IMG/VR virus record: IMGVR_UViG_3300037454_000146
Coordinates: 35,374 to 99,373 of that record
Origin: a virus
Direction: 5' to 3' (one strand)
Length of the DNA: 64,000 nucleotides
The position numbers and the translations under genes were made by a program. How positions within the stretch are numbered: the stretch's first letter is position 1; each line of letters opens with the position of its first letter. This document shows positions 1 to 64,000 of the stretch, in pieces. Under the pieces are notes generated by a model. That model did no database searches and was not told the DNA's origin. It saw only the letters and a program-made list of their open reading frames with translations.

Positions 1-225
1 ATAATAATATCTGCCGCCCATATAGTAGCCACTGTGTCCGTCCTCCGCCTCTATCATAGCGATAGTGGTCTTGAGAGACTTCATTGTGTGAGTGAGCTTA
101 TCAAGATACTCCAAATCGCCAGCACTCAGTTCTCCGCCAGAGCCATTAATCTTCTCGTTTGCATTTTCAAGTTCCTTTGAGACCGTCTCACAAAGGTCAT
201 ACAGGGTATCTAACTTCTTATCCAT
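1..225 (-). CDS. hypothetical protein, N-terminal 75 codons only (ORF runs off the left edge)
   Basis: ATG at 225 preceded by AAAGGTAGG. Frame is open to position 1 (MDKKLDTLYDLCETVSKELE...). Last visible gene of the leftward operon. Confidence 0.5.
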   Translation of the reverse strand, partial: MDKKLDTLYDLCETVSKELENANEKINGSGGELSAGDLEYLDKLTHTMKSLKTTIAMIEAEDGHSGYYMGGRYYY

Positions 226-239
226 ACTCTACCTACCTT

Positions 240-728
240 TCATCTAATTCTGCGAGTGCCAATATACTCAAAGATAATATTAGCGTTCATCACATTGATT
301 GGTTGTGTGCTTATATTGCGTACTGAAACACTCTGACAGCCACAAAGACTTGGTACTGCCACGATTATTGAAGCTCCAACATTATCACCTGATACATCTG
401 AAACCAGAGGTACGGTTACTGTCATAATGGAACTCGGATCAGTTTCACCACCTATAGCTATTGCAAGGCTGATAGGTTCAACTGTTCCTGCGGGTTCTTC
501 GGGCAAACTGATGTTGCCGTGGAACTCCACGTTGTAAAGTGTTTCATAAATACGCCTACAGCCACAACTGCAATTAGACTGAGGTGTATTGTTTGCGAGT
601 AAGAAGATTCCGCTTTCATCTCTATGGAATACAAGTCCCTCATTGCAAGGAACAGGGGACTCCGTAAAGATTACAGGTGCGGTAGCCTGTACTACTTGTG
701 TAGCGTTTGCGCTGTATTCTGCTGCCAT
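240..728 (-). CDS. hypothetical Cys-containing protein
   Basis: ORF 240..737. ATG at 728 with GGCGGTGA upstream; GTG at 737 is the alternative start. CSCGC and CGC motifs. No recognisable family. Confidence 0.5.
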   Translation of the reverse strand: MAAEYSANATQVVQATAPVIFTESPVPCNEGLVFHRDESGIFLLANNTPQSNCSCGCRRIYETLYNVEFHGNISLPEEPAGTVEPISLAIAIGGETDPSSIMTVTVPLVSDVSGDNVGASIIVAVPSLCGCQSVSVRNISTQPINVMNANIIFEYIGTRRIR

Positions 729-746
729 AGTTATCACCGCCCATCA

Positions 747-1637
747 TTAAAATGAGCCGTTGCAACCGCAAGCGTTAGTGCAGCAGTTAGGATTCTGCAC
801 CATATAAGCAGGGATAGCACGAGGAGCTACATACTGCTCTACCTCGTTAGCGAGATTTCTCTGACCAAGCTGGATAGCCGCCGTCTGAACGTCCTGTGAA
901 GCCTGTCCACGAGCGAACATAAGCTCTGAGCGAAGCTGTGCGATGATGTCATTCTTGCTCTCAATCTTGTCTGAGCAAAGCTGATCCTTGATGCTCTGAA
1001 TACCGCTATTAAAGGCTGTGAGAAGCGCATTAGTATTCTGAGCGTCGGCGGTTCTTGTTGCACATCCTTCCTGTGCGAGTGTGTACTTTACGTCAGCTGT
1101 AGCCGCACGATTCTCGCAACAGCAAGTAGCAAGCTGAGACTGAATAGCATTTAAGCCCTGAGAATTAGCAGTCTGAGCCGCATAACTTCTTTCAAGGTTT
1201 GCTATTTCGTTGCCATAGAGCTGCTGTGCAAGTGCGTTCTGTGCACCAAAGACTGAATTGTTCACGCCGTTAAAGCCGTTAGCAAGGTCGTACCTCATAT
1301 CGCCGCAGCACTGACAAAGCTGAGTGCTAAGTCCCTGTATGCCGTCACGAATAGAAGTCACATTGCTATTGAGCATCTGGTCACGGAATCCGTCGTTGAT
1401 GTTCTGGCTGTTGTTGAGCCACGGATAAAGACCAAAGCCGTCTGCCATACCCATTCCCATCATTGCGCCATAACCGCCGCCAAAGCCACCAAAGCCGAAG
1501 CCGCCGTTACAGAGTGCAATAAGGAACAGTATGCCAAGCCAACTGTCTCCGCCACCAAAGAGTCCGTTGCCACCGCCGTAACCACCAGTAGGAGATACGA
1601 GCATTGTTGTGTCCATTCCGTTTTCTGTAAGAGCCAT
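747..1637 (-). CDS. Gly-rich N-terminus plus one hydrophobic segment plus long Cys-rich helical region; function unknown
   Basis: Start taken at ATG 1637, preceded by GAAAGGAGGG. GGYGGGNGLFGGG...LGILFLIALCNGGFGFGGFGGGYG, then Q/A/N-rich helices with CC/CCC motifs, ending NPNCCTNACGCNGSF. Confidence 0.55.
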   Translation of the reverse strand: MALTENGMDTTMLVSPTGGYGGGNGLFGGGDSWLGILFLIALCNGGFGFGGFGGGYGAMMGMGMADGFGLYPWLNNSQNINDGFRDQMLNSNVTSIRDGIQGLSTQLCQCCGDMRYDLANGFNGVNNSVFGAQNALAQQLYGNEIANLERSYAAQTANSQGLNAIQSQLATCCCENRAATADVKYTLAQEGCATRTADAQNTNALLTAFNSGIQSIKDQLCSDKIESKNDIIAQLRSELMFARGQASQDVQTAAIQLGQRNLANEVEQYVAPRAIPAYMVQNPNCCTNACGCNGSF

Positions 1638-1787
1638 AAAGCCCTCCTTTCTCCCCATAACTTTTAGGGGTTGAGCGTTCACATCCGTATGTGTGAACGG
1701 GTTTTATATATCAAGGCGGAATTGCCTTAATACCATTAGAAAGGTAAAGACTATAACTCATTGTGAGCCATAGCTTTACACTATAAC

Positions 1788-1997
1788 TCACTTCCTACCA
1801 AGCATTGCGTTTACACGCCCTTGAAGCATTGGCGGGATTCTGCCGTTATCGGCTAAGTATTGTACAATTTGTTGTGGAGTTGTAAGCTCCTTTGGGATAT
1901 TCATTCCCGTAAGATATTGCATAGGGTTCTGCATAAACTGCTGATATAATGCGTTCATATCAGGCTGTTTCTGCACAAAAGGATTACCCATCACCAT
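1788..1997 (-). CDS. hypothetical protein (69 aa)
   Basis: ORF whose start overlaps the stop of the upstream gene (1984-1997). Same operon. Confidence 0.45.
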   Translation of the reverse strand: MVMGNPFVQKQPDMNALYQQFMQNPMQYLTGMNIPKELTTPQQIVQYLADNGRIPPMLQGRVNAMLGRK

Positions 1998-2394
1998 TCA
2001 ACTCCTTTACTATTTTCTGCATATCATCAATAATTGTTTTATAAGATTCAAACTCTGTCTTTGTCATATACTCCGACATATCTGGCACAACTGCGGTAGT
2101 TGTTTCTTGTTGCTGTTGCTCCTGTGGAGTGGTTCTTTTAACCATGTCGTATATTTCAAATACGGGCGGTTCAAGAATTGACATTCCAACAGATTTCTTA
2201 TAAAGGCAGCCTTCGTTTTCATTTATGAAGTTTGTTGTTGTATTAGGCGGAGTGTTCCACCTATACGCAACATCTTGTGAAGGCACATTTATAAAAGTTG
2301 TAATTTGCGATTGTTGCATTGGCGGACTCGTAGGATATTGTTGCCCGTAAGAATTATATCCGCCAGTAGGGAAGTAAGGAACTCCATAAGCCAT
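1984..2394 (-). CDS. hypothetical protein, Y/P/Q-rich N-terminus
   Basis: 136-aa ORF abutting the stop of 2395..2778. Low-complexity N-terminus (GGYNSYGQQYPTSPPMQQSQ). Confidence 0.5.
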   Translation of the reverse strand: MAYGVPYFPTGGYNSYGQQYPTSPPMQQSQITTFINVPSQDVAYRWNTPPNTTTNFINENEGCLYKKSVGMSILEPPVFEIYDMVKRTTPQEQQQQETTTAVVPDMSEYMTKTEFESYKTIIDDMQKIVKELNGDG

Positions 2395-2778
2395 TTACTC
2401 ACCTTCTTTCGTGTAATAATATATCGGCATTACATGACCGCTATCCCAAGCGTCATAATAATCACCATTAACTACCGCTACGGCGTGAGTACCAGTCGCC
2501 ACGATGTATTTGCCAGTCGGGTGATCGTTTGCAAAATCTACAAGTGAATAGCAGAACGGGCAGTCATTAGGACAGATATATCTCTTAAAACCCAAACTTC
2601 TAAGATACCAGTCCCACGATGCGTTTGTATTGCCCCAATCTCCTAAGTAAAATCCTTCGGCGCAAAGAGTAGTATAGATTTCGTCCCACGATATTCCTGT
2701 AACAATGTTAATAGCCCTTATCACGCAATCGCCAGCGTAGTAGTTCCCACGAGGGTTTTCATTAAAGTTTACATACAT
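2395..2778 (-). CDS. putative papain-fold cysteine peptidase-like protein (possible lysis or virion enzyme)
   Basis: 127 aa. Candidate Cys nucleophile in YAGDCVIRAI and candidate His/Asp in GTHAVAVVNGDYYDAWD. Assignment rests on motif spacing only. Confidence 0.35.
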   Translation of the reverse strand: MYVNFNENPRGNYYAGDCVIRAINIVTGISWDEIYTTLCAEGFYLGDWGNTNASWDWYLRSLGFKRYICPNDCPFCYSLVDFANDHPTGKYIVATGTHAVAVVNGDYYDAWDSGHVMPIYYYTKEGE

Positions 2779-2787
2779 AAGCCCTCT

Positions 2788-3306
2788 TTATGCCTTTCTT
2801 GCTTGCTCATCGTAAATAGTTGCCAAGTCCCAATCAATAGCATCTCTCACTCTGTAAAGTAGTTCTGCATCTCTCAGTTCTTTGTCAACGTCCTTAACGT
2901 ATTGCAAAACAAAGTCTGCGGCGGCTATCTCTGACATATCCACAAGGTTGCGATAGGAGTCCTCGTATATTACTTTGCTTTTCTTTTCCCACTCAATCCA
3001 CTCTTTAAGGGCGTACTGAATGAGATGAATTTTGTCATCTGGCGATAGCTTATCGTTTGGACGTTCTAATATGTCCAGATTCAATATATCCACTTGCGGT
3101 GGATTATCTGACGTTATCAGTATGTGATGATGTTGCGCGGCATACTTCTCTAACTTCAAAAGACCATCAGATTCGTCGTGAAGTTGCTTCTTCTGCCGTT
3201 TAGCATCGGCTTCGAGGTCTATGAAGTTGAACAGTTCCGTGAGCTGAGTGTGGATCATCATAGCCCCAACCATGCGGTTTGATAACTTCTTGAATATTTC
3301 GTGCAT
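2788..3306 (-). CDS. hypothetical helical protein
   Basis: ATG 3306 preceded by AAAGGAGGTG. The ORF track gives 2788..3324. Confidence 0.55.
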   Translation of the reverse strand: MHEIFKKLSNRMVGAMMIHTQLTELFNFIDLEADAKRQKKQLHDESDGLLKLEKYAAQHHHILITSDNPPQVDILNLDILERPNDKLSPDDKIHLIQYALKEWIEWEKKSKVIYEDSYRNLVDMSEIAAADFVLQYVKDVDKELRDAELLYRVRDAIDWDLATIYDEQARKA

Positions 3307-3417
3307 TGGCGCACCTCCTTTCATAGTAAAGGCGCAACCAAACTAATGATTGCGCCCATTTGCTTAAAAACGACAGCCACTTTTTGGCTATATACCGTTG
3401 TTTTAAATCCGATGAAA

Positions 3418-3504
3418 TTACCTTTTCTTATAATACAAATAGCCTACGGCTCTACCACCAATTCCCGCTATTAATAATCCTACTAAAAATTTAATTATTT
3501 CCAT
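3418..3504 (-). CDS. 28-aa single-pass membrane peptide (MEIIKFLVGLLIAGIGGRAVGYLYYKKR)
   Basis: Below the ORF-track cutoff and read by hand. ATG 3504, TAA 3420-3418, AAAGGTGA upstream. Hydrophobic core with a basic tail. Sits just downstream of the tail fibre gene. Confidence 0.4.
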   Translation of the reverse strand: MEIIKFLVGLLIAGIGGRAVGYLYYKKR

Positions 3505-3532
3505 ATCAAATCACCTTTTTATTGCAATACGA

Positions 3533-4579
3533 TTATACTATATATGCCCCTGTTTTCTTTACTATTGCAATATCGTTAAAGCTATAAGCCCCGTTTCCCT
3601 GTATACAATTAAGTATATTAATTTTGAAGATATAGTCGCCATTACTTAAAGCAGATACAGGCAGGGCTACTTTGAAATCTGCCGCCGAACCATTATGACC
3701 GAAAACAAGAGTATTATAATCAGATGATTTCGTGAATGTAAGGTAATATACGCCGTTATTTGTCATAATTATATTATCTGTAAGATACCGCACTAATGTA
3801 TTGCCATTAAACGCCGACATTTGAAATCTCAGATTTGTTTGAGTGTCGGTCGTGGTTTGAGTGATTATACCAGTTGATGTGTCGATAGTTGCATTAGCCT
3901 TTACACTCAAATTAGATACATTATAATTATTAGTCGCAAATGGCATAATAAGGCTTAATAAAATATTGTTTTTATTTGTTTCGATTTGCTCCACGTCCGC
4001 AGATGTAATACCGCTGTTCACTGCTGCAAGCTGTGCTGTGGTGAGTGTTGCCTGCTTGCCGTCGAGCGCTGACTTAACAACCTTGTTCTGTACAGGGTTT
4101 GTGGATGTTCCGTTGAGAGCAGAATCGACTGTTGTCTTGTTAGCCTGTACCTCTATACCAGCGAGTTTCGATTTCTCATCGTTAGTATAGTCATTCGTTG
4201 ACAGTCCCTTGCCTGTTTCGGGCTGTACTGCTGTTGCACCAAGAGCCGCACCGCTTCTGATTGTCGCAAGGTCTGAAATCGTATTCTGTTTTGAACCGAG
4301 AGCTGTGTCAACTTCTGTTTTTGTATAAGTTGTTGACTTATCAGCTTTATCATCGAGAGCAGTCTCAACGTCACCAAAGCTATCAAGTGTTTCTCCGTCC
4401 TTAATAGCCGCGATATCAGCTCTTGCAACAGTATCTTCGGAACTTACCTCACCAGATGCGTTGATTGTCTGTGTTCCGTCAGGATTATCTACTATCTGAA
4501 TGTTTGAACCGCCTTTAAAGTGGGAGTTTACATATTCCGCAGAACCGTTAAGAGCCGCGCCTAATGTTACTATATCCAT
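3533..4579 (-). CDS. tail fibre protein
   Basis: Repeated fibre-type motifs (KTEVDTALGSKQ, GKGLSTNDYTNDEKSKLAGIE, TVDSALNGTS, VVKSALDGKQ) followed by a C-terminal globular domain. Lies at the end of the tail module. Confidence 0.75.
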   Translation of the reverse strand: MDIVTLGAALNGSAEYVNSHFKGGSNIQIVDNPDGTQTINASGEVSSEDTVARADIAAIKDGETLDSFGDVETALDDKADKSTTYTKTEVDTALGSKQNTISDLATIRSGAALGATAVQPETGKGLSTNDYTNDEKSKLAGIEVQANKTTVDSALNGTSTNPVQNKVVKSALDGKQATLTTAQLAAVNSGITSADVEQIETNKNNILLSLIMPFATNNYNVSNLSVKANATIDTSTGIITQTTTDTQTNLRFQMSAFNGNTLVRYLTDNIIMTNNGVYYLTFTKSSDYNTLVFGHNGSAADFKVALPVSALSNGDYIFKINILNCIQGNGAYSFNDIAIVKKTGAYIV

Positions 4580-4595
4580 ATATTAAAACACCTCC

Positions 4596-4901
4596 TCACG
4601 CAAGAATAGTCGCCCATACATTAGTAAAACCGCTTGCACTATCAAGCGAGATTGTGTGCAGACCACTTGCGTCGGCGGCGTAAATTTCATTATCAGTTAT
4701 AGTGTCTACAACTGCAAAGTCCTTTAATCTAACCAGAGAAAGAACCTTATAATCGCCATTAGCGGTCAGCTTGCCAACCACCTTGCAAGAGCCTGTGCCT
4801 GAAGCCTTAATTCTGATGTCTGAACCAGTTGAAACTTTCATTTCATTTACGACACCATTTGCGTATAAGTCTCCATTAATAACAGAATATCTGTTTGCCA
4901 T
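4596..4901 (-). CDS. hypothetical tail-module protein
   Basis: 101-aa ORF between baseplate and fibre genes. Confidence 0.45.
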   Translation of the reverse strand: MANRYSVINGDLYANGVVNEMKVSTGSDIRIKASGTGSCKVVGKLTANGDYKVLSLVRLKDFAVVDTITDNEIYAADASGLHTISLDSASGFTNVWATILA

Positions 4902-4920
4902 AACTCATCACTTTCCTTTC

Positions 4921-5532
4921 TTACGCGGGCAGTAAGCAGAACACTTGTCCTACAAGCGTGTCGCCTTGCCCTATTGCATTGTGTAAAATAAAAGATAACT
5001 TGCCCGTGTGGAGTGTGTTGTCCTCAAACTTTGCCTCTATGTCATAGACGGCGCTGTCCGACAAATTGCGGAGCACACCGTAATAACTCCCCGAAATTGC
5101 CCCCACAGAGAACGGGTAAACATTTGCCACTGTTGCGATAGCGGTGTCAGCCGAAATTGCCGATTCCGCCGTTATTTGAAACGCCGCGAGAACAGCATTA
5201 TCGGTCATGCGAATTTGAATCACTGACGAATCCGCCAAATCCTCGCTTGCGGTAAACTCTAAGTCCGCGCTATGTTTGCTTTGCGCCGCCACAACATAAG
5301 ACGTAGAGTTGCTGATGTACCCGCGATACGCGAGCTTCACCTCGTCGCCGACCTCAATCAGCGAGCCACTCAGATTCTTTACAGTGAAAATACGTTTATC
5401 CGAAATCATCTCCACGCGCACGTAGTTGTTAGCCTGTAAAGCCAAAACCTTGCACGGCGCGATAGAGATAAAATCGGCATCGAGGAGGGCGGCTTGCACG
5501 CGCTCGTCAATGAGTTTTACTATCGTGTTCAT
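4921..5532 (-). CDS. hypothetical tail/baseplate protein
   Basis: 203-aa ORF overlapping the stop of 5529..7352 by 4 nt. Confidence 0.5.
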   Translation of the reverse strand: MNTIVKLIDERVQAALLDADFISIAPCKVLALQANNYVRVEMISDKRIFTVKNLSGSLIEVGDEVKLAYRGYISNSTSYVVAAQSKHSADLEFTASEDLADSSVIQIRMTDNAVLAAFQITAESAISADTAIATVANVYPFSVGAISGSYYGVLRNLSDSAVYDIEAKFEDNTLHTGKLSFILHNAIGQGDTLVGQVFCLLPA

Positions 5533-7352
5533 ATGCCACCTCCCTCAATTCCTGTATTGTCGGGCAACCATGATGTTTGGGTTGCGTTTACTGTCATTGC
5601 CTCTGCGCTCAAAGGCATTGTAATACTATTCACCACGAAAGTCGCGTGGTCAAGATTATACCTTTTGTCTGTTATGCCAATTGTGCGATTTACGTCCAAG
5701 TGCGGGATTATCGGGCAAGAGAACGTGATTGACATTCCTTGCATTGCTTCCTTCATAAGCAGATAGTCCGCGTATGCCTTGCACCGCGCTTGCATTTCGG
5801 ATTGTGGTACGTTCACGTATGGGATTTCAACGTCTGCCATGCGACGTATGCCCGCGCCATCAAGTCGCAAAGGTGACGCGGGATTATTGTTTGCCGCCGT
5901 GTACGACACGTTTTCGAGGTCGCTCTCGTTTGTGTAGACCGTAACGACGTTATAGCCATCGAGGTTAAAGTCCACGCTCGCGTTGCTGTACATATCGTCC
6001 TCATCTGAGAAGTCCCACTGGTGCGCCATAAAGCGGTAGCCGTCTATGCGGCTTTCGTCCGCCATTACCTGAAAGCAGAAGTGTCCGTTGGTATTGTAGT
6101 ACGCGTCCGCGCCGTAACCGTCAGCGATAGAGCTGAAAAGCGTCGAGATGTAGTCGTTGCTGTTTATGGTGATTTCGTTCTGCGTGCGGATTCCGTCAAA
6201 CTTTGTGCTTATTATGGGCGTTATTGGGTCTACGGGATATGCTGACGCGCCCGTCCTATGATTCAGATACGGGGAACTAAATTCGTTCCACATCAATGTG
6301 TCTTTAATAACGTTGGTCAACGTCGTGCCAGCCTCTACGATACAAGAGGTATCCAACATTCCCGTCTTAATCGTGCCGTCCAAAGCGCCGCCTTTGTCCA
6401 CGCCTTGTATGCTTACCGTATCGCCGTCACACGTCGCCTTTTGTGTGTAGAACACGCCATAGCTCCACCAGTATGTTTTTTTGCCAACCTCTATGCCAAG
6501 CCACAATTTGAACTTGCGATTAAACCATATCGCGCTATCTTGCGACGGCAGATACTTCTTTTCCACGTTAATGAGATTCAGCGAGCATGAGCGTCGTGTG
6601 ATTTGTTCATTGTTTATTGTAACTTGCCCCGATGAGCCAAGAGATACGTCGCGGGTAATTTCACCAATGACGTTCTCGTAATAGCCGAGGAGTTCTACGC
6701 GAATCTTATAGCGGCGATGTTTTTGCCGTAAGGCATAGAGATATTCCGCATTGTACTCGTCGTAAAATTCGAGCGGGTCAACGGTCGGCGCGGGCGGAGG
6801 AGGAGGGGTATATTCTATATTGGGTTGCAACAAGTTGAAGGGATATCCGTTGTTCCACTCTTGACTTATTCGCCATAGCTGTGCAGGATACGGTGCTGTC
6901 ATTGCAGGCTCGATGATGTCAGGCGCGTCAATCGGCACAGGATAGCCGTTTTCACCTATCTCAAAGGCTATTCCATCATCATACGTTACCTTACAACCTG
7001 TTATTTCGGAAGGCGTAATATTTGATGTGTCTGAATATTTTAAACACATTTTGAAATACATCGTGGTTTGATATGATGATAAATCAAATGTGTACGGTGA
7101 ATTATACCAACCTATATCACAAGTATTTGGCGGAGATGTTGTTACATAGCCAACAAGGTCAACTTGAATAGTTTTCCCTGTCGATACTGTCGCACTGGCT
7201 GTGAGTTTTCTTCCGACAAAAGTCGCGGGGAGTTGTATATAATTAATAGAGCGGACACGAGTTGAAGATTCTGTTGGTATGCCGCTTGCGAGCGTTCCCT
7301 GTTCTATCCCATATGATAGCACATCAATAGTTCTTATCGCCACGTTACTCAA
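5529..7352 (-). CDS. tail-associated (Tal/prophage-tail-type) baseplate protein
   Basis: 607 aa, downstream of the tape measure and distal tail genes. Has a PPPPPAP linker. Assignment is by position and size. Confidence 0.5.
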   Translation of the reverse strand: MSNVAIRTIDVLSYGIEQGTLASGIPTESSTRVRSINYIQLPATFVGRKLTASATVSTGKTIQVDLVGYVTTSPPNTCDIGWYNSPYTFDLSSYQTTMYFKMCLKYSDTSNITPSEITGCKVTYDDGIAFEIGENGYPVPIDAPDIIEPAMTAPYPAQLWRISQEWNNGYPFNLLQPNIEYTPPPPPAPTVDPLEFYDEYNAEYLYALRQKHRRYKIRVELLGYYENVIGEITRDVSLGSSGQVTINNEQITRRSCSLNLINVEKKYLPSQDSAIWFNRKFKLWLGIEVGKKTYWWSYGVFYTQKATCDGDTVSIQGVDKGGALDGTIKTGMLDTSCIVEAGTTLTNVIKDTLMWNEFSSPYLNHRTGASAYPVDPITPIISTKFDGIRTQNEITINSNDYISTLFSSIADGYGADAYYNTNGHFCFQVMADESRIDGYRFMAHQWDFSDEDDMYSNASVDFNLDGYNVVTVYTNESDLENVSYTAANNNPASPLRLDGAGIRRMADVEIPYVNVPQSEMQARCKAYADYLLMKEAMQGMSITFSCPIIPHLDVNRTIGITDKRYNLDHATFVVNSITMPLSAEAMTVNATQTSWLPDNTGIEGGGI

Positions 7353-8193
7353 CTCCTATCGGAAAGCCGACAGTATCGTGAAGATATTGTGCGTCCTTCA
7401 TCTGTGCGGTTGTAAGGCTATATACAACACCCGCGATTGTGGTTACAGGCAAGGCATTCTCAACGATATTCTTGCCCGAAGCGGTTGTGTAGCCCACTCC
7501 GCTTCCCTTGCCGATAACACAGCAGTTGTTGATGTTGTTGCCGAGATTAACTGCGATGTTTGCATTTTCTGCGGTGATATCGAACAATGTATTATCCCAT
7601 GACCAATCCGTAAGTGCGACTTGCGGTGAGCAATTCAAGTATTTCACCCTTATATTACCATAATAAATAGTATTCTTATCATTATTCCCACTATACCGAT
7701 TAACTAAGATTTTGCAGTTTCCCGTGCTTGTTTCGATATTTGCCGCAATTTTCTGCACATCAGCATTAATTCGCGGTGAATTCTGATACGCGGCTCGAAT
7801 CAATGCCGCATTGTCAACGCGACCCGAAAAGCCAACATTTTTAACAATGTCTGCACCATTATTGGGGTTAATATCTATGGCATATCCGCCAGTCAGATAT
7901 AGGTTTGTGAAGGAAATGTTTTTTATCCACCGTTCCACTTGTTGACCCGAGGGTGTCGCAAGGGTAATTGCCGCGCTATCCGTTCCCGAATGGCAGAGGT
8001 TGTTTATCGCATACCCTTTGCCATCAAGTGTGTGTGTGTTTGTGGTTGATACTGTTACATTTCCCTCGGGAGCTTCAATATCATTCGCAAGCTCAATATA
8101 GTTTTCTGACACTCCGTCGAATGCCTCTAACAGCTCACTCCAATCATGGACGATGTAGGGGTCTGAGCTTGTTCCGCTTCCGCCTAATGCCAT
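7345..8193 (-). CDS. beta-helix-type tail spike/receptor-binding protein (paralogue of 8207..9334)
   Basis: N-terminus GGSGTSSDPYIVHDWSELLEAF followed by N/G-rich repeats typical of right-handed beta-helix proteins. Confidence 0.45.
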   Translation of the reverse strand: MALGGSGTSSDPYIVHDWSELLEAFDGVSENYIELANDIEAPEGNVTVSTTNTHTLDGKGYAINNLCHSGTDSAAITLATPSGQQVERWIKNISFTNLYLTGGYAIDINPNNGADIVKNVGFSGRVDNAALIRAAYQNSPRINADVQKIAANIETSTGNCKILVNRYSGNNDKNTIYYGNIRVKYLNCSPQVALTDWSWDNTLFDITAENANIAVNLGNNINNCCVIGKGSGVGYTTASGKNIVENALPVTTIAGVVYSLTTAQMKDAQYLHDTVGFPIGVE

Positions 8194-8206
8194 ATAATCC
8201 CTCCTT

Positions 8207-9334
8207 TCATTCTATTAGCGTGCCGCCTGTGATTAACATACCAGACTTAAATGACGTACTGTAATAAGTACAACTTGTCGGCAACGTAGCTCTATCAAGT
8301 TGATTTATTGAAAAAGAGTATCGCCCAATTGAATTTGTGGTCATGGGGAATATGCAATCCTCGTCGCCGATTTCTCTAAGTTGAACATTGCCATTAAAAG
8401 CACCAAGACGATTTATCGTTATCCAATCAGATTGCCATAATTCATTCGCGTCAAACTCCCACGGGCTGTCACCGCCAGTTGTGAAACCAGCATTATTCAA
8501 AGCCGTTTCGTCAGCCAGCGTTGCTGAATCAAGCCCTGTCCAACTGGTTGTACCGACAGTAAATGTCATTTTGTCTGAATTATAAAACGCCGCCGCATCG
8601 GGGACGGGTTGGTCAGGATAACTATCCCATCTCGCAGTAGGTGTGTCCGCCTTTAAATCAATCAGTGAATCGGGATAAGTTGTATCGCCAACCTGTTTTA
8701 CGGTGTCGTAAATCGAAAGCCACGTTGAGCATTTTGCAATACCCTTAATGGTACTCGCGTTAAGGTCAATTCTGTCAAGCTGTCCACATTGGCAATCCCA
8801 ATCAAGATATATTTCGCAATTGTTGAGCCGCACATGATTTGCTTGTCCGCCCCCTAAGAAATACACAAATCGAGATTTACCCTTAAACTCCATTTGGCAA
8901 TTGGTTAGCGTAAAATTCTGCAAATACGCCTTAGATAGCATATACACGTCAGCGGTAGAACCACCCTTAAACTGACAAGTTACACGCAAATTCTCCGCGT
9001 CATTTTCGAGCTCAATGATTGAAAGAACCTCGTTCACAAATAATCCGTCGATATAAAGCCCCTCGACCGTCCCCTTGAAGTTTATAGCCTTGGTACTAAA
9101 CTTATTGCCGAAAATTACCAAATGCCTCCAATGTGCGTCGTTGCCTATAATGTTAGGGTAAATAACCAATCCCGTATTCGTCGTAAAACCTTGCGGGTAA
9201 ACGTGCCCGAAATTGATAGTGGTACGATTTGCAAATTTCACGTAACTGCCAATATTATCGACGACATTATACTCCGAAAATTCGTCCCAATTATTAACAA
9301 CCCAAGGGTCAACTTGTGTTCCGCTTCCAGCCAT
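8207..9334 (-). CDS. beta-helix-type tail spike/receptor-binding protein
   Basis: N-terminus MAGSGTQVDPWVVNNWDEFSEY parallels that of 7345..8193. Confidence 0.45.
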   Translation of the reverse strand: MAGSGTQVDPWVVNNWDEFSEYNVVDNIGSYVKFANRTTINFGHVYPQGFTTNTGLVIYPNIIGNDAHWRHLVIFGNKFSTKAINFKGTVEGLYIDGLFVNEVLSIIELENDAENLRVTCQFKGGSTADVYMLSKAYLQNFTLTNCQMEFKGKSRFVYFLGGGQANHVRLNNCEIYLDWDCQCGQLDRIDLNASTIKGIAKCSTWLSIYDTVKQVGDTTYPDSLIDLKADTPTARWDSYPDQPVPDAAAFYNSDKMTFTVGTTSWTGLDSATLADETALNNAGFTTGGDSPWEFDANELWQSDWITINRLGAFNGNVQLREIGDEDCIFPMTTNSIGRYSFSINQLDRATLPTSCTYYSTSFKSGMLITGGTLIE

Positions 9335-9346
9335 AACATCGCCTCC

Positions 9347-11335
9347 TTATTCAATAATCTGTATGTTATCGGGCAAGCATACGGTATTAATGTTTGCCTC
9401 ATAAAACGCTGTCGAACATATCTGAGTGACTATTTTACCATTAAGTGTATTAGGAATCTGCGGATTCTTATAATTACCAATATATGCAATAATGATAGCT
9501 TTGCCATTTTCAATTGTATAAATATAATCCGCTTCGCTTGTCGGGTCGTACTCGTCGGGTATATCACGAGCACAACGATACTGCTCAGAATCTTCAAATA
9601 TAGATGTGTCGCCGCCGCTTTGTGCGAGATAATACTCAATCTGAATATTATCAACGTCCGCACATTCAGCCCACGAGAACGTGAAACGTGTCGGTATTTT
9701 GTAATAATCTTCCTGATATTCCACAGATGGACTCTCCACTATATTGACAACCCAAACGTCGCCCTTTTGCGATTTTAACAAGAACGGGTGAGGGGCGGAG
9801 ATAAACTCGCGCCAAGCCCTTACAAGAGAAATGTCATCGTGATATTTGTGGTCGCAACAATTGAAATATCCAACATAACCCGATAGCGTACCAGTCATGT
9901 AGTTGACCTCTGTCGAGGACATGGTGGTATATTTACTATATCCGACCTGAAGAACGTTGCCAAGATTCTGCGCAACCGTTGTGTTTTCTATATCACATAT
10001 AAACTTCCAAGTATCTGTGAGCGTGTAACTGTTTTCGCCATTAGGCTCAAGGGCTGAAATGAAATATCCGTCAAAATTCGTCTTGACATTACAGTGGCTT
10101 ATGCTACGCAGATAAGGTTGACCCGTTGTTGCATTATAAGGAATTGTAGTATATTCATAATTGCCTTTAGTAGAAACCTTGAAGTCAAATTGAACTTCTT
10201 TGCCAGTTAAGCGCACGGTTTTGCCTGTATTGAGGTCTGTACGATAATATCGAGTGCTTCCACCCGCATTGTTCTTATCGTAACAACAACCATAGCCGTT
10301 AATAGGATGCCATACGTGAGTAATTTCGATGGGCGAGTAGTCGTCAATTCCTTCTATATCAATCATCGTATATGCGGAATAAGTTACGTTATCCTGAGTA
10401 ACCATATCGCAAACCACACGATAATACACCTTGGATATATCTTCGCCTTCATCATCTATAAATCTGGCAAAACAATTCTTGAATAAGTATTCCAATCTCT
10501 GAGAGAATATTTTACCCGATTTCTCAATCTCGATAGCTGAAGCCGATTCTGTATCACTCGTTTGTGCATAGAGCGTCATCTCATAATACTTTATAGGCGT
10601 GTTATTTGCCTGTGAGTAAGCGCCTGTAACATACAAACTATCATCAGGATTATGTTGATACCCTAATTCGAGCGTCAAACTCGGCAGAGCACGGCACATG
10701 AAATAATATTGCGGGCTGATAAGATAATTTGAATATATTTGATAGCGTGCGCCCGTAGTCGGCAAATTCGTGAACGCCGAGTCTATCGTGACCGCGCCAT
10801 ACTGGTCGTATGTGTCCGCTGGCAGATAATTCTCGATAAACCGCCTCTCGCCGTTTATCTCTATCACCATGCCAGCCATCACCACATCGTCAACCTTCGT
10901 GGGGTAATACTTGCCGTCGTTGCCGTTATAGCCCCACTCATACAGCGGCAAATGTTTGTCAATGAAAAGCACCGTGGGACTGCCCGAGCCGCCGCTCTGA
11001 ATAGACCCGCGACATACGGGAATGTCGTACAAATTATTCTCGCCCGCAAGGTCGCGTTGCGCCATCATCACTTGCCACACGTAGTCGTGACCGTCCGTAA
11101 GCCCTTGTGCGCTGGTCGCCATTGTTATTTGGTCGCCGTTAAACGCGGGACAACCGCCGTGGCTTTCCATTGCTTCGCCCCAATAGCCAATACCGATTTT
11201 TTCGCCAGTCGCCATATCCGTCGCTTTAATGTTGTAGTACGAGAGCCTGTCTCCGTTGAACGTGAAGGACATAACCGTTGAGTTCGCAGGTTTCGCCGTG
11301 TTCTCAGGACTTACATTTGTTGGGTATTGTAGCAA
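9347..11335 (-). CDS. large tail protein with C-terminal BspA-type leucine-rich repeat
   Basis: Start proposed at TTG 11335, 7 nt after AAAGGAGG (11350-11343). The track starts at 11368. C-terminus (IIAYIGNYKNPQIPNTLNGKIVTQICSTAFYEANINTVCLPDNIQIIE) looks like an LRR_5/BspA repeat. Confidence 0.5.
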   Translation of the reverse strand: MLQYPTNVSPENTAKPANSTVMSFTFNGDRLSYYNIKATDMATGEKIGIGYWGEAMESHGGCPAFNGDQITMATSAQGLTDGHDYVWQVMMAQRDLAGENNLYDIPVCRGSIQSGGSGSPTVLFIDKHLPLYEWGYNGNDGKYYPTKVDDVVMAGMVIEINGERRFIENYLPADTYDQYGAVTIDSAFTNLPTTGARYQIYSNYLISPQYYFMCRALPSLTLELGYQHNPDDSLYVTGAYSQANNTPIKYYEMTLYAQTSDTESASAIEIEKSGKIFSQRLEYLFKNCFARFIDDEGEDISKVYYRVVCDMVTQDNVTYSAYTMIDIEGIDDYSPIEITHVWHPINGYGCCYDKNNAGGSTRYYRTDLNTGKTVRLTGKEVQFDFKVSTKGNYEYTTIPYNATTGQPYLRSISHCNVKTNFDGYFISALEPNGENSYTLTDTWKFICDIENTTVAQNLGNVLQVGYSKYTTMSSTEVNYMTGTLSGYVGYFNCCDHKYHDDISLVRAWREFISAPHPFLLKSQKGDVWVVNIVESPSVEYQEDYYKIPTRFTFSWAECADVDNIQIEYYLAQSGGDTSIFEDSEQYRCARDIPDEYDPTSEADYIYTIENGKAIIIAYIGNYKNPQIPNTLNGKIVTQICSTAFYEANINTVCLPDNIQIIE

Positions 11336-11389
11336 GTTACCGCCTCCTTTCATATAGTTTAGGCGCACACCGAAGTATGCGCCTGTTAG

Positions 11390-14300
11390 TTATCTGCGCG
11401 GCTTGAATACCTGACTTTCGGTCAGAACCGTCTGCATATAGGATTCCATTTGTCTCGCGAATTGCTCCGCGTTCTGTACGTTGGGGAGATTGATTACTGT
11501 GCCGTTAAATGTGACCGCGTTTGCCGTGTCGGATTTCTTGCCCAAATTCTGTGCGATTCGCATATTGCCCGTAATAGCAGAAGGTGTTAGCGCGGGAGAG
11601 TTGTGTAGCGCATTATAGAGCTTTGCCGCATCGGTCGAATTGAGCACGAGCTCGGGGCGTTGCTTTGTTCCGTGGAGCATTGCAAGTCCCGTATAAGTAT
11701 TCACTCCGCCGTCTGCGTATGCGCCTATTTTTCGTAAATATGCGTCCCAAGCCGAATTAACATCTTGATTATACTTAGACAAATCTTCTTTAACGATAGC
11801 TCTCCTAATACCATATTCGTCTACCTCTAACCTATCAAGTCTCTTTTCAATATCGTCTATGCGGTTGTCATAAGAAGAATAGTCCATACCCGCAACAGAC
11901 TCATTGAGTTCATCTTGGGCTTGAGTTAATTTGCTTATGATAGTCGAATACTTTTTATAAAACGAATCAAGATTTCGAGCCATATCGCCCTCGTCACTAC
12001 CCATGCTTAATGAAATATTGTAGGCTTCTTTATAAAAATCTTGAACCGAGTCTTTGGCTTCTTTCGCAACATTTTGCACCTTAGATTTGTATTCTTGCCA
12101 TTTCTTAATTTCTTTATCAACGGCTGCAATCTGTTTGTTTGAGGCTTCGATACTCTTATTTACAGCCACCATTTCTACATTAGAAACACGACTGAGCTCG
12201 TCGGCATACTTATCATATTCCGTTTCGTAATCATTAAGAATATCTAAGTCCTGCTCGGCAATCTTATCACGCCAATCAGCACCAAGTATCTGCTCGGCAA
12301 GTCGCTCATCTTCTGCTTTTTGCCTTTTTTGAGTAACACCTTCCCATTGTTTCAGATATTCCTCTAAGACCTTAATATCTTGATTAGCTTGCGCCTTATC
12401 TACTTCCCGTTGAGCCTTATCAATATCTGACTTCTTAGCCTCATACTGCCAACCGCCCGCTTCTGTATAGGTACGAACTTTCTTGTTTTTAGCATTTTCG
12501 AGATTTGCAAGTTTCTCCGCGAGGTCAAGAGCTTCTTCACGCTCCTCGTTCTGCTCCTTAATTGCTTCAATCTGTTCCTTGATAGCGTTTTGAACGGTAT
12601 TTGCAACCTTTTCGTAATTCTCAGTAATTTCTTCGAGAGCGTCTTTCTGTTCCTGCAAGACCGTGAGTTGCTCCTCCATTGCTTCTTTAGAGGCTTCAAT
12701 AGCAGATTTTTCAGCTTCATAACCCTCTATAACGGAATCAATTTTGTATTCCTGTGCCTTTAAAAGAGTGTCCGCTTCTTCATTGAGTTCTTTAGTAAGA
12801 TTGTTAAGCGCTTGCTGACGGTCTACTGTGTCACCAAGACTTCCGTTGTAATATTGCAACACAACATTATTGCGATCCCAATCCTCTCCAATCTCAACAA
12901 CTTTTTGTTCTGCCGTCTCTAACTGATTCTGCAATTCAACGTATTGATAATAGTTAGGATTGTGAGAGTTTTTACGCATTTCAGACCACGTGTTCATTTC
13001 AGCCCGAATTGAAGCTACTTCTTCTTGCGCGGCTTTTTTAGCATTAAGCAACTCAATTTGTTTGAGCTCTATAGATTGAATTTGTTTTTGAATATAAGCA
13101 TCTTTCAGGTCAATAAGTTGTTGCTCTGTGACTTTAAATTGTCCACTAATACTATCAAAACTTGCAGGACTTAAATATTTAGTGCCTAATTCGTCATCCA
13201 ACTTATACAAGTCCATAAATGCATCTCTGTCAATACCGTTGCCATTAGCAAGCGTCTGAAGTGCTGACTTCATAGCGTCGATATTCTTTAACGTCGTTTT
13301 CTTTAATTCGTCATAGCTTTCATACCAAGCCTCAGACATACTTTCGATTGCTGTAATTGCACCAGAAGCTCCTGTTTCAAAGGAAGAAAACAATGAATCT
13401 ACGTCTTGTTGCAAAGAAGGATAGTCTGCCCCAATTTTATTTAGCTCTTGCCTAATCTCATCAAGGCTTTGCGCCGCTTGTCTCTTTTTTATAGTGGTAT
13501 TATCACCCGCAATAACGTGATTTAATTCTTTGGCTTTATCAATCAAAGAATTGTAATTATCTAATACGTCTTGTGGAACTTCAAACGAATTATAATATTT
13601 GGTTTGACGCTCCATTTGGTCGGCATCGGCTTTATCAACTTCATATTTTGCTCTTGCCGCTACGTATTGCGCCATTAAGCCCTTATAAATATCTTCGTCA
13701 TATCCGTCGATTTCTTTATAAGTGTCGGCTATTTTTTTCCAGCCCTCAACTTGCTCCTCTAAAGTACCCATAACTGCAATGTCAGCTTCTTTGCCCCACA
13801 TATCAGTAGCTATATGGTCAAAAGCAACCCCTGTGTCATGGAACAGCTTTAACATATTAGACAAGTCGGTTGTTGTATCGGCTTTTATCTTTGCACGATA
13901 AAATTGAGTTGAATCAGAATCGGCAATTCTTGCATTTTTGTCAGTACCCTCAAGCGATTCAACGGCTTGTTTGTACCTCTTTTGATTTTCGGTATCGAAA
14001 ATGTAATCTTCAACCTTTTCTTTTTTTAACTGTCTTATCTTTTCAATTTCTTCCGATAATTTGCCATTAACCAAATCAATACCCTCGGCTTCTTCGCCAT
14101 ATTTGGATATTAATTCGCCTTGCATTGAAGATAATTCCTTTTGGATTCCAACTAAATCATCTGTAGAAGTATAAAGTTGAAGGTATCTATCCATTATTGA
14201 ATCTAACGAATTGATTTCCTCGCCCATAGCCTCTATAGATTGATGACCAGAATCGCGCAACTCTTTTGCGGCTTCAGCAGCTTTTTCTTCTGCGTGATAC

Positions 14301-14623
14301 CACTCGTCAATTTGTTTAACAACTAATGATAAAGCATAACTTAACCCAAATGATATAGCCGCATTAAGAGCTGCGGTTGCAACTTGTAATGCAATAGTCT
14401 TAGCACGAGCAACCACGAGGGATTTGACATACCCGCCCATTGTTGCTTCTGCACCATTAAGCCCTGATAGATAATTTTTTAGTCCGACATTCGAGCCGCT
14501 AATCTCATCATCAAAAGCCTCTTGGACATATTTAGCTTTATTAAGAGAATAGTTATAATCGTCTAAACTCGTTGTTATCTTCTTTATATCATTGCCAAAT
14601 TTACTAATGTCAGAACCGAATAT
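11390..14623 (-). CDS. tail tape measure protein, exon 2 (1,077 codons)
   Basis: No Shine-Dalgarno before ATG 14626. In frame with exon 1 after the predicted splice at 14624/14623. Long coiled-coil with hydrophobic helices near the N-terminus (TIALQVATAALNAAISFGLSYALSLVV). Confidence 0.7.
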   Translation of the reverse strand: MFGSDISKFGNDIKKITTSLDDYNYSLNKAKYVQEAFDDEISGSNVGLKNYLSGLNGAEATMGGYVKSLVVARAKTIALQVATAALNAAISFGLSYALSLVVKQIDEWYHAEEKAAEAAKELRDSGHQSIEAMGEEINSLDSIMDRYLQLYTSTDDLVGIQKELSSMQGELISKYGEEAEGIDLVNGKLSEEIEKIRQLKKEKVEDYIFDTENQKRYKQAVESLEGTDKNARIADSDSTQFYRAKIKADTTTDLSNMLKLFHDTGVAFDHIATDMWGKEADIAVMGTLEEQVEGWKKIADTYKEIDGYDEDIYKGLMAQYVAARAKYEVDKADADQMERQTKYYNSFEVPQDVLDNYNSLIDKAKELNHVIAGDNTTIKKRQAAQSLDEIRQELNKIGADYPSLQQDVDSLFSSFETGASGAITAIESMSEAWYESYDELKKTTLKNIDAMKSALQTLANGNGIDRDAFMDLYKLDDELGTKYLSPASFDSISGQFKVTEQQLIDLKDAYIQKQIQSIELKQIELLNAKKAAQEEVASIRAEMNTWSEMRKNSHNPNYYQYVELQNQLETAEQKVVEIGEDWDRNNVVLQYYNGSLGDTVDRQQALNNLTKELNEEADTLLKAQEYKIDSVIEGYEAEKSAIEASKEAMEEQLTVLQEQKDALEEITENYEKVANTVQNAIKEQIEAIKEQNEEREEALDLAEKLANLENAKNKKVRTYTEAGGWQYEAKKSDIDKAQREVDKAQANQDIKVLEEYLKQWEGVTQKRQKAEDERLAEQILGADWRDKIAEQDLDILNDYETEYDKYADELSRVSNVEMVAVNKSIEASNKQIAAVDKEIKKWQEYKSKVQNVAKEAKDSVQDFYKEAYNISLSMGSDEGDMARNLDSFYKKYSTIISKLTQAQDELNESVAGMDYSSYDNRIDDIEKRLDRLEVDEYGIRRAIVKEDLSKYNQDVNSAWDAYLRKIGAYADGGVNTYTGLAMLHGTKQRPELVLNSTDAAKLYNALHNSPALTPSAITGNMRIAQNLGKKSDTANAVTFNGTVINLPNVQNAEQFARQMESYMQTVLTESQVFKPRR

Positions 14624-14660
14624 CATATATTAAAAATCGTTTTTTTATTTGATTTTTAAC

Positions 14661-14689
14661 TTGACAAATTAGAAAATATTTGTTATAAT
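14661..14689 (+). promoter_or_regulatory. consensus sigma-A promoter for the zinc-ribbon gene
   Basis: TTGACA (14661-14666), 17-nt spacer, TATAAT (14684-14689). Confidence 0.7.
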
Positions 14690-14714
14690 ATAATAGAAGA
14701 AAGGGGTTGATGTT

Positions 14715-15230
14715 ATGAAAAATAATCTTATCAACGAAATTAAAAAATATTCAATCGCAGATTTAAAGATTATATTAGACACTCAACAAGATTTATATAC
14801 CATTGACGAGATGAACATTATTAGAGATTATTATGAAAAGTGTAAAAATGAATACATATCTAAGCACACACCAAAGCTAATCCCTTGCCCTAAATGTGAC
14901 GCGCAAAATGATTTTAATTCTACAACTTGCACATATTGTGGTCAACCTATAAACAACAAACCTTATTTAGATAGAATATGCAACGAAATGCTTGGGATTA
15001 TAACCGCAGAAGATGTGAAAGACGACAACGATGATTATAATGGCAAATCCCCCTCGTTCTTATTCCAGTATATAATCAGCTTCATAATACCTCTTATTGG
15101 TTTAATTGTAGGTGGCGTGTTTATTGCAAGCGATGACGAAGATAAGAACGCGTCGGGCAAGATTTGTATTGCGATTAGCATTATATCTATCATTGTAAGC
15201 ACCACTCTATATGTTTTAATATCAAAATAA
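14715..15230 (+). CDS. zinc-ribbon membrane protein (moron; possible exclusion or defence factor)
   Basis: CPKC...CTYC zinc ribbon and two C-terminal TM helices (FLFQYIISFIIPLIGLIVGGVFI; ICIAISIISIIVSTTLYVLI). AAAGGGG RBS. Opposite strand to all flanking late genes. Confidence 0.6.
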   Translation: MKNNLINEIKKYSIADLKIILDTQQDLYTIDEMNIIRDYYEKCKNEYISKHTPKLIPCPKCDAQNDFNSTTCTYCGQPINNKPYLDRICNEMLGIITAEDVKDDNDDYNGKSPSFLFQYIISFIIPLIGLIVGGVFIASDDEDKNASGKICIAISIISIIVSTTLYVLISK

Positions 15231-15234
15231 CCTC

Positions 15235-15263
15235 TTGACAAAATCTCTTGCTTGTGCTATAAT
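15235..15263 (+). promoter_or_regulatory. consensus sigma-A promoter for the repeat RNA and toxN-like gene
   Basis: TTGACA (15235-15240), 17-nt spacer, TATAAT (15258-15263). Confidence 0.7.
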
Positions 15264-15292
15264 AACCTTGCGGAGCAATCCGCACCGTGTCG

Positions 15293-15382
15293 TGTCGCTC
15301 CCGATTAGCGTCTAATAAATCATCGGATATGAATGTTTGTCGCTCTCTGATATGCGACTAATAAATCGTCAGACTCAAATCT
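15293..15382 (+). ncRNA. candidate type III antitoxin RNA: two imperfect ~45-nt tandem repeats
   Basis: Repeat units start at 15293 and 15338. Both begin TGTCGCTC and share the core GCG(T/A)CTAATAAATC(A/G)TC(G/A)GA. They lie between the promoter and the toxN-like ORF. Confidence 0.55.
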
Positions 15383-15408
15383 AAAGCCTTGCCTAATCGC
15401 AGGGCTTT
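15383..15408 (+). terminator. hairpin between repeat RNA and toxin ORF (attenuator-type terminator)
   Basis: AAAGCCUUGC-CUAAUC-GCAGGGCUUU, a 10-bp stem with one G.U pair. Only a weak U tract follows. Confidence 0.4.
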
Positions 15409-15425
15409 ACTATTAGGAGTATTTT

Positions 15426-15878
15426 ATGATTACAGGTCACTTCTATTTTCTCAAGCCAGAATATACACAACAATTTGCAAATCCAAAGTTTATGAATAAC
15501 AATGAACATAACCGCCCGTATTTCTGTGCCTTTACAGAGGATAGCCACATCTTTTGGCTTGTGCCGATTTCCTCTAAAGTGGATAAATTTGAACGTATTT
15601 ACAACAATAAAGTTGGTCGTTATGGTAAGTGTGACACCATTGATTTCTGCCACATCCTCGGCAGAAAGAAAGCGGTTTTAATCCAGAATATGTGTCCTGT
15701 AACACAAGAGTTTATTTTGAATGAGTATAACGATCCGCATGGTAAGCCAGTACAACTTTGTGAGAAAGTGCGCAAGCGCATTACTCATAAAGCAAAGAAA
15801 GTCCTCGTTCTTCACCGCAAAGGCGTTGACCTGTTGTTTGGGGACGTTCTAAAAATTAAAAAAGAATTATCAAAATAG
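15426..15878 (+). CDS. ToxN/AbiQ-family (type III TA) endoribonuclease toxin-like protein
   Basis: 150 aa. N-terminal FYFLKPEYTQQF, then NRPYFCAF...IFWLVPISSKVDKF. This resembles the ToxN/AbiQ pattern (FY..S.KY..YL ... Y.APLTSPK.K) as recalled from memory. TAGGAG RBS. Preceded by tandem repeats and a hairpin. Confidence 0.65.
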   Translation: MITGHFYFLKPEYTQQFANPKFMNNNEHNRPYFCAFTEDSHIFWLVPISSKVDKFERIYNNKVGRYGKCDTIDFCHILGRKKAVLIQNMCPVTQEFILNEYNDPHGKPVQLCEKVRKRITHKAKKVLVLHRKGVDLLFGDVLKIKKELSK

Positions 15879-15884
15879 TTGAAT

Positions 15885-16475
15885 ATCGTACCCCTAATTC
15901 CATTCACTGAGACTGAATTATGAGGTGATGAAAAAATGAGTTTTGTTTATAAACCCGTACACGTTAGAGCATATTATCGTATACGTTACGGCGCACTGGA
16001 ATATGTGCGTGAACACTATCGCTCATATCCCATAAGATAATGGGAGTTCACCAGTAATTTGGTCAGGATTCAAACTCTTTAATCCAGTGGACGGAACTAA
16101 GGGTACGATTTTTCTGCTTTCTCCACGCTTGCAGTAGCGCAAAACAATAGGGGAGAATCCTCTTTGAAACCAACGCATTTCTGCGCCTATGGACTATATC
16201 TTTGTGGTGTTACGCCACAGCTTCTTTTAGTCTCTGAACCTTCCCTTGCGGGCTTGGCTGCTGATTAACCGTTAAACAACCTTTAGCTTTTGAGCATGGG
16301 TTATCCGCATAATTTTTTCTGCTTTCGCAACATTCACGCTTGCAACCAGTGGTTGCTACGTTGTAGTCTACGCGGCTTTGGGTACTTCCAGCAATTAAAA
16401 AGCTCATTTGTGAGGGACGTATCACCCCGCAACAATTTCGTAACAATGCGAGGTTAGGCATATTCGGTTAGGTTT
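15885..16475 (-). ncRNA. group I ribozyme core and peripheral stems
   Basis: Minus-strand elements: P AAUUGCUGGAAG (16396-16385), Q AAUCAGCAGCC (16266-16256), R GGUUCAGAGACUAAA (16240-16226), S AAGAUAUAGUCC (16202-16191). GNRA hairpin CCCGCAAGGG (16252-16243). A 17-bp closing stem pairs 16109-16093 with 15901-15885. Confidence 0.75.
15936..16040 (+). CDS. possible 34-aa basic peptide (MSFVYKPVHVRAYYRIRYGALEYVREHYRSYPIR)
   Basis: GAGGTGA 7 nt upstream of the ATG. Lies inside a peripheral stem-loop of the intron on the opposite strand and may be fortuitous. Confidence 0.2.
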   Translation: MSFVYKPVHVRAYYRIRYGALEYVREHYRSYPIR

Positions 16476-18989
16476 ACCTATCCCTTTGAAGCTGCCGACA
16501 GCGGCGAGCCCTGTAAGTAAAGTCGGGAGTGTCCCGAACTTGTCGATGATTTTTGTCAGTATCTCTAAAAACTCTTTGGCGGTGTCTACCACGCCCTTAA
16601 TAAAGTCGCTACCTACGACCGTCTGAGCGAGGTCTTGGTATGCCGCCTTTAAGCTGTCAATAGAATACTGAATCGACTTCGCGTATTCTTCTTGCTCGCG
16701 ACGTGCAGAGCCCGCAGAACCCTCGGCGGTCTTGTAAACCTTTTCAAGCAACTCGCCGTTTTCGAGGATTGCCGCACCTATATTCGACTGACGTTTGCCA
16801 AATAGCTGCTCAAGAACTGAGCTTCGCGAGAGGTCATCAAGTTGACCCCACACCTTAGAGATTTCGAGAAGAATCTGATATGTTGATTTATATGTTGTGT
16901 CGTCAAGCTGAATGTCTACGCCTGTAAGCGCAAGCATCTGCTGTCTGAGCTTCGATATATTTTCAGCCGCACCCTCTGCATCCTCACCAATCTGTTCAAG
17001 CTCTGTCTTGGTTGAACGGAGACGAAGTGATACGGTTTTGATGCCCTGTCCGACAGTGGTCGGGTCTTGGGCGACAGTGTTTGCCGTGGTGATAAGCGCT
17101 ATACTTTCGCTCAGAGTGTTATTTCCAGCCGCTAACGCGGAAGCAGAGCGTTTGAGAGCCTCACCTATACCACCAGAAGATATTGCGAAGTTATTGCCGA
17201 CTTCGTTAAATTTGTCTACAATTTCTATCGAGTTCTGCGCCTCTATATTAAAGGCTTTCATCGTAGACACTAAATCTTCTGCCGCTTGTGTTTCAGTTAT
17301 GCCGTCGCCGACATTCTGATAAAGTATCGCAACCTTACCGAGCTCCTCCGCGTCGGGCAAAGATTCACCCAGTCGTGCAAAGGTGCTTGTGGCGTTGATT
17401 ACGTCGGTTATGCTCGCACCGAGCTCTTTGGCGGTATTGCCCGCAGACTTCTGAAATTTTCTGAAATCTTCTTCGGTCGCTTCAGTAACCTTGCGAAGTT
17501 CAACCATTGCCGTGTCAAGCGCCGTTACCTCGTTTACCATATCTCTAATCTGCCTCTTGACAAAATTAAAGACCATATTCGCGGTAATGTAGCTCGACAT
17601 TAGTTTGAATGAATTTAAGAATTTACCCCAAGCACTTTCACCTTTGAGTCCTGCGGCTTCAGCCTCTTTACCAAAGATGCGGAACTCCTCGCCAAGATGT
17701 TTAACTTCACTCGCGCTCAAATCCGCGCCTTTCGCCATACGAGATGTCAAGTCCGCCCACTTGGAGGCGAAAGTTGTGCCGTCAGACATTTGCTTGGTAG
17801 AATCTATGGCTCTCTTATTAGCAGAAGCATACGCTTGCATATCTGCTGAGAGTTTCTTAATCTTATTAGATAAAGAAGTTTCTCGACTAAGAGCCTTTTC
17901 TTCCTTTTGAGCCGCCTTTAAACCATTGGTAATATCTTGAATGGCTTGGCTTACTTCTCCATATTTCTTACTCCATTCTAAGCCACGACCAGATTCACTT
18001 TCAATCCGCTGCAACTCTACGAGATTTTTACTTGCATTTGCAAGATTGTCACCCAAAGACGATTTCGCGGACTCATCTGATAGAGCATCTATATCTTTTC
18101 TTAACGCATTAAGCGTATTATCAAAATTTTTAGCTTTGTTAATTGCGTTATCAAATATATTAAAGGAACTTCCAGTCGATTTTAGCGACGTTCCGATATT
18201 AGCCGCAGCCGTCTTGAGATTATCAAGTGCCTTCTGTGCGGATTCCACAGAGCCAACGCCAGACTCTAAATCAATAATGGCGTTACGAGCTGTGGTCAGC
18301 GGCTCAATTAAACCACTTTCGATTGATTTGTGGCTTGCCTCGAAATTAGCAAGCTCTTTACTTAGTCTTGCTAAATCTTGCTGTATTTTGCCAACGCCCT
18401 TGTCAGAATAAGAACCACCAATATACTCAAACTTTTGACCAGTAGAATCAAGCAAGAAATTAAGTTCTCTAACCTCGCCAGAAGCAGCCTGTATTCTCGC
18501 AATTATCTTATTTATACTATCCGCCGACTCTTGATCGTTATATTTGCCTGTAACGGTAACAGTACCCAATGATGATAGGCGACTTTGTATTGTAGCCATT
18601 GTACGCTCGGCGTTGATTATCCCGTCTGCATTTGTCGCAACCTTAAACGGCTCAACAAACCTACTATCTAAATCCGCAAGCGTTTTCTTTAAAGTGAGAA
18701 CTTTGTTTGTTACAGTTTCGACACTCTTAGCAACATTCTCGATGTTTTGCGCCGATTGTCCAGTACCAGCCTGTATTTCTATTTTGGGAATATCTATTTT
18801 CAGTTTTTTAGATATTTCGCTAACTTGATTTTGCAGAGTAGCCAAACTGTTTGTGTCGAGACTACAAGCTATTGATAATGCTTTGTTGGCATCCAATCGC
18901 TTTTTAACTTCTTCTAAATCTTTTTCAATTGTACTGACGGTCTTGGGTATGTCCAAACTCGCCACTATTTCAATTCTGTTATCGTCCAT
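16476..18989 (-). CDS. tail tape measure protein, exon 1 (838 codons; TP901-type core)
   Basis: Contains NTAKELGASITDVINATSTFARLGESLPDAEELGKVAILYQNVGDG...ISSGGIGEALKRSASALAAGNNTLSESIALITTANTVAQDPTTVGQGIKTVSLRL. The unspliced frame runs 17 further codons into the intron and stops at 16422. Confidence 0.8.
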
Positions 18990-19006
18990 TTCATCACCAC
19001 TCTTTC

Positions 19007-19495
19007 TTAATACCAGTCAGATATATCTACATCCCATGAAACTGTTACGCCCCAACGGTTGCTTGCATTGAATTTTTGCACTCCTTTGCTAATATAATCA
19101 TATCCGTCAAAACGTCTAAATCTATCTTCTTCGCCAGTATAACCATGCCAACACCAACCGTTTAGCATAAGCACATTAACTGGACTTCTATGGTCTTTGT
19201 TAAAGTTCCACGCCCACACATTGTTGCTAAATTTGAGGGACAACTTAATACGGTTGTCCTTTATTCTTGCCTGTATGAAATCTTCGGCGTATAGCGCAGT
19301 CCGCAGGTTTGCACCATCAGGTCTGCGCTTATAATAACTTGGGCTGTAACTGTCATACATGAAGTCAATCTCGTCTTGTATACAGTCATAAAGATAATCC
19401 ACAGCTTCTTTGAGATTTTGCTCTACCGTTTTACCATTAGCAAGTTTTGCCTTTTTAATAACTATGCGTTTAAGCTGTTCTGCAATAGAAGCCAT
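19007..19495 (-). CDS. hypothetical protein (tail assembly chaperone position)
   Basis: 162 aa immediately upstream of the tape measure. GAGGAG RBS. Confidence 0.35.
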   Translation of the reverse strand: MASIAEQLKRIVIKKAKLANGKTVEQNLKEAVDYLYDCIQDEIDFMYDSYSPSYYKRRPDGANLRTALYAEDFIQARIKDNRIKLSLKFSNNVWAWNFNKDHRSPVNVLMLNGWCWHGYTGEEDRFRRFDGYDYISKGVQKFNASNRWGVTVSWDVDISDWY

Positions 19496-19507
19496 GTCAT
19501 CATCTCC

Positions 19508-20053
19508 TCACTTCTTTTTAGTTTTCTTTACGCTTTGTTCTACAACAGCCTCTACAAACTCCTGCTTGTCTACCTTGTCGAGCTTTTCAAGCACTTCCTT
19601 AATATCGGCAAGATTCTGTGTGTTATCCGTATTAATTATTGCCGATAAGTCAGCACAAAGCTTGTCAAATGAGGTCTGCCTTGTTGCTATGATATAGTCA
19701 ATCTGCCTGTCAATCGCAGACTCCACTTCGCCCCAAACAGGCAACTTCACAACGTCGGCTTCAATCTGCGAATACCAGTTGCCGCCCTGCGTTGTCTTGA
19801 ATATCTCGTTTACATCAGCATCTTCAGGCTCAATGTCGGTCATGTACTTGATGATAGAGTAGCGACGAGCTATCTCGCGATTTTCTGCGTGATATTCACC
19901 GTCCACGAATGAGGACTGCGCTACAGTCTGCACGATTGACGCAAATGTGTCTACGTCAAGATAGGTCTTGATTGTGACAGGTGCGCTATTAATGCGCTTG
20001 GTTGTGTTCTTGAGGGCAAAGTTCTTGCCGATAACGTCTGTAAGTTTACTCAT
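19508..20053 (-). CDS. hypothetical protein (tail assembly chaperone position)
   Basis: 181 aa, second gene upstream of the tape measure. No overlap or slippery site seen. Confidence 0.35.
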   Translation of the reverse strand: MSKLTDVIGKNFALKNTTKRINSAPVTIKTYLDVDTFASIVQTVAQSSFVDGEYHAENREIARRYSIIKYMTDIEPEDADVNEIFKTTQGGNWYSQIEADVVKLPVWGEVESAIDRQIDYIIATRQTSFDKLCADLSAIINTDNTQNLADIKEVLEKLDKVDKQEFVEAVVEQSVKKTKKK

Positions 20054-20117
20054 GTTAAAATCTCCTTTTTATTAGTTTACTTTCTCGCTTATATCCGTGT
20101 TGAAATAAGCACAAAAG

Positions 20118-20660
20118 TTAGATTTGAGTCTCAACTGCATATCGCCCGATAGCGATAGCGTCAGATACGTCGTCTACTTGTATATCAAGATTATAATAAT
20201 CGTTTACTTTCTGCCTTATATCTTCTTTTCGTTCTGGTCGCTTTACACCTCTGCCGTATTTGCCCCACGCCGTTATCCACTTTGATTCCTCTATAATGGT
20301 ATACTTAACATTGTGTTTGTGGGCAATGTGTGCTATGAAGCCTTGCAGTCTTGCAAGCGACCTAAACCCTTTCGGATTTGCATTTTCAAATATTTCCTCA
20401 AACCATATCTCGTCAGGCTTGAACTTCTCAATAAGCTTTTCGAGTTGGTCTGTTATCGCCGTTATTCGGAGTAGAGTAGTGCCATAATCCGCTTCGGGCA
20501 TAATAATACTGATAAGGTGCGGTTCTTCTTCTACTCGCAACTCATCAGCTCGTTTACTCATTTTTGGTTTTATTAGGCAATAATCTTTTAGCTTGCCATT
20601 AACAAAAAAGCCAGCCCCCGTTGCGGAAGTTGACTGGTCTATGCTCAAAACTCGTTTCAT
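20118..20660 (-). CDS. RuvC-like Holliday junction resolvase
   Basis: Start at ATG 20660 after AGGAGG. LSIDQSTSATG, FEEIF and DDVSDAIAIG match the RuvC-fold acidic residues. Confidence 0.6.
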   Translation of the reverse strand: MKRVLSIDQSTSATGAGFFVNGKLKDYCLIKPKMSKRADELRVEEEPHLISIIMPEADYGTTLLRITAITDQLEKLIEKFKPDEIWFEEIFENANPKGFRSLARLQGFIAHIAHKHNVKYTIIEESKWITAWGKYGRGVKRPERKEDIRQKVNDYYNLDIQVDDVSDAIAIGRYAVETQI

Positions 20661-20702
20661 ATTTCCTCCTATAAAAAAGCACACCCGAAGGTGCGCTGTA
20701 AA

Positions 20703-21794
20703 TTATTCTGCGTATTTCCAGATGCAATTGGCATATATTTCTTTCTTATTCTGACAACATAGTGACACATAATAAGAATTATATCCATTTTGTTTTATTT
20801 CTGAGAGCGATGCATATTGATTTAATAAAACATTATTCATATCATATTGCTCATATTTAATAGCGTTCTGTTGCGATTGCAATTCTTGATAATATAAACG
20901 GTCATTCTCCAAATTTTCGGTCGATTCATTTTCGTATCTCCACACATAACCAAAAGCAGTATCAACCATTCTCCTACAACAAGACGAAATCAGCGATCTG
21001 TTTGTATAACCAGTTTTATCTTCAATTTCTCTAATTGAATTAAAACTACAAATTAGATTCATACCCATATCGTATTGATTAATTTTTAATCTTTGAGCCT
21101 TTTCATTAGCATAATCCAAGCGTTTTTGTAACAACTCATCAGAATAATCTTCCTCTTTAATCCATATAAATCCTTTATAAGAACGCTTAATACCACTTGC
21201 TACCGCTGACACACAGCTATGAATATAGCCATCTTGTTCAGCCTCTGTCAATGAATTGTATTTATGAAGTATTTCTCCACTATCTTTATCTATTTTATAT
21301 ATAGGACGAATACAACGTTCTTTATTTCTTTCAGCAATTCCCGTATTATCTTTTGTATAATCAGTTCTTTTCTTTCGAGTGCCAGAAGCCCAAGATTCTT
21401 TTTGAGCTTTTCTCATATTATTACAAGCATCAGCAGGAATTGGAACTCCCAAATGAGCCATTGATTGCCTAAGTCGTGTTTCCTCAGTAATTTCTTTATT
21501 TAAATTTCCGCCTTTTTCAATATTAAATCCTCTTTTAAGATTTGTAGAATCGTAAAAAGCAATTAATTCAATTTCTTTTGTTTCAGCTTCTTCTTTTGAT
21601 AAATTATCATACAATATCTCCGAAACTATACAATCCCATCCGTTTTTTAATATGAATCTGAAGAAGTGAATATTGTCTTTATACCCTCGACCTCTATCAA
21701 ACCTTCTTTTCGGGTTTTTCTGACAAGTGACTCCGATATATACTCGACCATCTGGGACAGTGTGTTTATACACTTTATATTTCTTTTCTTCCAT
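20703..21794 (-). CDS. GIY-YIG homing endonuclease with three NUMOD/IENR-like DNA-binding repeats
   Basis: YKVYKHTVPDGRVYIGVT...R...E...N core. Three C-terminal repeats of the type Y(D/K)...L..(Y/F)(N/A)S..E(A/I)......(G)Y....(I/V)S..C......(G/A)(F/Y/C)(I/V)W. Confidence 0.75.
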   Translation of the reverse strand: MEEKKYKVYKHTVPDGRVYIGVTCQKNPKRRFDRGRGYKDNIHFFRFILKNGWDCIVSEILYDNLSKEEAETKEIELIAFYDSTNLKRGFNIEKGGNLNKEITEETRLRQSMAHLGVPIPADACNNMRKAQKESWASGTRKKRTDYTKDNTGIAERNKERCIRPIYKIDKDSGEILHKYNSLTEAEQDGYIHSCVSAVASGIKRSYKGFIWIKEEDYSDELLQKRLDYANEKAQRLKINQYDMGMNLICSFNSIREIEDKTGYTNRSLISSCCRRMVDTAFGYVWRYENESTENLENDRLYYQELQSQQNAIKYEQYDMNNVLLNQYASLSEIKQNGYNSYYVSLCCQNKKEIYANCIWKYAE

Positions 21795-21864
21795 ACAAAC
21801 CTCTCTTCACTCTCATTAGTTGCTCTGTGTGGATATAAAAATATCCATAACTTTTCCTAATTAT

Positions 21865-21893
21865 ATTATACCACTAATTTTATGCTCTGTCAA
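21865..21893 (-). promoter_or_regulatory. consensus promoter driving the GIY-YIG gene
   Basis: Minus strand reads TTGACAGAGCATAAAATTAGTGGTATAAT (17-nt spacer). Confidence 0.65.
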
Positions 21894-21900
21894 GGGGTTT

Positions 21901-21940
21901 ATAAAAATTAGGGGTAAGTTTCTGTAAAGTCACTTACCCC
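21901..21940 (-). terminator. rho-independent terminator after 21949..22275
   Basis: 9-bp stem GGGGTAAGT/ACTTACCCC (21911-21919 with 21932-21940), followed on the minus strand by TAATTTTTAT. Confidence 0.6.
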
Positions 21941-21948
21941 TTTCTTAA

Positions 21949-22275
21949 TCAATCATTATAAAGCTTTGATTTCTTTGTCTTTTTAAGCACCGTCTTTTCC
22001 TCATTAGATTTCTCGACAGTTAAAATATCCTTAATTTGCTCGGCAATACTCGGTTTTAAATTGCTTAAATCACTATCGGCTGTAATGCCAAGATTTTCAA
22101 AAGCAATACGAGCATCATCCTTACCATATAACTTGGAGTTATACTGTTCAATTATCATATAAATTTGATAGTGTTCATGCGTGTCAGTATAAAACTTCCA
22201 CGCATGAGTACCAGCACATGAAGGACAATATGAATATTTCTCACCGCAAATTAAGCATTTTGTGAGATTAGCCAT
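21949..22275 (-). CDS. zinc-ribbon protein, function unknown
   Basis: CLICGEKYSYCPSC at the N-terminus. 108 aa. Confidence 0.5.
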   Translation of the reverse strand: MANLTKCLICGEKYSYCPSCAGTHAWKFYTDTHEHYQIYMIIEQYNSKLYGKDDARIAFENLGITADSDLSNLKPSIAEQIKDILTVEKSNEEKTVLKKTKKSKLYND

Positions 22276-22289
22276 TATATGCCTCCTTA

Positions 22290-23156
22290 TTATTCGCCAG
22301 CCACAACCATTCTATAAAGCTCACGATCCTCAGAGCAATAATCATAGCTACAAGTTAAGTTACAGTCAATATTCTGATCGAGTGCCATACCCAGAGTATA
22401 ATTTGTCTGGAATTTTGCTGATGGGAATATAAAGTATGCGTAAATAGGTGATGTCTTATCACAAACATCGTAACCTCTTACAAGAACCTTTACTACAGAA
22501 GCAACAGGGAACTCCTCTGCGGAGTTAATAATCTGAATTGCATTAGCAGTATCATACTCATAAGTAATGAGGATAGATGAACCTTCATCATAATCTGCAT
22601 TAAGAACAGTAATTGTATCTGCCGAACCGCTACCCTTTGTGAATACAAATTCACCAGAAGAAGGTGTAGTCGTACCCTTTTCAAGCTTCTTTCTTGTTGA
22701 ACCGTCTTTTGTCAGAAATGCAGCCGATACCTTGTATACAGGAGTTCCAGCAGTACCACTATTTCTTACAGCCTGTGCAAGCGCGATAGTTGTAGTGGTT
22801 GTATCGATTGTAACCTTACCAGCGGTTGCAACAAGTTTTACTGTCTCAAATTTTGGAACAGCAATCTTGTCATCATTTGTTCCTCTTTCAACCTCTGATC
22901 CGTTCATGGCTGCCACTAATTCTAATGTCAACAGTGGAGTTGAAAATGAAACATTACAAGACTTGGCTCTCGAAATTGAGAATATAGTATTTCCTTGAGC
23001 GTCCGTCTTAGTATCTTCCTCTGCATCTACGTTAATCTGAAAATCAGCCACCTGATTCGTCATGAAAGCAAGTGATCCGTCGCTATTTTCACCGACTACA
23101 TAAATGGCTCTTTCAGGCACGAATGTAGAGAGATCTGTGCTAAAAGCTACTGCCAT
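22290..23156 (-). CDS. putative major tail (tube) protein
   Basis: 288 aa, T/S/G-rich beta-type composition. Lies between the head-tail genes and the chaperone/tape measure block. Assignment is by position. Confidence 0.45.
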   Translation of the reverse strand: MAVAFSTDLSTFVPERAIYVVGENSDGSLAFMTNQVADFQINVDAEEDTKTDAQGNTIFSISRAKSCNVSFSTPLLTLELVAAMNGSEVERGTNDDKIAVPKFETVKLVATAGKVTIDTTTTTIALAQAVRNSGTAGTPVYKVSAAFLTKDGSTRKKLEKGTTTPSSGEFVFTKGSGSADTITVLNADYDEGSSILITYEYDTANAIQIINSAEEFPVASVVKVLVRGYDVCDKTSPIYAYFIFPSAKFQTNYTLGMALDQNIDCNLTCSYDYCSEDRELYRMVVAGE

Positions 23157-23176
23157 ATTATTACCACCTTTCTGTG

Positions 23177-23935
23177 TTAGTCAATTGGTTTTAGCCAATC
23201 TAATTCTTTCTTAATTTTGCTGTATTCAATACAGCCACTATATAAACCTTGATATAAATGATTTGCATTATCAATTATCGAGATACGTTTCAAACTATCA
23301 AAGAACGCATACACTTTCATATCCCACACTTTATCCCAACCATACTTGAAGTTTGGGTGGTTTACGAGAGCCGAAATGTATGGCAAGTAAGCCGAGTGAG
23401 TGCCTTTAAAAGCACGAAGTCTCTCTTGATATTTAGCGTCATTTCGAGCGTCAATTATCAACTGCTTCTTTGCAAAACCGCCTTTGACCTGTGTGTACTG
23501 AGGTTGTGGCATACCATGCATTTTGCGAATATACGCCGTCATTTCCTCAAAAATATCACTATTGAATTTGATGCCACTTTTATCAACCATACACAATTCG
23601 TTATCACACTCTACAGGAATAAAAGATGAAAAGTCTAAATCACCGAATAAAGGAGATGTGTCTAACTTGTTATTCTCTTTATCCTTGTGGTTGGACAACA
23701 TCATTGCAAATATGGTGAACATTTGAAAATTTGTTATCTCAGTATAATCAATTCCCATATCTTCTAATTGCGCACATCGGTCTATATTAGTTGCTGTGAA
23801 TACTGAAATCATGGAGAGATATTCGCTCTCCCCATAATCACATATTTCGCCCAAAGTTGGGCATTTTATTTCAACACCGTTTGGCAACTTATAATTGTCG
23901 CCACGGTATAGTTTTAATTCGTCAATGTCTCGCAC
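23177..23935 (-). CDS. hypothetical head-tail module protein
   Basis: 252-aa ORF in the operon. Confidence 0.45.
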   Translation of the reverse strand: MRDIDELKLYRGDNYKLPNGVEIKCPTLGEICDYGESEYLSMISVFTATNIDRCAQLEDMGIDYTEITNFQMFTIFAMMLSNHKDKENNKLDTSPLFGDLDFSSFIPVECDNELCMVDKSGIKFNSDIFEEMTAYIRKMHGMPQPQYTQVKGGFAKKQLIIDARNDAKYQERLRAFKGTHSAYLPYISALVNHPNFKYGWDKVWDMKVYAFFDSLKRISIIDNANHLYQGLYSGCIEYSKIKKELDWLKPID

Positions 23936-23941
23936 GAGAGA

Positions 23942-24439
23942 TCACCCCTCGCACAATCCACTATCCAAATCTACCGCCTCAAACACAAGCTGTCTAAACC
24001 TGTATGTCGTATTAACGCTACCTGCTGTGTCCGACTTTAATTGAAGCGTACCCACGCCGAAATCCTGCCGTCCCTCATATTTTTCTTCTATGAGTTCTGC
24101 AAGGTAGTCCATACGAGTTCCACTTTCGCCAACCATATCCATGTGCATATCCTCTTGGTGAGTGAGCACATAAAACACGATTGTCGGGTGAACCCAAATG
24201 TTGCTGTCACTACTGCCGTAACGTGTACGACGCTCTGGTATGTCAATCTCGATGAGAATATAGGAACGCACTTGCTCCTCAGTTTGAGGAATGAAGTAAT
24301 GGCAAAATATTCGTTTCCATACAAGGTCATCGGGATCTTCATCAGGATTTAAGCCGAGAGCATTTATGATTTCTTCGTCTTGAGATAATTCAGAAACGAT
24401 TTTGTTTTTCCATTCTCGTATGCATTTTGACTTAGCCAT
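23942..24439 (-). CDS. hypothetical head-tail module protein
   Basis: 165-aa ORF in the operon. Confidence 0.45.
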   Translation of the reverse strand: MAKSKCIREWKNKIVSELSQDEEIINALGLNPDEDPDDLVWKRIFCHYFIPQTEEQVRSYILIEIDIPERRTRYGSSDSNIWVHPTIVFYVLTHQEDMHMDMVGESGTRMDYLAELIEEKYEGRQDFGVGTLQLKSDTAGSVNTTYRFRQLVFEAVDLDSGLCEG

Positions 24440-24453
24440 CTCTCAGCACCTCC

Positions 24454-25437
24454 TCACACAGCCCCTATAATATCGACCAGTAACTCCGATGATAAGCTGC
24501 CCGCCGTTGCAACAACCTTGAAACTTGCACCGACCATTGCACTATCATTAGCACACTTCACCACGCACTTGTTACCAGTCTGCGTCATAGTAATCTTACC
24601 TTCCCACATCTCGGAATATACCAAAGTAAACACAATATTATACTCTGTCTCCGCTGTAAAGGTCTTACGACCACCAATGCGAATTGATGGACTGCCCGCA
24701 TAACTTATGAGGATGGGGGATGTCGGTTGCGGTACATCGCTCGGATTTACATAGTCGCAAAGCATTAAGTCAACTCTGTCAACGTCGGGGTTAATCTCGG
24801 TTTCCGTGAGTACAAGCAGAATACAACCCTTGCCGTCATATCTCGGCTCGGCTGTTCCGTCATATCCCATAGTTACCGTATCGACACGAGTAATGTCGTA
24901 ACATTTTGGAGACTCTATGTTGAAGTCAACCATAAGACGCTTGTCCGATTTCAGTTTTAAAGTTTCCTCATCAATCGGCAAATACACCATGAGCTGATTT
25001 GAGCCAACAACTATGACGTTATTGTACTTCTCGCCGTTGTTATACTTCGAGGCACTGAGCACTACCGACCAACGCTCAATAATATCCGCTTCTGTATTCT
25101 GCCATTTGAGGACGTAGTTGCACTGTTGCATCTTGCCATATGTGTAAACTTCCTTATCCCAATCACATGAGACTATAAGCCACATAGCATCTGCCCATTC
25201 AACATAATCGCCAGCGTCAAAATATTCATCGGGCAAACTTTTTACGTCCTTGTAATAGGGGAGAGTACCGTCATCAATAACGAGTTTCTGCGGTACGCCA
25301 TTAACAAGACAATCTTTGCAGGAGAGGGAGTTGACGGCATTGATTTTCAAATTACGTTTTTCTTGGTATAAAGTGCGTTCTCTCACGGTATTTCCGCGAA
25401 ACTTAACTCGCGCCTTATACGAATCGAAATCCGCCAT
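24454..25437 (-). CDS. hypothetical head-tail module protein
   Basis: Start taken at ATG 25437 (MADFDSYKARV...), immediately after the stop of 25439..25771. The track extends to 25539. Confidence 0.45.
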   Translation of the reverse strand: MADFDSYKARVKFRGNTVRERTLYQEKRNLKINAVNSLSCKDCLVNGVPQKLVIDDGTLPYYKDVKSLPDEYFDAGDYVEWADAMWLIVSCDWDKEVYTYGKMQQCNYVLKWQNTEADIIERWSVVLSASKYNNGEKYNNVIVVGSNQLMVYLPIDEETLKLKSDKRLMVDFNIESPKCYDITRVDTVTMGYDGTAEPRYDGKGCILLVLTETEINPDVDRVDLMLCDYVNPSDVPQPTSPILISYAGSPSIRIGGRKTFTAETEYNIVFTLVYSEMWEGKITMTQTGNKCVVKCANDSAMVGASFKVVATAGSLSSELLVDIIGAV

Positions 25438-25438
25438 A

Positions 25439-25771
25439 CTATCCCTCCTTTGCAAAATATTTCTTGTTGATACTTTCGATGTGGCGAATTGCCTTGAACA
25501 CCTCGCGCCTACAAACAGGCACATCAACGTCGTTATCAATAAGATACTCGACGATATTTAGAGCACTCATAAACTGAGGTTCTTCAATAAGCTGCCTATA
25601 TAAATGATAGCTCCCCACCATTTCAACTTTAAGGCTTTCAAGATATGTGGTGAGCGTTTGACAGCCTTCTTCTTTCATCGGCAGAATCTTGTAAATCTTT
25701 CCAATCATATATTGGAAGTAATTCTGAAACGCCTTTTCATCCAACTCAGCATAATCTATCTTCACACTCAT
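25439..25771 (-). CDS. hypothetical head-tail connector-region protein
   Basis: 110-aa ORF with 4-nt overlap to the upstream gene. Confidence 0.45.
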   Translation of the reverse strand: MSVKIDYAELDEKAFQNYFQYMIGKIYKILPMKEEGCQTLTTYLESLKVEMVGSYHLYRQLIEEPQFMSALNIVEYLIDNDVDVPVCRREVFKAIRHIESINKKYFAKEG

Positions 25772-26193
25772 ACTAAATCTCCTACGTCATTGTGAATAAA
25801 CGAATATTCTTTAATGCGTGATAAAAAATTAGCGTGAGCCGTTAAATAGGTAGTGTTGACCTTATCAAGCAGATTGGCGGGAGAGAACGTAGTAAAATCC
25901 TTTGTGCTCAATGCGTTGCGCAGTAATTCAAGATTATTGCGATACGGTTTCAGCCACGATTCAATCATTCCCTCGGACAGTATGTCAATCTCATCAAGGT
26001 CTAAATCCTCGGTAAAACCGTTCTCGTCGGTCAGAGATAAATCCTTTTTACAGGATTCCAAAAACCTCACAACAGCCTGATTGAGTAAACCACTCATAAC
26101 AGTATTAGCGTCACCTACCGCCATATCTGCCAAATCGTAGTCATTAATCTTGTCGAGAAAACTGTTGTAAACTACGTTATAAGCCGTCGCCAT
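25768..26193 (-). CDS. hypothetical head-tail connector-region protein
   Basis: 141-aa ORF whose ATG overlaps the upstream stop. Confidence 0.45.
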   Translation of the reverse strand: MATAYNVVYNSFLDKINDYDLADMAVGDANTVMSGLLNQAVVRFLESCKKDLSLTDENGFTEDLDLDEIDILSEGMIESWLKPYRNNLELLRNALSTKDFTTFSPANLLDKVNTTYLTAHANFLSRIKEYSFIHNDVGDLV

Positions 26194-26735
26194 TAAGTCA
26201 CCTCGTCCATATCAAAACTAATTCCCAGCGCCTTTTCGAGAGCTTCCGTTTTAGCCTTTGAATCAAGACGCGAATCATTGTCCGCAAGCATTGTATACGC
26301 TTTTGTGGTAATTGTCTCCTTAACGGCTTTAGGCAGATTGGGAACAATCTCACCTATCTTCTTTGCCGAAAAATCGAATATATCGTCAATCGTCTCATAA
26401 AGACCGTTTGATACATAATACTTGTCTACATTAAGCGCTTTGTAAATTTGCTCTGCGGTATAATCATCTGTGTCCTCAATAGTAATCCAGTTATTCACAA
26501 AAAACTTCTTCTGACTGTTACGCATAGAAACGAGCTCGCCGTATTCCATTTCAATAACCGTACCAGATTCGTCCCATGTTTCCTCATATCCCGTTTTCTT
26601 AGACTTGTAGTACAGCACGCCGCCTACGTTACTTCTAACAGGAATAAGATAATCTGAATCTATCTTTACCTTTACAGGCTTGGGAGCTTCTACTTGAATA
26701 GGAGCTTCGGTTACTTTCTTTGCAGTTCTTGCCAT
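26193..26735 (-). CDS. hypothetical head-associated protein
   Basis: Start at ATG 26735 after AAGGAGA (MARTAKKVTEAP...). The track extends to 26846 and overlaps the capsid gene. Confidence 0.45.
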   Translation of the reverse strand: MARTAKKVTEAPIQVEAPKPVKVKIDSDYLIPVRSNVGGVLYYKSKKTGYEETWDESGTVIEMEYGELVSMRNSQKKFFVNNWITIEDTDDYTAEQIYKALNVDKYYVSNGLYETIDDIFDFSAKKIGEIVPNLPKAVKETITTKAYTMLADNDSRLDSKAKTEALEKALGISFDMDEVT

Positions 26736-26799
26736 TTGAAAAATCTCCTTTAACCCATAATAAGGGCGGTGTATTTCAACCGCCCATTGTCTTATTTGA

Positions 26800-27780
26800 T
26801 TATGTGAAATCGTAAACACCCATTGTTGCAGAAACAGCAACGGCAATACCCTCGCGACGGATTACAGTGTACTCCTGTGTGAGGTCAGCGTTGTCAGCAG
26901 CATCTCTTGCAATTACGATAGGCTCGCCCTCGATATAGTGCTTGATGAACTTATCGTCAGCAGCGATTACGTAAACTCTTGTGTCAGAGAGTACGAAGTT
27001 GTCATTTGCGTCAAGATAGTTGCGGAGTCTAATGCAATCTGTACCATTAAACTTTCCGCTGTAACCCATCTCATAGAAATCATCCTTCACCGTCTCACCA
27101 GTCTGAGCCATTGTGAAGTTTCTGAGGGCTGTTCTTGTGCCAAATACATAAGCAGTCTTGCCTGTTGCAGCCTCTACCTTTTCAATAAGACCAAGCAGAC
27201 CAGCCTCGGTTGCAGAACCAGAAGCAGTTACTGTGAATCTTGCTGTAGAGAGGTTATTAAGCTGCTTTGCAACGCTTGCATAGAACTCGCGCTCGAAGCT
27301 CTTAGCAACACGGTTTACAAACTCAACCCAATCAATGCGACCAGAGAGTATGAGAATGAGCTCCTCATAAATCTTGACAGCCTTGTTTACGGGTGTGAGA
27401 GCAACCTTCTGACCGCCGATAAGTCTCTGACGGCGAATACCCTGTGTGCCATTAGCAACAACGTCAACAGTAAGGAGTGAGTTGTCGGGGATAAGGAACT
27501 CAGGCTTGTCGCCCCACTCGCCGCTCTTTGTCTCAATCCAATTAGCGATAGGAGAATCCTCGAAACCAGCAACGTCGAGAGCGACATCAATAAGCTCCTC
27601 GACTACAGCAAAAAGCTCGGGGCACTTGCCGTCACGGATTGCCTTGTAGTCGATAGTTGTAGAGCCGTTGTTAGCTTCCTTAATCTTATTTACGATAACA
27701 TCAGTGGGGTTGCCCTCTGCAAACGCAGTAGGAACACCACGATAAGCGTCAATACAGAGCTTTCTAAAATTTGCTTCCAT
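26800..27780 (-). CDS. putative major capsid protein
   Basis: 326 aa, downstream of the scaffold-like gene in the order portal, scaffold, capsid. Size is typical for an HK97-fold capsid protein. Not verified by homology. Confidence 0.55.
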   Translation of the reverse strand: MEANFRKLCIDAYRGVPTAFAEGNPTDVIVNKIKEANNGSTTIDYKAIRDGKCPELFAVVEELIDVALDVAGFEDSPIANWIETKSGEWGDKPEFLIPDNSLLTVDVVANGTQGIRRQRLIGGQKVALTPVNKAVKIYEELILILSGRIDWVEFVNRVAKSFEREFYASVAKQLNNLSTARFTVTASGSATEAGLLGLIEKVEAATGKTAYVFGTRTALRNFTMAQTGETVKDDFYEMGYSGKFNGTDCIRLRNYLDANDNFVLSDTRVYVIAADDKFIKHYIEGEPIVIARDAADNADLTQEYTVIRREGIAVAVSATMGVYDFT

Positions 27781-27806
27781 AGTACAATACCTTCCTTTCT
27801 ATAAAA

Positions 27807-28301
27807 TTAGAGAACCTCGTAAACGAACATTGTAGTGCCGCCTACGTTTTCTGTTGCGAGATACTTAGCAAAGTTCTTATCAGCATTAGCTGTAGATGTT
27901 GCTACCCAACCGCCGTCTGTCGCATTGATATATGCGTTTGTAGACGAAGGAGTACCGCTTACTACTGCGCCAGCAATAGAGAATATGTCGCACTTTACGA
28001 GCTTAGAAACACGGATTATATCACCATTAGAATTGAAAAAGTTCTCAAGAGGCTTCTTCTCTGTTGTGTAAGCGTGCTCGGGAGATGTAACAACCCAAAC
28101 GTCAGCGGCATCTGCGCCGTTAGCTGTTGCGGTCTTAAATACCTCTCTCTCTCCGTAGTAAGGCTCTGCGTTGCTTGTAACAAGAGTTGTAACCTTGATG
28201 GGTGCGCCGTTGTCTATATCGCCGTAAGCTACACCAGTTCTGATGAGTGCGCCGTCGTGTGTATAAGAACACGAGTCGCTTCTAAAAATACCATGTGCCA
28301 T
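27807..28301 (-). CDS. hypothetical head protein (decoration/accessory position)
   Basis: 164 aa between the scaffold-like and capsid genes. Confidence 0.35.
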   Translation of the reverse strand: MAHGIFRSDSCSYTHDGALIRTGVAYGDIDNGAPIKVTTLVTSNAEPYYGEREVFKTATANGADAADVWVVTSPEHAYTTEKKPLENFFNSNGDIIRVSKLVKCDIFSIAGAVVSGTPSSTNAYINATDGGWVATSTANADKNFAKYLATENVGGTTMFVYEVL

Positions 28302-28324
28302 AAACTTTTAACCTACCTTTCTTA

Positions 28325-29572
28325 TTAATCGTTATTTCCATATCTCTCGAAGATGTCGCCATAGGGCGAAACCTTTGTGGGAGTTGCGCCAACCGAGAAT
28401 TTGATTGATTCGGTCTTGGTTGACTTGTTGTCATTAAGGGCGAATGTACTCATAGCAAACTTGCCAACGAGAATCATACACTCCTTATCAAGCTGTTCAA
28501 GGTCATAATCATTGGATTTAGCCTTAAGCTCGTTGTACTCGGGCATTTCGCCAATGCGACCGTCGTACTTGGAGAAGATTTCGTTCTCTGCCTTTTCTCT
28601 CTCAGCCTTTTCAGCCGCGATCTTAAAGGGAGTAAGAATCTCAATCTGCGAATTGAGGTCAGCAATCCGAGCCTCATATTCGGCGTTCTTAATCGTAAGA
28701 GCGTCGATTGCGACAAGAGAATCGTTGTAAAGCGCCTCGTAATCTACGGGTGCTTCCTCCGCGCTGTTGGTCGTTGTCTCAGGGTCAGTTGCTTCAGATT
28801 CATTTTCATTTGAAAAAGCCTCGGGCTCTGTTCCCTCAGTGACTTCCGTCTCCTCGGATTCGTTTACAATTTCCTTGTTCTCGTCCATGTTTTCACCTTC
28901 CTCATCTCCAAAAGCAAAGACTTCGGACATAGCCTGTTTCATTTCGTTCATCTTTATTGCGAAATCGTCCGCGCTAAAGTTAATGGGAGTTACGTCTGCG
29001 GATATAAAGCAAGGCTCTACATTCTCCTCGCGATTATCTGATTTGTAAAGCAGACAGAGAGCACTAAACTCAAAGTCGAGTACCTCAATGAAATTACTAT
29101 CTTCCTCAAGAGGACGGTACTGAGCACAGTTTACTTCCATTGACTGATTCCACCAAACTTCGTCAGAATAAATTGTCTCTTTGAGCTCGGGGTATCTGCC
29201 AGTCCATAGAATCGCCTCGCAAGTAAGATATTCAACATCAGTGCCATACTCATTAATGGTTTCCCACTCAAAAGTATCTGCCTTTACAACGCCAAAAGGA
29301 ACGCAAAGTGATTTGATAGACCAATCTTCCCAATCTATGTACATATCGTGTCCGCCAATGCGATACTCTCCATTCTCGTCCTTAAAAAGATGAGCAACGA
29401 CAGGCGCATAATTTAGTGAATTGAGATGAGCCTCAACTACATCACGGCTAAAATAAGACATATTGCGATTCTTGCCTGTAGCCATTACCTTAATCTTAAC
29501 AAGCGTAAACTCGCTATTAAGCTCCTCAAGTACGGTAAATTTCGTAGATGAATTAATGCTAAACTTATCCAT
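28325..29572 (-). CDS. putative scaffolding / prohead-processing protein
   Basis: 415 aa. Globular N-terminal half, very acidic middle (DEEGENMDENKEIVNESEETEVTEGTEPE) and a coiled-coil C-terminal part. Lies between portal and capsid. Confidence 0.45.
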   Translation of the reverse strand: MDKFSINSSTKFTVLEELNSEFTLVKIKVMATGKNRNMSYFSRDVVEAHLNSLNYAPVVAHLFKDENGEYRIGGHDMYIDWEDWSIKSLCVPFGVVKADTFEWETINEYGTDVEYLTCEAILWTGRYPELKETIYSDEVWWNQSMEVNCAQYRPLEEDSNFIEVLDFEFSALCLLYKSDNREENVEPCFISADVTPINFSADDFAIKMNEMKQAMSEVFAFGDEEGENMDENKEIVNESEETEVTEGTEPEAFSNENESEATDPETTTNSAEEAPVDYEALYNDSLVAIDALTIKNAEYEARIADLNSQIEILTPFKIAAEKAEREKAENEIFSKYDGRIGEMPEYNELKAKSNDYDLEQLDKECMILVGKFAMSTFALNDNKSTKTESIKFSVGATPTKVSPYGDIFERYGNND

Positions 29573-29614
29573 TGTTTTACTTCTACCTCCTTTCTCAGTA
29601 GTTTCTCACATTAC

Positions 29615-29812
29615 TCAGAAACACAAGAGGTTTCGCTTCATATAATGCCACTCCTCGTCTGAAAACTTTTCAGCCAAGTATCGTTGCAAAGCCTCTGTAT
29701 CGGCAAAAGCATAAACAGTCTTGCCATTGATTTCTGTTTTTGTATAAGTAAAGCCCAAAGCAGCAAGTTCTTCCTGTGCTTTAGGCTGTACCACCATTAT
29801 AAATTTGTCCAT
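29615..29812 (-). CDS. hypothetical small protein
   Basis: ATG 29812 after GAGGTGG (MDKFIMVVQPKAQEEL...). Confidence 0.4.
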   Translation of the reverse strand: MDKFIMVVQPKAQEELAALGFTYTKTEINGKTVYAFADTEALQRYLAEKFSDEEWHYMKRNLLCF

Positions 29813-29822
29813 TGATTCCACC

Positions 29823-31334
29823 TCACTTGTATTCATTAGAGGTATTCTCGTTATTCTCAGTGTTATCCGTAGGATTTTCCTCTGTCGGTCTACCACTTTC
29901 TCCGTCTATTCCGCCGTTGCTCATTGTATTCGAGCTAATAAGTGGACGATTGAGAATTTCGTCACAACACTTGAGAATATCGTTTTCAAGATAGCTCTGA
30001 TTTATTACATCTATAGGCTCTAAGCCGAGCGATGCCGCATAGTATAACTTACTACACATTCCGTACTGAGAAGCCTTTAAGTAATAATTCTGCACTCTCT
30101 CAAACGTGTAAATGCTCTGTTCTAAGAAGCAAATCTCAAACAGATTCTTCATCTCCATTTTCTGAATTTTAACATTGTATACGTGTTGCACTTGACGAAT
30201 AATCTTCATCATCATGGACTCTACAGGACGTATCGCAAGTTCAAGAGACTGCGAAGTTACATTATCCATAATACCAAACAACACAGGAGCAATACCAAAA
30301 TTATTGAACAGGTCTTTAGTCGCGTCCTTTGTGTAGTTCTTAGTTGCATCATTGCTATCCTTTAAAGTAACAGTGTCAAGTCCAAATGGCGACATTGCAA
30401 CGCCGATACCTTCTGGCACTTGGTTGGCAGTAAGATTATAGTATTTTTGTGCTTGCTCAAAGCTCAGTTTAGGTACGCCGTCTGTGTCAGTCGGAATACG
30501 ATAATGTATGAGTTTGTAGTTGTCAAGCATTGCGCCGTCTTTCTTAATTTCCTCATAAGTGTCAAGATCAATAATAGACTTGAATATGCCTACGAATGGC
30601 GGCACTGTCCAATCCATTTCGGGATCAAACTTGACGCATATCTGCTTCTTTGGCTCAAACCAACGCTTCGTTTTGTTTGGCTCAATTATCCACTTACCAT
30701 CAAGGTCTTTCTTACCCTTATAAGCCCAATACGCAGCCTCAAAGTCTCTACCGTACTGTGGTAAGTAGATAAGCGTTTTCTGCGTAAAGTAATCAAGGTC
30801 AAATGAGAAACGCCAAACACCATTCTCAATACTTGTGATGATACAATACTCAGGGCGCACAGGTTTAATAAAGTAGTTATCAGTATCGTCATACTCGATA
30901 CCAAAGAACACACCGTCAAGGAGACAGGTTGTCATAATCTGTGGCAAGTAGGATTTTAGTTTGTAATGACTAACTGTACGGCATAATTTGCGGTACTCCT
31001 TATTGAAAGTTGCAGTACCCTTATTGCCCGTATCACCAACAGGACGTATGAGATAATTGTTTAACTCTAATGTTGCAAGCATTGTTATTGCTCTGCGGTA
31101 ATGTGGCGACACGGCGTAAAAGAAGTGACTAATCTCACGAAGCATTTTCTCCGACGCTGGCTTATCAGGGCAGAGAAGTGCTTTTAATATTTTGTCTCGC
31201 GGGTGCTTTTTGAGAAAGATGTTTCGCTGGTCAACCGCCGTTGTAAGGTCTGCAAGAACCTGTTTGCGAAGTCGTGCAAAGTTGCGGTAGTCGTAGAGTT
31301 CATCTATCTCAGTTTGATTTAATTCGTCTTTCAA
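29823..31334 (-). CDS. putative portal protein
   Basis: 503 aa directly downstream of the large terminase. TTG start 8 nt after AAAGGAG. Assignment is by position and size. Confidence 0.6.
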   Translation of the reverse strand: MKDELNQTEIDELYDYRNFARLRKQVLADLTTAVDQRNIFLKKHPRDKILKALLCPDKPASEKMLREISHFFYAVSPHYRRAITMLATLELNNYLIRPVGDTGNKGTATFNKEYRKLCRTVSHYKLKSYLPQIMTTCLLDGVFFGIEYDDTDNYFIKPVRPEYCIITSIENGVWRFSFDLDYFTQKTLIYLPQYGRDFEAAYWAYKGKKDLDGKWIIEPNKTKRWFEPKKQICVKFDPEMDWTVPPFVGIFKSIIDLDTYEEIKKDGAMLDNYKLIHYRIPTDTDGVPKLSFEQAQKYYNLTANQVPEGIGVAMSPFGLDTVTLKDSNDATKNYTKDATKDLFNNFGIAPVLFGIMDNVTSQSLELAIRPVESMMMKIIRQVQHVYNVKIQKMEMKNLFEICFLEQSIYTFERVQNYYLKASQYGMCSKLYYAASLGLEPIDVINQSYLENDILKCCDEILNRPLISSNTMSNGGIDGESGRPTEENPTDNTENNENTSNEYK

Positions 31335-31348
31335 TTAATCATCTCCTT

Positions 31349-33103
31349 TCATCTGTAGGTTTTGGCAGGACGGGATAGGAAGAAGTCGGCAACTCCTGAT
31401 TCTTCATTTATTATACGCTTCTGTAACACCTGTTCTAATTGAAGGCATACCCACCAGTTATATTCGAGTGATGAGAAACGGTCTTTTCGCATACCAGTTT
31501 TCTCTTTTACCTTTATGTTTACACCCTTTGTCTCTGTCTGTAAATTGATAAGCTCATTTATAAGTAAGGTTGTATGAATATAAGGCATCTGTAATTCAAT
31601 CTTTTCTTGTGGAGTAAGCGAATTATATCCTCTAAACCCAGCAAGAATTTCTTCTGCATCAAACTCTGATACAAGAAGATTTATTCTGTTTTGTCTAAAG
31701 GCTTCTCTTAACGCAAGAGCCATATCATTATTTAACTGTGCCGTTGCATTGATTGCCCATATAACCTTTGGAGCTGTCTTATCCAAACATCTGTCAGCAA
31801 ATACAGAATCGTTACAACATGATAACGCTCTGTAAGTAGTTGCCAACTCATTGTCATAAATATCTCGACAAAGATGATCGTAGACAGATACACCAACACC
31901 TCTTGTATCAATTACGAGCTGCGTACAATGATATTGCTCAAACAACCTTCTCACTCTAAGAGCCAAATCTTCTGAATGTAATCCCTCATGGTTCTCAGTG
32001 TAGATTATATTACCTACATAGCGATTGTCTTTATTAGGTAACGCACTATTGATAAAAATTGATGCCGCATCGTTATCATGTTTTGTAGAAGCCAAAAGAG
32101 CAACGTCCAAAGACAAGATACGTTCCTCATTTTTAGCAAGAGGCGGTATCTTCAAATTTTTATCAGCCATTAGATTTGAAATCTGTGGCGGATATACAGG
32201 CACTTTAAGTTTTCTATTCCTTGATAAATCATCATAAGAGAATAGAGCATTTTCATCGTCACCCAACCATTCACACTCCATTTCCATTTGGAATGAAAGT
32301 TCATTGAAATCAGACTCCGACATCTCATCTTCTACCTGTTCACGACTTAGTAAATTTTCTTTAATAGCTAACTCATAAGGCAAACCACAACAGAAATATC
32401 GCTTCGTATCATCAACAAGATTGGTAGCAAAAGCCTTTAATTTCTCAAAACTCCAATGCTGTTTATACCAAGCAGACGAAAGATAAAGTTCTTTATTTCT
32501 TTCTGTTAAATGAGCGTACTCTGGTTTGCTTAAATATCTTGGTTGACGAGGCGCAGTGTTGAATTTACGCAATACCTTGTTGATAATATCAAGGTCAATC
32601 ATGCGAAATTCGTCACATACGATTATGTTGGATCTATTAGAGCGAGCACCGTCATTTGCCGTTACAACTTTTATTCGTGAGCCATTTTTAAATGATATAT
32701 ACGCATCTTGACCTTTGGTGTTAGCCGTTTCTATTTCATTTCTTAAATTTGCCGAATTTGGCATAAGAATGGTCGTTATTTTTTCAAGTACATTTATACT
32801 CTGTGAACGATTCTTTGCAGCTACGCATATTTGTGTTTCGGGATAAAGAATACATCTTACTACGCAGAATATCGCAGTAAGAAAGGTTTTGCCTTGTCCA
32901 CGCGAAGCGATGTACATGAAATAATTTGACCAATTCATTAGGAATAATAATATTTTCTGAAATAGTTTGAGATGTATATTCAGATAATCGGCACAAAACC
33001 TATGAGGATTTGCTCTGTAATAGCTACACCAAATGCCAACACCTGTCATCATGCGCTCTACTTTATCATTAGCTATTTCTTTATCAGTCTTTTTCGCCGC
33101 CAT
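31349..33103 (-). CDS. terL: terminase large subunit
   Basis: Walker A SRGQGKTF and Walker B IIVCDEF, with a C-terminal nuclease-type acidic region (LSLDVAL...VIDTRG). 584 aa. Confidence 0.8.
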   Translation of the reverse strand: MAAKKTDKEIANDKVERMMTGVGIWCSYYRANPHRFCADYLNIHLKLFQKILLFLMNWSNYFMYIASRGQGKTFLTAIFCVVRCILYPETQICVAAKNRSQSINVLEKITTILMPNSANLRNEIETANTKGQDAYISFKNGSRIKVVTANDGARSNRSNIIVCDEFRMIDLDIINKVLRKFNTAPRQPRYLSKPEYAHLTERNKELYLSSAWYKQHWSFEKLKAFATNLVDDTKRYFCCGLPYELAIKENLLSREQVEDEMSESDFNELSFQMEMECEWLGDDENALFSYDDLSRNRKLKVPVYPPQISNLMADKNLKIPPLAKNEERILSLDVALLASTKHDNDAASIFINSALPNKDNRYVGNIIYTENHEGLHSEDLALRVRRLFEQYHCTQLVIDTRGVGVSVYDHLCRDIYDNELATTYRALSCCNDSVFADRCLDKTAPKVIWAINATAQLNNDMALALREAFRQNRINLLVSEFDAEEILAGFRGYNSLTPQEKIELQMPYIHTTLLINELINLQTETKGVNIKVKEKTGMRKDRFSSLEYNWWVCLQLEQVLQKRIINEESGVADFFLSRPAKTYR

Positions 33104-34166
33104 TTACAGCACCTCCAAACACTGAGTCAAAGAGAGCTTCATCATCGCCTTCATACTGCGGTTTCTCAACCTTATACTTTGCCATTTCTTCGTCATACAT
33201 TCGTGCATAATTGTTTTTTATACCAATCATCTTGCACAAATGTCCTAAGAAATAAACCGTAATATACTTTACAATGCCGTCCACATCTTTCCATTCAGGA
33301 TCGGGTTCTGGTATTGGTTTTTCTTCTTCAAATTTCTTTATCAGCGTTCCAAAACTTTGACTATCAGCAAGAGCATTATCATTGTTTTGTACAGGTTTCA
33401 GATTTGCAGAACCAAGTAATGACTGGAATGTGTCCATAGCGTCTTTGACTTTGCCACCCGTTTGTTGTGCTATTTGAATATTCAACTGAGCTATACAAAG
33501 ATTTTTGAACAATTCTTCTTGTGCCTTTGTCTTTGCTTCGCATCGTGCTGTCCAGTCATCATATTGTTCTTGCAAGAATTTGTATTGTTCCATACTATAT
33601 CCCATACCAAACATAGATATAGTTTTCTTCCGCACCTTTAAATCTGCAAGGTCGTCTTTGGCATCTATCAAATCTTCTGCGTCGTTTATGTTGACACTCG
33701 CCCTTTCTTTGATAGTATCAAGATATGTTGTGCCTCTTTGTTTATACTGAGGAAGTTGCATCTTACTCGGATATGCTCCTATACGCGATCTATCAGATGA
33801 TATTTTTCTGCACGAAGCCAATATATCATCTGCATAATACCAGTCGAAAATTTGACACATACGGTCAACAGCTTTTTCTTCATTGCTCGAATAAAAATCC
33901 GTTAATGTATGAAAATATTTATCTACGCAAGTTTTACATATTGTAGTATAACCGCCATTTCCCGCAAATAGAGGACTATTTGAAAAAGGGAAGTTGCCCT
34001 TTTGCTTTGTGTATTTTTTGCCGCAACAAGTACAATAAAACTCTGTTCTTTCTTCTTCTGCCATTATACGTCCAACTTGGACATTCTTATCTATTTTAGT
34101 TTTAGAAGTGCGAGAATTTGCTGTTTTCTTCGTACTTCCTGTGTTACCTCTCGGCACTCCACTCAC
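33084..34166 (-). CDS. putative terminase small subunit / DNA-recognition protein (start uncertain)
   Basis: Overlaps the terL start by 20 nt. Basic N-terminus and a CTCCG...CKTC zinc ribbon. Assignment is by position only. Confidence 0.35.
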   Translation of the reverse strand: MSGVPRGNTGSTKKTANSRTSKTKIDKNVQVGRIMAEEERTEFYCTCCGKKYTKQKGNFPFSNSPLFAGNGGYTTICKTCVDKYFHTLTDFYSSNEEKAVDRMCQIFDWYYADDILASCRKISSDRSRIGAYPSKMQLPQYKQRGTTYLDTIKERASVNINDAEDLIDAKDDLADLKVRKKTISMFGMGYSMEQYKFLQEQYDDWTARCEAKTKAQEELFKNLCIAQLNIQIAQQTGGKVKDAMDTFQSLLGSANLKPVQNNDNALADSQSFGTLIKKFEEEKPIPEPDPEWKDVDGIVKYITVYFLGHLCKMIGIKNNYARMYDEEMAKYKVEKPQYEGDDEALFDSVFGGAVNGGEKD

Positions 34167-35077
34167 TCCTTTAACTCATTATCTAATATCTCAGAGATAT
34201 TAGAATATTCATAATATGGTATGCGAATAAGCTTAATGCCATTATCCTTGCAATATTTATCTTTAATAGCATCATGCATTTGTATTTTTTCAAACTCTTT
34301 TTCCGCCCATTCACCGCCTCTACCAGCGAAATCAATAGGCATCATGTGATGTCTCCCATCAAACTCACACAACGTATTATTATCAGGCAAATAGAAATCG
34401 AATGGCAACATATCTTTATCAGCACACTCTACAAAGCGTTTTTGTTCTTCAAAACGAATATTGTGTTCTTTAAGATATTCTGCAATTCTCAATTCGCCCT
34501 TGCTTCGATTAGCACAACCACAACTGATAATGTTTTCGGATTTTAGATTACTACCAGTCACAACAGTCATATTCCCACAGTCGCAAAGACAATTCCAAGC
34601 TGGCTCTTTTCCAATATTGCTGGCTCTACTAATAACCGTAAGAAAATTATATCTATTGCCTGTAATATCAATAAAATGTGTTTCCCTATTTCTGTCTTTT
34701 ACATAGCATCCGCAAGAACGCGTTTCACCATCGCGAAGATTACACCCTTGCACTACAGTTTCATTACCACAGTCACATATGCAACGCCACATTGGTTGGA
34801 TTCCTTTGTTAGCTTCTCTGTTCAACACAACAAGCCTTCCGAATCTTTTGCCCGTAAGGTCAATTAAATTGTTTTTACTTCTTTGACTTGTCGCTTCTCT
34901 GTTATAACAGCCACATGACTTAGTATGCCCATTTTTTAAGTTTCCACTTGCAACTACACAAGTATTACCACAATCGCATAAGCAATTCCATGCGGTTAGA
35001 TGTCTTTTATTCTCGGCTCTACTAACAACGGTCAATCTACCAAATTTCATCCCAGTTAAATCAATAAACTTTGCCAT
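34163..35077 (-). CDS. free-standing homing-endonuclease-like protein: three zinc modules plus a Vsr/DUF559-type PD-(D/E)xK domain
   Basis: Three repeats of DLTG..FGRL.V......W.C.CDCGN...V....L..G...SCGC. C-terminus has LPFDFYLP...LCEFDGRHH...IKLIRIPY. Confidence 0.6.
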   Translation of the reverse strand: MAKFIDLTGMKFGRLTVVSRAENKRHLTAWNCLCDCGNTCVVASGNLKNGHTKSCGCYNREATSQRSKNNLIDLTGKRFGRLVVLNREANKGIQPMWRCICDCGNETVVQGCNLRDGETRSCGCYVKDRNRETHFIDITGNRYNFLTVISRASNIGKEPAWNCLCDCGNMTVVTGSNLKSENIISCGCANRSKGELRIAEYLKEHNIRFEEQKRFVECADKDMLPFDFYLPDNNTLCEFDGRHHMMPIDFAGRGGEWAEKEFEKIQMHDAIKDKYCKDNGIKLIRIPYYEYSNISEILDNELKE

Positions 35078-35226
35078 TTTTTGTTCCCCTTTCTATCCCC
35101 ACTTATTACACAACAAGTGAGGGCGGTAGGGGAACAAACCACCCTCATATACGGGTAGCTACTCCCATATATTCTGTTGTTTGGTAAAGCTCCGACCTCG
35201 TGCGGTCATCACTCCATAAGAGGGGA

Positions 35227-36192
35227 TTAACCCCTCATCTTTTCCACAAACTGTGGTAAACTTATAGTCGGTACTCTAAAGCTAAACTCTGGCGACTTCA
35301 TAGCGTTACCATAAGCTCTCGTGACCAGTGCATCCGTCAAAAAGTATTCACACTTGCTCAGACTATTCTTATAATACTCCCGACATCTTTCAATGTATTT
35401 TTCAATGTGTGCCTCATCGTAGGTGTCATATAACTCTTGTAAATAGATATAATTTACCACAACACCGTTTGCAATAAAGGCTTGTGCAATCTCGTTATCA
35501 AGTAAATCGCGCTTTACACACTCTTGAATAAAACCGTCATTCATAGCCACGAAATCATACAACACATTAAACCGCGTCTCGGGCGACTTTGCTCTGGTGG
35601 TACTCGTCTCATTATAAAGCCATGAATAACAAACCTTATCTACCGTATGGGCTTTGGGGTCATACGCTAAGAATGTCTGATTCCACAAAACATCCTCGTT
35701 GGTACGAAGCCCCTCGGCGAAACGTATATTGTGCTTGTCAACAAATTCGCGCTTAATCAGCTTACCGTGCATCCAAGTGACTGATTCATTTGTGACATTA
35801 ATAAAAAACTTGCCGTCTCTACGGACATCATTCTCAAATGCACCACACACTAAATCAGAATCGTTTTTGATTGCGTGAGAAAGCAAAATCTCGGCAGCTA
35901 AAGACGAAGCAAGGGTATCGTCTGCATCTACAAACATTATGTAGGGCTCGGAGCTATTATCTATTCCATATTGCCGCGCCATTCCACAACCGCCGTTTTC
36001 TGGACGCACAAGAAATATAACGTCTATATCGTACTTGTTAATTATGTCAGAGTAATCAAGCCCGTCACAGTCGTCAACAACGTAAACCTGAATCCTATCT
36101 TTAATGGTCTGTATTTCGATTGAAGCGAGGGTGCGCCCAAGCGTTGCCCTTGCTTTATATGTTGGGATAATAATTGCTATCTGCTTATCCAT
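35227..36192 (-). CDS. family-2 (GT-A) glycosyltransferase
   Basis: Start at ATG 36192, 6 nt after AAGGAGA. IAIIIPTYKARATLGRTLASIEIQT...VYVVDDCD...IMFVDADD (DxD motif). Confidence 0.7.
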   Translation of the reverse strand: MDKQIAIIIPTYKARATLGRTLASIEIQTIKDRIQVYVVDDCDGLDYSDIINKYDIDVIFLVRPENGGCGMARQYGIDNSSEPYIMFVDADDTLASSLAAEILLSHAIKNDSDLVCGAFENDVRRDGKFFINVTNESVTWMHGKLIKREFVDKHNIRFAEGLRTNEDVLWNQTFLAYDPKAHTVDKVCYSWLYNETSTTRAKSPETRFNVLYDFVAMNDGFIQECVKRDLLDNEIAQAFIANGVVVNYIYLQELYDTYDEAHIEKYIERCREYYKNSLSKCEYFLTDALVTRAYGNAMKSPEFSFRVPTISLPQFVEKMRG

Positions 36193-36319
36193 ACACATTC
36201 TCCTTAAACTCAAATTTGGTGCGGTCGCCGTCTCATGCAACTTAGACCACATAGGGGCGCAACGCCCCAATTTTTAAGGAGGAAATAAAAATTTGAAGTT
36301 ATCTAATAAAATGTGGGTT

Positions 36320-37348
36320 CTATTTTATATCAGCAATACCCTTATTTTCTTGCTGTATAATGCCATCTGCGCTAAAGTATTTACCAAAGTCATCAGCCGC
36401 AGAAGCATCGTTGTAGTGGCTAATCATTTCTACAGACTCCCACTTGAAAAATTCTTTTATAACTTCTGACGGTATGTTCATTTGAACGAGCTCGGTACAC
36501 AATGCGTGTCTAAGAGCATGAAAATAGAAAGGACAACCGAGAATCTGAGTAAACTCATCTTTCCAATTCTCAATATCTGTTCTCTGTTCCCAAACGTCGC
36601 CGCGCTTTATAACAAGAACCCACTCACTGTCAATACCTAATTCTTCACGCTTCTTGCGCCATAAATCCATATAGGTATCAACTTTATTCATTACATACTT
36701 GTTTATCTGTTTGCCACGCACACCACGACCTTTGGCTCTTACCTTATCTGTTTTATAAAGGCAACCAAACTCTAAGTGGTCTGTGTTAAAGTATTCCATT
36801 TTCATTTGAAGCAGTTCTGCCTTACGCATACCTGAATAAGCAAGAATTGCAATGCAAACAGCCCTATCATATTCTTCACGTTTTACAAGTTCATCAAGTA
36901 ACTTCTGCACCTGTTCTGTAGAAAGCACAGTCTTTTCTCTGACGGCTTCATTTACAGGCGACTCAATTTTCTTGATAATACTGCGGTAATCTTCGTAACC
37001 TTCTTCCTCGTCCAATATGTTCTCGATATAATTGGAAAGGGAAGAAATTGTGGATTTAACTCGCCTTATCCTACGAGGACTCCATTTCCACACATTAAGA
37101 GCATGATTCTGAAATCTCGCAAAGTCACGTTTACTAATCTTGATAAATTCCTTATTGGCGTTTTCCTCTAAATTCCAAACAAAGAATATTTCAAGGTCAG
37201 AATTATATGCAAAAATAGTCTTAGGACTTCTGTCAATTGAAGCAAGGTAATCAAGAAAGTCTTTGCTCAACTGAACATTTTCGGGATTAATCTGCTTAAT
37301 CTTTTCATCGCTTGTAATCTTGTTGTAAACCGTTGATCTGCCTTCCAT
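36320..37348 (-). CDS. tyrosine recombinase / integrase
   Basis: N-terminal SAM-like core-binding domain. Catalytic-type residues in YSGMRKAELLQM, HALRHALCTELV and MISHYND. Confidence 0.8.
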   Translation of the reverse strand: MEGRSTVYNKITSDEKIKQINPENVQLSKDFLDYLASIDRSPKTIFAYNSDLEIFFVWNLEENANKEFIKISKRDFARFQNHALNVWKWSPRRIRRVKSTISSLSNYIENILDEEEGYEDYRSIIKKIESPVNEAVREKTVLSTEQVQKLLDELVKREEYDRAVCIAILAYSGMRKAELLQMKMEYFNTDHLEFGCLYKTDKVRAKGRGVRGKQINKYVMNKVDTYMDLWRKKREELGIDSEWVLVIKRGDVWEQRTDIENWKDEFTQILGCPFYFHALRHALCTELVQMNIPSEVIKEFFKWESVEMISHYNDASAADDFGKYFSADGIIQQENKGIADIK

Positions 37349-37379
37349 TCAATCATCTCCTTAAAATCAATTTTCTCCA

Positions 37380-38050
37380 CGAAATTACCTTTAATACAAT
37401 AAAGAGGAGTAAATAAATGCTTGTGGCTTTGCAGGACTTATCCTGAGTACCTACTGCTGCAAGCACAGCGGAGAGTACGGTTTTCATCTCTCGTAGAATC
37501 CTAAAACTCTACCCTCTATTTGGTCACACCAGACGGTGACGCTCCGTCCTTTTCGCCTTGAAAGGGCGATGTCCTTACTAATCATAGACGATGGTGCGAT
37601 AATGCGCAGGTTTGCTACTTGTCCGTAACCTACCAATGCGCAGGTTTGCCTTTCCACATTAGGTTGTGGCGACCATTAAAAGACCTTGTGTAGTCAGCTT
37701 GTAGGCATAACAGAGGCTTACAAGGTACATAAAACCTCGGATTTTGCGACAACAATTTAATCGTGAAGTTACTCTCCGAAGCTTGCTTTGGTGCGGATTC
37801 CAAGTCGTGACCTCAAAATCCACATGGGCGGTGTATTATAACTGACCACCGCCTTGCCAGTGTCGGTTCTCCCGTCAGGAGGAGTGGTGAGCAATCTCGG
37901 ATGTGCGCCGAGGACTTCCGCTTTTTATCGCGTTGCTTTACTACCAAGCTCATTGCCCATACGGGGCTTCATCATGCCCCGTCCCGTAATTTATTACTCG
38001 CCACAGCTTTCAGGCGAGAATTATTCCGCAGCCGACTAATGCCGACCGTT
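37380..38050. ncRNA. ORF-free, visibly G+C-richer, hairpin-dense region: candidate large structured RNA and/or attP arm region
   Basis: No ORF with an RBS. Perfect hairpins at 37827-37853, 37961-37982 and 37997-38018, with several others. 15-nt direct repeat AATGCGCAGGTTTGC at 37601 and 37635. Strand not resolved. Confidence 0.4.
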
Positions 38051-38055
38051 AATAA

Positions 38056-38469
38056 TCAAAATGCCCCATCGAAAATATCACGTTTTACTTTAAACGGCAC
38101 AATCTTTGCGTGTAGAGGCAACGTAACTTCTTCCGCCGATTTCTCAACAAAATAAAGTACATCATCCACGTAAGCATCGGGGTTGTCCAACGCCTTTTCA
38201 CAAATCATCTCTGCGCTATCAAAAAGAGTGATAAGCATATTTCCGTCCTGTGCCTGAACGTCATCATACGCCGCCTCCAAAAATTCAGGGCGCATTGCTA
38301 TAGACACTCCTCCAATTGTATACTGGTTGAGCAGTTGGCAAATTCCCATTGCGTTTTCCCAGCTCACAATCAAGCCAGCAACGCCATTTGACATTGCGCA
38401 ACTTATAAACTCTGTGGCGAAATCCCTGTAGTCAATAAACGTTTTGCACTGATTATCGTTGATTCTCAT
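38056..38469 (-). CDS. hypothetical protein
   Basis: 137-aa ORF with 4-nt overlap to the upstream gene. Confidence 0.5.
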   Translation of the reverse strand: MRINDNQCKTFIDYRDFATEFISCAMSNGVAGLIVSWENAMGICQLLNQYTIGGVSIAMRPEFLEAAYDDVQAQDGNMLITLFDSAEMICEKALDNPDAYVDDVLYFVEKSAEEVTLPLHAKIVPFKVKRDIFDGAF

Positions 38470-38807
38470 ACAATCTTAATGGTACTGCAACCCTCAATAC
38501 CCCATCTCTCAGGCTCGTCGATGAACTCGTCCACAAGTACATAGCCTTCGCAAGCTCCAACATTTCCGCTATCGTAAACAGATTTCTCACGCCACACCTG
38601 TCCGTCCACGTCATATGTCAGAGTAAAGGGATCAATATACCCCTCCCAATCAGGGTCGTGAAGGTTTATATTCTTTATGCAAATATCTTTAAGGGCAACT
38701 ATTCTCTCGAAAAGAACCTTAATGTCCTCGTAATAACCAACCACTGAAACGTCCTCGCCCTTATAGTGATGTTTGAGAACTTTCGCAAACGCCTTATCTA
38801 CGTTCAT
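38466..38807 (-). CDS. hypothetical protein
   Basis: 113-aa ORF in the operon. Confidence 0.5.
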   Translation of the reverse strand: MNVDKAFAKVLKHHYKGEDVSVVGYYEDIKVLFERIVALKDICIKNINLHDPDWEGYIDPFTLTYDVDGQVWREKSVYDSGNVGACEGYVLVDEFIDEPERWGIEGCSTIKIV

Positions 38808-38820
38808 TTATTACACTCCT

Positions 38821-39993
38821 TTAATTCAAAATAACATTATAGAATTGGCATACTTCCCCATCTTCAGCAATTGCCATAAGCTGAGTGGGCTTACCTTTCA
38901 GTCGCTTCTCAATTGTATAATCATTACCACTACCGCAAAGACTACCACCGCGACAAATCTTTACGTCATAGCAGTCATCAATCGCCATTGTGTGCATATG
39001 ACCACTGAAAATCGCATGAGGTTTATATCCTTTTGCAAGAACGAGATTGCTCAACCCCGCCTTACCAAATACGTCATTGTCGCCATGAACAAACCAATAG
39101 CCATCTATTTCTGCAAGAGTTGTATCTTGTGGCTTTGCGTAAATAAAGTTAGGATAATCCTTTAAGTGCGTAGATACAAACCAACCCACGAGATTGTCAA
39201 GTCTCTCATCTTTAACGGCTTCATCTTTTCTCGAAATCCTTGAATGATTTCCCGCAATATTTGTAAATGTTACCACAAATCCCTTGTCAACAAACGCCTT
39301 TACAAAACCAAGCATATATTCACTTGCAAGCATAATCTGTTCAATAACATTTTCCCTATTTGTAACGGCAATCGCGGCGTGAATGTTTCCGCTGCATAGA
39401 TCACCGCAGCCAGCTATAATCACATTCGATACTCCCTCTAAAATGCATCTCTGTATTGCTTTGCTCGCATATTCAGTTATGCGTTCACGAGCAATGTCTG
39501 AGTTATAACGCCCCCACTCGTTGTCAAAGCACTCACCTATATGCCAGTCGGAGCAAGTGACAATTGCTGTTTTCTTAGCGTTATTCTCTCGGAGTGCAAT
39601 CCGCAAATCTGTCGGATTGCTTTCTGTGATTACCTTTTCGAGATAGTCGAGCTTCTGTTCAACTCTTGCCGAATTATAATTCTGTCTTTGCCAAGCATTG
39701 CGCTCATCGCGGAACTGAATCTTAGCACGTTCAAGTTCACGCTTTGTATTTGAAAGCTCGTCATGGTATTCAGTAGAAATCATCTTGCTGAATACATCTT
39801 CGTAATATGCCTTTGCCATTTGAATAGGTTTTCTATATGCGCTCTCGTTGCGGTATTCCGACTCATCTTCACGCCATACCTCATTAACTTTATCAGCAAA
39901 TTCTTGCCAAGTCATCTCGCCGTTATCAACAGCTTTAGAAGTACGCCAAAGATATTGTCTTTCGTTTTCGCCGTCCAGCTTATTAAAATTCAA
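38821..39993 (-). CDS. calcineurin-like metallophosphoesterase (Mre11/SbcD-type fold)
   Basis: CSDWHIG, GCGDLCSGN, GNHSR and SGHMH motifs. Start proposed at TTG 39993, 9 nt after TAAGGAGG. Alternative starts are ATG 40017 and GTG 40038. Confidence 0.7.
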   Translation of the reverse strand: MNFNKLDGENERQYLWRTSKAVDNGEMTWQEFADKVNEVWREDESEYRNESAYRKPIQMAKAYYEDVFSKMISTEYHDELSNTKRELERAKIQFRDERNAWQRQNYNSARVEQKLDYLEKVITESNPTDLRIALRENNAKKTAIVTCSDWHIGECFDNEWGRYNSDIARERITEYASKAIQRCILEGVSNVIIAGCGDLCSGNIHAAIAVTNRENVIEQIMLASEYMLGFVKAFVDKGFVVTFTNIAGNHSRISRKDEAVKDERLDNLVGWFVSTHLKDYPNFIYAKPQDTTLAEIDGYWFVHGDNDVFGKAGLSNLVLAKGYKPHAIFSGHMHTMAIDDCYDVKICRGGSLCGSGNDYTIEKRLKGKPTQLMAIAEDGEVCQFYNVILN

Positions 39994-40021
39994 TCTCACA
40001 TTCCTCCTTAAATTCATTCCC

Positions 40022-40198
40022 TTATGTGGGTTCTTCACAAGTAACCGTAATAATTACGTCCTTGCCGTTTAGTCTGTCTATACTATCTGCTAACACCACA
40101 GGCTCATCATCTCCACGCTCGATGGCAATAATGCCGTCATCAAGATTGAGAACGCCTGAAATTGTAAATTTATTATTCCAACCGTCTTTTGTCGCCAT
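40022..40198 (-). CDS. hypothetical small protein
   Basis: ATG 40198 after AAGGAGA (MATKDGWNNKF...). Confidence 0.45.
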   Translation of the reverse strand: MATKDGWNNKFTISGVLNLDDGIIAIERGDDEPVVLADSIDRLNGKDVIITVTCEEPT

Positions 40199-40294
40199 TT
40201 TTAATCTCCTTGTTTTCCGCAAAATCGCATATTTTTCTAAAGGTGAGTAGGGAAGTACCCTATAATCTCTGCGCCCACAGGCTACCTTTAAAAA

Positions 40295-41101
40295 CTAATT
40301 TGAAATTTCACTTAAATCATTAAGATAAGCATATTCACCATATAACTCGATAGCCTTATCGTTATACGCTTTTGCAGCATCATATAACGTTTCAAAACAG
40401 CCTAAACTCAATCTCTTGTTTTTAAATCCAATGCGAGCTACAAACTTTTTAATAGATTTGTGATAAGAAACACCTTTAATATTAGTAGAAGAATAAGCAG
40501 ACAAACCTTTATTATAATTATTCTTCTCTTGAGTGCATATTCTCAGATTGGATTTCCTATTATCCATTGTATTGCCATTTTTATGGTCTACAACCACAGC
40601 ATTATCATCCAAAACCTTCATTAATAATCTTGACAAAGTGATATAGCCACGCCTTTTAACTCCATCTATCTTATTATAGTCTTTCATTGTTGTACAAAGA
40701 TATTGCGAGTCGTTTATGCTGCCATCTTTATGCTTTATCCTTTTATGATTTATATGCCAACAAAAATTTTCAACTATCGGTCTATCTTCTATGTCGAAAT
40801 AAAATTCTTCACCTTTAGAAGTATATCCAATGCAATAACCATCTTTTTCTTCTATGCGATTTCTTTTCTTCTTGGACATTATATTTTTTTCAATCATAAG
40901 ACATCCGCATGATATCGTTGGCTTTCTTTTCCTCTTTAAATTTTTCCCTGTTACATAAGTGATAGTGTGATTAGGACACGAACATTGACACTTCCATTTA
41001 GCCTCATGTTCCCCGCTTGGACTAATATAATCCTCTGCTTGTTCAAGCACCACTAACCTACCGAAAGTTTTTCCTGTTAAATCTTCTTTAACCTTTACCA
41101 T
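40295..41101 (-). CDS. HNH homing endonuclease with AP2 DNA-binding domain and N-terminal zinc module
   Basis: DLTGKTFGRLVVL...WKCQCSC...SCGC. HNH: VDHKNGNTMDNRKSNLRICTQEKNN. AP2-like: GVSYHKSIKKFVARIGFKNKRLSLGCFETLYDAAKAYNDKA. Confidence 0.75.
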   Translation of the reverse strand: MVKVKEDLTGKTFGRLVVLEQAEDYISPSGEHEAKWKCQCSCPNHTITYVTGKNLKRKRKPTISCGCLMIEKNIMSKKKRNRIEEKDGYCIGYTSKGEEFYFDIEDRPIVENFCWHINHKRIKHKDGSINDSQYLCTTMKDYNKIDGVKRRGYITLSRLLMKVLDDNAVVVDHKNGNTMDNRKSNLRICTQEKNNYNKGLSAYSSTNIKGVSYHKSIKKFVARIGFKNKRLSLGCFETLYDAAKAYNDKAIELYGEYAYLNDLSEISN

Positions 41102-41161
41102 ATTTACCCCTTTCTCGAAGAAAGGGTGGGCGGTAGTTATCCGCCAAATCCCTTCACTTGT

Positions 41162-41863
41162 TTATTCTAACTCGTCAGCCATATTTGAAAGCCAACCGCG
41201 ATAATTAGTGGTCAGCTCACACACCGCACACTTATCATCCTTTGAAAAATGATTGAGGTACTTCATGAAACCGCTTCTCTCAGGGTTGTGAAATAAGTCG
41301 CACTGTTTGCTATGCCCTATAACAACAACCTTACAAGAATCGTGCATACGAGTAAGCACCTTCTTCAACTCGTCAAAGTAATAGTTCTGCGCCTCGTCAA
41401 TAATGACAACCTTGTTCTCAAAATTCGTACCGCGCAGAAACGTGTGTGTGATTGCCTTAATATAAGCCGTGCCGTTCTTCTCATTCATAATATCGTCATA
41501 CGTCGCCGTATTGATATTAACACCTATCTTTTCAAGTGCTTCAAAGAATGGCTCGGCATAAGGCTGACTTTTTTCTTCCAATGAGCCTTTTAGGTAGCCC
41601 TGTTTTTCTTCCATACAGGGTGCGCTAATATAGACTACACCGTCGTATCGCCCATACTTAACAAGCAGATTTGCGGTAGCGGTGGCAATAGTCGTCTTGC
41701 CTGTACCCGCCTTTGCGTTGCAGAACACGATAATTTTGTCCTTAGACCATATCGCGTCTCTAAAGGCTGTCTGCTCGTCGTCAAGCTGAAAACCATAAAA
41801 CGGGTGTTCCGCCAGTGATTCGGGAACTTCCGTGTAGTCAACCATCTTAGACTTCTTAGCCAC
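41162..41863 (-). CDS. phoH: PhoH-like ATPase
   Basis: Walker A NAKAGTGKTT, Walker B VVIIDEAQN, and GHSKQCDL. GTG start after GAGGTGG. Confidence 0.75.
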   Translation of the reverse strand: MAKKSKMVDYTEVPESLAEHPFYGFQLDDEQTAFRDAIWSKDKIIVFCNAKAGTGKTTIATATANLLVKYGRYDGVVYISAPCMEEKQGYLKGSLEEKSQPYAEPFFEALEKIGVNINTATYDDIMNEKNGTAYIKAITHTFLRGTNFENKVVIIDEAQNYYFDELKKVLTRMHDSCKVVVIGHSKQCDLFHNPERSGFMKYLNHFSKDDKCAVCELTTNYRGWLSNMADELE

Positions 41864-41874
41864 TCGACACCACC

Positions 41875-42501
41875 TCAGATTATTTCATCGAGTGACTCGA
41901 CAACCTTATCCACAATGCCGAGCGATACTTGCTCCTCACCGCTCTGGATATACCAGTCCTTCGATTTATTGCGATTAAATAGCTTCGGGTCAATAGTAGT
42001 ACGCTCAAGGATATAATCGCGCATTGTATCAATCAGCTTGCGGTAGTTCTTCTGCTGTTCCTCCATTTCAGAGTACGTACCCTGTGCGCCGCCGCTACCC
42101 TGATGAATCATAGCCGTGCTGTACTTAACGGCATAGCGCTTATGTCCCGCCAGAAGCAGAAGCAGTCCCGCGCTCATCGCAACACCGCAGTTGACCGTGA
42201 TAATCGGAGTCTTGCTGGCAAGCATTACCGACGTGAGACAAAATGTCTGCTGAAGGTCGCCACCGTATGACATAATATACATAATTATCGGCTTGCGCTC
42301 CTCAACCGCCTTGCCCTTGTCCTCGCGGTTGTATTCAAGTATCTGCTTTGTGACCTCAAACAGCCAGTCGTCTATGTCACACTCTACGCTGATTCTGCGG
42401 TTCTCCCAGTCCTTATAGTAATGTACTAAGTCGGGGTTAGGGAGGCGCACGTCAGCCTCTTGCGGCACGACCACGTTTAATACCTGTACTTCTTCGTTCA
42501 T
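41875..42501 (-). CDS. ClpP-family serine protease
   Basis: GVAMSAGLLLLLAG (Ser) and MIHQGSGGAQG (His) in ClpP-like spacing. 208 aa. Lies outside the head module. Confidence 0.7.
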   Translation of the reverse strand: MNEEVQVLNVVVPQEADVRLPNPDLVHYYKDWENRRISVECDIDDWLFEVTKQILEYNREDKGKAVEERKPIIMYIMSYGGDLQQTFCLTSVMLASKTPIITVNCGVAMSAGLLLLLAGHKRYAVKYSTAMIHQGSGGAQGTYSEMEEQQKNYRKLIDTMRDYILERTTIDPKLFNRNKSKDWYIQSGEEQVSLGIVDKVVESLDEII

Positions 42502-42557
42502 GTTAATTCCACCTTAAACATTTGATACGGGCATCCACCCGCCCTCTTGCGAGGATA

Positions 42558-42746
42558 TTAGACCTTGCCGTAGACCTCTACGACCTTCTGCGACTGCGCG
42601 TACTCGTCAAGCAGAGCGAGAATGTAGCACTCCTCTGCCGCGTAATAATTGTGTCGCCGAGACTTCTGAGCCATCGTCCTTGTTATACCTTCCTTGACAC
42701 CGTGGGTGCGGAGGTACTCTGACTGAGCCTTGCTAATCTGAATCAT
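42558..42746 (-). CDS. hypothetical small protein
   Basis: 62-aa ORF downstream of the RNA polymerase terminator. Confidence 0.4.
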   Translation of the reverse strand: MIQISKAQSEYLRTHGVKEGITRTMAQKSRRHNYYAAEECYILALLDEYAQSQKVVEVYGKV

Positions 42747-42820
42747 AATTTCACTACTTTCGCGTTTTTATTTATGAACACTTGAACAAGTATTCATATA
42801 TCCATATTCCCCACTATCCA

Positions 42821-42850
42821 AAAGAGAAAAAACGGCGTAACATCGCCGTT
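42821..42850 (-). terminator. rho-independent terminator after the RNA polymerase gene
   Basis: Stem AACGGCG/CGCCGTT (42831-42837 with 42844-42850), followed on the minus strand by TTTTTTCTCTTTT. Confidence 0.65.
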
Positions 42851-42884
42851 TATCTCTTGTTAATTATTTTACTATCGTGCAAAA

Positions 42885-45740
42885 TTAGCCGATTTTTTGC
42901 TTAAAATAGTCATAATTGAATAATCTTACGCAGTTTTCGCTACTCTTTTTTGAGAGCTTATACTGCTCGTCAGAACTACTTCTTATCATTTCATACAGGT
43001 CGGCATTGCCTGTTGCAAACAACGTGTCAAAAATTGTTCTGGCAAACCCCGCATTCTTATCTTTATCAATTTCCCTAAGAAGAAGATACATTTCTACGTC
43101 GTTTAAATGAATGTTTGCAATATAGTCTACACAGCGACTTCTGATTTCTGCAACTTCTTTAATTATAAGTTTCTTTTCGTCCTTAGTCTTATCGGCATAT
43201 CCGACATAAGCACTTTGAATATTTTCTCTCATCCCCTTAATCTTATTTATAATCTCATAAACTTTATTATAAAGGCGAGAGTTTGCTTTGCGCCAATCTA
43301 CATCCATAGGCTTAATAATCTCACAGAACGGCAAATTTTTTGCTTCAATCTTGTCAGCTCTAAATTTATCAATTGCCTTTTGTAAGTAATCCATAGATGT
43401 TTCAAACTGCCTGTAATGCTGATTAGGATTAAGTGTATATCCGTTTCCGAGGGTGATATTGCGGAAGAAAAGCGGTTTCGTAAATCTCTCTTTGCCATTA
43501 ATTTCAGTATAGATGCCGTACTTTTCTTTTAATATTGTAAGCATTTTTGACGTATCAACATCAAACATCTTCTTGGCTCGGTCAATCTCAGAACCGCTGG
43601 CGGCACTGAGTATACAAATATCATCATATAATTTATGTTGATGTAGAATCGCTTCTTCATTTGGGACACCTTGTTTGACTTCATCATAAATGCGTTCCCA
43701 CATTATTGAATTAAGATACTGCGATTGATTAACAATCTGACCAATAAGGTTGACACTTGTATTTATATCAAGCTGCGCCTTTGATTTTGCGTCATAAGTC
43801 CACTGAATCTTCTTTGCCTCAATGAAACTTGTAGGAACTCTAAACTTATCGTAATTTTTCTTAGCGGCATTTATAAGGACTTCATTGTCAGTCAAAAGAA
43901 CCTGATCGCTGTCAAAATCCGCACCTTGAAGCCTTTGCAAAATATTCTCGCCAATACTATTTACATGGACAACCTCTTTACTTGATACAAAATATTTCTC
44001 ATGCAACGAGCTTGCCACATTTTTTGCTAACAACACATCACCTGAATTAATGTGTGGTGATCTTGTACCAAGAACCATTTTGCCGTACTCGAATCTCTTT
44101 GTATGAATATTGCCAACTCCTAAAATGCTTTCACCCTTAAACGTGCCGATAGCAGCTTGCAACATTTCTATGCCATTGCCAATCAACGTTTCATAATTGC
44201 CACTAATCCATATATGCCCCTTGCGATATTCTTTAAGCATAGACTTCACAAGTTCTTTGCGGAAGTTGTCATACAGCTTTGTTTCCACAAATTTGCTATT
44301 CATGCCCATTACCTTCATTACAACCTCATCACGATTAAGACAAGGCTCATCACTATCGGCTAAAGCATAAGGGTATTTGAGATGATAGCGCATTACAGCC
44401 GCGTCCTTGCGGATGAGATTAAGATAGTCAAAATTAGGCTTCAATAACGTCTGTATATCCTCACGAGTAAGTTGCAGGGAATTAAGTAGCTGATAGTGGC
44501 ACTGAACCATTCTACCGTCAAGATACTTAGTGGGCTTCTCGTACTTTACTATTCCAAAAATCGGATAGAGATTGTCAAGCCATTGCTCAATAGTCCCAAA
44601 CTTTACATACTTTATACTGGACGGAGTGGTAATAAGCTTTATATCTTCTATGCAAGTTGCTCTGGTGTAACCCTTGAGCTGAGAAACTTCTGTGATGCCA
44701 TTATCCCTAAACCAGTCCTGTATTCTTACCTTGAATGACGCACTCTTGAAGAAACGGTTGCGGAGGAGGAGCATCGTTCTGTCTGCGTAATGCTCATCAT
44801 ACATACTTACATCTAAAAGGCTCTGTCCGTCCCAAATACTATTCTTTATCTTGGCACGTTCCTCTTTGGCGACAAAATCTTCACCCTCACCATAAACCGC
44901 CACAACATCATCCACAAACTCGGACTCATAATCATCAATAACAAGTATATTTTCAGGACGTATCTCAAGAGTGTCAATGCAACTACTGGAAGGCAACGAG
45001 ATGTAGGCTTCAAATGCAGCGAGGTCAATCTTGTCACCCTCTTTTATCTTCAAACCGCACAGTTCCCATTTGTGCATTGCAGGATAAAGATTTTCGTCTA
45101 TAAAGAGACACTTACCAACGCGACTACTTCCAGATGATCTCTTGTAACGCACATACTTTATACCGTTACAGATAAACCCATTCTCGTAAAGGTCAAAGCG
45201 CAGCTCCCCACGACTCATAAGCGTCGGTATGCTCTTACTAAGTTTGATCTTGCGATTGGTTTCATCATACACAAAATACTTCGGTACACCGTCCCACACC
45301 ACAACTTCATCTTCTGCGACATCGCCAACCTTTACACCAATACAAATTCCGTCCTTATAGAATGTTCTGTCGCCATACTTACCAATCTCTTTGATGTCTG
45401 CCATGCCATATCCGTCACGCACGTATATGTCGCCGTGGCGATTCCACTCTTTATAGGCTAAGTCAAAGTCCACGTTAATAACACGCTGAGTAAATTCCTT
45501 GCCCAACTCCTTGTCGAAAAAGAATGAACTGCGGTTATGGTAGTGCTGATAGGCGACTTCACGAAGTTTCATAAGATCAAGGCTGAAGTCAAGTGTGTTC
45601 TTCCAACGCTTCAGATTAGTATTGGTGTGTCCAAGAACCACTCCTTTATCATCTACCACAGGATTAACCAATCTCTTGGCTGCATAAAGATCTTTTGCCT
45701 CGCATGAAAGTATGTATACTGAATTTGTTTCCAATCTCAT
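42885..45740 (-). CDS. YonO / RdRP-like single-subunit two-barrel RNA polymerase
   Basis: GADFDSD at residues 606-612 (nt 43925-43905), comparable with the NADFDGD/DxDGD metal-binding loop. Preceded by VLGTRSPHINSGDVLL (residues 556-571), as in the R.P....GD signature of RdRP/YonO-type enzymes. 951 aa. Confidence 0.65.
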   Translation of the reverse strand: MRLETNSVYILSCEAKDLYAAKRLVNPVVDDKGVVLGHTNTNLKRWKNTLDFSLDLMKLREVAYQHYHNRSSFFFDKELGKEFTQRVINVDFDLAYKEWNRHGDIYVRDGYGMADIKEIGKYGDRTFYKDGICIGVKVGDVAEDEVVVWDGVPKYFVYDETNRKIKLSKSIPTLMSRGELRFDLYENGFICNGIKYVRYKRSSGSSRVGKCLFIDENLYPAMHKWELCGLKIKEGDKIDLAAFEAYISLPSSSCIDTLEIRPENILVIDDYESEFVDDVVAVYGEGEDFVAKEERAKIKNSIWDGQSLLDVSMYDEHYADRTMLLLRNRFFKSASFKVRIQDWFRDNGITEVSQLKGYTRATCIEDIKLITTPSSIKYVKFGTIEQWLDNLYPIFGIVKYEKPTKYLDGRMVQCHYQLLNSLQLTREDIQTLLKPNFDYLNLIRKDAAVMRYHLKYPYALADSDEPCLNRDEVVMKVMGMNSKFVETKLYDNFRKELVKSMLKEYRKGHIWISGNYETLIGNGIEMLQAAIGTFKGESILGVGNIHTKRFEYGKMVLGTRSPHINSGDVLLAKNVASSLHEKYFVSSKEVVHVNSIGENILQRLQGADFDSDQVLLTDNEVLINAAKKNYDKFRVPTSFIEAKKIQWTYDAKSKAQLDINTSVNLIGQIVNQSQYLNSIMWERIYDEVKQGVPNEEAILHQHKLYDDICILSAASGSEIDRAKKMFDVDTSKMLTILKEKYGIYTEINGKERFTKPLFFRNITLGNGYTLNPNQHYRQFETSMDYLQKAIDKFRADKIEAKNLPFCEIIKPMDVDWRKANSRLYNKVYEIINKIKGMRENIQSAYVGYADKTKDEKKLIIKEVAEIRSRCVDYIANIHLNDVEMYLLLREIDKDKNAGFARTIFDTLFATGNADLYEMIRSSSDEQYKLSKKSSENCVRLFNYDYFKQKIG

Positions 45741-45794
45741 TCCTCCTCTATAACACTAACTACTTACCTTGTGAGCACAAAAACTAAGCGATTC

Positions 45795-46091
45795 TCAATA
45801 ACCTTTACACATTTCTCGAAGATTTTTCTCTACCCGCTCCAGCTCGTCAATGTAATTTCTGATAGTCTCTATCTGTCCGCCAGCCATTTTCTCTTTCACA
45901 AGAATCTCAGCCAGTCTCCGCAGCATTGCCGTCACCGTCTTGAAGTAGCCAACCTCATCCTGTTTGATCACGACCTCTCCACTGTCAACGCCGACTTTGC
46001 CAAACACTCCTTTTGCTTTCTCATACTTATGAACGAGCACATATTGGAACTCATCAATTTTGAAATACCAGCCGTCTAAAATTTTAACCAT
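45795..46091 (-). CDS. hypothetical protein
   Basis: Start at the ATG 6 nt after AAGGAGG (MVKILDGWYFK...). Confidence 0.5.
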   Translation of the reverse strand: MVKILDGWYFKIDEFQYVLVHKYEKAKGVFGKVGVDSGEVVIKQDEVGYFKTVTAMLRRLAEILVKEKMAGGQIETIRNYIDELERVEKNLREMCKGY

Positions 46092-46182
46092 TGTCATCCT
46101 CCTTATAAATTACTGTAAAATTCTCATTCTGCGTTTTGCCATATAGTTTGACCTGCAAAGGTGTAGCGTGGCAAATTTACAG

Positions 46183-46401
46183 TTAGTTGTCAGTATAAAG
46201 ACATATTTCTCCGTCACGTAGCTTCTGCAAGAATGCCAAACCCATTTCTTCCGAAATGTCCGACAGTCTTGTTTTGTCATAATAATCCAACAGAGCACTA
46301 TAAGCGTCAGTCTGCGCCTCATCTCTGGAATATGCCTTTATTGCAATAGTTGTTTCGTGCGTCACTGTCCCACCAACTCCTTTATCGAATAAAAATCGCA
46401 T
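46183..46401 (-). CDS. hypothetical protein
   Basis: 72-aa ORF. Preferred over the overlapping 46110..46322 frame. Confidence 0.4.
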   Translation of the reverse strand: MRFLFDKGVGGTVTHETTIAIKAYSRDEAQTDAYSALLDYYDKTRLSDISEEMGLAFLQKLRDGEICLYTDN

Positions 46402-46628
46402 TTTGTTATATCTCCGTTACAGGAACATGATTCCTGTTCTCTTGTGCCAATACACACTCCTTTACGCCAGCACTTACACTTTTGCTTACGAATCCACTCC
46501 ATTGCCATATCATCAGTAATAGGGGAGAGGTCATTATCATCTATGTTGAAGTATTTTAACAACTTACGTAAAGCAGAACCTTTCTCGTCGCCCTGTTTCA
46601 TTACGAGCTTCAGCACTTCAATCGTCAT
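46362..46628 (-). CDS. hypothetical protein
   Basis: 88-aa ORF overlapping the upstream stop. Confidence 0.45.
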   Translation of the reverse strand: MTIEVLKLVMKQGDEKGSALRKLLKYFNIDDNDLSPITDDMAMEWIRKQKCKCWRKGVCIGTREQESCSCNGDITKCDFYSIKELVGQ

Positions 46629-46956
46629 GTGACCACCCTCCCAAATCTTCCAGTCTCAGTTTAGCAGCGTAAGCCGACAACTTAGTGGGGCAGCCCTCTC
46701 CAAAGGTTATATTGTAATAAGGACAATCTTCGCAATCCTCATCGCCACGCACGCAGGTCACGGCGGCTCTCAAGGTTTCTATAAGCTCCTTTTTATAAGC
46801 ATTGCGCTCTGCCTCTAACTCAAACATCTCTTTCGCGGTTTCCTGCGCCATTGTGTCAACGGCTTTTAGATAACCCTCTCGGAACGCTTCTTCTTTTGCT
46901 TGTTTTATGTACGCCTGTATCTCAGGTTCAGTCATAAATTTACCGTCAATCCACAT
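46618..46956 (-). CDS. hypothetical protein
   Basis: 112-aa ORF; its ATG overlaps the upstream stop. Confidence 0.45.
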   Translation of the reverse strand: MWIDGKFMTEPEIQAYIKQAKEEAFREGYLKAVDTMAQETAKEMFELEAERNAYKKELIETLRAAVTCVRGDEDCEDCPYYNITFGEGCPTKLSAYAAKLRLEDLGGWSHDD

Positions 46957-47186
46957 TAAGACTCACCTCCAGTCTGCGGATAGTATTCCGAAGCCAAGTG
47001 TTGCTCTCTAACAGCAATATAAATGTTGTCTCTTAAAACTGCAAAAGCAATAGAACTTCTATTATCGTGATTTATTGCAACTATCATATCGTCCTCTGTC
47101 TTGATTTCGTCTATCCCATAGCTTTTACACAATCCAGCCAAATCGGATAGAAAACCTTTGTGCACCTCTTTCAAAGTTTCTTTCAT
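46956..47186 (-). CDS. hypothetical protein
   Basis: 76-aa ORF. Confidence 0.45.
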   Translation of the reverse strand: MKETLKEVHKGFLSDLAGLCKSYGIDEIKTEDDMIVAINHDNRSSIAFAVLRDNIYIAVREQHLASEYYPQTGGES

Positions 47187-47190
47187 ATTA

Positions 47191-47373
47191 TCACCTACCT
47201 AAAAAACTTTCTATATTAGCACCACCTAAGAACATCATCAAAGAACCCCAAACAATCCAAAGCGTTCTTTGTAATTTGCCATTTTTGTTGGTAACATCAA
47301 GTCTGCTCCATAATATATTTATAGACAAACCTGAAATAACCTGAATAATACCAAGTATTATACATCGCATCAT
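47191..47373 (-). CDS. small membrane protein (two hydrophobic helices)
   Basis: MMRCIILGIIQVISGLSINILW...LWIVWGSLMMFLGG. Confidence 0.45.
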   Translation of the reverse strand: MMRCIILGIIQVISGLSINILWSRLDVTNKNGKLQRTLWIVWGSLMMFLGGANIESFLGR

Positions 47374-47858
47374 TATTGTTCCTCCTCATCAAAAATAATC
47401 TCGTAAATGTTTGTGTCTTGATACTGCCCGTCAAAAAATCCGCTGCCGTGTAGATGTCCTACGCACTGTCCACCGTATTCCTCAACAAGTCGCCTATACA
47501 GCCTATTGGCTCTCTCATTGTTTGCCCAAGCCCAAAACTCACATCTGCGTATGCCATTAGCGACCATCTTATTGATGTCTACCAAACAATCTCGCACAAG
47601 ATCGGCATTGTAATTCTTGAAGCCTATAAGTCCAAAGTTGTACAGGCTCTTGGATTGCCAATCTATTTGGTATGAAAAGTAACCATCTATGTCGCCATTA
47701 TCATCTAAGTGAACAAGGTCGTGTCGGTTTTCGTTATTGTCTGGGATTGTCAGCTCATACGCCGAGCCGCTAAAATAATACTTGTATCTTGGGTCGTACC
47801 AACAACCGATGAGCTTACGTTTAAGTTCTTCCTTATATAACTGCGCTGGGTAAAGCAT
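47373..47858 (-). CDS. GNAT-like acetyltransferase (tentative)
   Basis: 161 aa. C-terminal RRCEFWAWANNERANRLYRRLVEEYGG resembles the GNAT acetyl-CoA-binding region. Confidence 0.4.
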   Translation of the reverse strand: MLYPAQLYKEELKRKLIGCWYDPRYKYYFSGSAYELTIPDNNENRHDLVHLDDNGDIDGYFSYQIDWQSKSLYNFGLIGFKNYNADLVRDCLVDINKMVANGIRRCEFWAWANNERANRLYRRLVEEYGGQCVGHLHGSGFFDGQYQDTNIYEIIFDEEEQ

Positions 47859-47861
47859 TGT

Positions 47862-48005
47862 TCAATTCCACTCCTTTTGATATTCGTACCACGACTGACA
47901 ACCCTGATATGTGTCGTAAGCGTCGTAGTCATTCTGTATGCTATCCGTGTACACATCGGCACACGGCTCTGTTATGGTCTGCCTGTAAGCTGTGTAGTCA
48001 TCCAC
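47862..48005 (-). CDS. possible 47-aa acidic Tyr-rich peptide
   Basis: GTG 48005, 8 nt after AGGAGG, to TGA 47864-47862. Below the track cutoff and read by hand. Confidence 0.3.
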   Translation of the reverse strand: MDDYTAYRQTITEPCADVYTDSIQNDYDAYDTYQGCQSWYEYQKEWN

Positions 48006-48074
48006 CGTTTGCGCCTCCTTTCTAACTTTGTACTGTGCGAGGAAATAAAAATACCGTCCTCATCTTTCAAGAGT

Positions 48075-48103
48075 ATTATAACACTAATTTTCTACCTTGT
48101 CAA
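48075..48103 (-). promoter_or_regulatory. consensus promoter (phage promoter family)
   Basis: Minus strand reads TTGACAAGGTAGAAAATTAGTGTTATAAT. Confidence 0.65.
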
Positions 48104-48117
48104 GAGCTTTTTTAAAA

Positions 48118-48444
48118 TTATTTTGATTCTCCAACGACAGGGAACAAATGAATAGAAAGATTAGTAAATGGCTTTATTGCATAAAGATTTTCATTTGTTT
48201 TACGTAATTTCCAATCTTCTGACCATTCATTAAGATTATGTAACATATCTTTAGTATTATTAACAATTTCCATATACTTCACTTCAGTTTTAGCCTTTTC
48301 GGACAACTGTGCGTCACACCACTGACAGTAAAGCTCTCTGAGTTCTCGAAGCTCATCAGACTTCATACATCTCGAATGTATTTCCAAAATGCCCTCGCAA
48401 GTTTTTAAATCATGCTTTCTTATTTTTTCGTCGTAATAAATCAT
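48118..48444 (-). CDS. hypothetical protein
   Basis: 108-aa ORF; its ATG overlaps the stop of the Rep-like gene. Confidence 0.5.
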   Translation of the reverse strand: MIYYDEKIRKHDLKTCEGILEIHSRCMKSDELRELRELYCQWCDAQLSEKAKTEVKYMEIVNNTKDMLHNLNEWSEDWKLRKTNENLYAIKPFTNLSIHLFPVVGESK

Positions 48445-49361
48445 TATATCTCTCCTTCTTTAATTAAAAACGCATCACTTAACCCTGTAAGCTCCATGAT
48501 TTTTTCTTTATTAGCAAAAACGCTATACAATCTTGGGTTGACACATAGGAACTCCCTTAGTTTGTCGTTCTTAGTGTCTTTAACTGAAATAAGAATGCTA
48601 CGAGTGTCGCCATTGCGATCAGGATACTGTATCTTTAAGAGCTGATTTACGAATCGTCCCGAATGAGACACGTCAAGTCCGAGTTTCTCACATAATGTTT
48701 CAACAGTCATTTTTCGTACTTTGTCTTTGTCGGTTTCAAGAGGGTTCTCACACAAAACATTATAAGTGAGGTTGATATAAGGAACTATAACATATAAATA
48801 GCCGAGCATCTTATGCGACGATACCGTAGCATTCTCATAAAGGAATCTTACGGAATGAATAAATAACTTCGCAGCCACTTGGTTTTTATCTTTTGTCATT
48901 GTGCCTTTGCCAAACTTATCAAGTGGCAATCTAAATCCCACATCATCCTCTAATAAATAATTGTTTGCCCTTGCCTCTTTTAGGAAACGCATAAATGTTC
49001 TATTATCCAACTTCAAAACTTCTTGAATATTTTGCCTCGTCATAATTCTTCCATTATCAAAAGCAATATAATTGTCCTTGTTGATGTAAGTTGCCAAATA
49101 CACGAGGCGAGCCACTGTTGGGTTGATGATATTTGTGAAGTTCACCTCTAAAGGAACATAATAATTCCACACATAAGTGCCGCCATCGCCTACCGCACTA
49201 AGGAAGTCTTTTCTGTCCTGTTTCTCAATTTCAAAATGTTTAACTCCAAATTCTCTGCGAGCATCAATCTCCGCCTGAGACTGCACATTAACTACCTCAT
49301 CATCTTGCACGGGCTTCACTAAGCCGTTCTTCATTACGACCGCTTCTATGTCATTAGCCAT
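48444..49361 (-). CDS. putative replication initiator / replisome organiser (winged-helix type)
   Basis: 305 aa, first gene after the iteron-rich ORF-free region. Internal segments suggest two winged-helix units. Assignment is by context. Confidence 0.35.
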   Translation of the reverse strand: MANDIEAVVMKNGLVKPVQDDEVVNVQSQAEIDARREFGVKHFEIEKQDRKDFLSAVGDGGTYVWNYYVPLEVNFTNIINPTVARLVYLATYINKDNYIAFDNGRIMTRQNIQEVLKLDNRTFMRFLKEARANNYLLEDDVGFRLPLDKFGKGTMTKDKNQVAAKLFIHSVRFLYENATVSSHKMLGYLYVIVPYINLTYNVLCENPLETDKDKVRKMTVETLCEKLGLDVSHSGRFVNQLLKIQYPDRNGDTRSILISVKDTKNDKLREFLCVNPRLYSVFANKEKIMELTGLSDAFLIKEGEI

Positions 49362-49415
49362 TAAAAACCACCTTTCCTAAATTGTTTGCCTATTTATAGC
49401 CTTCTATCACCATTT

Positions 49416-49462
49416 TCGCCATTTTTGTCACTTTTTTTGGGTTTTCTCGCCATTTTTGTCAC
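49416..49462. repeat. two 16-nt direct repeats TCGCCATTTTTGTCAC (iteron-like)
   Basis: Copies at 49416-49431 and 49447-49462, 31 nt apart, just upstream of the Rep-like gene start. Confidence 0.6.
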
Positions 49463-49633
49463 CTACCAAAAATGCCCATACGCCCCTAAACATAGAACTA
49501 AACTGGTGATTTTTGAGGACTGTCACTCTTATAGTATATAGTGACCAAGTTGGGGTTCTCCACAAAGTGAATTGAACGTATCATTTCTTTCTCTGTCAGA
49601 GCATACCTACCCCGTGCTTCTCTCCTCAATCCC

Positions 49634-49662
49634 ATTATAACACTAATTTCTTACTTTGTCAA
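49634..49662 (-). promoter_or_regulatory. consensus promoter for the leftward Rep-like operon
   Basis: Minus strand reads TTGACAAAGTAAGAAATTAGTGTTATAAT. Confidence 0.65.
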
Positions 49663-50430
49663 GCCCCTAAAAGAAAAAAAAATAGCCCTTACTGTAATAG
49701 TAGCCGAGAGTTCTTTGGTAGCCCATAATAATAAATATTTATTTTTCTCTTAAAGGTTGCCCAACTCGTTCCGCAACGGCGAGAATTGAAGTAGCCACTA
49801 CTCCGCAAAAGGCTCGTAAAAGTCGCCATTCGCCCCAAAGCCCAGTATTTCGCCCAAAAGCAGGGATTCCGTCAGAGTTTGCTCCGCAATTGCTGGGATT
49901 TGCATCTTCTTTTAAAGGCTATAATAGGGGATTTGTCCGAAAATGACAGCGATGAAAAATGGCATAAATTTCGCAGACTTTAAAAATTTAATGGACAGTG
50001 CGATTCATCACCTATGCCCTGCCTGTGCTGCGGAATCAGCCCCTAAAATGTAAATATAGCCCCTGATCCATCGCCAAAAAACCGCGATATATAGCCAAAC
50101 AATTGATTTGTCCAAATGCAATTGTTTAAATTCTTATTTTATTAAAGATTCTGTAAAGATTCAAGCTCCAAAATCAGTGGCGAAAAGGTGTAAACTGTTT
50201 TTGCTTTACAGGCTTGTAAAGTGGTTTTAGTTTACAGTTCGCAAAAATGACTATTAATGAAAAGTGAAGAAAATAAGAGTATTAACAATCATAGTCAAGT
50301 TATTTTACAATAAAATATGCAATTCCGATTTGCTGGTAATAATTCACACTTTTAACAAAGTCTCTTTTTGTATTATAATGGTATTATATATAAAGGGCAG
50401 CCTGATATACAAACTGTAAAGCTTGTAATA
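49663..50430. other. ORF-free origin-like region with short dispersed repeats
   Basis: Recurrent (T)AGCC, TCGCC(A/C)AAA and TGTAAA/TTTACA words. No ORF of 60 codons or more. Confidence 0.35.
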
Positions 50431-50433
50431 TGC

Positions 50434-50658
50434 CTATTTATCGGCGTTTATGACATATTCTGATAGATCAATATTATTATGTATGCAATAGTTTATACAA
50501 GCAGTCATAAAAGCAGTACGATTTAGATTATTCTTTTTAGCTCCTGAATCAATATAATTAACAATATGCGGTCTAAGATTCATTACAATGCGTTTATAAT
50601 TATCTTTTATATACTTTTGGTCATATTTCTTTTTGTCAAATTTATTTTCTTTTTCCAT
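50434..50658 (-). CDS. putative ribbon-helix-helix regulator
   Basis: ATG 50658, 8 nt after GGAGG. KKKYDQKYIKDNYKRIVMNLRP...NRTAFMTACINYCI parallels the 58095..58436 product. Divergent from the early operon. Confidence 0.4.
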   Translation of the reverse strand: MEKENKFDKKKYDQKYIKDNYKRIVMNLRPHIVNYIDSGAKKNNLNRTAFMTACINYCIHNNIDLSEYVINADK

Positions 50659-50751
50659 GATCCAAGCCTCCAAACGCCTATTTATGGGCAATTATAAAGT
50701 TTGTGCAATTTTTTATTGTATTTTTTCAAATTTATGATTTTTTTGTGCTGA

Positions 50752-50846
50752 TTTATGCACTATGTACATAGTATAAGCTGATCCGCTTACATCCTGAAAC
50801 AGCCGACAGCCTGAATTTGGCTAGTTACCGTTTATGCACTATGTAC
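50752..50846. promoter_or_regulatory. operator repeats TTTATGCACTATGTACA (two copies)
   Basis: Copies at 50752-50768 and 50830-50846. The first contains the 14-bp palindrome ACTATGTACATAGT. A half-site, ACTATGTACAC, lies in the promoter spacer at 50889-50917. Confidence 0.5.
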
Positions 50847-50888
50847 AAAGTGTGCTATTGTTTGTGAGATATGCACAAATCGCCCAAC

Positions 50889-50917
50889 TTGAAACTATGT
50901 ACACAGTGTGGTATACT
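50889..50917 (+). promoter_or_regulatory. rightward early promoter
   Basis: TTGAAA, 17-nt spacer, TATACT, with an operator half-site in the spacer. Confidence 0.5.
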
Positions 50918-51409
50918 AAAATCACAGAAGAACGAAAGACACAAACAAAGCGGTCAGACAAACCGCAAAACATAAGCCAGTAAAGGTTAGCCAGAGTGAC
51001 CGACAAATGACAGTAACTTGAAAATTAAATAGCTCCGAATCGGTAATGTGAAAAGCCGATTGACCGCGAAAAGCTGAAAAAGCAAGTAACGCGATAATAA
51101 ACAGCCGAAAAGCCTTGACGGGATAAAGAGTAACTACCTCAAAGTCAAACGCCGATTAAGTGAGATAAAACGCGGAACGCCTAAAGCAAGTACAAAGAAT
51201 ATAAATGGAGCATAACGTAACAAGAGATACAACACGCCGATATTTTTTGAAAGTTTTTCACGGCAGTTAAGCCAATCAGAAAAACAGTACAAGTCTATTA
51301 TATCACGCTTGACTGCACAATGTCAAGCGATATCTGCCAAACAAGTTCAAGAGCTTGCAAGGCAGTCCAGAACAAGCAAATTAAATTAATATTTTAAGGA
51401 GGCATCATT

Positions 51410-51742
51410 ATGAAAGTTAATGTTACAAGAAAGTCTATCGCTCAGAACTATTATTGCAAATCCGCAGGATATTGTTCTTTACAGTATCTCTTTAGAGGCA
51501 TAGAGCCTAACTTCTACACACACGGCATTTACGGATGGAACTTCGACGCGTACACACACGGTAACAAATGCGTGACTACTGGATACCGTAACATGATAGG
51601 CGATTCAATCCCCTATGACGTATGCAAGAAGTATGAAGAATCCGCCGAAAAGATATGGAGCTATGAAAATAAAGCTACATATGACGAAAAGAGAAAAGCA
51701 GCGGATGAACTTCTTGAAAAGTTTTGGAATGAGGCATTCTAA
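51410..51742 (+). CDS. hypothetical early protein
   Basis: TAAGGAGG RBS. 110 aa. Confidence 0.55.
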   Translation: MKVNVTRKSIAQNYYCKSAGYCSLQYLFRGIEPNFYTHGIYGWNFDAYTHGNKCVTTGYRNMIGDSIPYDVCKKYEESAEKIWSYENKATYDEKRKAADELLEKFWNEAF

Positions 51743-51907
51743 TAAAATTCAAATTCAATGGTTTTTGACGGGCTGCACCATAAGCAACCCGATCCCATAC
51801 CGCTATTTTTGCAATTTTTTCGTGCGGACAAACTGAAAAATTACAAAACAATAGCGCGTTTGCAATAGTGAGCGCGTGACGACTGGAATATTTAAGGAGG
51901 TTATTTT

Positions 51908-52138
51908 ATGTATACAGAGAAGGAAAGAAAACAGCTTGAAAGAGCTTTAAAACGTGTTGAGAAGTGCAGCGGGGACTGTAAACATTGTGAAAAATGTCAT
52001 ATCTACACTTCAGAAAAATCTTTTTGCTATGCTATAGGATGCGACTTATTACCGCAAAATATGTTTGATATGATTGACGATCATATCACCACATTAAGAC
52101 AAACAGCTATTGACTTACTTAAATTTGAATTATCATGA
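51908..52138 (+). CDS. hypothetical Cys-rich early protein
   Basis: TAAGGAGG RBS. CSGDCKHCEKCH motif. Confidence 0.55.
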   Translation: MYTEKERKQLERALKRVEKCSGDCKHCEKCHIYTSEKSFCYAIGCDLLPQNMFDMIDDHITTLRQTAIDLLKFELS

Positions 52139-52153
52139 AATGGAGGTTTAATT

Positions 52154-52306
52154 ATGAAAAAATATCGTGTTGATGTTTATTCAAAGTTTAATGCTGATAT
52201 GCTTGTAAGTCGAAATTATGTGTTTTTTATGACTGAGTCAGAAGCTATTGAGTACGGAAATTCCATTGCTAATGGCAATACAGTAAACGTTATTGAAGTA
52301 AAATAA
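52154..52306 (+). CDS. hypothetical 50-aa early protein
   Basis: TGGAGG RBS at 52141. Read by hand (MKKYRVDVYSKFNADML...). Confidence 0.4.
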   Translation: MKKYRVDVYSKFNADMLVSRNYVFFMTESEAIEYGNSIANGNTVNVIEVK

Positions 52307-52407
52307 AATCAAAGTTTCAAATGCTTTTCAAGTGTATCAGCGGAAAAGTTGATACACTTCATAAAGCACTTGAAAAGTGCTAATATTGGAAAATCGGAGG
52401 CGATTAT

Positions 52408-52572
52408 ATGACCATTACAAGAATAATCGACAAATACAATCCGCATAAAGTATGGATTATTAAGCGGACAAAATGCGGTCACTTTTATGTCAATCAGGAA
52501 ATATGCGGACGGAAATTTTATACAGCTTTTCAGCGTATGACAAAAAGATATATTAAGGAGGTATTATCATGA
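52408..52572 (+). CDS. hypothetical 54-aa early protein
   Basis: CGGAGG RBS. Its stop overlaps the next ATG (ATGA). Confidence 0.4.
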   Translation: MTITRIIDKYNPHKVWIIKRTKCGHFYVNQEICGRKFYTAFQRMTKRYIKEVLS

Positions 52573-52793
52573 ATACTATGGAAAAATTAAATGCTATGTC
52601 AATTATAAGCAAGTACGCACAAACCAAAAGGGAAAATTTGTATAACAATTCTCTTATGAAGGATGAGATCAAAAACATTATTGTATCATATGTAACCGAG
52701 ACGGAAAATTTATTCAAAAAAGATTTTATTACACTGGATGAGGCTGTAATGCGTATTGCAATGGCAGCGAGCTATGCGCTTGAAAATGCATAA
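52569..52793 (+). CDS. hypothetical early protein
   Basis: TAAGGAGG RBS. 74 aa. Confidence 0.55.
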   Translation: MNTMEKLNAMSIISKYAQTKRENLYNNSLMKDEIKNIIVSYVTETENLFKKDFITLDEAVMRIAMAASYALENA

Positions 52794-52892
52794 CGGAAAA
52801 ATAAAGCGGTTTTCTAAAGAGTTTTCCGCACAAAAAAGCTCTATTCCATACAGAAAAAACCACATAAAACACATATTCTAAAGGAGGTCATT

Positions 52893-53030
52893 ATGGAAAA
52901 ATGGTATGCTTTAATGCAATGTGGCATAGTCTACGAAGTGTTACATTGTACGGAAAATCAGATCAAATTAAAAGCAGCCCGATACAATCAGCAATCGGAA
53001 AAATTTTACTGGAGCTATGAAGAAGTATAA
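52893..53030 (+). CDS. hypothetical 45-aa early protein
   Basis: AAAGGAGGTC RBS. Read by hand. Confidence 0.4.
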   Translation: MEKWYALMQCGIVYEVLHCTENQIKLKAARYNQQSEKFYWSYEEV

Positions 53031-53036
53031 TAATTA

Positions 53037-53065
53037 TTGACATATCGAATGATATGTGATATTAT
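53037..53065 (+). promoter_or_regulatory. sigma-A-type promoter with extended -10
   Basis: TTGACA, 17-nt spacer ending in TGA, then TATTAT. Confidence 0.5.
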
Positions 53066-53100
53066 GGAACTATAGCAACGGAAAATTCAAGGAGGCGACT

Positions 53101-53352
53101 ATGGAAAAATATTGCATATATCACGCACGTGGCATTTTTACGGAGTCAACTGCATATGCGGAAAAATCGCAAACAGAAATACTGGATGATATTCTTGCAA
53201 GCTATCCTGCATTTGTGCAGCTTGCAAACTTTGATTCAGAAGCAGAAGCGGAAAAAGCATATAGCAAATACAATAACAATATATCAATACGGAAAAATGG
53301 TGACGGAGTTATCATAAACTATAACATCTACACGATCAAAGCGGAAAATTGA
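53101..53352 (+). CDS. hypothetical early protein
   Basis: ATG 53101 after CAAGGAGG. The track gives 53056. Confidence 0.5.
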   Translation: MEKYCIYHARGIFTESTAYAEKSQTEILDDILASYPAFVQLANFDSEAEAEKAYSKYNNNISIRKNGDGVIINYNIYTIKAEN

Positions 53353-53402
53353 ACAGAAAATTTGCACAAGTTTTCAGTCGGAAATTTGTGCAGAATCCAT
53401 AC

Positions 53403-53431
53403 TTGACAGAGTATAAAATTTGTGATATACT
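53403..53431 (+). promoter_or_regulatory. sigma-A-type promoter (phage promoter family)
   Basis: TTGACAGAGTATAAAATTTGTGATATACT. Confidence 0.5.
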
Positions 53432-53515
53432 ATAATCACAGGGAAAATCCCTGAATAGTTATGCCCTAACAAAGTAAGAAATTAAATGAAAAGTGTATTT
53501 TAAGGAGGTCTATTT

Positions 53516-53860
53516 ATGAATAATTATTTTGAAAAGGTACAGGAAATAGCGGAAAATTTAGGCTGGAATGTTGAAATTCAGGATAATATTGCTATATTCC
53601 AAAGGTATAGCGGATGCGGTCAGGACTTCAATATTGAGCTTGACATAGCGGAAACTTCAGATGAATTTGCGGATAATCTTTATAACTACTATAGCGAATT
53701 TGACGTATCGTATGAAGCTTATCTATGGTTAGATAGCACTGGTCATGGAACTAATGGAGCACCATATGAAATGATAGATGTATACAACGATATGAAAGAA
53801 TGTGAAGAAGCTATACATGAGTTATGGGCGGAAATTCACAACACAGATTTTGATGAATAA
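53516..53860 (+). CDS. strongly acidic early protein (DNA-mimic candidate)
   Basis: 114 aa with 27 Asp/Glu and 3 Lys/Arg by my count. TAAGGAGGTC RBS. Confidence 0.55.
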   Translation: MNNYFEKVQEIAENLGWNVEIQDNIAIFQRYSGCGQDFNIELDIAETSDEFADNLYNYYSEFDVSYEAYLWLDSTGHGTNGAPYEMIDVYNDMKECEEAIHELWAEIHNTDFDE

Positions 53861-53887
53861 AAGAGTGATTTAAAGGAGGTCGGAAAA

Positions 53888-54145
53888 ATGAAAATGTATA
53901 CAGAGCTTGAAATAGCTGAAATAATAGGTGATGCCAATACGGAAAAAGCAATTGAAAAAGCTTTATCTGATATACCACATGAACGATCAAAAGAATGTGA
54001 TTATTACAATATATATATTCCTTATCGCTGTAATGGCTGTATTAGGGTATATCTGGAAAAACGAGGTACACACAAATATTCAAGAATACAGCGACTTGTA
54101 AACACTACATTTAAGTATAGCGGAACGCCTGTATTTTTTGGTTAA
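53888..54145 (+). CDS. hypothetical early protein
   Basis: AAAGGAGGTC RBS. 85 aa. Confidence 0.55.
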   Translation: MKMYTELEIAEIIGDANTEKAIEKALSDIPHERSKECDYYNIYIPYRCNGCIRVYLEKRGTHKYSRIQRLVNTTFKYSGTPVFFG

Positions 54146-54238
54146 TCATACGGAAAAAGCTTGACGGGGAGCTTACAATTCCCGTCACCATAGACGATAA
54201 ACCACAAACCACAACGGAAAATTAAGGAGGTCAAAATT

Positions 54239-54508
54239 ATGAACGGAAATTTTATTGAAGCTAATCACAGTCGAGCAGTATTACATCTTGATAAGAGTAC
54301 AGCGGAAAAATTAAACAGAATCGCACCAAAGGGATGCCCATTTGATGATTATACTTTCCTTGACTTACTGAAGGATTATGTATGGCAGTACGATTGGTTA
54401 GTGCAGGGAAAAATGAGCGTTATTAACTTCATAAACATGATTAGCAATAAGAGCTATAACGCTTATGTGTACGGAAAAACAATTATTGAAGTGATTCAGG
54501 AGGCATGA
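54239..54508 (+). CDS. hypothetical early protein
   Basis: TAAGGAGGTC RBS. 89 aa. Confidence 0.55.
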   Translation: MNGNFIEANHSRAVLHLDKSTAEKLNRIAPKGCPFDDYTFLDLLKDYVWQYDWLVQGKMSVINFINMISNKSYNAYVYGKTIIEVIQEA

Positions 54509-54711
54509 CTATGAAAACATCTTGTATATGCAGCGCACCTACAAAAGCCGATTTGGAAAAGCAGATCAACAACTACTTCTTATCGGAAAACTATGTTATC
54601 ACAGACGATAACAGGGTATACAACACCAAAACGGAAAAGTATTGGAGTTCTGAAGCTGCTATAATAGTTGAGCGCAAAGGCAGATGGCAGTTCAGAAGGA
54701 TTGAGAGCTAA
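54505..54711 (+). CDS. hypothetical early protein
   Basis: ATGA overlap with the upstream gene. 68 aa. Confidence 0.5.
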   Translation: MTMKTSCICSAPTKADLEKQINNYFLSENYVITDDNRVYNTKTEKYWSSEAAIIVERKGRWQFRRIES

Positions 54712-54742
54712 ATAAAATGACTGTTTAAAGGAGGAAATTATC

Positions 54743-55432
54743 ATGTTAAATGAAATGATTAAAGAATATAAAGAGCTTATGACTTCTCTTAATGAGATCA
54801 AGGAAAAAGCAGATACTATGCACAAGGAAATGTTTAAGACAGATATTAAAGACAGACTTGCCGACAAAAACAACTGGAAAAAGCAGCTTGATGAATATGC
54901 TGAAATGGAAAAGTGTGTAAAGCACAAACAAGAATATCTGTACATTTTTCAGTATAACATATTCAATACTTTCATAGTAGAGAATATGGAAACTATGATG
55001 GGAATTATAAACAAGTATGCTAATAAACCCATTGGGGAAAAACGTAGAAGAAACTTATACGATGAGCTTTACGCTCTTATTCCAAAAGAAGTTGTTTACA
55101 CTTTCGGCATAAATGTCAAATACGGAACTTTCGGCGGAATAGAAATATACCTTGATTACAAAAACAATCGTCATTGGGTATGGATAATTGATGATAAAGA
55201 AGGCAATACCTATTCAGAACTAACCGAGGAAAAGACGATTGATATAATCAGCAAGGCGAAGGGAAAAATCATTGACGATATTGACAAGTATATTGCTGAT
55301 ACTTATGAAAAAATAGCGATCCTTAATGGAAAAATTGAAGAAGTCGAAAAGCTGTATTCAGAAGTTAGGGATGCAGCCAGTGAAATGAATATATGGTCGT
55401 ATGATACAACTGTAAAGAAGTATAGAACATAA
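54743..55432 (+). CDS. hypothetical early protein (229 aa)
   Basis: AAAGGAGG RBS. N-terminal coiled-coil. Confidence 0.55.
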   Translation: MLNEMIKEYKELMTSLNEIKEKADTMHKEMFKTDIKDRLADKNNWKKQLDEYAEMEKCVKHKQEYLYIFQYNIFNTFIVENMETMMGIINKYANKPIGEKRRRNLYDELYALIPKEVVYTFGINVKYGTFGGIEIYLDYKNNRHWVWIIDDKEGNTYSELTEEKTIDIISKAKGKIIDDIDKYIADTYEKIAILNGKIEEVEKLYSEVRDAASEMNIWSYDTTVKKYRT

Positions 55433-55526
55433 AAGTAAACGCTTGTACTTGCCTATAATGGTCAGAGCTTATAGGCAATGACAAACGCTTAGCGGAAAAT
55501 TAAAACGTATACAGGAGGTCGATATT

Positions 55527-55790
55527 ATGACAAATAAGGTAAAGGAAAACGCATATTCAGATTGGTTTGATATGATATTCAAATCATGGACATGGGAAAA
55601 GTTGACGGACAATGAGCGCACCGTATTTGTAGATCAGATGGATTCATGGTGCAATTGCAGAGGACTTCTCATTGGTACATACAAGCAGCGATGGGAAATC
55701 TTAAACGAGATGTATCACATATATCTGTTAGGCGTGGGATATGATTCACCTAATTGGAGAGACAACGCAGAGGAAAATCCAAAGTTTTAA
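55527..55790 (+). CDS. hypothetical early protein
   Basis: CAGGAGGTC RBS. 87 aa. Confidence 0.55.
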   Translation: MTNKVKENAYSDWFDMIFKSWTWEKLTDNERTVFVDQMDSWCNCRGLLIGTYKQRWEILNEMYHIYLLGVGYDSPNWRDNAEENPKF

Positions 55791-55803
55791 GGAGGTCAAT
55801 GTT

Positions 55804-56148
55804 ATGTTATCATTCAAACACATTTACAATGCGGAAAAAGCAAAGGCAGTATGCGATATGTATACTGATATTGAAAAGACTTTTGATAAAGATGGTGGGA
55901 AAATCTGGACAATGACAGCACATTTCTGGAATAACACACATAAAGTCAAGGTTATACAGGCAGCAAGCGGAGATTATCAGTACAAAATTGATGAGGGAAA
56001 TTTTGTGTGCAGTTTTGACGGAGATCAAATAACCATTAAAGAGGGCGTATATAACGGCAGAAAATGCAAGGCAGACAGCAATTTAAAGAAGTTTGAAAAC
56101 ATTTCAATGATGTTATATGCACTTGTGAAGTGCGGAAAATTAAACTGA
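55804..56148 (+). CDS. hypothetical early protein
   Basis: ATG 55804 after TAAGGAGGTC. The track gives 55741. Confidence 0.5.
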   Translation: MLSFKHIYNAEKAKAVCDMYTDIEKTFDKDGGKIWTMTAHFWNNTHKVKVIQAASGDYQYKIDEGNFVCSFDGDQITIKEGVYNGRKCKADSNLKKFENISMMLYALVKCGKLN

Positions 56149-56154
56149 GGAGGC

Positions 56155-56439
56155 ATGAATATGAATATCACGCTGAATGATTTGAGAGATATGTTTTGCA
56201 AGGCTACAAAGATAGTTCTTGTCAATGATGTATTCGACAAAGACGGAAATTACATAGACACTGAGAGAATCGAGATTAATAATCTGCTATGGGGTACACC
56301 TACATTCGGCGGAATACCCGTAGAGCTTTATCGTGTACAGGCGATAGGGAAAAATGCAGTTGAAGTAACCACAAATATGCCTAATAGAGTATTTGCAGCA
56401 TGGAAGGCATATGCAGAGGAAAATTCAGAGTACAATTAA
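56155..56439 (+). CDS. hypothetical early protein
   Basis: GAGGAGG RBS. 94 aa. Confidence 0.5.
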   Translation: MNMNITLNDLRDMFCKATKIVLVNDVFDKDGNYIDTERIEINNLLWGTPTFGGIPVELYRVQAIGKNAVEVTTNMPNRVFAAWKAYAEENSEYN

Positions 56440-56509
56440 ATAACACTTTTAAGGCGGACACTGGCGAAAAGAAATATGATGCAGTCACAAATTTTAAGGA
56501 GGTGTGATT

Positions 56510-56797
56510 ATGGCTACACTATTACAGGCAATACAGCTTGCAGAGCGATTGGAAAAGTCGCATATCAAGGTTCTGAAGTGGTTTATCCAGAACGGAAATT
56601 TTGAAGGCTCATACAGAGAGCTTGCCGAGAACATTTACGGAAATGCTAAGTATGCAAGCAACGTTCACAAGTACATAACCGTACTCGCAGATATGGGACT
56701 TCTGGTAGTCGCGGTCAATACAGAGTGCAATTGCTTTGATACAAAGCGCACATACATCTATCTGAATAAGGAGAGTGATTTAATTGACGGTAATTGA
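56510..56797 (+). CDS. hypothetical early protein (possible winged-helix)
   Basis: ATG 56510 after TAAGGAGGTG. Confidence 0.5.
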   Translation: MATLLQAIQLAERLEKSHIKVLKWFIQNGNFEGSYRELAENIYGNAKYASNVHKYITVLADMGLLVVAVNTECNCFDTKRTYIYLNKESDLIDGN

Positions 56798-56948
56798 GAT
56801 GTTGGAAAATCGGATAGCACAACATAGCGCAGCTCTATGCAGAGATTTGTCAGCCGAAGATCGCGCAAATATCACAGGCAGAATTGCAGAGGATAGGAAT
56901 TTGATATTCATTCTCACAGCCAATAAACAGATAAGTCGTGTAGAATAA
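56784..56948 (+). CDS. possible 54-aa protein
   Basis: TTG 56784, 8 nt after AAGGAGAG. Read by hand. Confidence 0.3.
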   Translation: MTVIEMLENRIAQHSAALCRDLSAEDRANITGRIAEDRNLIFILTANKQISRVE

Positions 56949-56969
56949 AAAGAAAAAGGGGAGACAATT

Positions 56970-57188
56970 ATGAGAATCGTAATCAATGGAAAATCGTATA
57001 AACTAAGAGACAATATTGCGATACGCCTACGGGGAATTGCTTTGGCTATTGTAGCGGTATTCTGCTTTATCGCAGACGTAGACACGGCAGGAATATTCTT
57101 TGCTGGACTCGCAGCGTTAATGCTATTCCCGTATGGTTGCTTGTATCGCATTGCAGAGAAAATTGTCGAGAGCGAAAGGAGAATGTGA
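56970..57188 (+). CDS. small membrane protein (two TM helices)
   Basis: GIALAIVAVFCFIADV and AGIFFAGLAALMLFPYG. Confidence 0.5.
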   Translation: MRIVINGKSYKLRDNIAIRLRGIALAIVAVFCFIADVDTAGIFFAGLAALMLFPYGCLYRIAEKIVESERRM

Positions 57189-57189
57189 T

Positions 57190-57306
57190 ATGTATGAAGC
57201 AGTAAAACACGAATTAGAACTAAGAGATACTAACCAGAGAGGTTTACTTGGAAATTTGAGTTACCTTGAAGTGTTATGTCTCGCATATAAATTACACATA
57301 TTTTAA
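57190..57306 (+). CDS. possible 38-aa peptide
   Basis: ATG 57190 after AAGGAGA. Read by hand. Confidence 0.3.
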   Translation: MYEAVKHELELRDTNQRGLLGNLSYLEVLCLAYKLHIF

Positions 57307-57320
57307 GGAGGAAAAATCAA

Positions 57321-58040
57321 ATGAATGCAAACGTAAACACACAGATTGACAACATGGTAGACAACAAAGAGGAAGCAATAAAACAATATTGTAATGACAT
57401 AATTAACTTCATACATCAAGACGTTAGCGGACTAAAGATAGCATGGAATATGTACTTAATAGAAGGATGCAAAGATAGAAATGTCGTGTACTTTATTGAA
57501 AATGCGGAAAATCATAATGTGAAGATAGGAAAAACAACTGATTTGATAACAAGATTAAAGAGACTACAGGATTGTGCGTCGCAAATTGGCATGCCTTTAC
57601 CCCACCTAAAATGCAGGTGTGTTATTTGTTGCTCTACTAAAAAAGAATGCCATGCGTTGGAAAAAGAACTGCATAATCGGTATAAAAGCAAGCGTTGTGT
57701 TGGGGAATGGTTTAATATTTCAATTGAAGAAATAAAAAAATATTTAGACAAATGTTATGCAGAGCCTATAATTATAAATAACATACTTGTATATTGTGGA
57801 CTTCCAGATGTTGAAGATATGGAAATGCCATTGATTATCGGAGATGACTACAATCGTTTTGTGGATTTATTGAATTACCTTAAAACTCATTCATTTGAAG
57901 AACATAATTTTTGGATAAAGAAATACTGTGGTATAACGTTTACAGAAGCAACTAATATTTATTGTCAATATAAGAATCGGAGATTGGATGATTTTATTAA
58001 AGATTTTTACGCGCCCTATCTTCCTAAAAATGACGAATAA
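57321..58040 (+). CDS. T5orf172 (GIY-YIG-superfamily) domain protein
   Basis: VVYFIENAENHNVKIGKTTDLITRLKRLQ...EKELHNRYKSKRCVGEWFNI matches the T5orf172/MUG113 pattern. Confidence 0.6.
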   Translation: MNANVNTQIDNMVDNKEEAIKQYCNDIINFIHQDVSGLKIAWNMYLIEGCKDRNVVYFIENAENHNVKIGKTTDLITRLKRLQDCASQIGMPLPHLKCRCVICCSTKKECHALEKELHNRYKSKRCVGEWFNISIEEIKKYLDKCYAEPIIINNILVYCGLPDVEDMEMPLIIGDDYNRFVDLLNYLKTHSFEEHNFWIKKYCGITFTEATNIYCQYKNRRLDDFIKDFYAPYLPKNDE

Positions 58041-58069
58041 AAGAAAAGCCCCTCACTAATCTGAGGGGC
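58041..58069. terminator. terminator hairpin between convergent genes
   Basis: GCCCCTCA/TGAGGGGC stem (58048-58055 with 58062-58069). The T-rich tract is on the minus-strand side. Confidence 0.55.
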
Positions 58070-58094
58070 AATATCACAGTCAGCAGAAGAACGT

Positions 58095-58436
58095 TTATTC
58101 TTCTTCTCCTTCTTTGATTGTGAGGTTGTTCACGCTAATATTATTCTCGCGGGCATAAATAGCGTCAGCTTTGATTTTTTTAATCTCATCATCGGACATT
58201 TCAAAGGCTTCAGCAATCTCATGAATTTCATCATCGCTCCATTGACCACTCGCCATCTCATCGAAAATGTATTTGCGGATTGCATTGGAAATTAGTTTGG
58301 CTTTGCTGATATTGAAATGAGCGCAATAAACACACGCGCCATTATAGGTGATTTGCTCGATATTAGCTTGAATCTTGGAGTAATGCTCTTTATTATACTT
58401 GTTGCTGGCTTTGATGTGAGCTTTTGTAACTGCCAT
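58095..58436 (-). CDS. putative ribbon-helix-helix regulator
   Basis: ATG 58436, 7 nt after AAAGGTGG. N-terminus KAHIKASNKYNKEHYSKIQANIEQ. Divergent from the promoter that carries its likely operators. Confidence 0.45.
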   Translation of the reverse strand: MAVTKAHIKASNKYNKEHYSKIQANIEQITYNGACVYCAHFNISKAKLISNAIRKYIFDEMASGQWSDDEIHEIAEAFEMSDDEIKKIKADAIYARENNISVNNLTIKEGEEE

Positions 58437-58470
58437 AAAAACACCACCTTTGTGCAAAAGTAACAATCTG

Positions 58471-58530
58471 ATAACCGTAATCTATGTTATCATTGTAGTA
58501 AAAATGTATTGCAAATAACCGTAATCTATG
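58471..58530. promoter_or_regulatory. two 16-nt direct repeats ATAACCGTAATCTATG (operators)
   Basis: Copies at 58471-58486 and 58515-58530. The second occupies all but the last base of the 17-nt spacer of the promoter at 58509-58537. Confidence 0.55.
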
Positions 58531-58537
58531 ATATAAT
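58509..58537 (+). promoter_or_regulatory. promoter of the integrase operon
   Basis: TTGCAA, 17-nt spacer, TATAAT. Confidence 0.55.
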
Positions 58538-58612
58538 GTAGCCATAGAAGAACGATTTCGTTCAATAATATTATACCATTTCCAATTGGAAATGTCAAGG
58601 AGGTCATGTAAA

Positions 58613-58882
58613 ATGAAGTTGTTTAGGAAATACATTCCGTTATGGGCAGAAAAACGCATAAAGGAATTGTACCGTGAGTGCATTAACGATGTAGTCCGCT
58701 GCCGTAAGGACGTGAACATCGAGGTTATGCTCAACGGAAAAATGGTGCTCGACAAAAAGACCGTAGAAAAACTCCGCAAGTATTCCTTCGCGGTGGGTGA
58801 GGTTGCGGCTCTTGAGGTAATGATGGACAGATTGTTTATCGAATACGATGATAAAGGAAAAATCAAAGAATTATATTTTTAA
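58613..58882 (+). CDS. hypothetical protein upstream of integrase
   Basis: ATG 58613, 7 nt after AAGGAGGTC. Confidence 0.5.
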   Translation: MKLFRKYIPLWAEKRIKELYRECINDVVRCRKDVNIEVMLNGKMVLDKKTVEKLRKYSFAVGEVAALEVMMDRLFIEYDDKGKIKELYF

Positions 58883-58894
58883 GGAGTGGTTGCT

Positions 58895-59821
58895 ATGCTA
58901 GCAAACGCAAAAGAACAGTGCAACATAATAGAGATGTTTCCGCAGAACAAGCCCGACTTCTCAGCGATGATCCCTCAGAGCATACTGCCTGATACCGAGA
59001 AGGAACTCAATGAAGTTATCAGCATAGAGGATAACATGGCGGACTCCGAAGGAATGGACGCTATGAATGAGTCTATATTTAATGGCATGATTGACTATCT
59101 ATTGGAAAAAGGCAAGACAAGAGATGCACTGATGTACGTATTACAGGCGAATTTCGGAATACGCCACAGTGATCTCATTAAGCTAAAGCTCATAAACCTG
59201 ATTGACGTTGACGGAAATTTCCGCGATAAAGTTAATTGGTGCGAGCAGAAAACAAGCAAAACTCGCCAGTATGTAATTAACGATGCAGTCAAAGCGGCGA
59301 CTATTATTTATCTCAGGACTCACGCAGATAAGAAGTTGACCGACTTCCTGTTCACGGCAGAGGGGAAAAATAAGGGATATAAGAAGGCAACCTATAAAGA
59401 CGAGAACGGAAAAGTCAAGGCACTTAGAGTGAACGGAAAATTTGTCTATGAGCGCGACGAGAACGGCAATCTTATTCCAGAACCGCTACGCAGAGATCAG
59501 GCGGAGAACACCTTGAAAGATGCTCTCATTGCCATAGGCGTAAAGCTGAAGAACGACAGACGTTGCAAAGATGGTGAGTACAAACTAAATACGCACAGCA
59601 ATCGGAAATTTTACAGCGAAAAGTTTAGTGAGGTTGCTTATGAGTTAAAGGCAAGTGGAAAGCTTAATGTGGATGCCGATGTGTTAGCATTGGTACAGCT
59701 TGATTTACGTCATAGCTCAATGCAGACTACGATGCGATATAACCACAGTTTTGATAGAATAAAGGAGGTTGTTTGTCGGAATATGAACATCGGTCTTTCC
59801 GTCTTGGAGAGATACCTTTAA
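58895..59821 (+). CDS. tyrosine recombinase / integrase
   Basis: GIRHSDLIKLK (Arg), NTHSNRKF (His..Arg) and LRHSSMQTTMRYNH (His...Tyr). Confidence 0.75.
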   Translation: MLANAKEQCNIIEMFPQNKPDFSAMIPQSILPDTEKELNEVISIEDNMADSEGMDAMNESIFNGMIDYLLEKGKTRDALMYVLQANFGIRHSDLIKLKLINLIDVDGNFRDKVNWCEQKTSKTRQYVINDAVKAATIIYLRTHADKKLTDFLFTAEGKNKGYKKATYKDENGKVKALRVNGKFVYERDENGNLIPEPLRRDQAENTLKDALIAIGVKLKNDRRCKDGEYKLNTHSNRKFYSEKFSEVAYELKASGKLNVDADVLALVQLDLRHSSMQTTMRYNHSFDRIKEVVCRNMNIGLSVLERYL

Positions 59822-59948
59822 AGAGATTGAGCCAGAAATCCCGCTGGCTTTAGACGGTGGGATGAATGGCTTTGGTAAAGTATGGATAAATGGGAAAGGG
59901 GATAAATTTATATCCTCGTAAAGCAACAAATAAAATTGGGGGGATCTG

Positions 59949-61064
59949 GTGGCAAACAAAGCGTATAAATTTAGGCTATATCCGAATGAAGAACAAAAGA
60001 TATTATTTGCAAAAACCTTTGGTTGTGTCAGATTTATCTACAATCAAATGCTTTCGGATAAGATAGCACACTATAAAGAAACTGGAATGAAACTCAATAA
60101 TACTCCTGCACAATACAAGAAAGAGTTTGAGTGGCTTAAAGAAGTTGACAGTCTTGCCCTTGCAAATGCACAAATGAATTTACAGGCTGCTTATAACAAC
60201 TTCTTTAGAACACCTAAAGTCGGCTTTCCTAAATTCAAAAGTAAAAAGAGAGATAAAGATAGCTACACTACTAATAATTGTCATTCAACTAACCAAAATA
60301 ATGGCACGGTTAGTATTATTGACGGTAAACTCAGACTTCCTAAAGTTGGTCTTGTGAGAATGCTGCAACACAGAACTATTCCAGTAACCGAAAAGATTAA
60401 GTCGGCTACAATTACAAGAACGCCATCTGGCAAATATTATGCTTCTATTCTTGTGGAGTATGACAAAATTATTCCTGAGATAGAATTATCAAAGGATAAG
60501 GCGATAGGATTAGATTACGCAAGTCATAGCTTTTATGTCGATAGTCAAGGCAGAGAAGCAGACTATCCTAAGTTCTATCGTAAGGCGCAAGACAAGCTGG
60601 CACGTGAGCAACGCAAACTTGCCAACATGAAGTATGGTAGCAATAACTACCACAAACAGAAAATCAAAGTTGCGAGAGTTCACGAAAAGATTGCAAATCA
60701 GCGTTTGGATTGGATTCATAAACTCAGTACACAGTTAGCAAACGAATACGATATAGTTTGTGTGGAAGATATAAATATGCAGAACATGGCAAAGTCACTA
60801 AAATTAGGAAAGTCAACTAATGACAATGGTTTTGGAATGTTTCGAGATATTCTTTCTTACAAACTTGCTGACCGTGGCAAAGCATTTGTAAAGATTGATA
60901 AGTGGTTTCCGTCGAGCAAGATGTGCAGGCGTTGCGGTTCTATAAACCATGAGCTTACACTTTCGGACAGAGTTTGGACTTGTAGTTGCGGAGCTACAAT
61001 CAATCGTGATGAGAACGCTGCAATAAACATAATGAATGAAGGTTTGAGAATGTTATTCTCATAA
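59949..61064 (+). CDS. tnpB: TnpB (RuvC-like RNA-guided nuclease, OrfB_IS605 type)
   Basis: N-terminus KAYKFRLYPNEEQ. RuvC residues in IGLDYAS, VCVEDINMQNM and INRDENAAINI. Zinc finger CRRCG...CSCG. GTG start. Confidence 0.85.
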   Translation: MANKAYKFRLYPNEEQKILFAKTFGCVRFIYNQMLSDKIAHYKETGMKLNNTPAQYKKEFEWLKEVDSLALANAQMNLQAAYNNFFRTPKVGFPKFKSKKRDKDSYTTNNCHSTNQNNGTVSIIDGKLRLPKVGLVRMLQHRTIPVTEKIKSATITRTPSGKYYASILVEYDKIIPEIELSKDKAIGLDYASHSFYVDSQGREADYPKFYRKAQDKLAREQRKLANMKYGSNNYHKQKIKVARVHEKIANQRLDWIHKLSTQLANEYDIVCVEDINMQNMAKSLKLGKSTNDNGFGMFRDILSYKLADRGKAFVKIDKWFPSSKMCRRCGSINHELTLSDRVWTCSCGATINRDENAAINIMNEGLRMLFS

Positions 61065-61170
61065 CCGAATAGAAGAACCGTAGGAACTACGGGGATAGCT
61101 CGTTGATACTGGTAGCAATAGCTACCTTGAGCGAGAAGCCCGTTGTCTAAAGCCAACGGGTAGTTCACTC
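61065..61170 (+). ncRNA. candidate omega (reRNA) scaffold, downstream part
   Basis: Three hairpins directly after the tnpB stop: 61078-61092, 61111-61126 and 61139-61160. The 5' end probably lies inside the tnpB 3' coding region. Confidence 0.45.
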
Positions 61171-61638
61171 AATTGTCTTGCGGCGGAGGGCGGCTTCAAT
61201 CATCATTGTAATAAGCTCGTCCTTCTTCTGAAGATAGCCATCTTTTATCGCTATCTGTTCTTTGAGGAAATCAACCCTGCGGTTTGCGAGTTCTCTTTCC
61301 TCTGCAAGTTGCTTTTCGAGTTGCTGTATGCGCTCGTTCTTGTAGCGTAGGAGCGATATGGATAAGTCTTTATCGTGAGCCTTATGTGATACCGAATCCG
61401 CCCCTAAAAGAGCCGCAGCGATGGGGCGTATGGTTTGGTCAAAGTTAAAGCTGTCATCATCTTCAGAGCCATCTCGGAACACCCTTTTGACGGTAGATAG
61501 AGACACATAATCATCTGTATTGTTCTGCTCAGCGTATTCGCAAACAATATCAACTATGCGTTTATGAGAGAATCCGTGTTCTTCCCTGTACTGTTTGAGC
61601 TGGATGATGAGTTCACGTTTGCGTTCTGTTAGTTCCAT
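61165..61638 (-). CDS. putative lysogeny regulator (N-terminal HTH-like, C-terminal coiled-coil)
   Basis: ATG 61638, 8 nt after AAAGGTGG. Divergent from the LexA-box promoter. Function is inferred from position. Confidence 0.35.
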   Translation of the reverse strand: MELTERKRELIIQLKQYREEHGFSHKRIVDIVCEYAEQNNTDDYVSLSTVKRVFRDGSEDDDSFNFDQTIRPIAAALLGADSVSHKAHDKDLSISLLRYKNERIQQLEKQLAEERELANRRVDFLKEQIAIKDGYLQKKDELITMMIEAALRRKTIE

Positions 61639-61710
61639 AAAAAAATCCACCTTTACACCAAATTAGACCTTTTTAGGTCTTGAAAAAGCCTGTAATAATA
61701 TGCTATAGTA

Positions 61711-61739
61711 ATCATATCATATTTATAGGATTGTGTCAA
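61711..61739 (-). promoter_or_regulatory. leftward promoter of the regulator gene
   Basis: Minus strand reads TTGACA, 17-nt spacer, TATGAT. Confidence 0.5.
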
Positions 61740-61752
61740 GAAAGAAATATTA

Positions 61753-61804
61753 TCACACGTTAAACACACAACTACCTTATTTATCACAAAATTTCACACG
61801 TTAA
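61753..61804. promoter_or_regulatory. direct repeats TCACACGTTAA (two copies)
   Basis: Copies at 61753-61763 and 61794-61804. The second abuts the -35 of the rightward promoter. Confidence 0.45.
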
Positions 61805-61807
61805 TCA

Positions 61808-61836
61808 TTGACAAAATAGAACAGATGTTCTATAAT
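61808..61836 (+). promoter_or_regulatory. consensus promoter with a LexA (Cheo) box in its spacer
   Basis: TTGACA, spacer AAATAGAACAGATGTTC, TATAAT. GAAC-N4-GTTC at 61819-61830 lies within the palindrome TAGAACAGATGTTCTA (61817-61832). Confidence 0.6.
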
Positions 61837-61869
61837 ATGAGTAAAGCATTATAAAGGAGGAAAACAAAA

Positions 61870-62217
61870 ATGAATGTTTTTAGCTTGCTCGGTAAAATCG
61901 TAGATGATGCGAGACACGGATTCCCGCACTTCGAGTGTTGGTGCGACGATGGGAGGGAGGTGGTGTATGATTGCTGCACCGATTTTCTCGCGGAAGAAAT
62001 GCGGACTGTGCTCGATACCGAGCTTTCTAACGGCTGTTCTATCATCTTCCGCACCGATGACGATTTGCGCTTTGAGATTTCCGAGGTAAATTACATTGAT
62101 GAAAACGGAACGGAAGTAAACTGCGATGTGAGAAATCGCATATTAAAAGACGTAATGTCGGACAACTTATTGTCTGAGTATCACAGCCTGTGCGATAAAG
62201 CGGTCGAGCTTATCTAA
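61870..62217 (+). CDS. hypothetical protein under the LexA-box promoter (antirepressor candidate)
   Basis: AAAGGAGG RBS. 115 aa, acidic, Cys-containing. Confidence 0.5.
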   Translation: MNVFSLLGKIVDDARHGFPHFECWCDDGREVVYDCCTDFLAEEMRTVLDTELSNGCSIIFRTDDDLRFEISEVNYIDENGTEVNCDVRNRILKDVMSDNLLSEYHSLCDKAVELI

Positions 62218-62225
62218 ATTATGAC

Positions 62226-62254
62226 TTGACTTTTCGTGCAGGGCTTGGTATAAT
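62226..62254 (+). promoter_or_regulatory. promoter with extended -10
   Basis: TTGACT, 17-nt spacer ending in TGG, then TATAAT. Confidence 0.55.
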
Positions 62255-62275
62255 CTAACTAAAGGAGGTTTGATT

Positions 62276-63343
62276 ATGATTTACAAGTTTAATGAGTATA
62301 TCGCTGCATTTCCGAAAAAGCCTGTATCAATTCTCAAGAAGTTTGAGAATGAACCCAAGAATCTGCACGAGATGTCAATAGAAGAAATCAATACCATCAT
62401 TGCAAGTTGGGGAGGCACAACTCCTGCGACGGCTATGAATCGCAAGAGCATGATAAAGCTGTATCTTAATTGGCTGGCTGAAACTGGTGTTTCTGTAAAG
62501 GCTAACCCAGAGGAAATCGTAGTCCCTGTCAAGAACGCAGAGTTCTTCATCTATACGGACGAGATTCTGCACGAATATTGGGATAGATATTTACAAAGCT
62601 GTGAGCGAGAAGCCGCTAAGTCGGGCGAGTTCCACAGCAGAGCAAGGTATCTCACAAGTTACGTATCAAATATCCTGTCTTTCTACGGGCTTACAGCTAA
62701 ACAAATTCTTGCACTTGACCTTAGTGACGTACAGTCAGATGGCATTGCTGGCTACAACATTTCTCTGACTCAGACGGACATTGATGTGCTGTTGGAGTAC
62801 AAGGGCTTAAATGAACTTGCTAATAATAAAAAGGTAAGCGGCACAAAGTATATAAGATCGGCTGGCACTGTAACCGAAGATACTCTTGACTACGGCATTT
62901 CACACGGGGCTTGCGGTGAAGATGTTAAGGCTTTAAAGCGCATACTAACCTGCAAGAACGTGTATAAGCTTGGTAGGTATGCGGAGATTTACGCAGAAGA
63001 AAAGCGTACAGGCAAACTCGTAGACCTCTCAAATAGAGCTATTCCCGCGGACTGGTTTATTAAGCAAATAGGACTAATAGTTGGCGGAGAAGTGAAGCCA
63101 GCGAGAATAACAGCCTATAAGAAAGACTATGAAGCATACCGTTCTGAGCGAATGGAGAGTGAGGCAAAGCAGAATATGCAACCAGCGACAAAGGTTGAAA
63201 AGCCTGTGGTTGCAGAGCAGAAGCCAGACGTAAGCGGACTGCTCGAAGCTCTCAAATATGTCGATGTGGCTATTGCCGAGGTTGATAAGATCAAGGTAAA
63301 TCTGCTTGGCATAAAGGCTCAGATTGCAAAGTTTGTTAAATGA
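62276..63343 (+). CDS. protein with integrase-like N-terminal (SAM-like) domain but no obvious catalytic RHRY set
   Basis: ATG 62276, 7 nt after AAAGGAGG. MNRKSMIKLYLNWLAETG resembles a core-binding domain. No HxxR...Y motif seen at the C-terminus. Confidence 0.45.
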   Translation: MIYKFNEYIAAFPKKPVSILKKFENEPKNLHEMSIEEINTIIASWGGTTPATAMNRKSMIKLYLNWLAETGVSVKANPEEIVVPVKNAEFFIYTDEILHEYWDRYLQSCEREAAKSGEFHSRARYLTSYVSNILSFYGLTAKQILALDLSDVQSDGIAGYNISLTQTDIDVLLEYKGLNELANNKKVSGTKYIRSAGTVTEDTLDYGISHGACGEDVKALKRILTCKNVYKLGRYAEIYAEEKRTGKLVDLSNRAIPADWFIKQIGLIVGGEVKPARITAYKKDYEAYRSERMESEAKQNMQPATKVEKPVVAEQKPDVSGLLEALKYVDVAIAEVDKIKVNLLGIKAQIAKFVK

Positions 63344-63364
63344 TAAAAATATATCGGAATAGTA

Positions 63365-63393
63365 TTGACAAAATAAAAGGTTAGAGTTATAAT
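63365..63393 (+). promoter_or_regulatory. consensus promoter of the tRNA cluster
   Basis: TTGACA, 17-nt spacer, TATAAT, followed by an 11-bp leader hairpin (about 63402-63429). Confidence 0.6.
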
Positions 63394-63491
63394 ATAATTG
63401 TGGAGAGAAGATAGATGCTTCTCTCCACGTCGCACACCCTTTCACAGGAGAGAGTTATTGCTATATCTCGATAGAGTAACAAGTTAGATAC

Positions 63492-63567
63492 TGAAGCGTA
63501 GTCAAGCGGTTAAGACAACAGATTTTGACTCTGCCATTCGGAGGTTCAAATCCTCTCGCTTCAACCA
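63492..63567 (+). tRNA. trnQ: tRNA-Gln (anticodon UUG), CCA encoded
   Basis: Hand-folded cloverleaf. Acceptor TGAAGCG/CGCTTCA (U1-A72), anticodon loop TTTTGAC, T arm GGAGG-TTCAAAT-CCTCT. Confidence 0.75.
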
Positions 63568-63700
63568 TGTGTTTCTTCATCTAATAGTTCCTTTCAGATG
63601 CCCTGCGGAGAGGGCAAAATCTCCGCAAATTTTAAAATCTACACACTTTGGCTTTGTCATTGTGTTGACCTCCTAAGCCCGTCATTGTGGCGGGCAATAA

Positions 63701-63783
63701 GCTCCCTTGCTGGAATAGGCAGACAGGGCAGTCTCAAAAACTGTTGCGAAAGCGTGTGGGTTCAAGTCCCACAGGGAGCACCA
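63701..63783 (+). tRNA. trnL: tRNA-Leu (anticodon CAA), long variable arm, CCA encoded
   Basis: Acceptor GCTCCCT/AGGGAGC, anticodon stem GCAGT/ACTGT with loop CTCAAAA, variable arm TGCGAAAGCG, T arm GTGGG-TTCAAGT-CCCAC. Confidence 0.75.
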
Positions 63784-63786
63784 AAT

Positions 63787-63874
63787 GTGGTAGTGGTGCA
63801 ATTGGCGAGACACACAGGACTTAAAATCCTGCACGACTGATACATTACGGGTTCAACTCCCGTCTACCACACCA
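63787..63874 (+). tRNA. trnL: tRNA-Leu (anticodon UAA), CCA encoded; variable arm pairs poorly
   Basis: Acceptor GTGGTAG/CTACCAC, anticodon stem CAGGA/TCCTG with loop CTTAAAA, T arm ACGGG-TTCAACT-CCCGT. The 15-nt variable region CACGACTGATACATT has no clear stem. Confidence 0.6.
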
Positions 63875-64000
63875 AACCCAGACACGTTTGACATAGCGTG
63901 TGACCTCCTTCGCCCCGATTGTCGGGGCATAACGGCAAAACAAGGGAAATACTTGCAATGCCGACCAAATAATATGCAATATCTTGTGTTTTACGGTCTG

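Follow-up and report, generated by a model that had tools for sequence, protein, structure and literature searches.

The only long ORF-free gap in the leftward operon of the 64-kb stretch of phage DNA analyzed here (the window) is probably a small-RNA island, that is, a tandem mosaic of tRNA and tRNA-like cassettes running leftward together with the operon. The island is a phage tRNA cluster of a new type, and its small-RNA families are absent from current databases. Three minus-strand units, modules (i), (ii), and (iii), combine the geometry of the tRNA top half with an encoded A-CCA end and are separated by conserved hairpins (Table 1).

Position, composition, and strand of the gap

An earlier note, drawn up from the letters alone, had described an ORF-free block of ∼0.7 kb beside the integrase gene, and this description held. 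The gap comprises 707 nt (37349–38055), with the start of the integrase ORF at one border and the stop codon of a 137-aa ORF (ORF137) at the other, both on the minus strand. It is the biggest in the leftward gene block, the runner-up measuring 383 nt, and its G+C content is 0.468 versus 0.405 for the window (up to 0.48–0.52 in 300-nt segments), as the note had also claimed. The helices it listed were located at the same places (GGCGGTG at 37827 with CACCGCC at 37847, ACGGGGC at 37961 with GCCCCGT at 37976, CTCGCC at 37997 with GGCGAG at 38013, and ACCTTGT at 37683 with ACAAGGT at 37720), together with CTCGG/CCGAG, GACGG/CCGTC, CAGGA/TCCTG, CTGCTG/CAGCGG, and two exact copies of the 15-nt direct repeat, at 37601 and 37635. 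Folding of the whole block compared with shuffled sequences gave z values of −2.8 and −3.5 for the two strands; both fold better than shuffles, so hairpin density is above chance. Likewise borne out was the interpretation as structured noncoding RNA instead of an overlooked gene: the comparison with related phages that had been proposed was carried out, and the helices covary. The strand, left open in the note on account of conflicting wobble signals, could be assigned. One case indeed favors the plus strand, but, in conserved helices, ∼20 G·U cells form pairs on the minus strand that would be mismatches on the other, which identifies minus as the strand of the block; the cloverleaf and minihelix folds of the three tRNA-like units also form on the minus strand only.

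BLAST searches with the block and with 16 kb around it yielded no match among GenBank phages. Within the gap, no sigma-70 promoter or terminator was called on the minus strand. A TATAAT in the loop of hairpin 2b was rejected as a promoter; it is not conserved in the related phages L003 and L062 and lies 14 nt from a −35-like hexamer. Hairpin C and the S4 hairpin were likewise rejected as intrinsic terminators (G+C-rich stem, short loop, run of at least 5 U), their loops being at least 30 nt long and their tails consisting of 3–4 U, and none was called between 37200 and 38200.

Table 1. Features of the gap and of the genes on either side, in leftward order (positions are those of the window).
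Feature	Position	Strand	Basis or remark
ORF137, conserved upstream neighbor	38056..38469	-	49 unannotated homologues
Leader hairpin H1, inner stem CGGUCGGC/GUCGGCUG	38029..38048	-	MFE
Leader hairpin H2, CUCGCC/GGCGAG	37997..38018	-	Covariation
Leader hairpin H3, ACGGGGC/GCCCCGU	37961..37982	-	Covariation; ends 2 nt before module (i)
Module (i), 74-nt tRNA-like cloverleaf	37885..37958	-	Strict geometry scan, covariance
Hairpin 2a, CUCCU/GGGAG	37869..37884	-	Abuts the ACCA of module (i)
Hairpin 2b, GGCGGUG/CACCGCC	37827..37861	-	Stem covaries (GGCGGCA/UGCCGCC in L063)
Module (ii), 35-nt tRNA minihelix	37789..37823	-	Strict scan, folding
Optional hairpin GCUUCGGA...UCCGAGGU, then UUUU	37734..37782	-	
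Hairpin C, ACCUUGU/ACAAGGU	37675..37726	-	30-nt conserved loop AAGCCUCUGU...AAGCUGACUAC, tail CUUUUAAU
Small hairpin CCACA-ACCUAA-UGUGG	37654..37669	-	Kept in window, L003, L060, L062, L065
Leader with 15-nt repeat (copies 37635–37649 and 37601–37615)	37599..37649	-	
Module (iii), 78-nt noncanonical tRNA-Glu(UUC)	37521..37598	-	ARAGORN
Four short hairpins GUAGA.., GAGAG.., GCUG.., CAGGA..	37432..37512	-	MFE
Remnant leader AAUUUCGUGGAGAAAAU, then integrase Shine-Dalgarno AAGGAG	37349..37386	-	
Tyrosine recombinase (integrase) gene, 342 aa	36320..37348	-	Pfam Phage_integrase, 67 bits

Three tRNA-like units

The acceptor stem of module (i) comprises 7 bp (GGGCAAU/AUUGCUC), and the D arm (GCUU GGUAGUA AAGC) is invariant. 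A short stem of 3 bp, capped by the 8-nt loop GAUAAAAA, stands in the place of the anticodon arm, and the T arm (CUCGG-CGCACAU-CCGAG) is followed by discriminator A and an encoded CCA. The minimum free energy structure of the module is the cloverleaf (73% of the ensemble), and this only on the minus strand. Covariance model R1 of the module scored 11 variants at 70–102 bits. Across nine phages, all 144 of 144 stem cells were paired, with 8 of the 16 pairs altered on both sides; none of 500 shuffles paired as well, and registers slid out of place paired only 31–55%. In L060, the acceptor and T stems are wholly different, and the 3-bp stem closing GAUAAAAA covaries. Subtypes of the module differ in the anticodon-arm region, which in subtype B consists of a 6-bp stem and a 6-nt loop.

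In module (ii), an acceptor helix (GUGGAUU/AAUCCGC) sits on a T stem (UUGAG/CUUGG), giving 12 bp that are capped by a 7-nt loop (GUCACGA) and followed by discriminator A and CCA, with no anticodon arm. The minus strand folds with z = −3.8 (91% of the ensemble), the plus strand with z = 0.15, and all pairs are kept in the variants of L062, L065, L063, and L074 via wobble-mediated changes. Neither module (i) nor module (ii) possesses the 5-bp anticodon stem and 7-nt loop used as the test for decoding; lacking a usable anticodon arm, they cannot decode.

Module (iii) is a complete 7/4/5/5 cloverleaf with the anticodon loop CUUUCAA (7 nt, U33, purine at position 37) and a discriminator followed by CCA (A73-CCA), and it is called by ARAGORN not only at default thresholds but also when these are lowered to 90%. 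It is noncanonical in its 11-nt D loop, which contains UAGU for GG, and in its T loop, AGCGUCA for UUCRAAU. The gene also occurs in L062, L065, and L080–82; across three variants, the anticodon loop is invariant, and the anticodon stem shows a compensatory change from C-G to U-A. Elsewhere, the slot holds a canonical tRNA-Asn (L003) or a canonical tRNA-Glu(UUC) (L060 and L061). The determinants for GluRS of E. coli are U34, U35, C36, A37, U11-A24, U13·G22 with A46, and a 4-nt variable loop. All of them are present in module (iii), although these rules may not be those of the host. The codon GAA is used in the phage at 38.9 per thousand.

A strict scan for top-half geometry over both strands of the 64 kb returned 9 hits (3 from true tRNAs, 4 from the three distinct units of the gap, and 2 strays), versus an expectation from shuffles of 0.46 for 64 kb and 0.005 for a sequence as long as the gap. 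When CCA was not required, the same three units were recovered, and ACCA was present on all three. A census of T arms over 640 kb found 30 distinct arms with a YGCAMHU loop, 26 of them with an acceptor helix; nearly all of these 26 lay on the sense strand of the island with A-CCA next to them. Normal tRNAs have U55 in the T loop and G18 in the D loop. All cloverleaf members, instead, carry G55-C56 and A18-G19 (as UAGU), and the two loops obeyed one pairing rule in every cloverleaf examined: UAGU is combined with G55, GG with U55.

The Rfam tRNA model did not hit modules (i) and (iii), or the same elements in L065, at E ≤ 10 (∼16 bits). The bar of that model is 29 bits, a score that requires GG in the D loop and UUCRA in the T loop; both modules have UAGU in the former and xGC in the latter. 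The real tRNAs in the gap of related phages scored 46–76 bits. As modules (i) and (iii) fall below ∼16 bits, it is not to be assumed that RNase P, aminoacyl-tRNA synthetases, or CCA enzymes recognize them. Nor is the encoded CCA absolutely conserved, since it is lost from module (ii) in L062 and L065, and a copy of module (i) in L062 has ACAA as its end. Because most copies are nearly alike, the covariation rests on few divergent phages (L060, L042/L061/L063, L076, and L080). No tmRNA (a tRNA-like domain plus tag frame) was detected by ARAGORN or Rfam, and searches of the window for tRNA-handling enzymes and Fem-type transferases gave none.

Leaders, hairpins, and the repeat pair

The island begins with a leader of three hairpins, an architecture that recurs in eight phages with differing sequences. 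The outer stem of H1 extends to the stop codon of ORF137; H2 covaries (GGCACG/CGUGCU in L066, CUUGCG/CGCAAG in L076), and so does H3 (UGCCUC/GAGGCA in L074, UAGGGGC/GCCCCUA in L076). Hairpin 2a is kept in eight phages, and variants in register or sequence still form a hairpin. For hairpin 2b, a candidate H-type pseudoknot would pair ACUGGC (37856–37861) with GUCAGU in the loop (37841–37846), and the changes in this stem are one-sided and wobble-compatible only. The pairs of 2b in L063 and L025, where MAFFT had misaligned the element, were counted by a script with explicit helix definitions. The optional hairpin was present in the window, L001 (with one-sided wobble changes), L042, and L074, and missing from L003, L062, and L065. 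Hairpin C occurs with four different covarying stem sequences across eight phages. In L042 and L061, its loop sequence CCUCUGU is the perfect complement of the subtype-B loop ACAGAGG of module (i); this match is interrupted by mismatches in L063 and missing for the subtype present in the window.

The 15-mer (AATGCGCAGGTTTGC) would find 0.15 matches in shuffled sequence even with two mismatches allowed. The cores of its two copies (UGCGCA) are self-complementary and spaced 34 nt apart; only 2 nt separate the end of the second copy from module (iii). Twelve variants of the pair were found, with at least five unrelated spacers but always with the 34-nt spacing, and the tRNA or tRNA-like cassette that follows always has its 5′ end directly at the second copy (copy B). 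In L062, the two copies carry a compensatory change (UGCGUA/UACGCA), which fits pairing in RNA and not a repeated protein site. Pairing of the UGCGCA cores is, like the pseudoknot of 2b, a candidate with one or two informative substitutions behind it. The module of four short hairpins at 37432–37512 stands behind other tRNAs in related phages (tRNA-Asn in L003, tRNA-Met in L061) at 90–95% identity, too little divergence for covariation, and the AAUUUCGUGGAGAAAAU leader stands before a tRNA-Met in L004 and L065.

Exchange of cassettes among phages

Phages whose integrase is 89–99% identical to that of the window share the block in patches only, with modules swapped, inserted, or missing. In related phages, the same slots are filled by ordinary tRNAs (Asn, Met, Thr, Trp, and Glu). 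The joints between cassettes lie just past ACCA and just past a UGCGCAUUAU leader. A distant case is L065, a phage-like contig of 122 kb within a metagenome-assembled genome, which has no integrase and whose proteins are 23–52% identical, while its modules share 93–99% nucleotide identity. One genome bin, of Eubacteriales, makes a Firmicute the likely host. An island slot of L065 holds the DUF3800-I sRNA motif (RF02969; 44.9 bits versus a gathering score of 44.2), and its family (iv) gave a nonsignificant 13-bit match to Tymo_tRNA-like, the sole echo in Rfam of known tRNA-like structures. Further families comprise (iv), of 42–72 nt, the minihelices (v), and a ∼52-nt family of distant relatives.

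The integrase adjoins the island but is no part of it: at this position, it is missing from L065 and from the L066, L078, and L080 groups, in which the island is still there. Relatives of the integrase were not found in bacterial genomes (a collection of 185,579 species). ORF137 is the immediate upstream neighbor of the island wherever a contig allowed that side to be checked. It has no sequence match in Pfam, PHROG, NCBIfam, or PDB, and a pattern search of IMG/VR confirmed no relatives. The AlphaFold model (pLDDT 85) had no fold match in PDB and weakly resembled uncharacterized Siphoviridae proteins (E ∼2e-3).

Proposed function and alternative explanations

As in tRNA clusters, a read-through transcript would be cut by RNase P at the 5′ side of each unit and trimmed at the 3′ side to the encoded CCA. 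Module (iii) would be charged by GluRS and read GAA/GAG, the second most used codon of the phage. For modules (i) and (ii), which would not decode, the G55-C56/A18-G19 elbow of the cloverleaf members, whose G55 T loop also marks the staphylococcal tRNA-Gly species that evade EF-Tu and the ribosome, leads us to propose stable tRNA mimics outside translation, which may act on readers of the top half (RNase P, the CCA-adding enzyme, and toxins or transferases directed at the acceptor end) and may also punctuate the operon transcript between early and late genes. We infer all of these functional steps, be it processing, charging, or mimicry, from sequence. A more specific proposal is doubtful, albeit worth stating: the G55, CCA-ended elements without an anticodon arm might constitute a new phage tRNA-mimic class that moves as cassettes and supplies decoys or sponges for acceptor-end factors. 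The proposed members are the cloverleaf (i), the minihelices (ii) and (v), family (iv), and the ∼52-nt family. Conceivable targets would be RNase P, CCA enzymes, and defense toxins acting on the CCA end by modification or cleavage; the altered elbow would keep the mimics off EF-Tu and the ribosome, and the cassettes would spread among unrelated gut and rumen phages. In a bolder version, the UGCGCAUUAU leader and the ACCA ends might be recombination sites of an integron-like cassette system.

The units could also be nothing but punctuation, that is, RNase P/RNase Z signals without function in trans that split the ClpP/PhoH/ORF137 message from the integrase, glycosyltransferase, and packaging message and set stability. 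Mitochondrial tRNA punctuation and MALAT1 mascRNA are parallels. The island always occupies the same gene-module boundary, right after the ORF137 stop (in H1), the lack of called minus-strand promoters and terminators in the gap fits read-through, and RNase P is established to accept acceptor-T minihelices, so that anticodon arms would be unneeded. We nevertheless regard this explanation as unlikely: cleavage would need only one unit, whereas the phages keep several different families in series; the D arm and GAUAAAAA of module (i) are invariant or covarying though irrelevant to RNase P; and the similarity of modules (93–99%) compared with that of proteins (23–52%) suggests that the RNA products themselves are what is selected or transferred. 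Decay of phage tRNA genes in a recombination hot spot is quite improbable. It would account for canonical tRNAs in the slots of relatives, for the variation of the anticodon-arm region between subtypes of (i), and for the loss of CCA in a few copies, but decay should break stems, whereas every cell of module (i) pairs and half of its pairs are compensatory. Moreover, the odd D and T loops are conserved and covary as a set across independent families, the stem closing GAUAAAAA covaries, and module (iii) preserves its anticodon loop while the stem compensates.

Two further explanations had been offered by the earlier note, and neither held in its specifics. According to one, to which we add the possibility of tRNA fragments taken from a tRNA-gene attB, the block or its repeats are an attachment site with arm-type sites. 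A tyrosine recombinase gene immediately downstream, the exact 15-nt direct repeat, and the frequent use of tRNA genes as integration targets speak for this. We consider it highly improbable, as the island and the repeat pair (TGCG[CT]ATT with exact 34-nt spacing) occur in the integrase-less L065, L066 group, and L080 group, the copies in L062 change complementarily and not in parallel, the units hold both strands of the acceptor helix and not merely a 3′ tRNA fragment, and the integrase has no relatives in the bacterial genomes searched. An attP elsewhere near the integrase is conceivable, although no observation points to one. According to the other, the block is a large ornate RNA of the ROOL/GOLLD kind, taken here as a single fold of ∼0.6 kb. 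Size, G+C enrichment, and hairpin density agree with it, and so does the context (a likely Firmicute-host phage, tRNAs nearby, and close relatives from the same metagenome series). However, the proposed search with Rfam covariance models on both strands turned up no family: Rfam 15 returned nothing at gathering thresholds or at E ≤ 10 within 37200–38200, and ROOL and GOLLD did not reach their gathering scores anywhere in the window. Modules are present, absent, or reordered in close relatives, a variation incompatible with one tertiary fold, and no long-range helix is conserved; the conserved multidomain fold of ∼500–800 nt that marks ROOL and GOLLD is barely conceivable for this modular block.

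Comparison with known systems

The usual explanation for tRNA genes in phages is codon supply, to which escape from tRNA-cleaving defenses has lately been added. In the small-RNA island, families of tRNA look-alikes have kept the acceptor/T half, CCA, and a covarying odd elbow but have dropped the anticodon; compensatory changes conserve them, and they pass between very distant phages. None of these tRNA-like families is in Rfam, and tRNA finders catch only one. If they are stable RNAs, what a phage gains from the tRNA top half alone becomes testable, for which sequence families, covariance models, and exact predicted cleavage sites are provided. For annotation, this means that an ORF-free gap of high G+C content in a gut or rumen phage may turn out to be such an array and not a single large RNA or an att site.

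Staphylococcal nonproteogenic tRNA-Gly (NP1-3), used by FmhB/FemA/FemB, has a T loop with TGC/TGT and no Ψ55, and its altered D/T regions divert it from EF-Tu and the ribosome (PMC7826273). The island shares the G55 T loop, altered D and T regions, and the likely Firmicute host with these tRNAs; G55-C56 is common to both, but U54 is not (CGC in module (i) and AGC in module (iii) of the window). The staphylococcal molecules are full chromosomal tRNAs with a Gly anticodon and Fem partners, whereas modules (i) and (ii) have no anticodon arm, no island unit carries a Gly anticodon, and the neighboring genes gave no hit to the FemAB family.

ROOL (RF03087) and GOLLD (RF01998) resemble the island in their phage or prophage setting, in the nearby tRNAs, and in the likely Firmicute host, but the island is modular and mosaic and matches no covariance model. 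The DUF3800-I sRNA motif (RF02969), a small-RNA motif of unknown function that fills one island slot in L065, is not in the window, where the corresponding 37432–37512 is unrelated and matches nothing. Arm-type sites of attP are likewise direct repeats beside a tyrosine recombinase gene; the repeats of the island, however, outlast the integrase, have a self-complementary core, and undergo complementary changes.

Mimics of the acceptor/T arm with CCA include mascRNA (MALAT1), the viral tRNA-like RNAs of MHV68, and the 3′ structures of plant viruses. Like the island units, they have a reduced or missing anticodon domain and a CCA end, but unlike them, they are eukaryotic or RNA-virus elements. 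A literature search on phage tRNA-like decoys, minihelices, pseudo-tRNAs, and noncanonical T loops revealed no direct precedent. The closest setting is that of phage tRNA clusters: the tRNA region of T4 encodes eight tRNAs along with two further stable RNAs (species 1 and 2) whose function is unknown. Such clusters, too, are tandem small-RNA genes on one strand in which tRNAs are mixed with tRNA-like RNAs; they lie between gene modules, release by RNase P is expected, and content varies among relatives. The island differs from them in that its three units are all noncanonical, two of them nondecoding, with a common G55/A18 elbow, and in that its cassettes move between phages whose proteins are only distantly related.

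An ORF-free gap upstream of the integrase gene

The window is part of a tailed-phage genome encoding a tape-measure protein, a portal and a large terminase, together with PhoH, ClpP, an HNH-AP2 endonuclease and TnpB; nearly all genes between 240 and 49361 are oriented leftward. The ORF-free, hairpin-dense and comparatively G+C-rich block reported in the earlier note was confirmed: 707 nt without a credible ORF separate the stop codon of ORF137 (an ORF of 137 aa) from the start of the tyrosine recombinase (integrase) ORF. This is the largest gap in the leftward gene block, its G+C content is 0.47 (peak 0.52) compared with 0.40 for the window, and it folds better than shuffled sequences on both strands. 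All helices listed previously, and the exact 15-nt direct repeat (at 37601 and 37635), were found in place. ORF137 lies directly upstream of the island wherever the upstream side could be checked; it has 49 unannotated homologues, and its AlphaFold model, although confident (pLDDT 85), gave no match in the PDB. In relatives, the genes preceding it are HU-like, YonJ-like or Metallophos, and beta-CASP nuclease genes.

A large RNA of the ROOL or GOLLD class had been proposed for this gap. Searching the window with Rfam 15 at gathering scores gave no match in the block, and neither did a 1-kb slice around it at E ≤ 10; the matches elsewhere in the window were one group I intron and three tRNAs. 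Thus, the block contains no ROOL, GOLLD, raiA or similar RNA. Nothing resembling it was found in GenBank phages. ARAGORN made a single call in the gap, a tRNA-Glu(UUC) of 78 nt, which persisted when thresholds were lowered to 90%, a setting that still produced zero spurious calls across the window.

Three tRNA-type units on the minus strand

In three units of the gap, (i) to (iii), a 7-bp acceptor helix stacks directly on a 5-bp arm whose loop has 7 nt; a discriminator A and CCA come next. A scan for this geometry across both strands of the 64 kb, with the three canonical tRNAs near the right end serving as internal control, returned nine hits, that is, these three real tRNAs, four from the gap units, and two stray matches. 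In random sequences of matched composition, the counts were 0.46 for 64 kb and 0.005 for a stretch the size of the gap. Omitting the CCA requirement added no further gap units, and ACCA was present on all three. The minimum-energy fold of each unit on the minus strand is the cloverleaf or minihelix (73% of the ensemble for the cloverleaf of unit (i), 91% with z = −3.8 for the minihelix of unit (ii)), while the plus-strand complements folded no better than shuffles.

Features of the window and their coordinates
Feature	Coordinates	Strand	Remarks
1078-aa ORF	11390-14626		no family match
Two small ORFs	14715-15878	plus	
Group I intron	16171-16457	minus	Rfam RF00028, 60.7 bits
Tape-measure gene	16422-18989		intron at its 3′ edge
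Tyrosine recombinase ORF	36320-37348	minus	start borders gap
Unit (iii)	37521-37598	minus	ARAGORN call, tRNA-Glu(UUC)
Unit (ii)	37789-37823	minus	bare 12-bp minihelix
Segment with invariant sequence CACCACUCCUCCU	37869-37884		CACCACUCCUCCU lies where module (i) meets hairpin 2a
Unit (i)	37885-37958	minus	cloverleaf; "anticodon arm" a mere 3-bp stem with 8-nt loop GAUAAAAA
ORF137	38056-38469	minus	stop codon borders gap and lies in hairpin H1
HNH-AP2 homing-endonuclease-like ORF	40295-41101		patch of G+C 0.30
Region nearly without long ORFs	49362-51409		~2 kb; gaps of 1072 and 718 nt flank an 85-aa ORF
Second tyrosine recombinase, immediately upstream of TnpB/IS605 OrfB gene	58886-61064		weak; Pfam Phage_integrase, 27.2 bits
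tRNA cluster	63492-63874	plus	canonical Gln-UUG, Leu-CAA, Leu-UAA; all three encode A-CCA and have GG in the D loop and UUC in the T loop

Module (iii) is likely to be a functional though unusual tRNA-Glu. It has complete cloverleaf geometry, U33, anticodon UUC, A37, and A73-CCA. Its score against the Rfam tRNA model stays below about 16 bits because the D loop reads UAGU instead of GG and the T loop AGCGUCA. It also carries U11-A24, U13·G22 and a 4-nt variable loop, which are determinants for the GluRS of E. coli, a different organism. The module recurs in the related phage loci L062 and L065 with one T-loop substitution, and in L080-82 with a compensatory C-G to U-A exchange in the anticodon stem, the loop CUUUCAA being unchanged. 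In the equivalent place, two other loci (L060 and L061) have a canonical, unrelated tRNA-Glu whose anticodon is also UUC. GAA is the second commonest codon of the phage.

Covariation and RNA strand

Searching by covariance model and pattern scans recovered eleven variants of module (i) from ten further phages. In the nine copies aligned, 144 of 144 stem cells are paired, with changes on both sides in 8 of the 16 pairs; 500 shuffles gave no values as high, and pairing drops to 31-55% when the registers are slid. In L060 the acceptor and T stems are wholly different, yet the D arm and the loop GAUAAAAA are kept, the latter closed by UCC/GGA in place of CGC/GCG. Subtype B (L042, L061, and L063) has a 6-bp stem with a 6-nt loop instead of that arm; thus, no version possesses an anticodon arm. 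Pairing is likewise maintained despite sequence change in hairpins 2b and C, the minihelix, and the three leader hairpins. About 20 G·U cells would turn into A·C mismatches if the plus strand were the RNA, compared with one case in the opposite direction, an imbalance that places the predicted RNA on the minus strand, the same as the operon.

The sequence CACCACUCCUCCU is invariant in the window and all copies of this segment; it bears a possibly fortuitous resemblance to the anti-Shine-Dalgarno end of 16S rRNA (CACCUCCU) and pairs with GGGAG within hairpin 2a.

The island behaves as exchangeable cassettes

Using the integrase as anchor, 43 loci were collected from IMG/VR and metagenome contigs. 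The block is common to these relatives only in patches, even at 89-99% integrase identity. In most of them, 600-1000 nt free of ORFs follow the ORF137 homologue at the corresponding position, and often an antirepressor-like ORF has been inserted ahead of the integrase. These gaps hold bona fide tRNAs for Asn, Met, Thr, and Trp (46-76 bits; ARAGORN and Rfam), and in L003 the slot that holds the Glu-like element in the window is filled precisely by a tRNA-Asn, with near-identical sequence on either side.

Bacterial genome bins yielded a single hit, L065, a phage-like contig of 122 kb from a Eubacteriales metagenome-assembled genome. Its proteins share 52% (portal), 35% (glycosyltransferase) and 34% (ORF137) identity with those of the window; its RNA modules are 93-99% identical at the nucleotide level. 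It lacks an integrase, its island being flanked directly by ORF137 and the glycosyltransferase gene, and contigs reached via ORF137 homologues also have the island and lack the integrase. As the island occurs in integrase-less phages, with near-identical modules in distant ones, the RNA cassettes move between phages; the integrase is, from this comparison of loci, a separate accessory insertion. Between the Glu variant and a tRNA-Met, the L065 island has a DUF3800-I sRNA motif (2074-2184; 44.9 bits, Rfam gathering score 44.2), at whose position the window has an unrelated four-hairpin module.

These loci also bear on the suggestion that the 15-nt repeats are arm-type integrase sites of attP. 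The core of the repeat, TGCG[CT]ATT, comes in pairs spaced exactly 34 nt apart; across 12 variants, some of them from integrase-less phages, the spacer takes at least five unrelated forms. TGCGCATT is absent from the rest of the window. Because the UGCGCA core is self-complementary, the two copies can pair; in L062 they are complementary rather than identical (UGCGUA/UACGCA), and in L004 they form two G·U pairs. The second copy always ends 2-4 nt ahead of the 5′ end of the next cassette, be it Glu-like, Met, Asn, canonical Glu or family (iv), and the module joints on the opposite side fall right after ACCA. The integrase-less copies, the complementarity in L062, and the position at the cassette edge argue against arm-type sites and favor a leader helix or a boundary sequence shared for cassette exchange.

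Other features of the window

The tape-measure gene may be split by the group I intron, which may carry homing-endonuclease passengers; the 1078-aa ORF and the two small plus-strand ORFs are located downstream. The HNH-AP2 ORF breaks the leftward gene row and is probably a recent selfish insertion. The region at the leftward-to-rightward gene switch may be an origin or regulatory region. The TnpB gene has HTH_OrfB_IS605, OrfB_IS605, and Cas12f1-like TNB domains; the guide (omega) RNA usually lies just downstream of TnpB.

A shared non-canonical elbow

Across 640 kb of sequence from the window and its related loci, a 5-bp arm bearing a YGCAMHU loop occurs in 30 distinct versions, 26 of them with an acceptor helix at tRNA-compatible distance. 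Nearly all of the latter lie in the island on the sense strand and are followed by A-CCA (or A-CCG/C-ACC in a ~52-nt family). Members include module (i), a tRNA-Met with the loop CGCACAU (L010 and L015), and family (iv), 42-72 nt long, whose middle hairpin is sometimes absent; a second, related family of minihelices (v), whose 9-nt loop is of the UGCAAUGAU type, was identified separately. In every cloverleaf examined, a UAGU D loop goes with G55 and GG with U55, a pattern suggestive of co-variation at the 18:55 tertiary contact.

The tRNA-Met(CAU) (L010 3734-3809, L015 3602-3677, and ~13 other loci; 47-53 bits with the Rfam tRNA model) combines the non-canonical T loop CGCACAU with the D loop AGUAGUUA, whereas the L019 version in the same slot is canonical; it may be a functional tRNA with a G55/A18 elbow. 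The ~52-nt family (L005 about 3366-3422, L010 3435-3489, L015 3296-3350; more than 30 loci of a distant phage group) consists of an acceptor, a T arm with UGCAAAU, and a 19-nt connector that includes UGCAGUAGACC; there is full covariation in the acceptor and T stems, and the end is A-CCG or C-ACC, not A-CCA.

The anatomy, strand, covariation, and cassette behavior of the block are established. It is not a ROOL/GOLLD-type RNA and is very unlikely to be attP; it represents a variant of the phage tRNA cluster, holds several RNA families that Rfam lacks, and is of greater interest than a simple spacer. In the gap, neither promoter-like nor terminator-like sites were called on the minus strand, so the operon transcript presumably reads through it. 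RNase P would cleave 5′ of each unit, and 3′ trimming would halt at the encoded CCA. Module (iii) would add to GAA/GAG decoding; modules (i) and (ii) would be stable mimics of tRNA that the G55/A18 elbow bars from translation, and would either purely punctuate the transcript or act on factors reading the top half of tRNA. A TGC T loop has a precedent in the staphylococcal genes for non-proteogenic tRNA-Gly, which lacks Ψ55, binds EF-Tu and the ribosome poorly, and feeds cell-wall synthesis (PMC7826273); these tRNAs share G55 in the T loop with the YGCAMHU elements of the island.

What the first reader, a model, noticed from the sequence alone, without database searches (positions are those of the whole stretch)
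52341..59440. Strand-specific, frame-independent over-representation of CGGAAAA in the rightward early region
**Count.** By eye I count 26 exact CGGAAAA on the plus strand between 52341 and 59440. Start positions: 52341, 52702, 52794, 52951, 52996, 53079, 53159, 53249, 53290, 53342, 53550, 53881, 53940, 54151, 54215, 54303, 54472, 54584, 54632, 55493, 55832, 56133, 57505, 58735, 59407, 59434. There are about 9 further CGGAAAT variants. Nineteen of the exact copies fall within 2.4 kb.

**Expectation.** For this base composition, a 7-mer of this makeup should occur less than once in 7 kb.

**Distribution.**
- I found no other plus-strand CGGAAAA elsewhere in the window.
- The ~50 kb of leftward genes contain only a handful of sense-strand CGGAAA.
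- Only one reverse-orientation copy lies inside the cluster (TTTTCCG near 52824).

**Coding phase.**
- 8 copies are intergenic, several just upstream of AAGGAGGTC ribosome-binding sites.
- 12 are in phase xCG-GAA-AAx.
- 5 are in phase xxC-GGA-AAA.
- 1 is in phase CGG-AAA-Axx.

The signal is therefore at DNA or RNA level, not protein level. It also forces NCG codons, which I would expect to be rare in a low-GC genome.

**Extended consensus and comparison.** The wider consensus is roughly W-R-CGGAAAA-W-T. This resembles the right half of the Firmicute CodY box (AATTTTCWGAAAATT) but with G in place of W. One copy forms the palindrome CGGAAATTTCCG near 59212.

**Possible roles.** A dense array of binding sites for a host or phage regulator or RNA-binding protein; a self or non-self mark for a nuclease or modification enzyme; or a pause or processing signal.
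Basis: seen in the sequence. Interest (0 to 1): 0.8.

Follow-up and report, generated by a model that had tools for sequence, protein, structure and literature searches.

The report
Polar GGAAA array in phage genome
An uncultured SPbeta-like phage puts the five-base word GGAAA every 70-90 bases on one strand of its early-gene block and has removed it from that same strand in the rest of its core genome, which points to an unknown direction-sensitive signal rather than chance or codon usage.

Summary
The count is exact: 26 CGGAAAA on the + strand at 52341-59440 and none elsewhere on that strand. Dinucleotide or codon shuffles predict 1.2-1.5.

CGGAAAA is only the local flavour. The selected unit is GGAAA followed by W-W-T.
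- There are 79-81 copies on + against 5-6 on -.
- Density is equal in coding and intergenic DNA.
- Synonymous third positions are recruited to make the word.
- Spacing is more even than random.

Relatives share almost no DNA in this block, yet carry the same array at 10-18 copies per kb.

New here: GGAAA is depleted 4-12 fold on the same DNA strand everywhere else in the core genome, whichever way the genes run. That covers the leftward late genes and the rightward replication genes. The opposite strand is neutral. GGAAA is the only 5-mer that behaves this way.

The phage is SPbeta-like and encodes a YonO-type RNA polymerase. By synteny, the array would be the last-packaged and first-injected DNA.

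The CodY idea fails. The mechanism is unresolved. My best guess is a polar signal read by a machine that runs one way along the whole genome (DNA translocation, the phage polymerase, or replication). An RNA-level early-transcript tag is the main rival.

The parts
52256..59661 (+). Array of about 80 GGAAA sites with consensus [C/T]GGAAA[A/T][A/T]T. Density is 13-14 per kb at 52-56 kb, falling to 6-7 per kb at 56-60 kb.
   Evidence: Sense-strand O/E is 3.7 (z 12.7) against codon permutation. Spacing CV is 0.54, and gaps under 20 nt number 2 against 13.8 expected.
52341..59440 (+). The 26 exact CGGAAAA copies of the original finding, a subset of the array.
50750..50920 (+). Putative rightward early promoter (TTGAAA ... 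TGtGGTATACT) with three TGTACA-core operator-like repeats. The array begins about 1.3 kb downstream.
   Evidence: Read directly in the sequence. A similar TGTACA-repeat promoter marks the far end of the array in relative L025.
51410..52306 (+). First three rightward ORFs (110, 76 and 50 aa). They have only 2 GGAAA and lie outside the dense array.
   Evidence: The same layout occurs in L131.
54743..55432 (+). 229-aa ORF, the only array gene conserved across relatives (at least 74% identity, no distant homologues). It carries 9-10 GGAAA in every homologue.
   Evidence: The fold is uninformative.
58886..59821 (+). Integrase-fold ORF (YopP-like by position). It is the last gene with high GGAAA density.
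1..49361 (-). Leftward late and polymerase operons. GGAAA is almost absent from the + strand here (6 sites in 50 kb) but neutral on the - strand.
   Evidence: Sense TTTCC 4 against 25.5 expected, sense GGAAA 59 against 73.6. Only the exact 5-mer is depleted. Both sub-operons show it. Relatives show it too.
42885..45740 (-). YonO-like single-chain two-barrel RNA polymerase (951 aa, motif ADFDSD).
62270..63343 (+). Integrase-fold ORF with a weak match to the N-terminal domain of MrpR, the SPbeta master repressor. It lies outside the array.
   Evidence: weak.

Best explanation
SHOWN. GGAAA(A/T) is a strand-specific cis-signal.
- Selection favours dense, even coverage (one site per about 65-90 nt) on the + strand of the early small-gene block.
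- Selection removes it from that same DNA strand in the rest of the core genome, whichever way the genes run.
- It is lineage-specific.

INFERRED.
- The phage is syntenic with SPbeta.
- SPbeta packages leftward from a pac site beside the divergent early promoters.
- By that synteny, the array would be the last DNA packaged and the first ejected into the cell, entering promoter-first.

MY COMMITTED GUESS. The array paces DNA translocation, either ejection into the cell or the end of headful packaging.
- Motif-rich DNA would be handled slowly or held, so the early host-takeover genes are exposed first.
- Stray copies on the tracked strand elsewhere would be costly and are removed.
- This would work like the two-step entry of phage T5, but with a sequence-encoded brake.

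The general polar-signal claim deserves about 0.6. The specific translocation mechanism deserves about 0.3.
For: - Enrichment is robust to dinucleotide and codon shuffles.
- Density is equal in coding and intergenic DNA.
- Synonymous positions are recruited.
- Spacing is even: CV 0.54-0.78 with a deficit of gaps under 20 nt.
- Relatives without DNA homology carry the same density.
- In the one shared gene, sites turn over while the count stays at 9-10.
- Same-strand depletion holds in the late module (4 against 47.1 expected) and the replication module (27 against 113), while the opposite strand is neutral at 0.81 and 1.17. GGAAA is the only such 5-mer among 869 screened.
- GGAAAA occurs 57 times in the array against 1 in the remaining 64 kb, where 14.7 are expected.
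- Evidence for SPbeta-type synteny.
- SPbeta's pac site lies between yonR and yonP, with leftward headful packaging (bioRxiv 10.1101/2021.11.22.469490).
Against: - No packaging or ejection machine is known to read a 5-mer.
- The pac site and packaging direction are inferred from a distant relative, not measured.
- The depletion is as strong as for restriction sites, which suggests a large cost per site. That fits cleavage or termination better than a small pause.
- The array matches the early gene class exactly and skips the first three ORFs. This is more natural for a gene-expression signal.
- In three embedded leftward ORFs the + strand density drops to about 3 per kb.
- SPbeta and PMBT24 share the architecture but lack any such motif.
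- Accessory genes after the array in L025-L027 are not depleted.
Confidence: 0.3

Rival explanations
1. RNA-level tag. GGAAA in rightward early transcripts is the target of a lineage-specific endoribonuclease or RNA-binding regulator. That factor shuts off or controls every early mRNA, as T4 RegB does at GGAG. Middle mRNAs on the same strand avoid the word so that they persist.
For: - The array coincides with the early gene class and with transcription-unit boundaries.
- Every stretch of about 200 nt carries a site.
- The co-oriented replication genes are depleted in sense.
- Embedded leftward ORFs have fewer + strand sites.
Against: - It does not explain the 6-12 fold depletion of GGAAA on the antisense strand of 50 kb of late genes while sense GGAAA there is neutral. 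That would need pervasive rightward antisense transcription.
- Sites are no more unpaired than control NNAAA words.
- Only about 10% are RBS-associated.
Confidence: 0.25
2. Signal for the phage's own YonO-like RNA polymerase. In this reading 5'-TTTCC-3' on the non-template strand pauses or terminates this hairpin-insensitive enzyme. The word is removed from everything the enzyme must traverse leftward. The early block is then a terminator field that stops it before pac and the early promoters.
For: - A YonO-like gene is present.
- YonO is hyper-processive, makes one very long late transcript, and lacks the domains that respond to hairpins (PMC5467207).
- TTTCC is nearly absent from the late sense strand, and T-runs are also low: TTTT 0.70, TTTTT 0.50.
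- Weak terminators acting cumulatively along a 50-kb operon would explain the strong depletion.
Against: - The polymerase would have to run antisense through the whole replication module, for no clear benefit.
- A terminator field need not be 7-15 kb long, nor densest at its far end.
- SPbeta and PMBT24, which have related polymerases, show no depleted or clustered word of this kind.
Confidence: 0.18
3. Replication signal. 5'-TTTCC-3' on the - strand is the pentanucleotide recognition site of the phage's T7-gp4-like primase-helicase, giving the primer pppGGAAA. Alternatively it is a polar fork barrier. In either case it is read on one template strand during unidirectional replication.
For: - A fused Zn-ribbon/Toprim/DnaB gene is present.
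- T7-type primases use strand-specific pentanucleotide sites and act as replisome brakes (my knowledge).
- The cumulative GC-skew minimum lies at about 50 kb.
Against: - Priming sites should be spread along the lagging template, not removed from it.
- GC skew is confounded with gene orientation.
- Neither the origin nor the replication direction is known.
Confidence: 0.1
4. Chi-like array that stops a host AddAB-type helicase-nuclease at the exposed DNA end. This would protect the incoming genome and limit CRISPR spacer capture.
For: It is a short, oriented, over-represented word near an inferred genome end. AddAB, Chi and phage injection are linked in the literature (my knowledge).
Against: - Under this reading the same-orientation copies elsewhere should be harmless, yet they are depleted.
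- + strand GGAAA has the wrong orientation for an enzyme entering at the inferred first-injected end.
- The first 4-5 kb to enter, including the promoter, would be unprotected.
- Clostridial control loci show no skew: O/E 0.9-1.7 and 0.6-2.1.
Confidence: 0.05
5. Ordinary composition effect: purine-rich, Glu/Lys-rich early genes, or binding sites for a host regulator such as CodY.
For: About half of the coding excess survives when the protein sequence is held fixed. Early proteins are somewhat richer in E, K and N.
Against: - Codon-permutation z is 12.7.
- Intergenic density equals coding density.
- Bacterial genes with similar usage reach only O/E 0.9-1.7.
- The CodY box is at chance level.
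Confidence: 0.02

Closest known systems
Chi sites (RecBCD/AddAB) and KOPS/SRS (FtsK/SpoIIIE) polar oligomers
   Same: Short, over-represented words with strong strand skew, read by a machine moving in one direction. Density can rise near a target locus.
   Different: Those are spread along whole bacterial chromosomes in the permissive orientation. Here the same orientation is removed everywhere except one 7-15 kb block. The word is only 5-6 nt. No translocase link has been shown.
Stoperators of mycobacteriophage L5 (cluster A)
   Same: Many asymmetric sites dispersed through a phage genome, including inside genes, with a fixed orientation.
   Different: Stoperators are 13 bp, number about 20-35 per genome, follow transcription direction in both arms, and bind the repressor. 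GGAAA is far denser, confined to one block, and its depletion ignores transcription direction.
T4 RegB endoribonuclease targets (GGAG in early mRNAs)
   Same: A short purine word enriched in early transcripts and under-used in later ones. It allows class-wide shut-off.
   Different: RegB sites sit mainly in Shine-Dalgarno regions. Here about 90% of sites are elsewhere, and the antisense depletion in late genes has no RegB counterpart.
T5 first-step-transfer DNA and the SPO1 host-takeover terminal repeat
   Same: A block of many small early genes of unknown function. It probably enters the cell first, ahead of the rest of the genome.
   Different: No repeated 5-mer array is known there. Entry order in this phage is inferred only by synteny with SPbeta.
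T7 RNA polymerase class II pause/termination signal (ATCTGTT)
   Same: A short, orientation-specific word recognised by a phage polymerase. It is avoided within transcription units and used at one special locus.
   Different: That is a single 7-nt site read by an unrelated single-subunit enzyme. Here there are 80-160 copies, and the polymerase link is untested.

Membership tests
CodY-binding sites | 15-bp palindromic box AATTTTCWGAAAATT | tested here: not met
   With up to 3 mismatches there are 8 hits against 8.4 expected, none inside 52-60 kb. Positions -7 to -2 of the motif are A-rich.
Chi (AddAB/RecBCD) | Oriented over-representation of a short word | tested here: met
   79-81 on + against 5-6 on - in the array, with O/E 3.7.
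Chi (AddAB/RecBCD) | Active-orientation copies are tolerated or favoured along the whole replicon | tested here: not met
   Same-strand O/E is 0.08 in late genes and 0.24 in replication genes.
Chi (AddAB/RecBCD) | The same word is skewed in the host chromosome and recognised by host AddAB | not testable with these tools
   The host is unknown. Unrelated clostridial loci show no skew.
KOPS/SRS translocase-guiding sequences | 8-mer enriched genome-wide in the permissive orientation, with the opposite orientation counter-selected | tested here: not met
   Here the orientation that is enriched locally is the one counter-selected elsewhere. The opposite orientation is neutral.
L5-type stoperators | About 13-bp asymmetric repressor sites oriented with transcription in both genome arms | tested here: not met
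   The information content is limited to about 5-8 nt. Sense-oriented sites are neutral in the late arm and depleted in the replication arm.
RegB-type early-mRNA nuclease targets | Word enriched in early transcripts and avoided in later transcripts | tested here: inconclusive
   The word is enriched in early genes and avoided in middle genes. It is neutral in late sense transcripts.
RegB-type early-mRNA nuclease targets | Sites concentrated in ribosome-binding regions, with cleavage demonstrated | tested here: not met
   Only about 10% of sites are RBS- or start-associated. Cleavage cannot be tested here.
T7-gp4-type primase recognition sites | Strand-specific pentanucleotide, with a fused primase-helicase present | tested here: inconclusive
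   The fused gene is present in the extension of the window. However, the sites are not spread along a template strand.
SPbeta-like phages (identity of the element) | YonO-type two-barrel RNA polymerase upstream of a long one-directional late operon | tested here: met
   BLASTP against SPbeta YonO gives E 5e-7, with a DxDxD motif. tblastn hits phage 'RdRP' genes. The gene order matches SPbeta.
SPbeta-like phages (identity of the element) | MrpR (YopR) master repressor and a pac site beside the divergent early promoters | tested here: inconclusive
   The MrpR N-domain match is below Pfam's cut-off and BLASTP gives E 0.004. The pac site was not located.

The most novel reading that the evidence does not exclude
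A previously unrecognised kind of genome-architecture signal in phages. It is a 5-6 nt word laid down as an evenly spaced one-strand array over the first-entering early-gene block, and actively cleared from that strand elsewhere. A direction-bound machine (ejection or packaging apparatus, or the minimal YonO-type polymerase) would read it to time or delimit the infection programme.
Probability: 0.4. Interest if true: 0.9.

Novelty: categorically new. Interest (0 to 1): 0.8.

Why it matters
The selection involved is as strong as restriction-site avoidance, yet it acts on one strand only and with opposite sign in different parts of one genome. That implies a sequence-specific reader that nobody has described.

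The stop signal in that process has been an open question since T5.

The method may also be useful more widely. Looking for a local array plus a same-strand depletion is a general way to find polar signals in uncultured phage genomes.

Tried and rejected
- CodY box: at chance level.
- Codon or composition artefact: rejected by shuffles and by bacterial control loci.
- Inherited repeats or paralogy: relatives share almost no DNA in the array.
- Helical phasing of A-tracts: no 10-11 bp period.
- BoxB-like hairpin-loop context: sites are no more unpaired than control words.
- Type III or Type ISP restriction evasion by site orientation: both orientations coexist, giving head-to-head pairs.
- Rfam: only tRNAs pass threshold.
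- DNA similarity to GenBank phages: none.
- Host identification via the 229-aa protein or TnpB: no relative for the first, and hits of at most about 60% identity in many Firmicutes for the second.
- Function of the 229-aa protein: no Pfam or PHROG match, AF2 pLDDT 69, no fold match.
- The same architecture in SPbeta and Enterocloster phage PMBT24: absent.
- Embedded leftward genes as a DNA-versus-RNA test: too few to decide.
- Walking further along a relative's genome: the contig ended.


Full report
OBSERVATION

No other + strand copy exists in 64 kb, and the - strand has three.

I defined 19 rightward genes by ORF plus ribosome-binding site and shuffled the 7.8-kb region three ways.
- Dinucleotide shuffles give 1.16 copies (maximum 5).
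- Permuting codons within each gene gives 1.45 (maximum 6).
- Permuting only synonymous codons, with intergenic DNA held fixed, gives 13.7.

So the excess is real. About half of the coding part comes from codon choice rather than protein sequence.

WHAT THE UNIT REALLY IS

K-mer tables show that the enriched core is GGAAA(A).
- GGAAA occurs 79 times on + and 5 times on -.
- GGAAAA occurs 57 times on + and once on -.

Aligning all sites gives [C>T]-GGAAA-[A 72%/T 25%]-[A/T]-T, with A-rich positions -3 and -2.

The preceding C is a local flavour. In the closest relatives the preferred base is T or A, while GGAAA stays at 103:0, 106:1 and 162:6.

Across 75 array genes in three genomes the density is 11.4 per kb in coding DNA and 13.0 per kb in intergenic DNA. 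All three phases are used. Only about 10% of sites sit in SD-spacer (GGAGGAAA) or start-codon (ATGGAAA) contexts.

In the array genes, the codon before GAA-A ends in G in 67% of cases, against 19% for third positions overall. In the late genes of the same phage the figure is 14%. This is selection on nucleic acid.

SPACING

Sites are more evenly spread than random placement.

| Region | Spacing CV | Gaps under 20 nt, observed / expected | Largest gap |
|---|---|---|---|
| Window | 0.54 | 2 / 13.8 | 192 nt |
| L001 | 0.65 | 6 / 24.8 | 229 nt |
| L003 | 0.78 | 5 / 30.7 | 375 nt |

- The largest gaps in the window and L001 are significantly smaller than random placement gives.
- There is no 10-11 bp periodicity.
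- Predicted RNA accessibility of the sites equals that of control NNAAA words, so they are not hairpin-loop elements.

RELATIVES

Loci found through the 229-aa array protein, and contigs carrying identical or related proteins, all show the same picture. They have 7-18 GGAAA per kb on the sense strand for 7-15 kb and almost none on the other strand.

These arrays share almost no DNA with the window beyond that one gene. The density is therefore re-created in unrelated genes, not inherited.

In the shared gene each of five homologues has 9-10 sites. Six are positionally conserved. The others are lost and regained nearby.

More distant phages that share only the 114-aa ORF have 1-3 per kb.

The array ends abruptly between co-oriented genes. 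In L025 it ends at a consensus promoter flanked by TGTACA repeats. In the window and in L131 it begins only after the first two or three ORFs downstream of the early promoter.

THE UNEXPECTED PART: SAME-STRAND DEPLETION

Outside the array, + strand GGAAA is nearly absent, with 6 sites in 1-50 kb.

Late genes (leftward):
- Sense TTTCC is 4 against 25.5 expected (z -4.8), while sense GGAAA is 59 against 73.6.
- The depletion is specific to the exact 5-mer. TTCC, TTTC and all one-base neighbours are near 1.
- It holds in both the structural operon and the polymerase operon.
- It holds in eight related late modules, with 7 observed against about 75 expected.

Replication module (rightward). A contig identical to the window extends it to 72 kb and shows Sak, SSB, a PD-(D/E)XK nuclease and a primase-helicase.
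- There it is the sense GGAAA that is depleted: 3/16.4, 5/18.7, 9/26.8, 3/10.2, 1/23.3 and 10/34.1.
- TTTCC there is neutral.

So the depleted strand is the same DNA strand in both modules, irrespective of gene direction.

Two unbiased screens confirm this.
- Among all 5- and 6-mers, GGAAA/GGAAAA is by far the most locally clustered word. GGAAAA occurs 57 times in the array against 1 in the other 64 kb, where 14.7 are expected.
- Among 869 5-mers that are not depleted on the opposite strand, GGAAA is the single outlier for one-strand depletion. Its O/E is 0.08 and 0.24, against 0.81 and 1.17 on the other strand. The runner-up is the overlapping TGGAA.

Bacterial control loci give O/E 0.9-1.7 for GGAAA and 0.6-2.1 for TTTCC under the same null.

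Accessory genes (TnpB, a dockerin protein and others) are neutral.

WHAT THE ELEMENT IS

The window is a siphophage with terminase, portal and tape-measure genes. It has very strong AAGGAGG ribosome-binding sites, tRNAs and extreme restriction-site avoidance.

The 951-aa leftward ORF carries ADFDSD.
- It matches phage genes annotated as 'RNA-dependent RNA polymerase'.
- It aligns with SPbeta YonO at E 5e-7.

Gene order mirrors SPbeta: exonuclease, polymerase, divergent control region, many small rightward genes, two integrase-fold genes, then replication genes.

What the literature says about SPbeta:
- YonO makes one very long late transcript, pauses little and lacks hairpin-responsive domains. 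Its promoter is unknown (PMC5467207).
- The pac site lies between yonR and yonP, and headful packaging runs leftward through yonO and the late genes (bioRxiv 10.1101/2021.11.22.469490).

If this holds here, the array is the last DNA packaged and the first ejected, entering promoter-first. This step is inference by synteny.

MECHANISM

Any model in which a site acts wherever it lies, relative to local transcription, fails. Co-oriented sites are depleted in the replication genes but neutral in the late genes, and the reverse holds for anti-oriented sites.

The simplest unifying idea is a reader bound to a process that runs one way along the whole genome. Packaging and ejection certainly do so. 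Rolling-circle replication and a run-on YonO-type polymerase may.

I rank the candidates as follows.
1. Pacing of DNA translocation: 0.30. The geometry fits, but there is no precedent for a 5-mer.
2. RNA-level early-transcript tag: 0.25. It best explains the match to the gene class and the need for a site in every short stretch. It cannot explain the antisense depletion in late genes.
3. Pause or termination signal for the phage polymerase: 0.18. It explains the strong depletion in a 50-kb operon. It requires antisense read-through of the replication module.
4. Primase or fork signal: 0.10.
5. Chi-like: 0.05.
6. Composition or CodY: 0.02.

SPbeta and Enterocloster phage PMBT24 share the architecture and a related polymerase. 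Neither shows a clustered or one-strand-depleted word of this kind. The feature therefore belongs to this uncultured lineage.

NOVELTY AND VERDICT

The feature fails the defining tests for CodY boxes, Chi, KOPS, stoperators and RegB targets (see the membership table). I know of no described system with a local one-strand array plus same-strand depletion. Two targeted literature searches found nothing similar.

The phenomenon is solid. The mechanism is open.

Noticed in passing
whole window, and relatives L108-L125: Extreme restriction-site avoidance. In 43 kb of late genes, GGCC, CTAG, CCGG, CCWGG, GAAGAG/CTCTTC, GAAGAC/GTCTTC, TTCGAA and CTGCAG all count 0, against expectations of 10-82. CGAAC is 1 against 34, and GATC is 32 against 134. 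The same holds in relatives.
   Followed up: partly
window 42885-45740 (-): A 951-aa YonO-like two-barrel RNA polymerase (ADFDSD motif) with no Pfam hit. It places the phage in an SPbeta-like architectural class. Cultured relatives of this gene include Enterocloster and Thomasclavelia phages.
   Followed up: partly
window 50750-50920; L025 10580-10660: Operator-like repeats with a TGTACA core (ATGCACTATGTACAnAGT) overlap a consensus extended -10 promoter. Similar repeats mark the promoter at the far end of the array in a relative. They may be the counterpart of SPbeta's SPBRE/MrpR sites.
   Followed up: no
window 50920-51409 (+): A leader of about 480 nt with no ORF. It is 41-46% A and only 12-25% T, and carries three GCCGAAAAGC-like repeats. 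It contains no GGAAA. It may be a regulatory RNA or a factor-loading region.
   Followed up: no
window 49413-49463: Two direct copies of TCGCCATTTTTGTCAC lie in the 1-kb non-coding stretch between the leftward operon and the early promoter. In SPbeta this is where the pac site lies.
   Followed up: no
window 52330-52362: The first CGGAAAA sits in the loop of an 8-10 bp hairpin (GTGTATCA ... TGATACAC), exactly where the dense array begins. Other sites are not in such hairpins.
   Followed up: partly
window 59949-61064 (+); L133 14921-16078; L025 16433-17575: IS605-family TnpB genes are inserted at different places in related phages: after the array, and inside the late operon. The best bacterial matches are only about 60% identical.
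   Followed up: partly
window 37521-37598 (-), 63492-63874 (+): The phage carries tRNA-Glu(UUC), tRNA-Gln(UUG) and two tRNA-Leu genes. tRNA-Glu reads GAA, the codon inside most in-frame GGAAA sites.
   Followed up: no
L025 11254-11799: A relative encodes a dockerin type I domain protein just after its array. This hints at a cellulosome-bearing (Ruminococcus-type) host.
   Followed up: no
PMBT24 (L129+L130), whole genome: In Enterocloster phage PMBT24, CTTGG is rarer on the late-sense strand (13 copies) than its complement CCAAG (33 copies), with about 51 expected for each. This asymmetry runs across oppositely oriented modules, but there is no local array. It may be partial restriction avoidance.
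   Followed up: partly
window 51764-51804 (+): A weak sub-threshold Rfam match to the RAGATH-5 ribozyme motif (27.8 bits against a gathering score of 50, E 0.43). It lies between the first two early ORFs and is probably chance.
   Followed up: no
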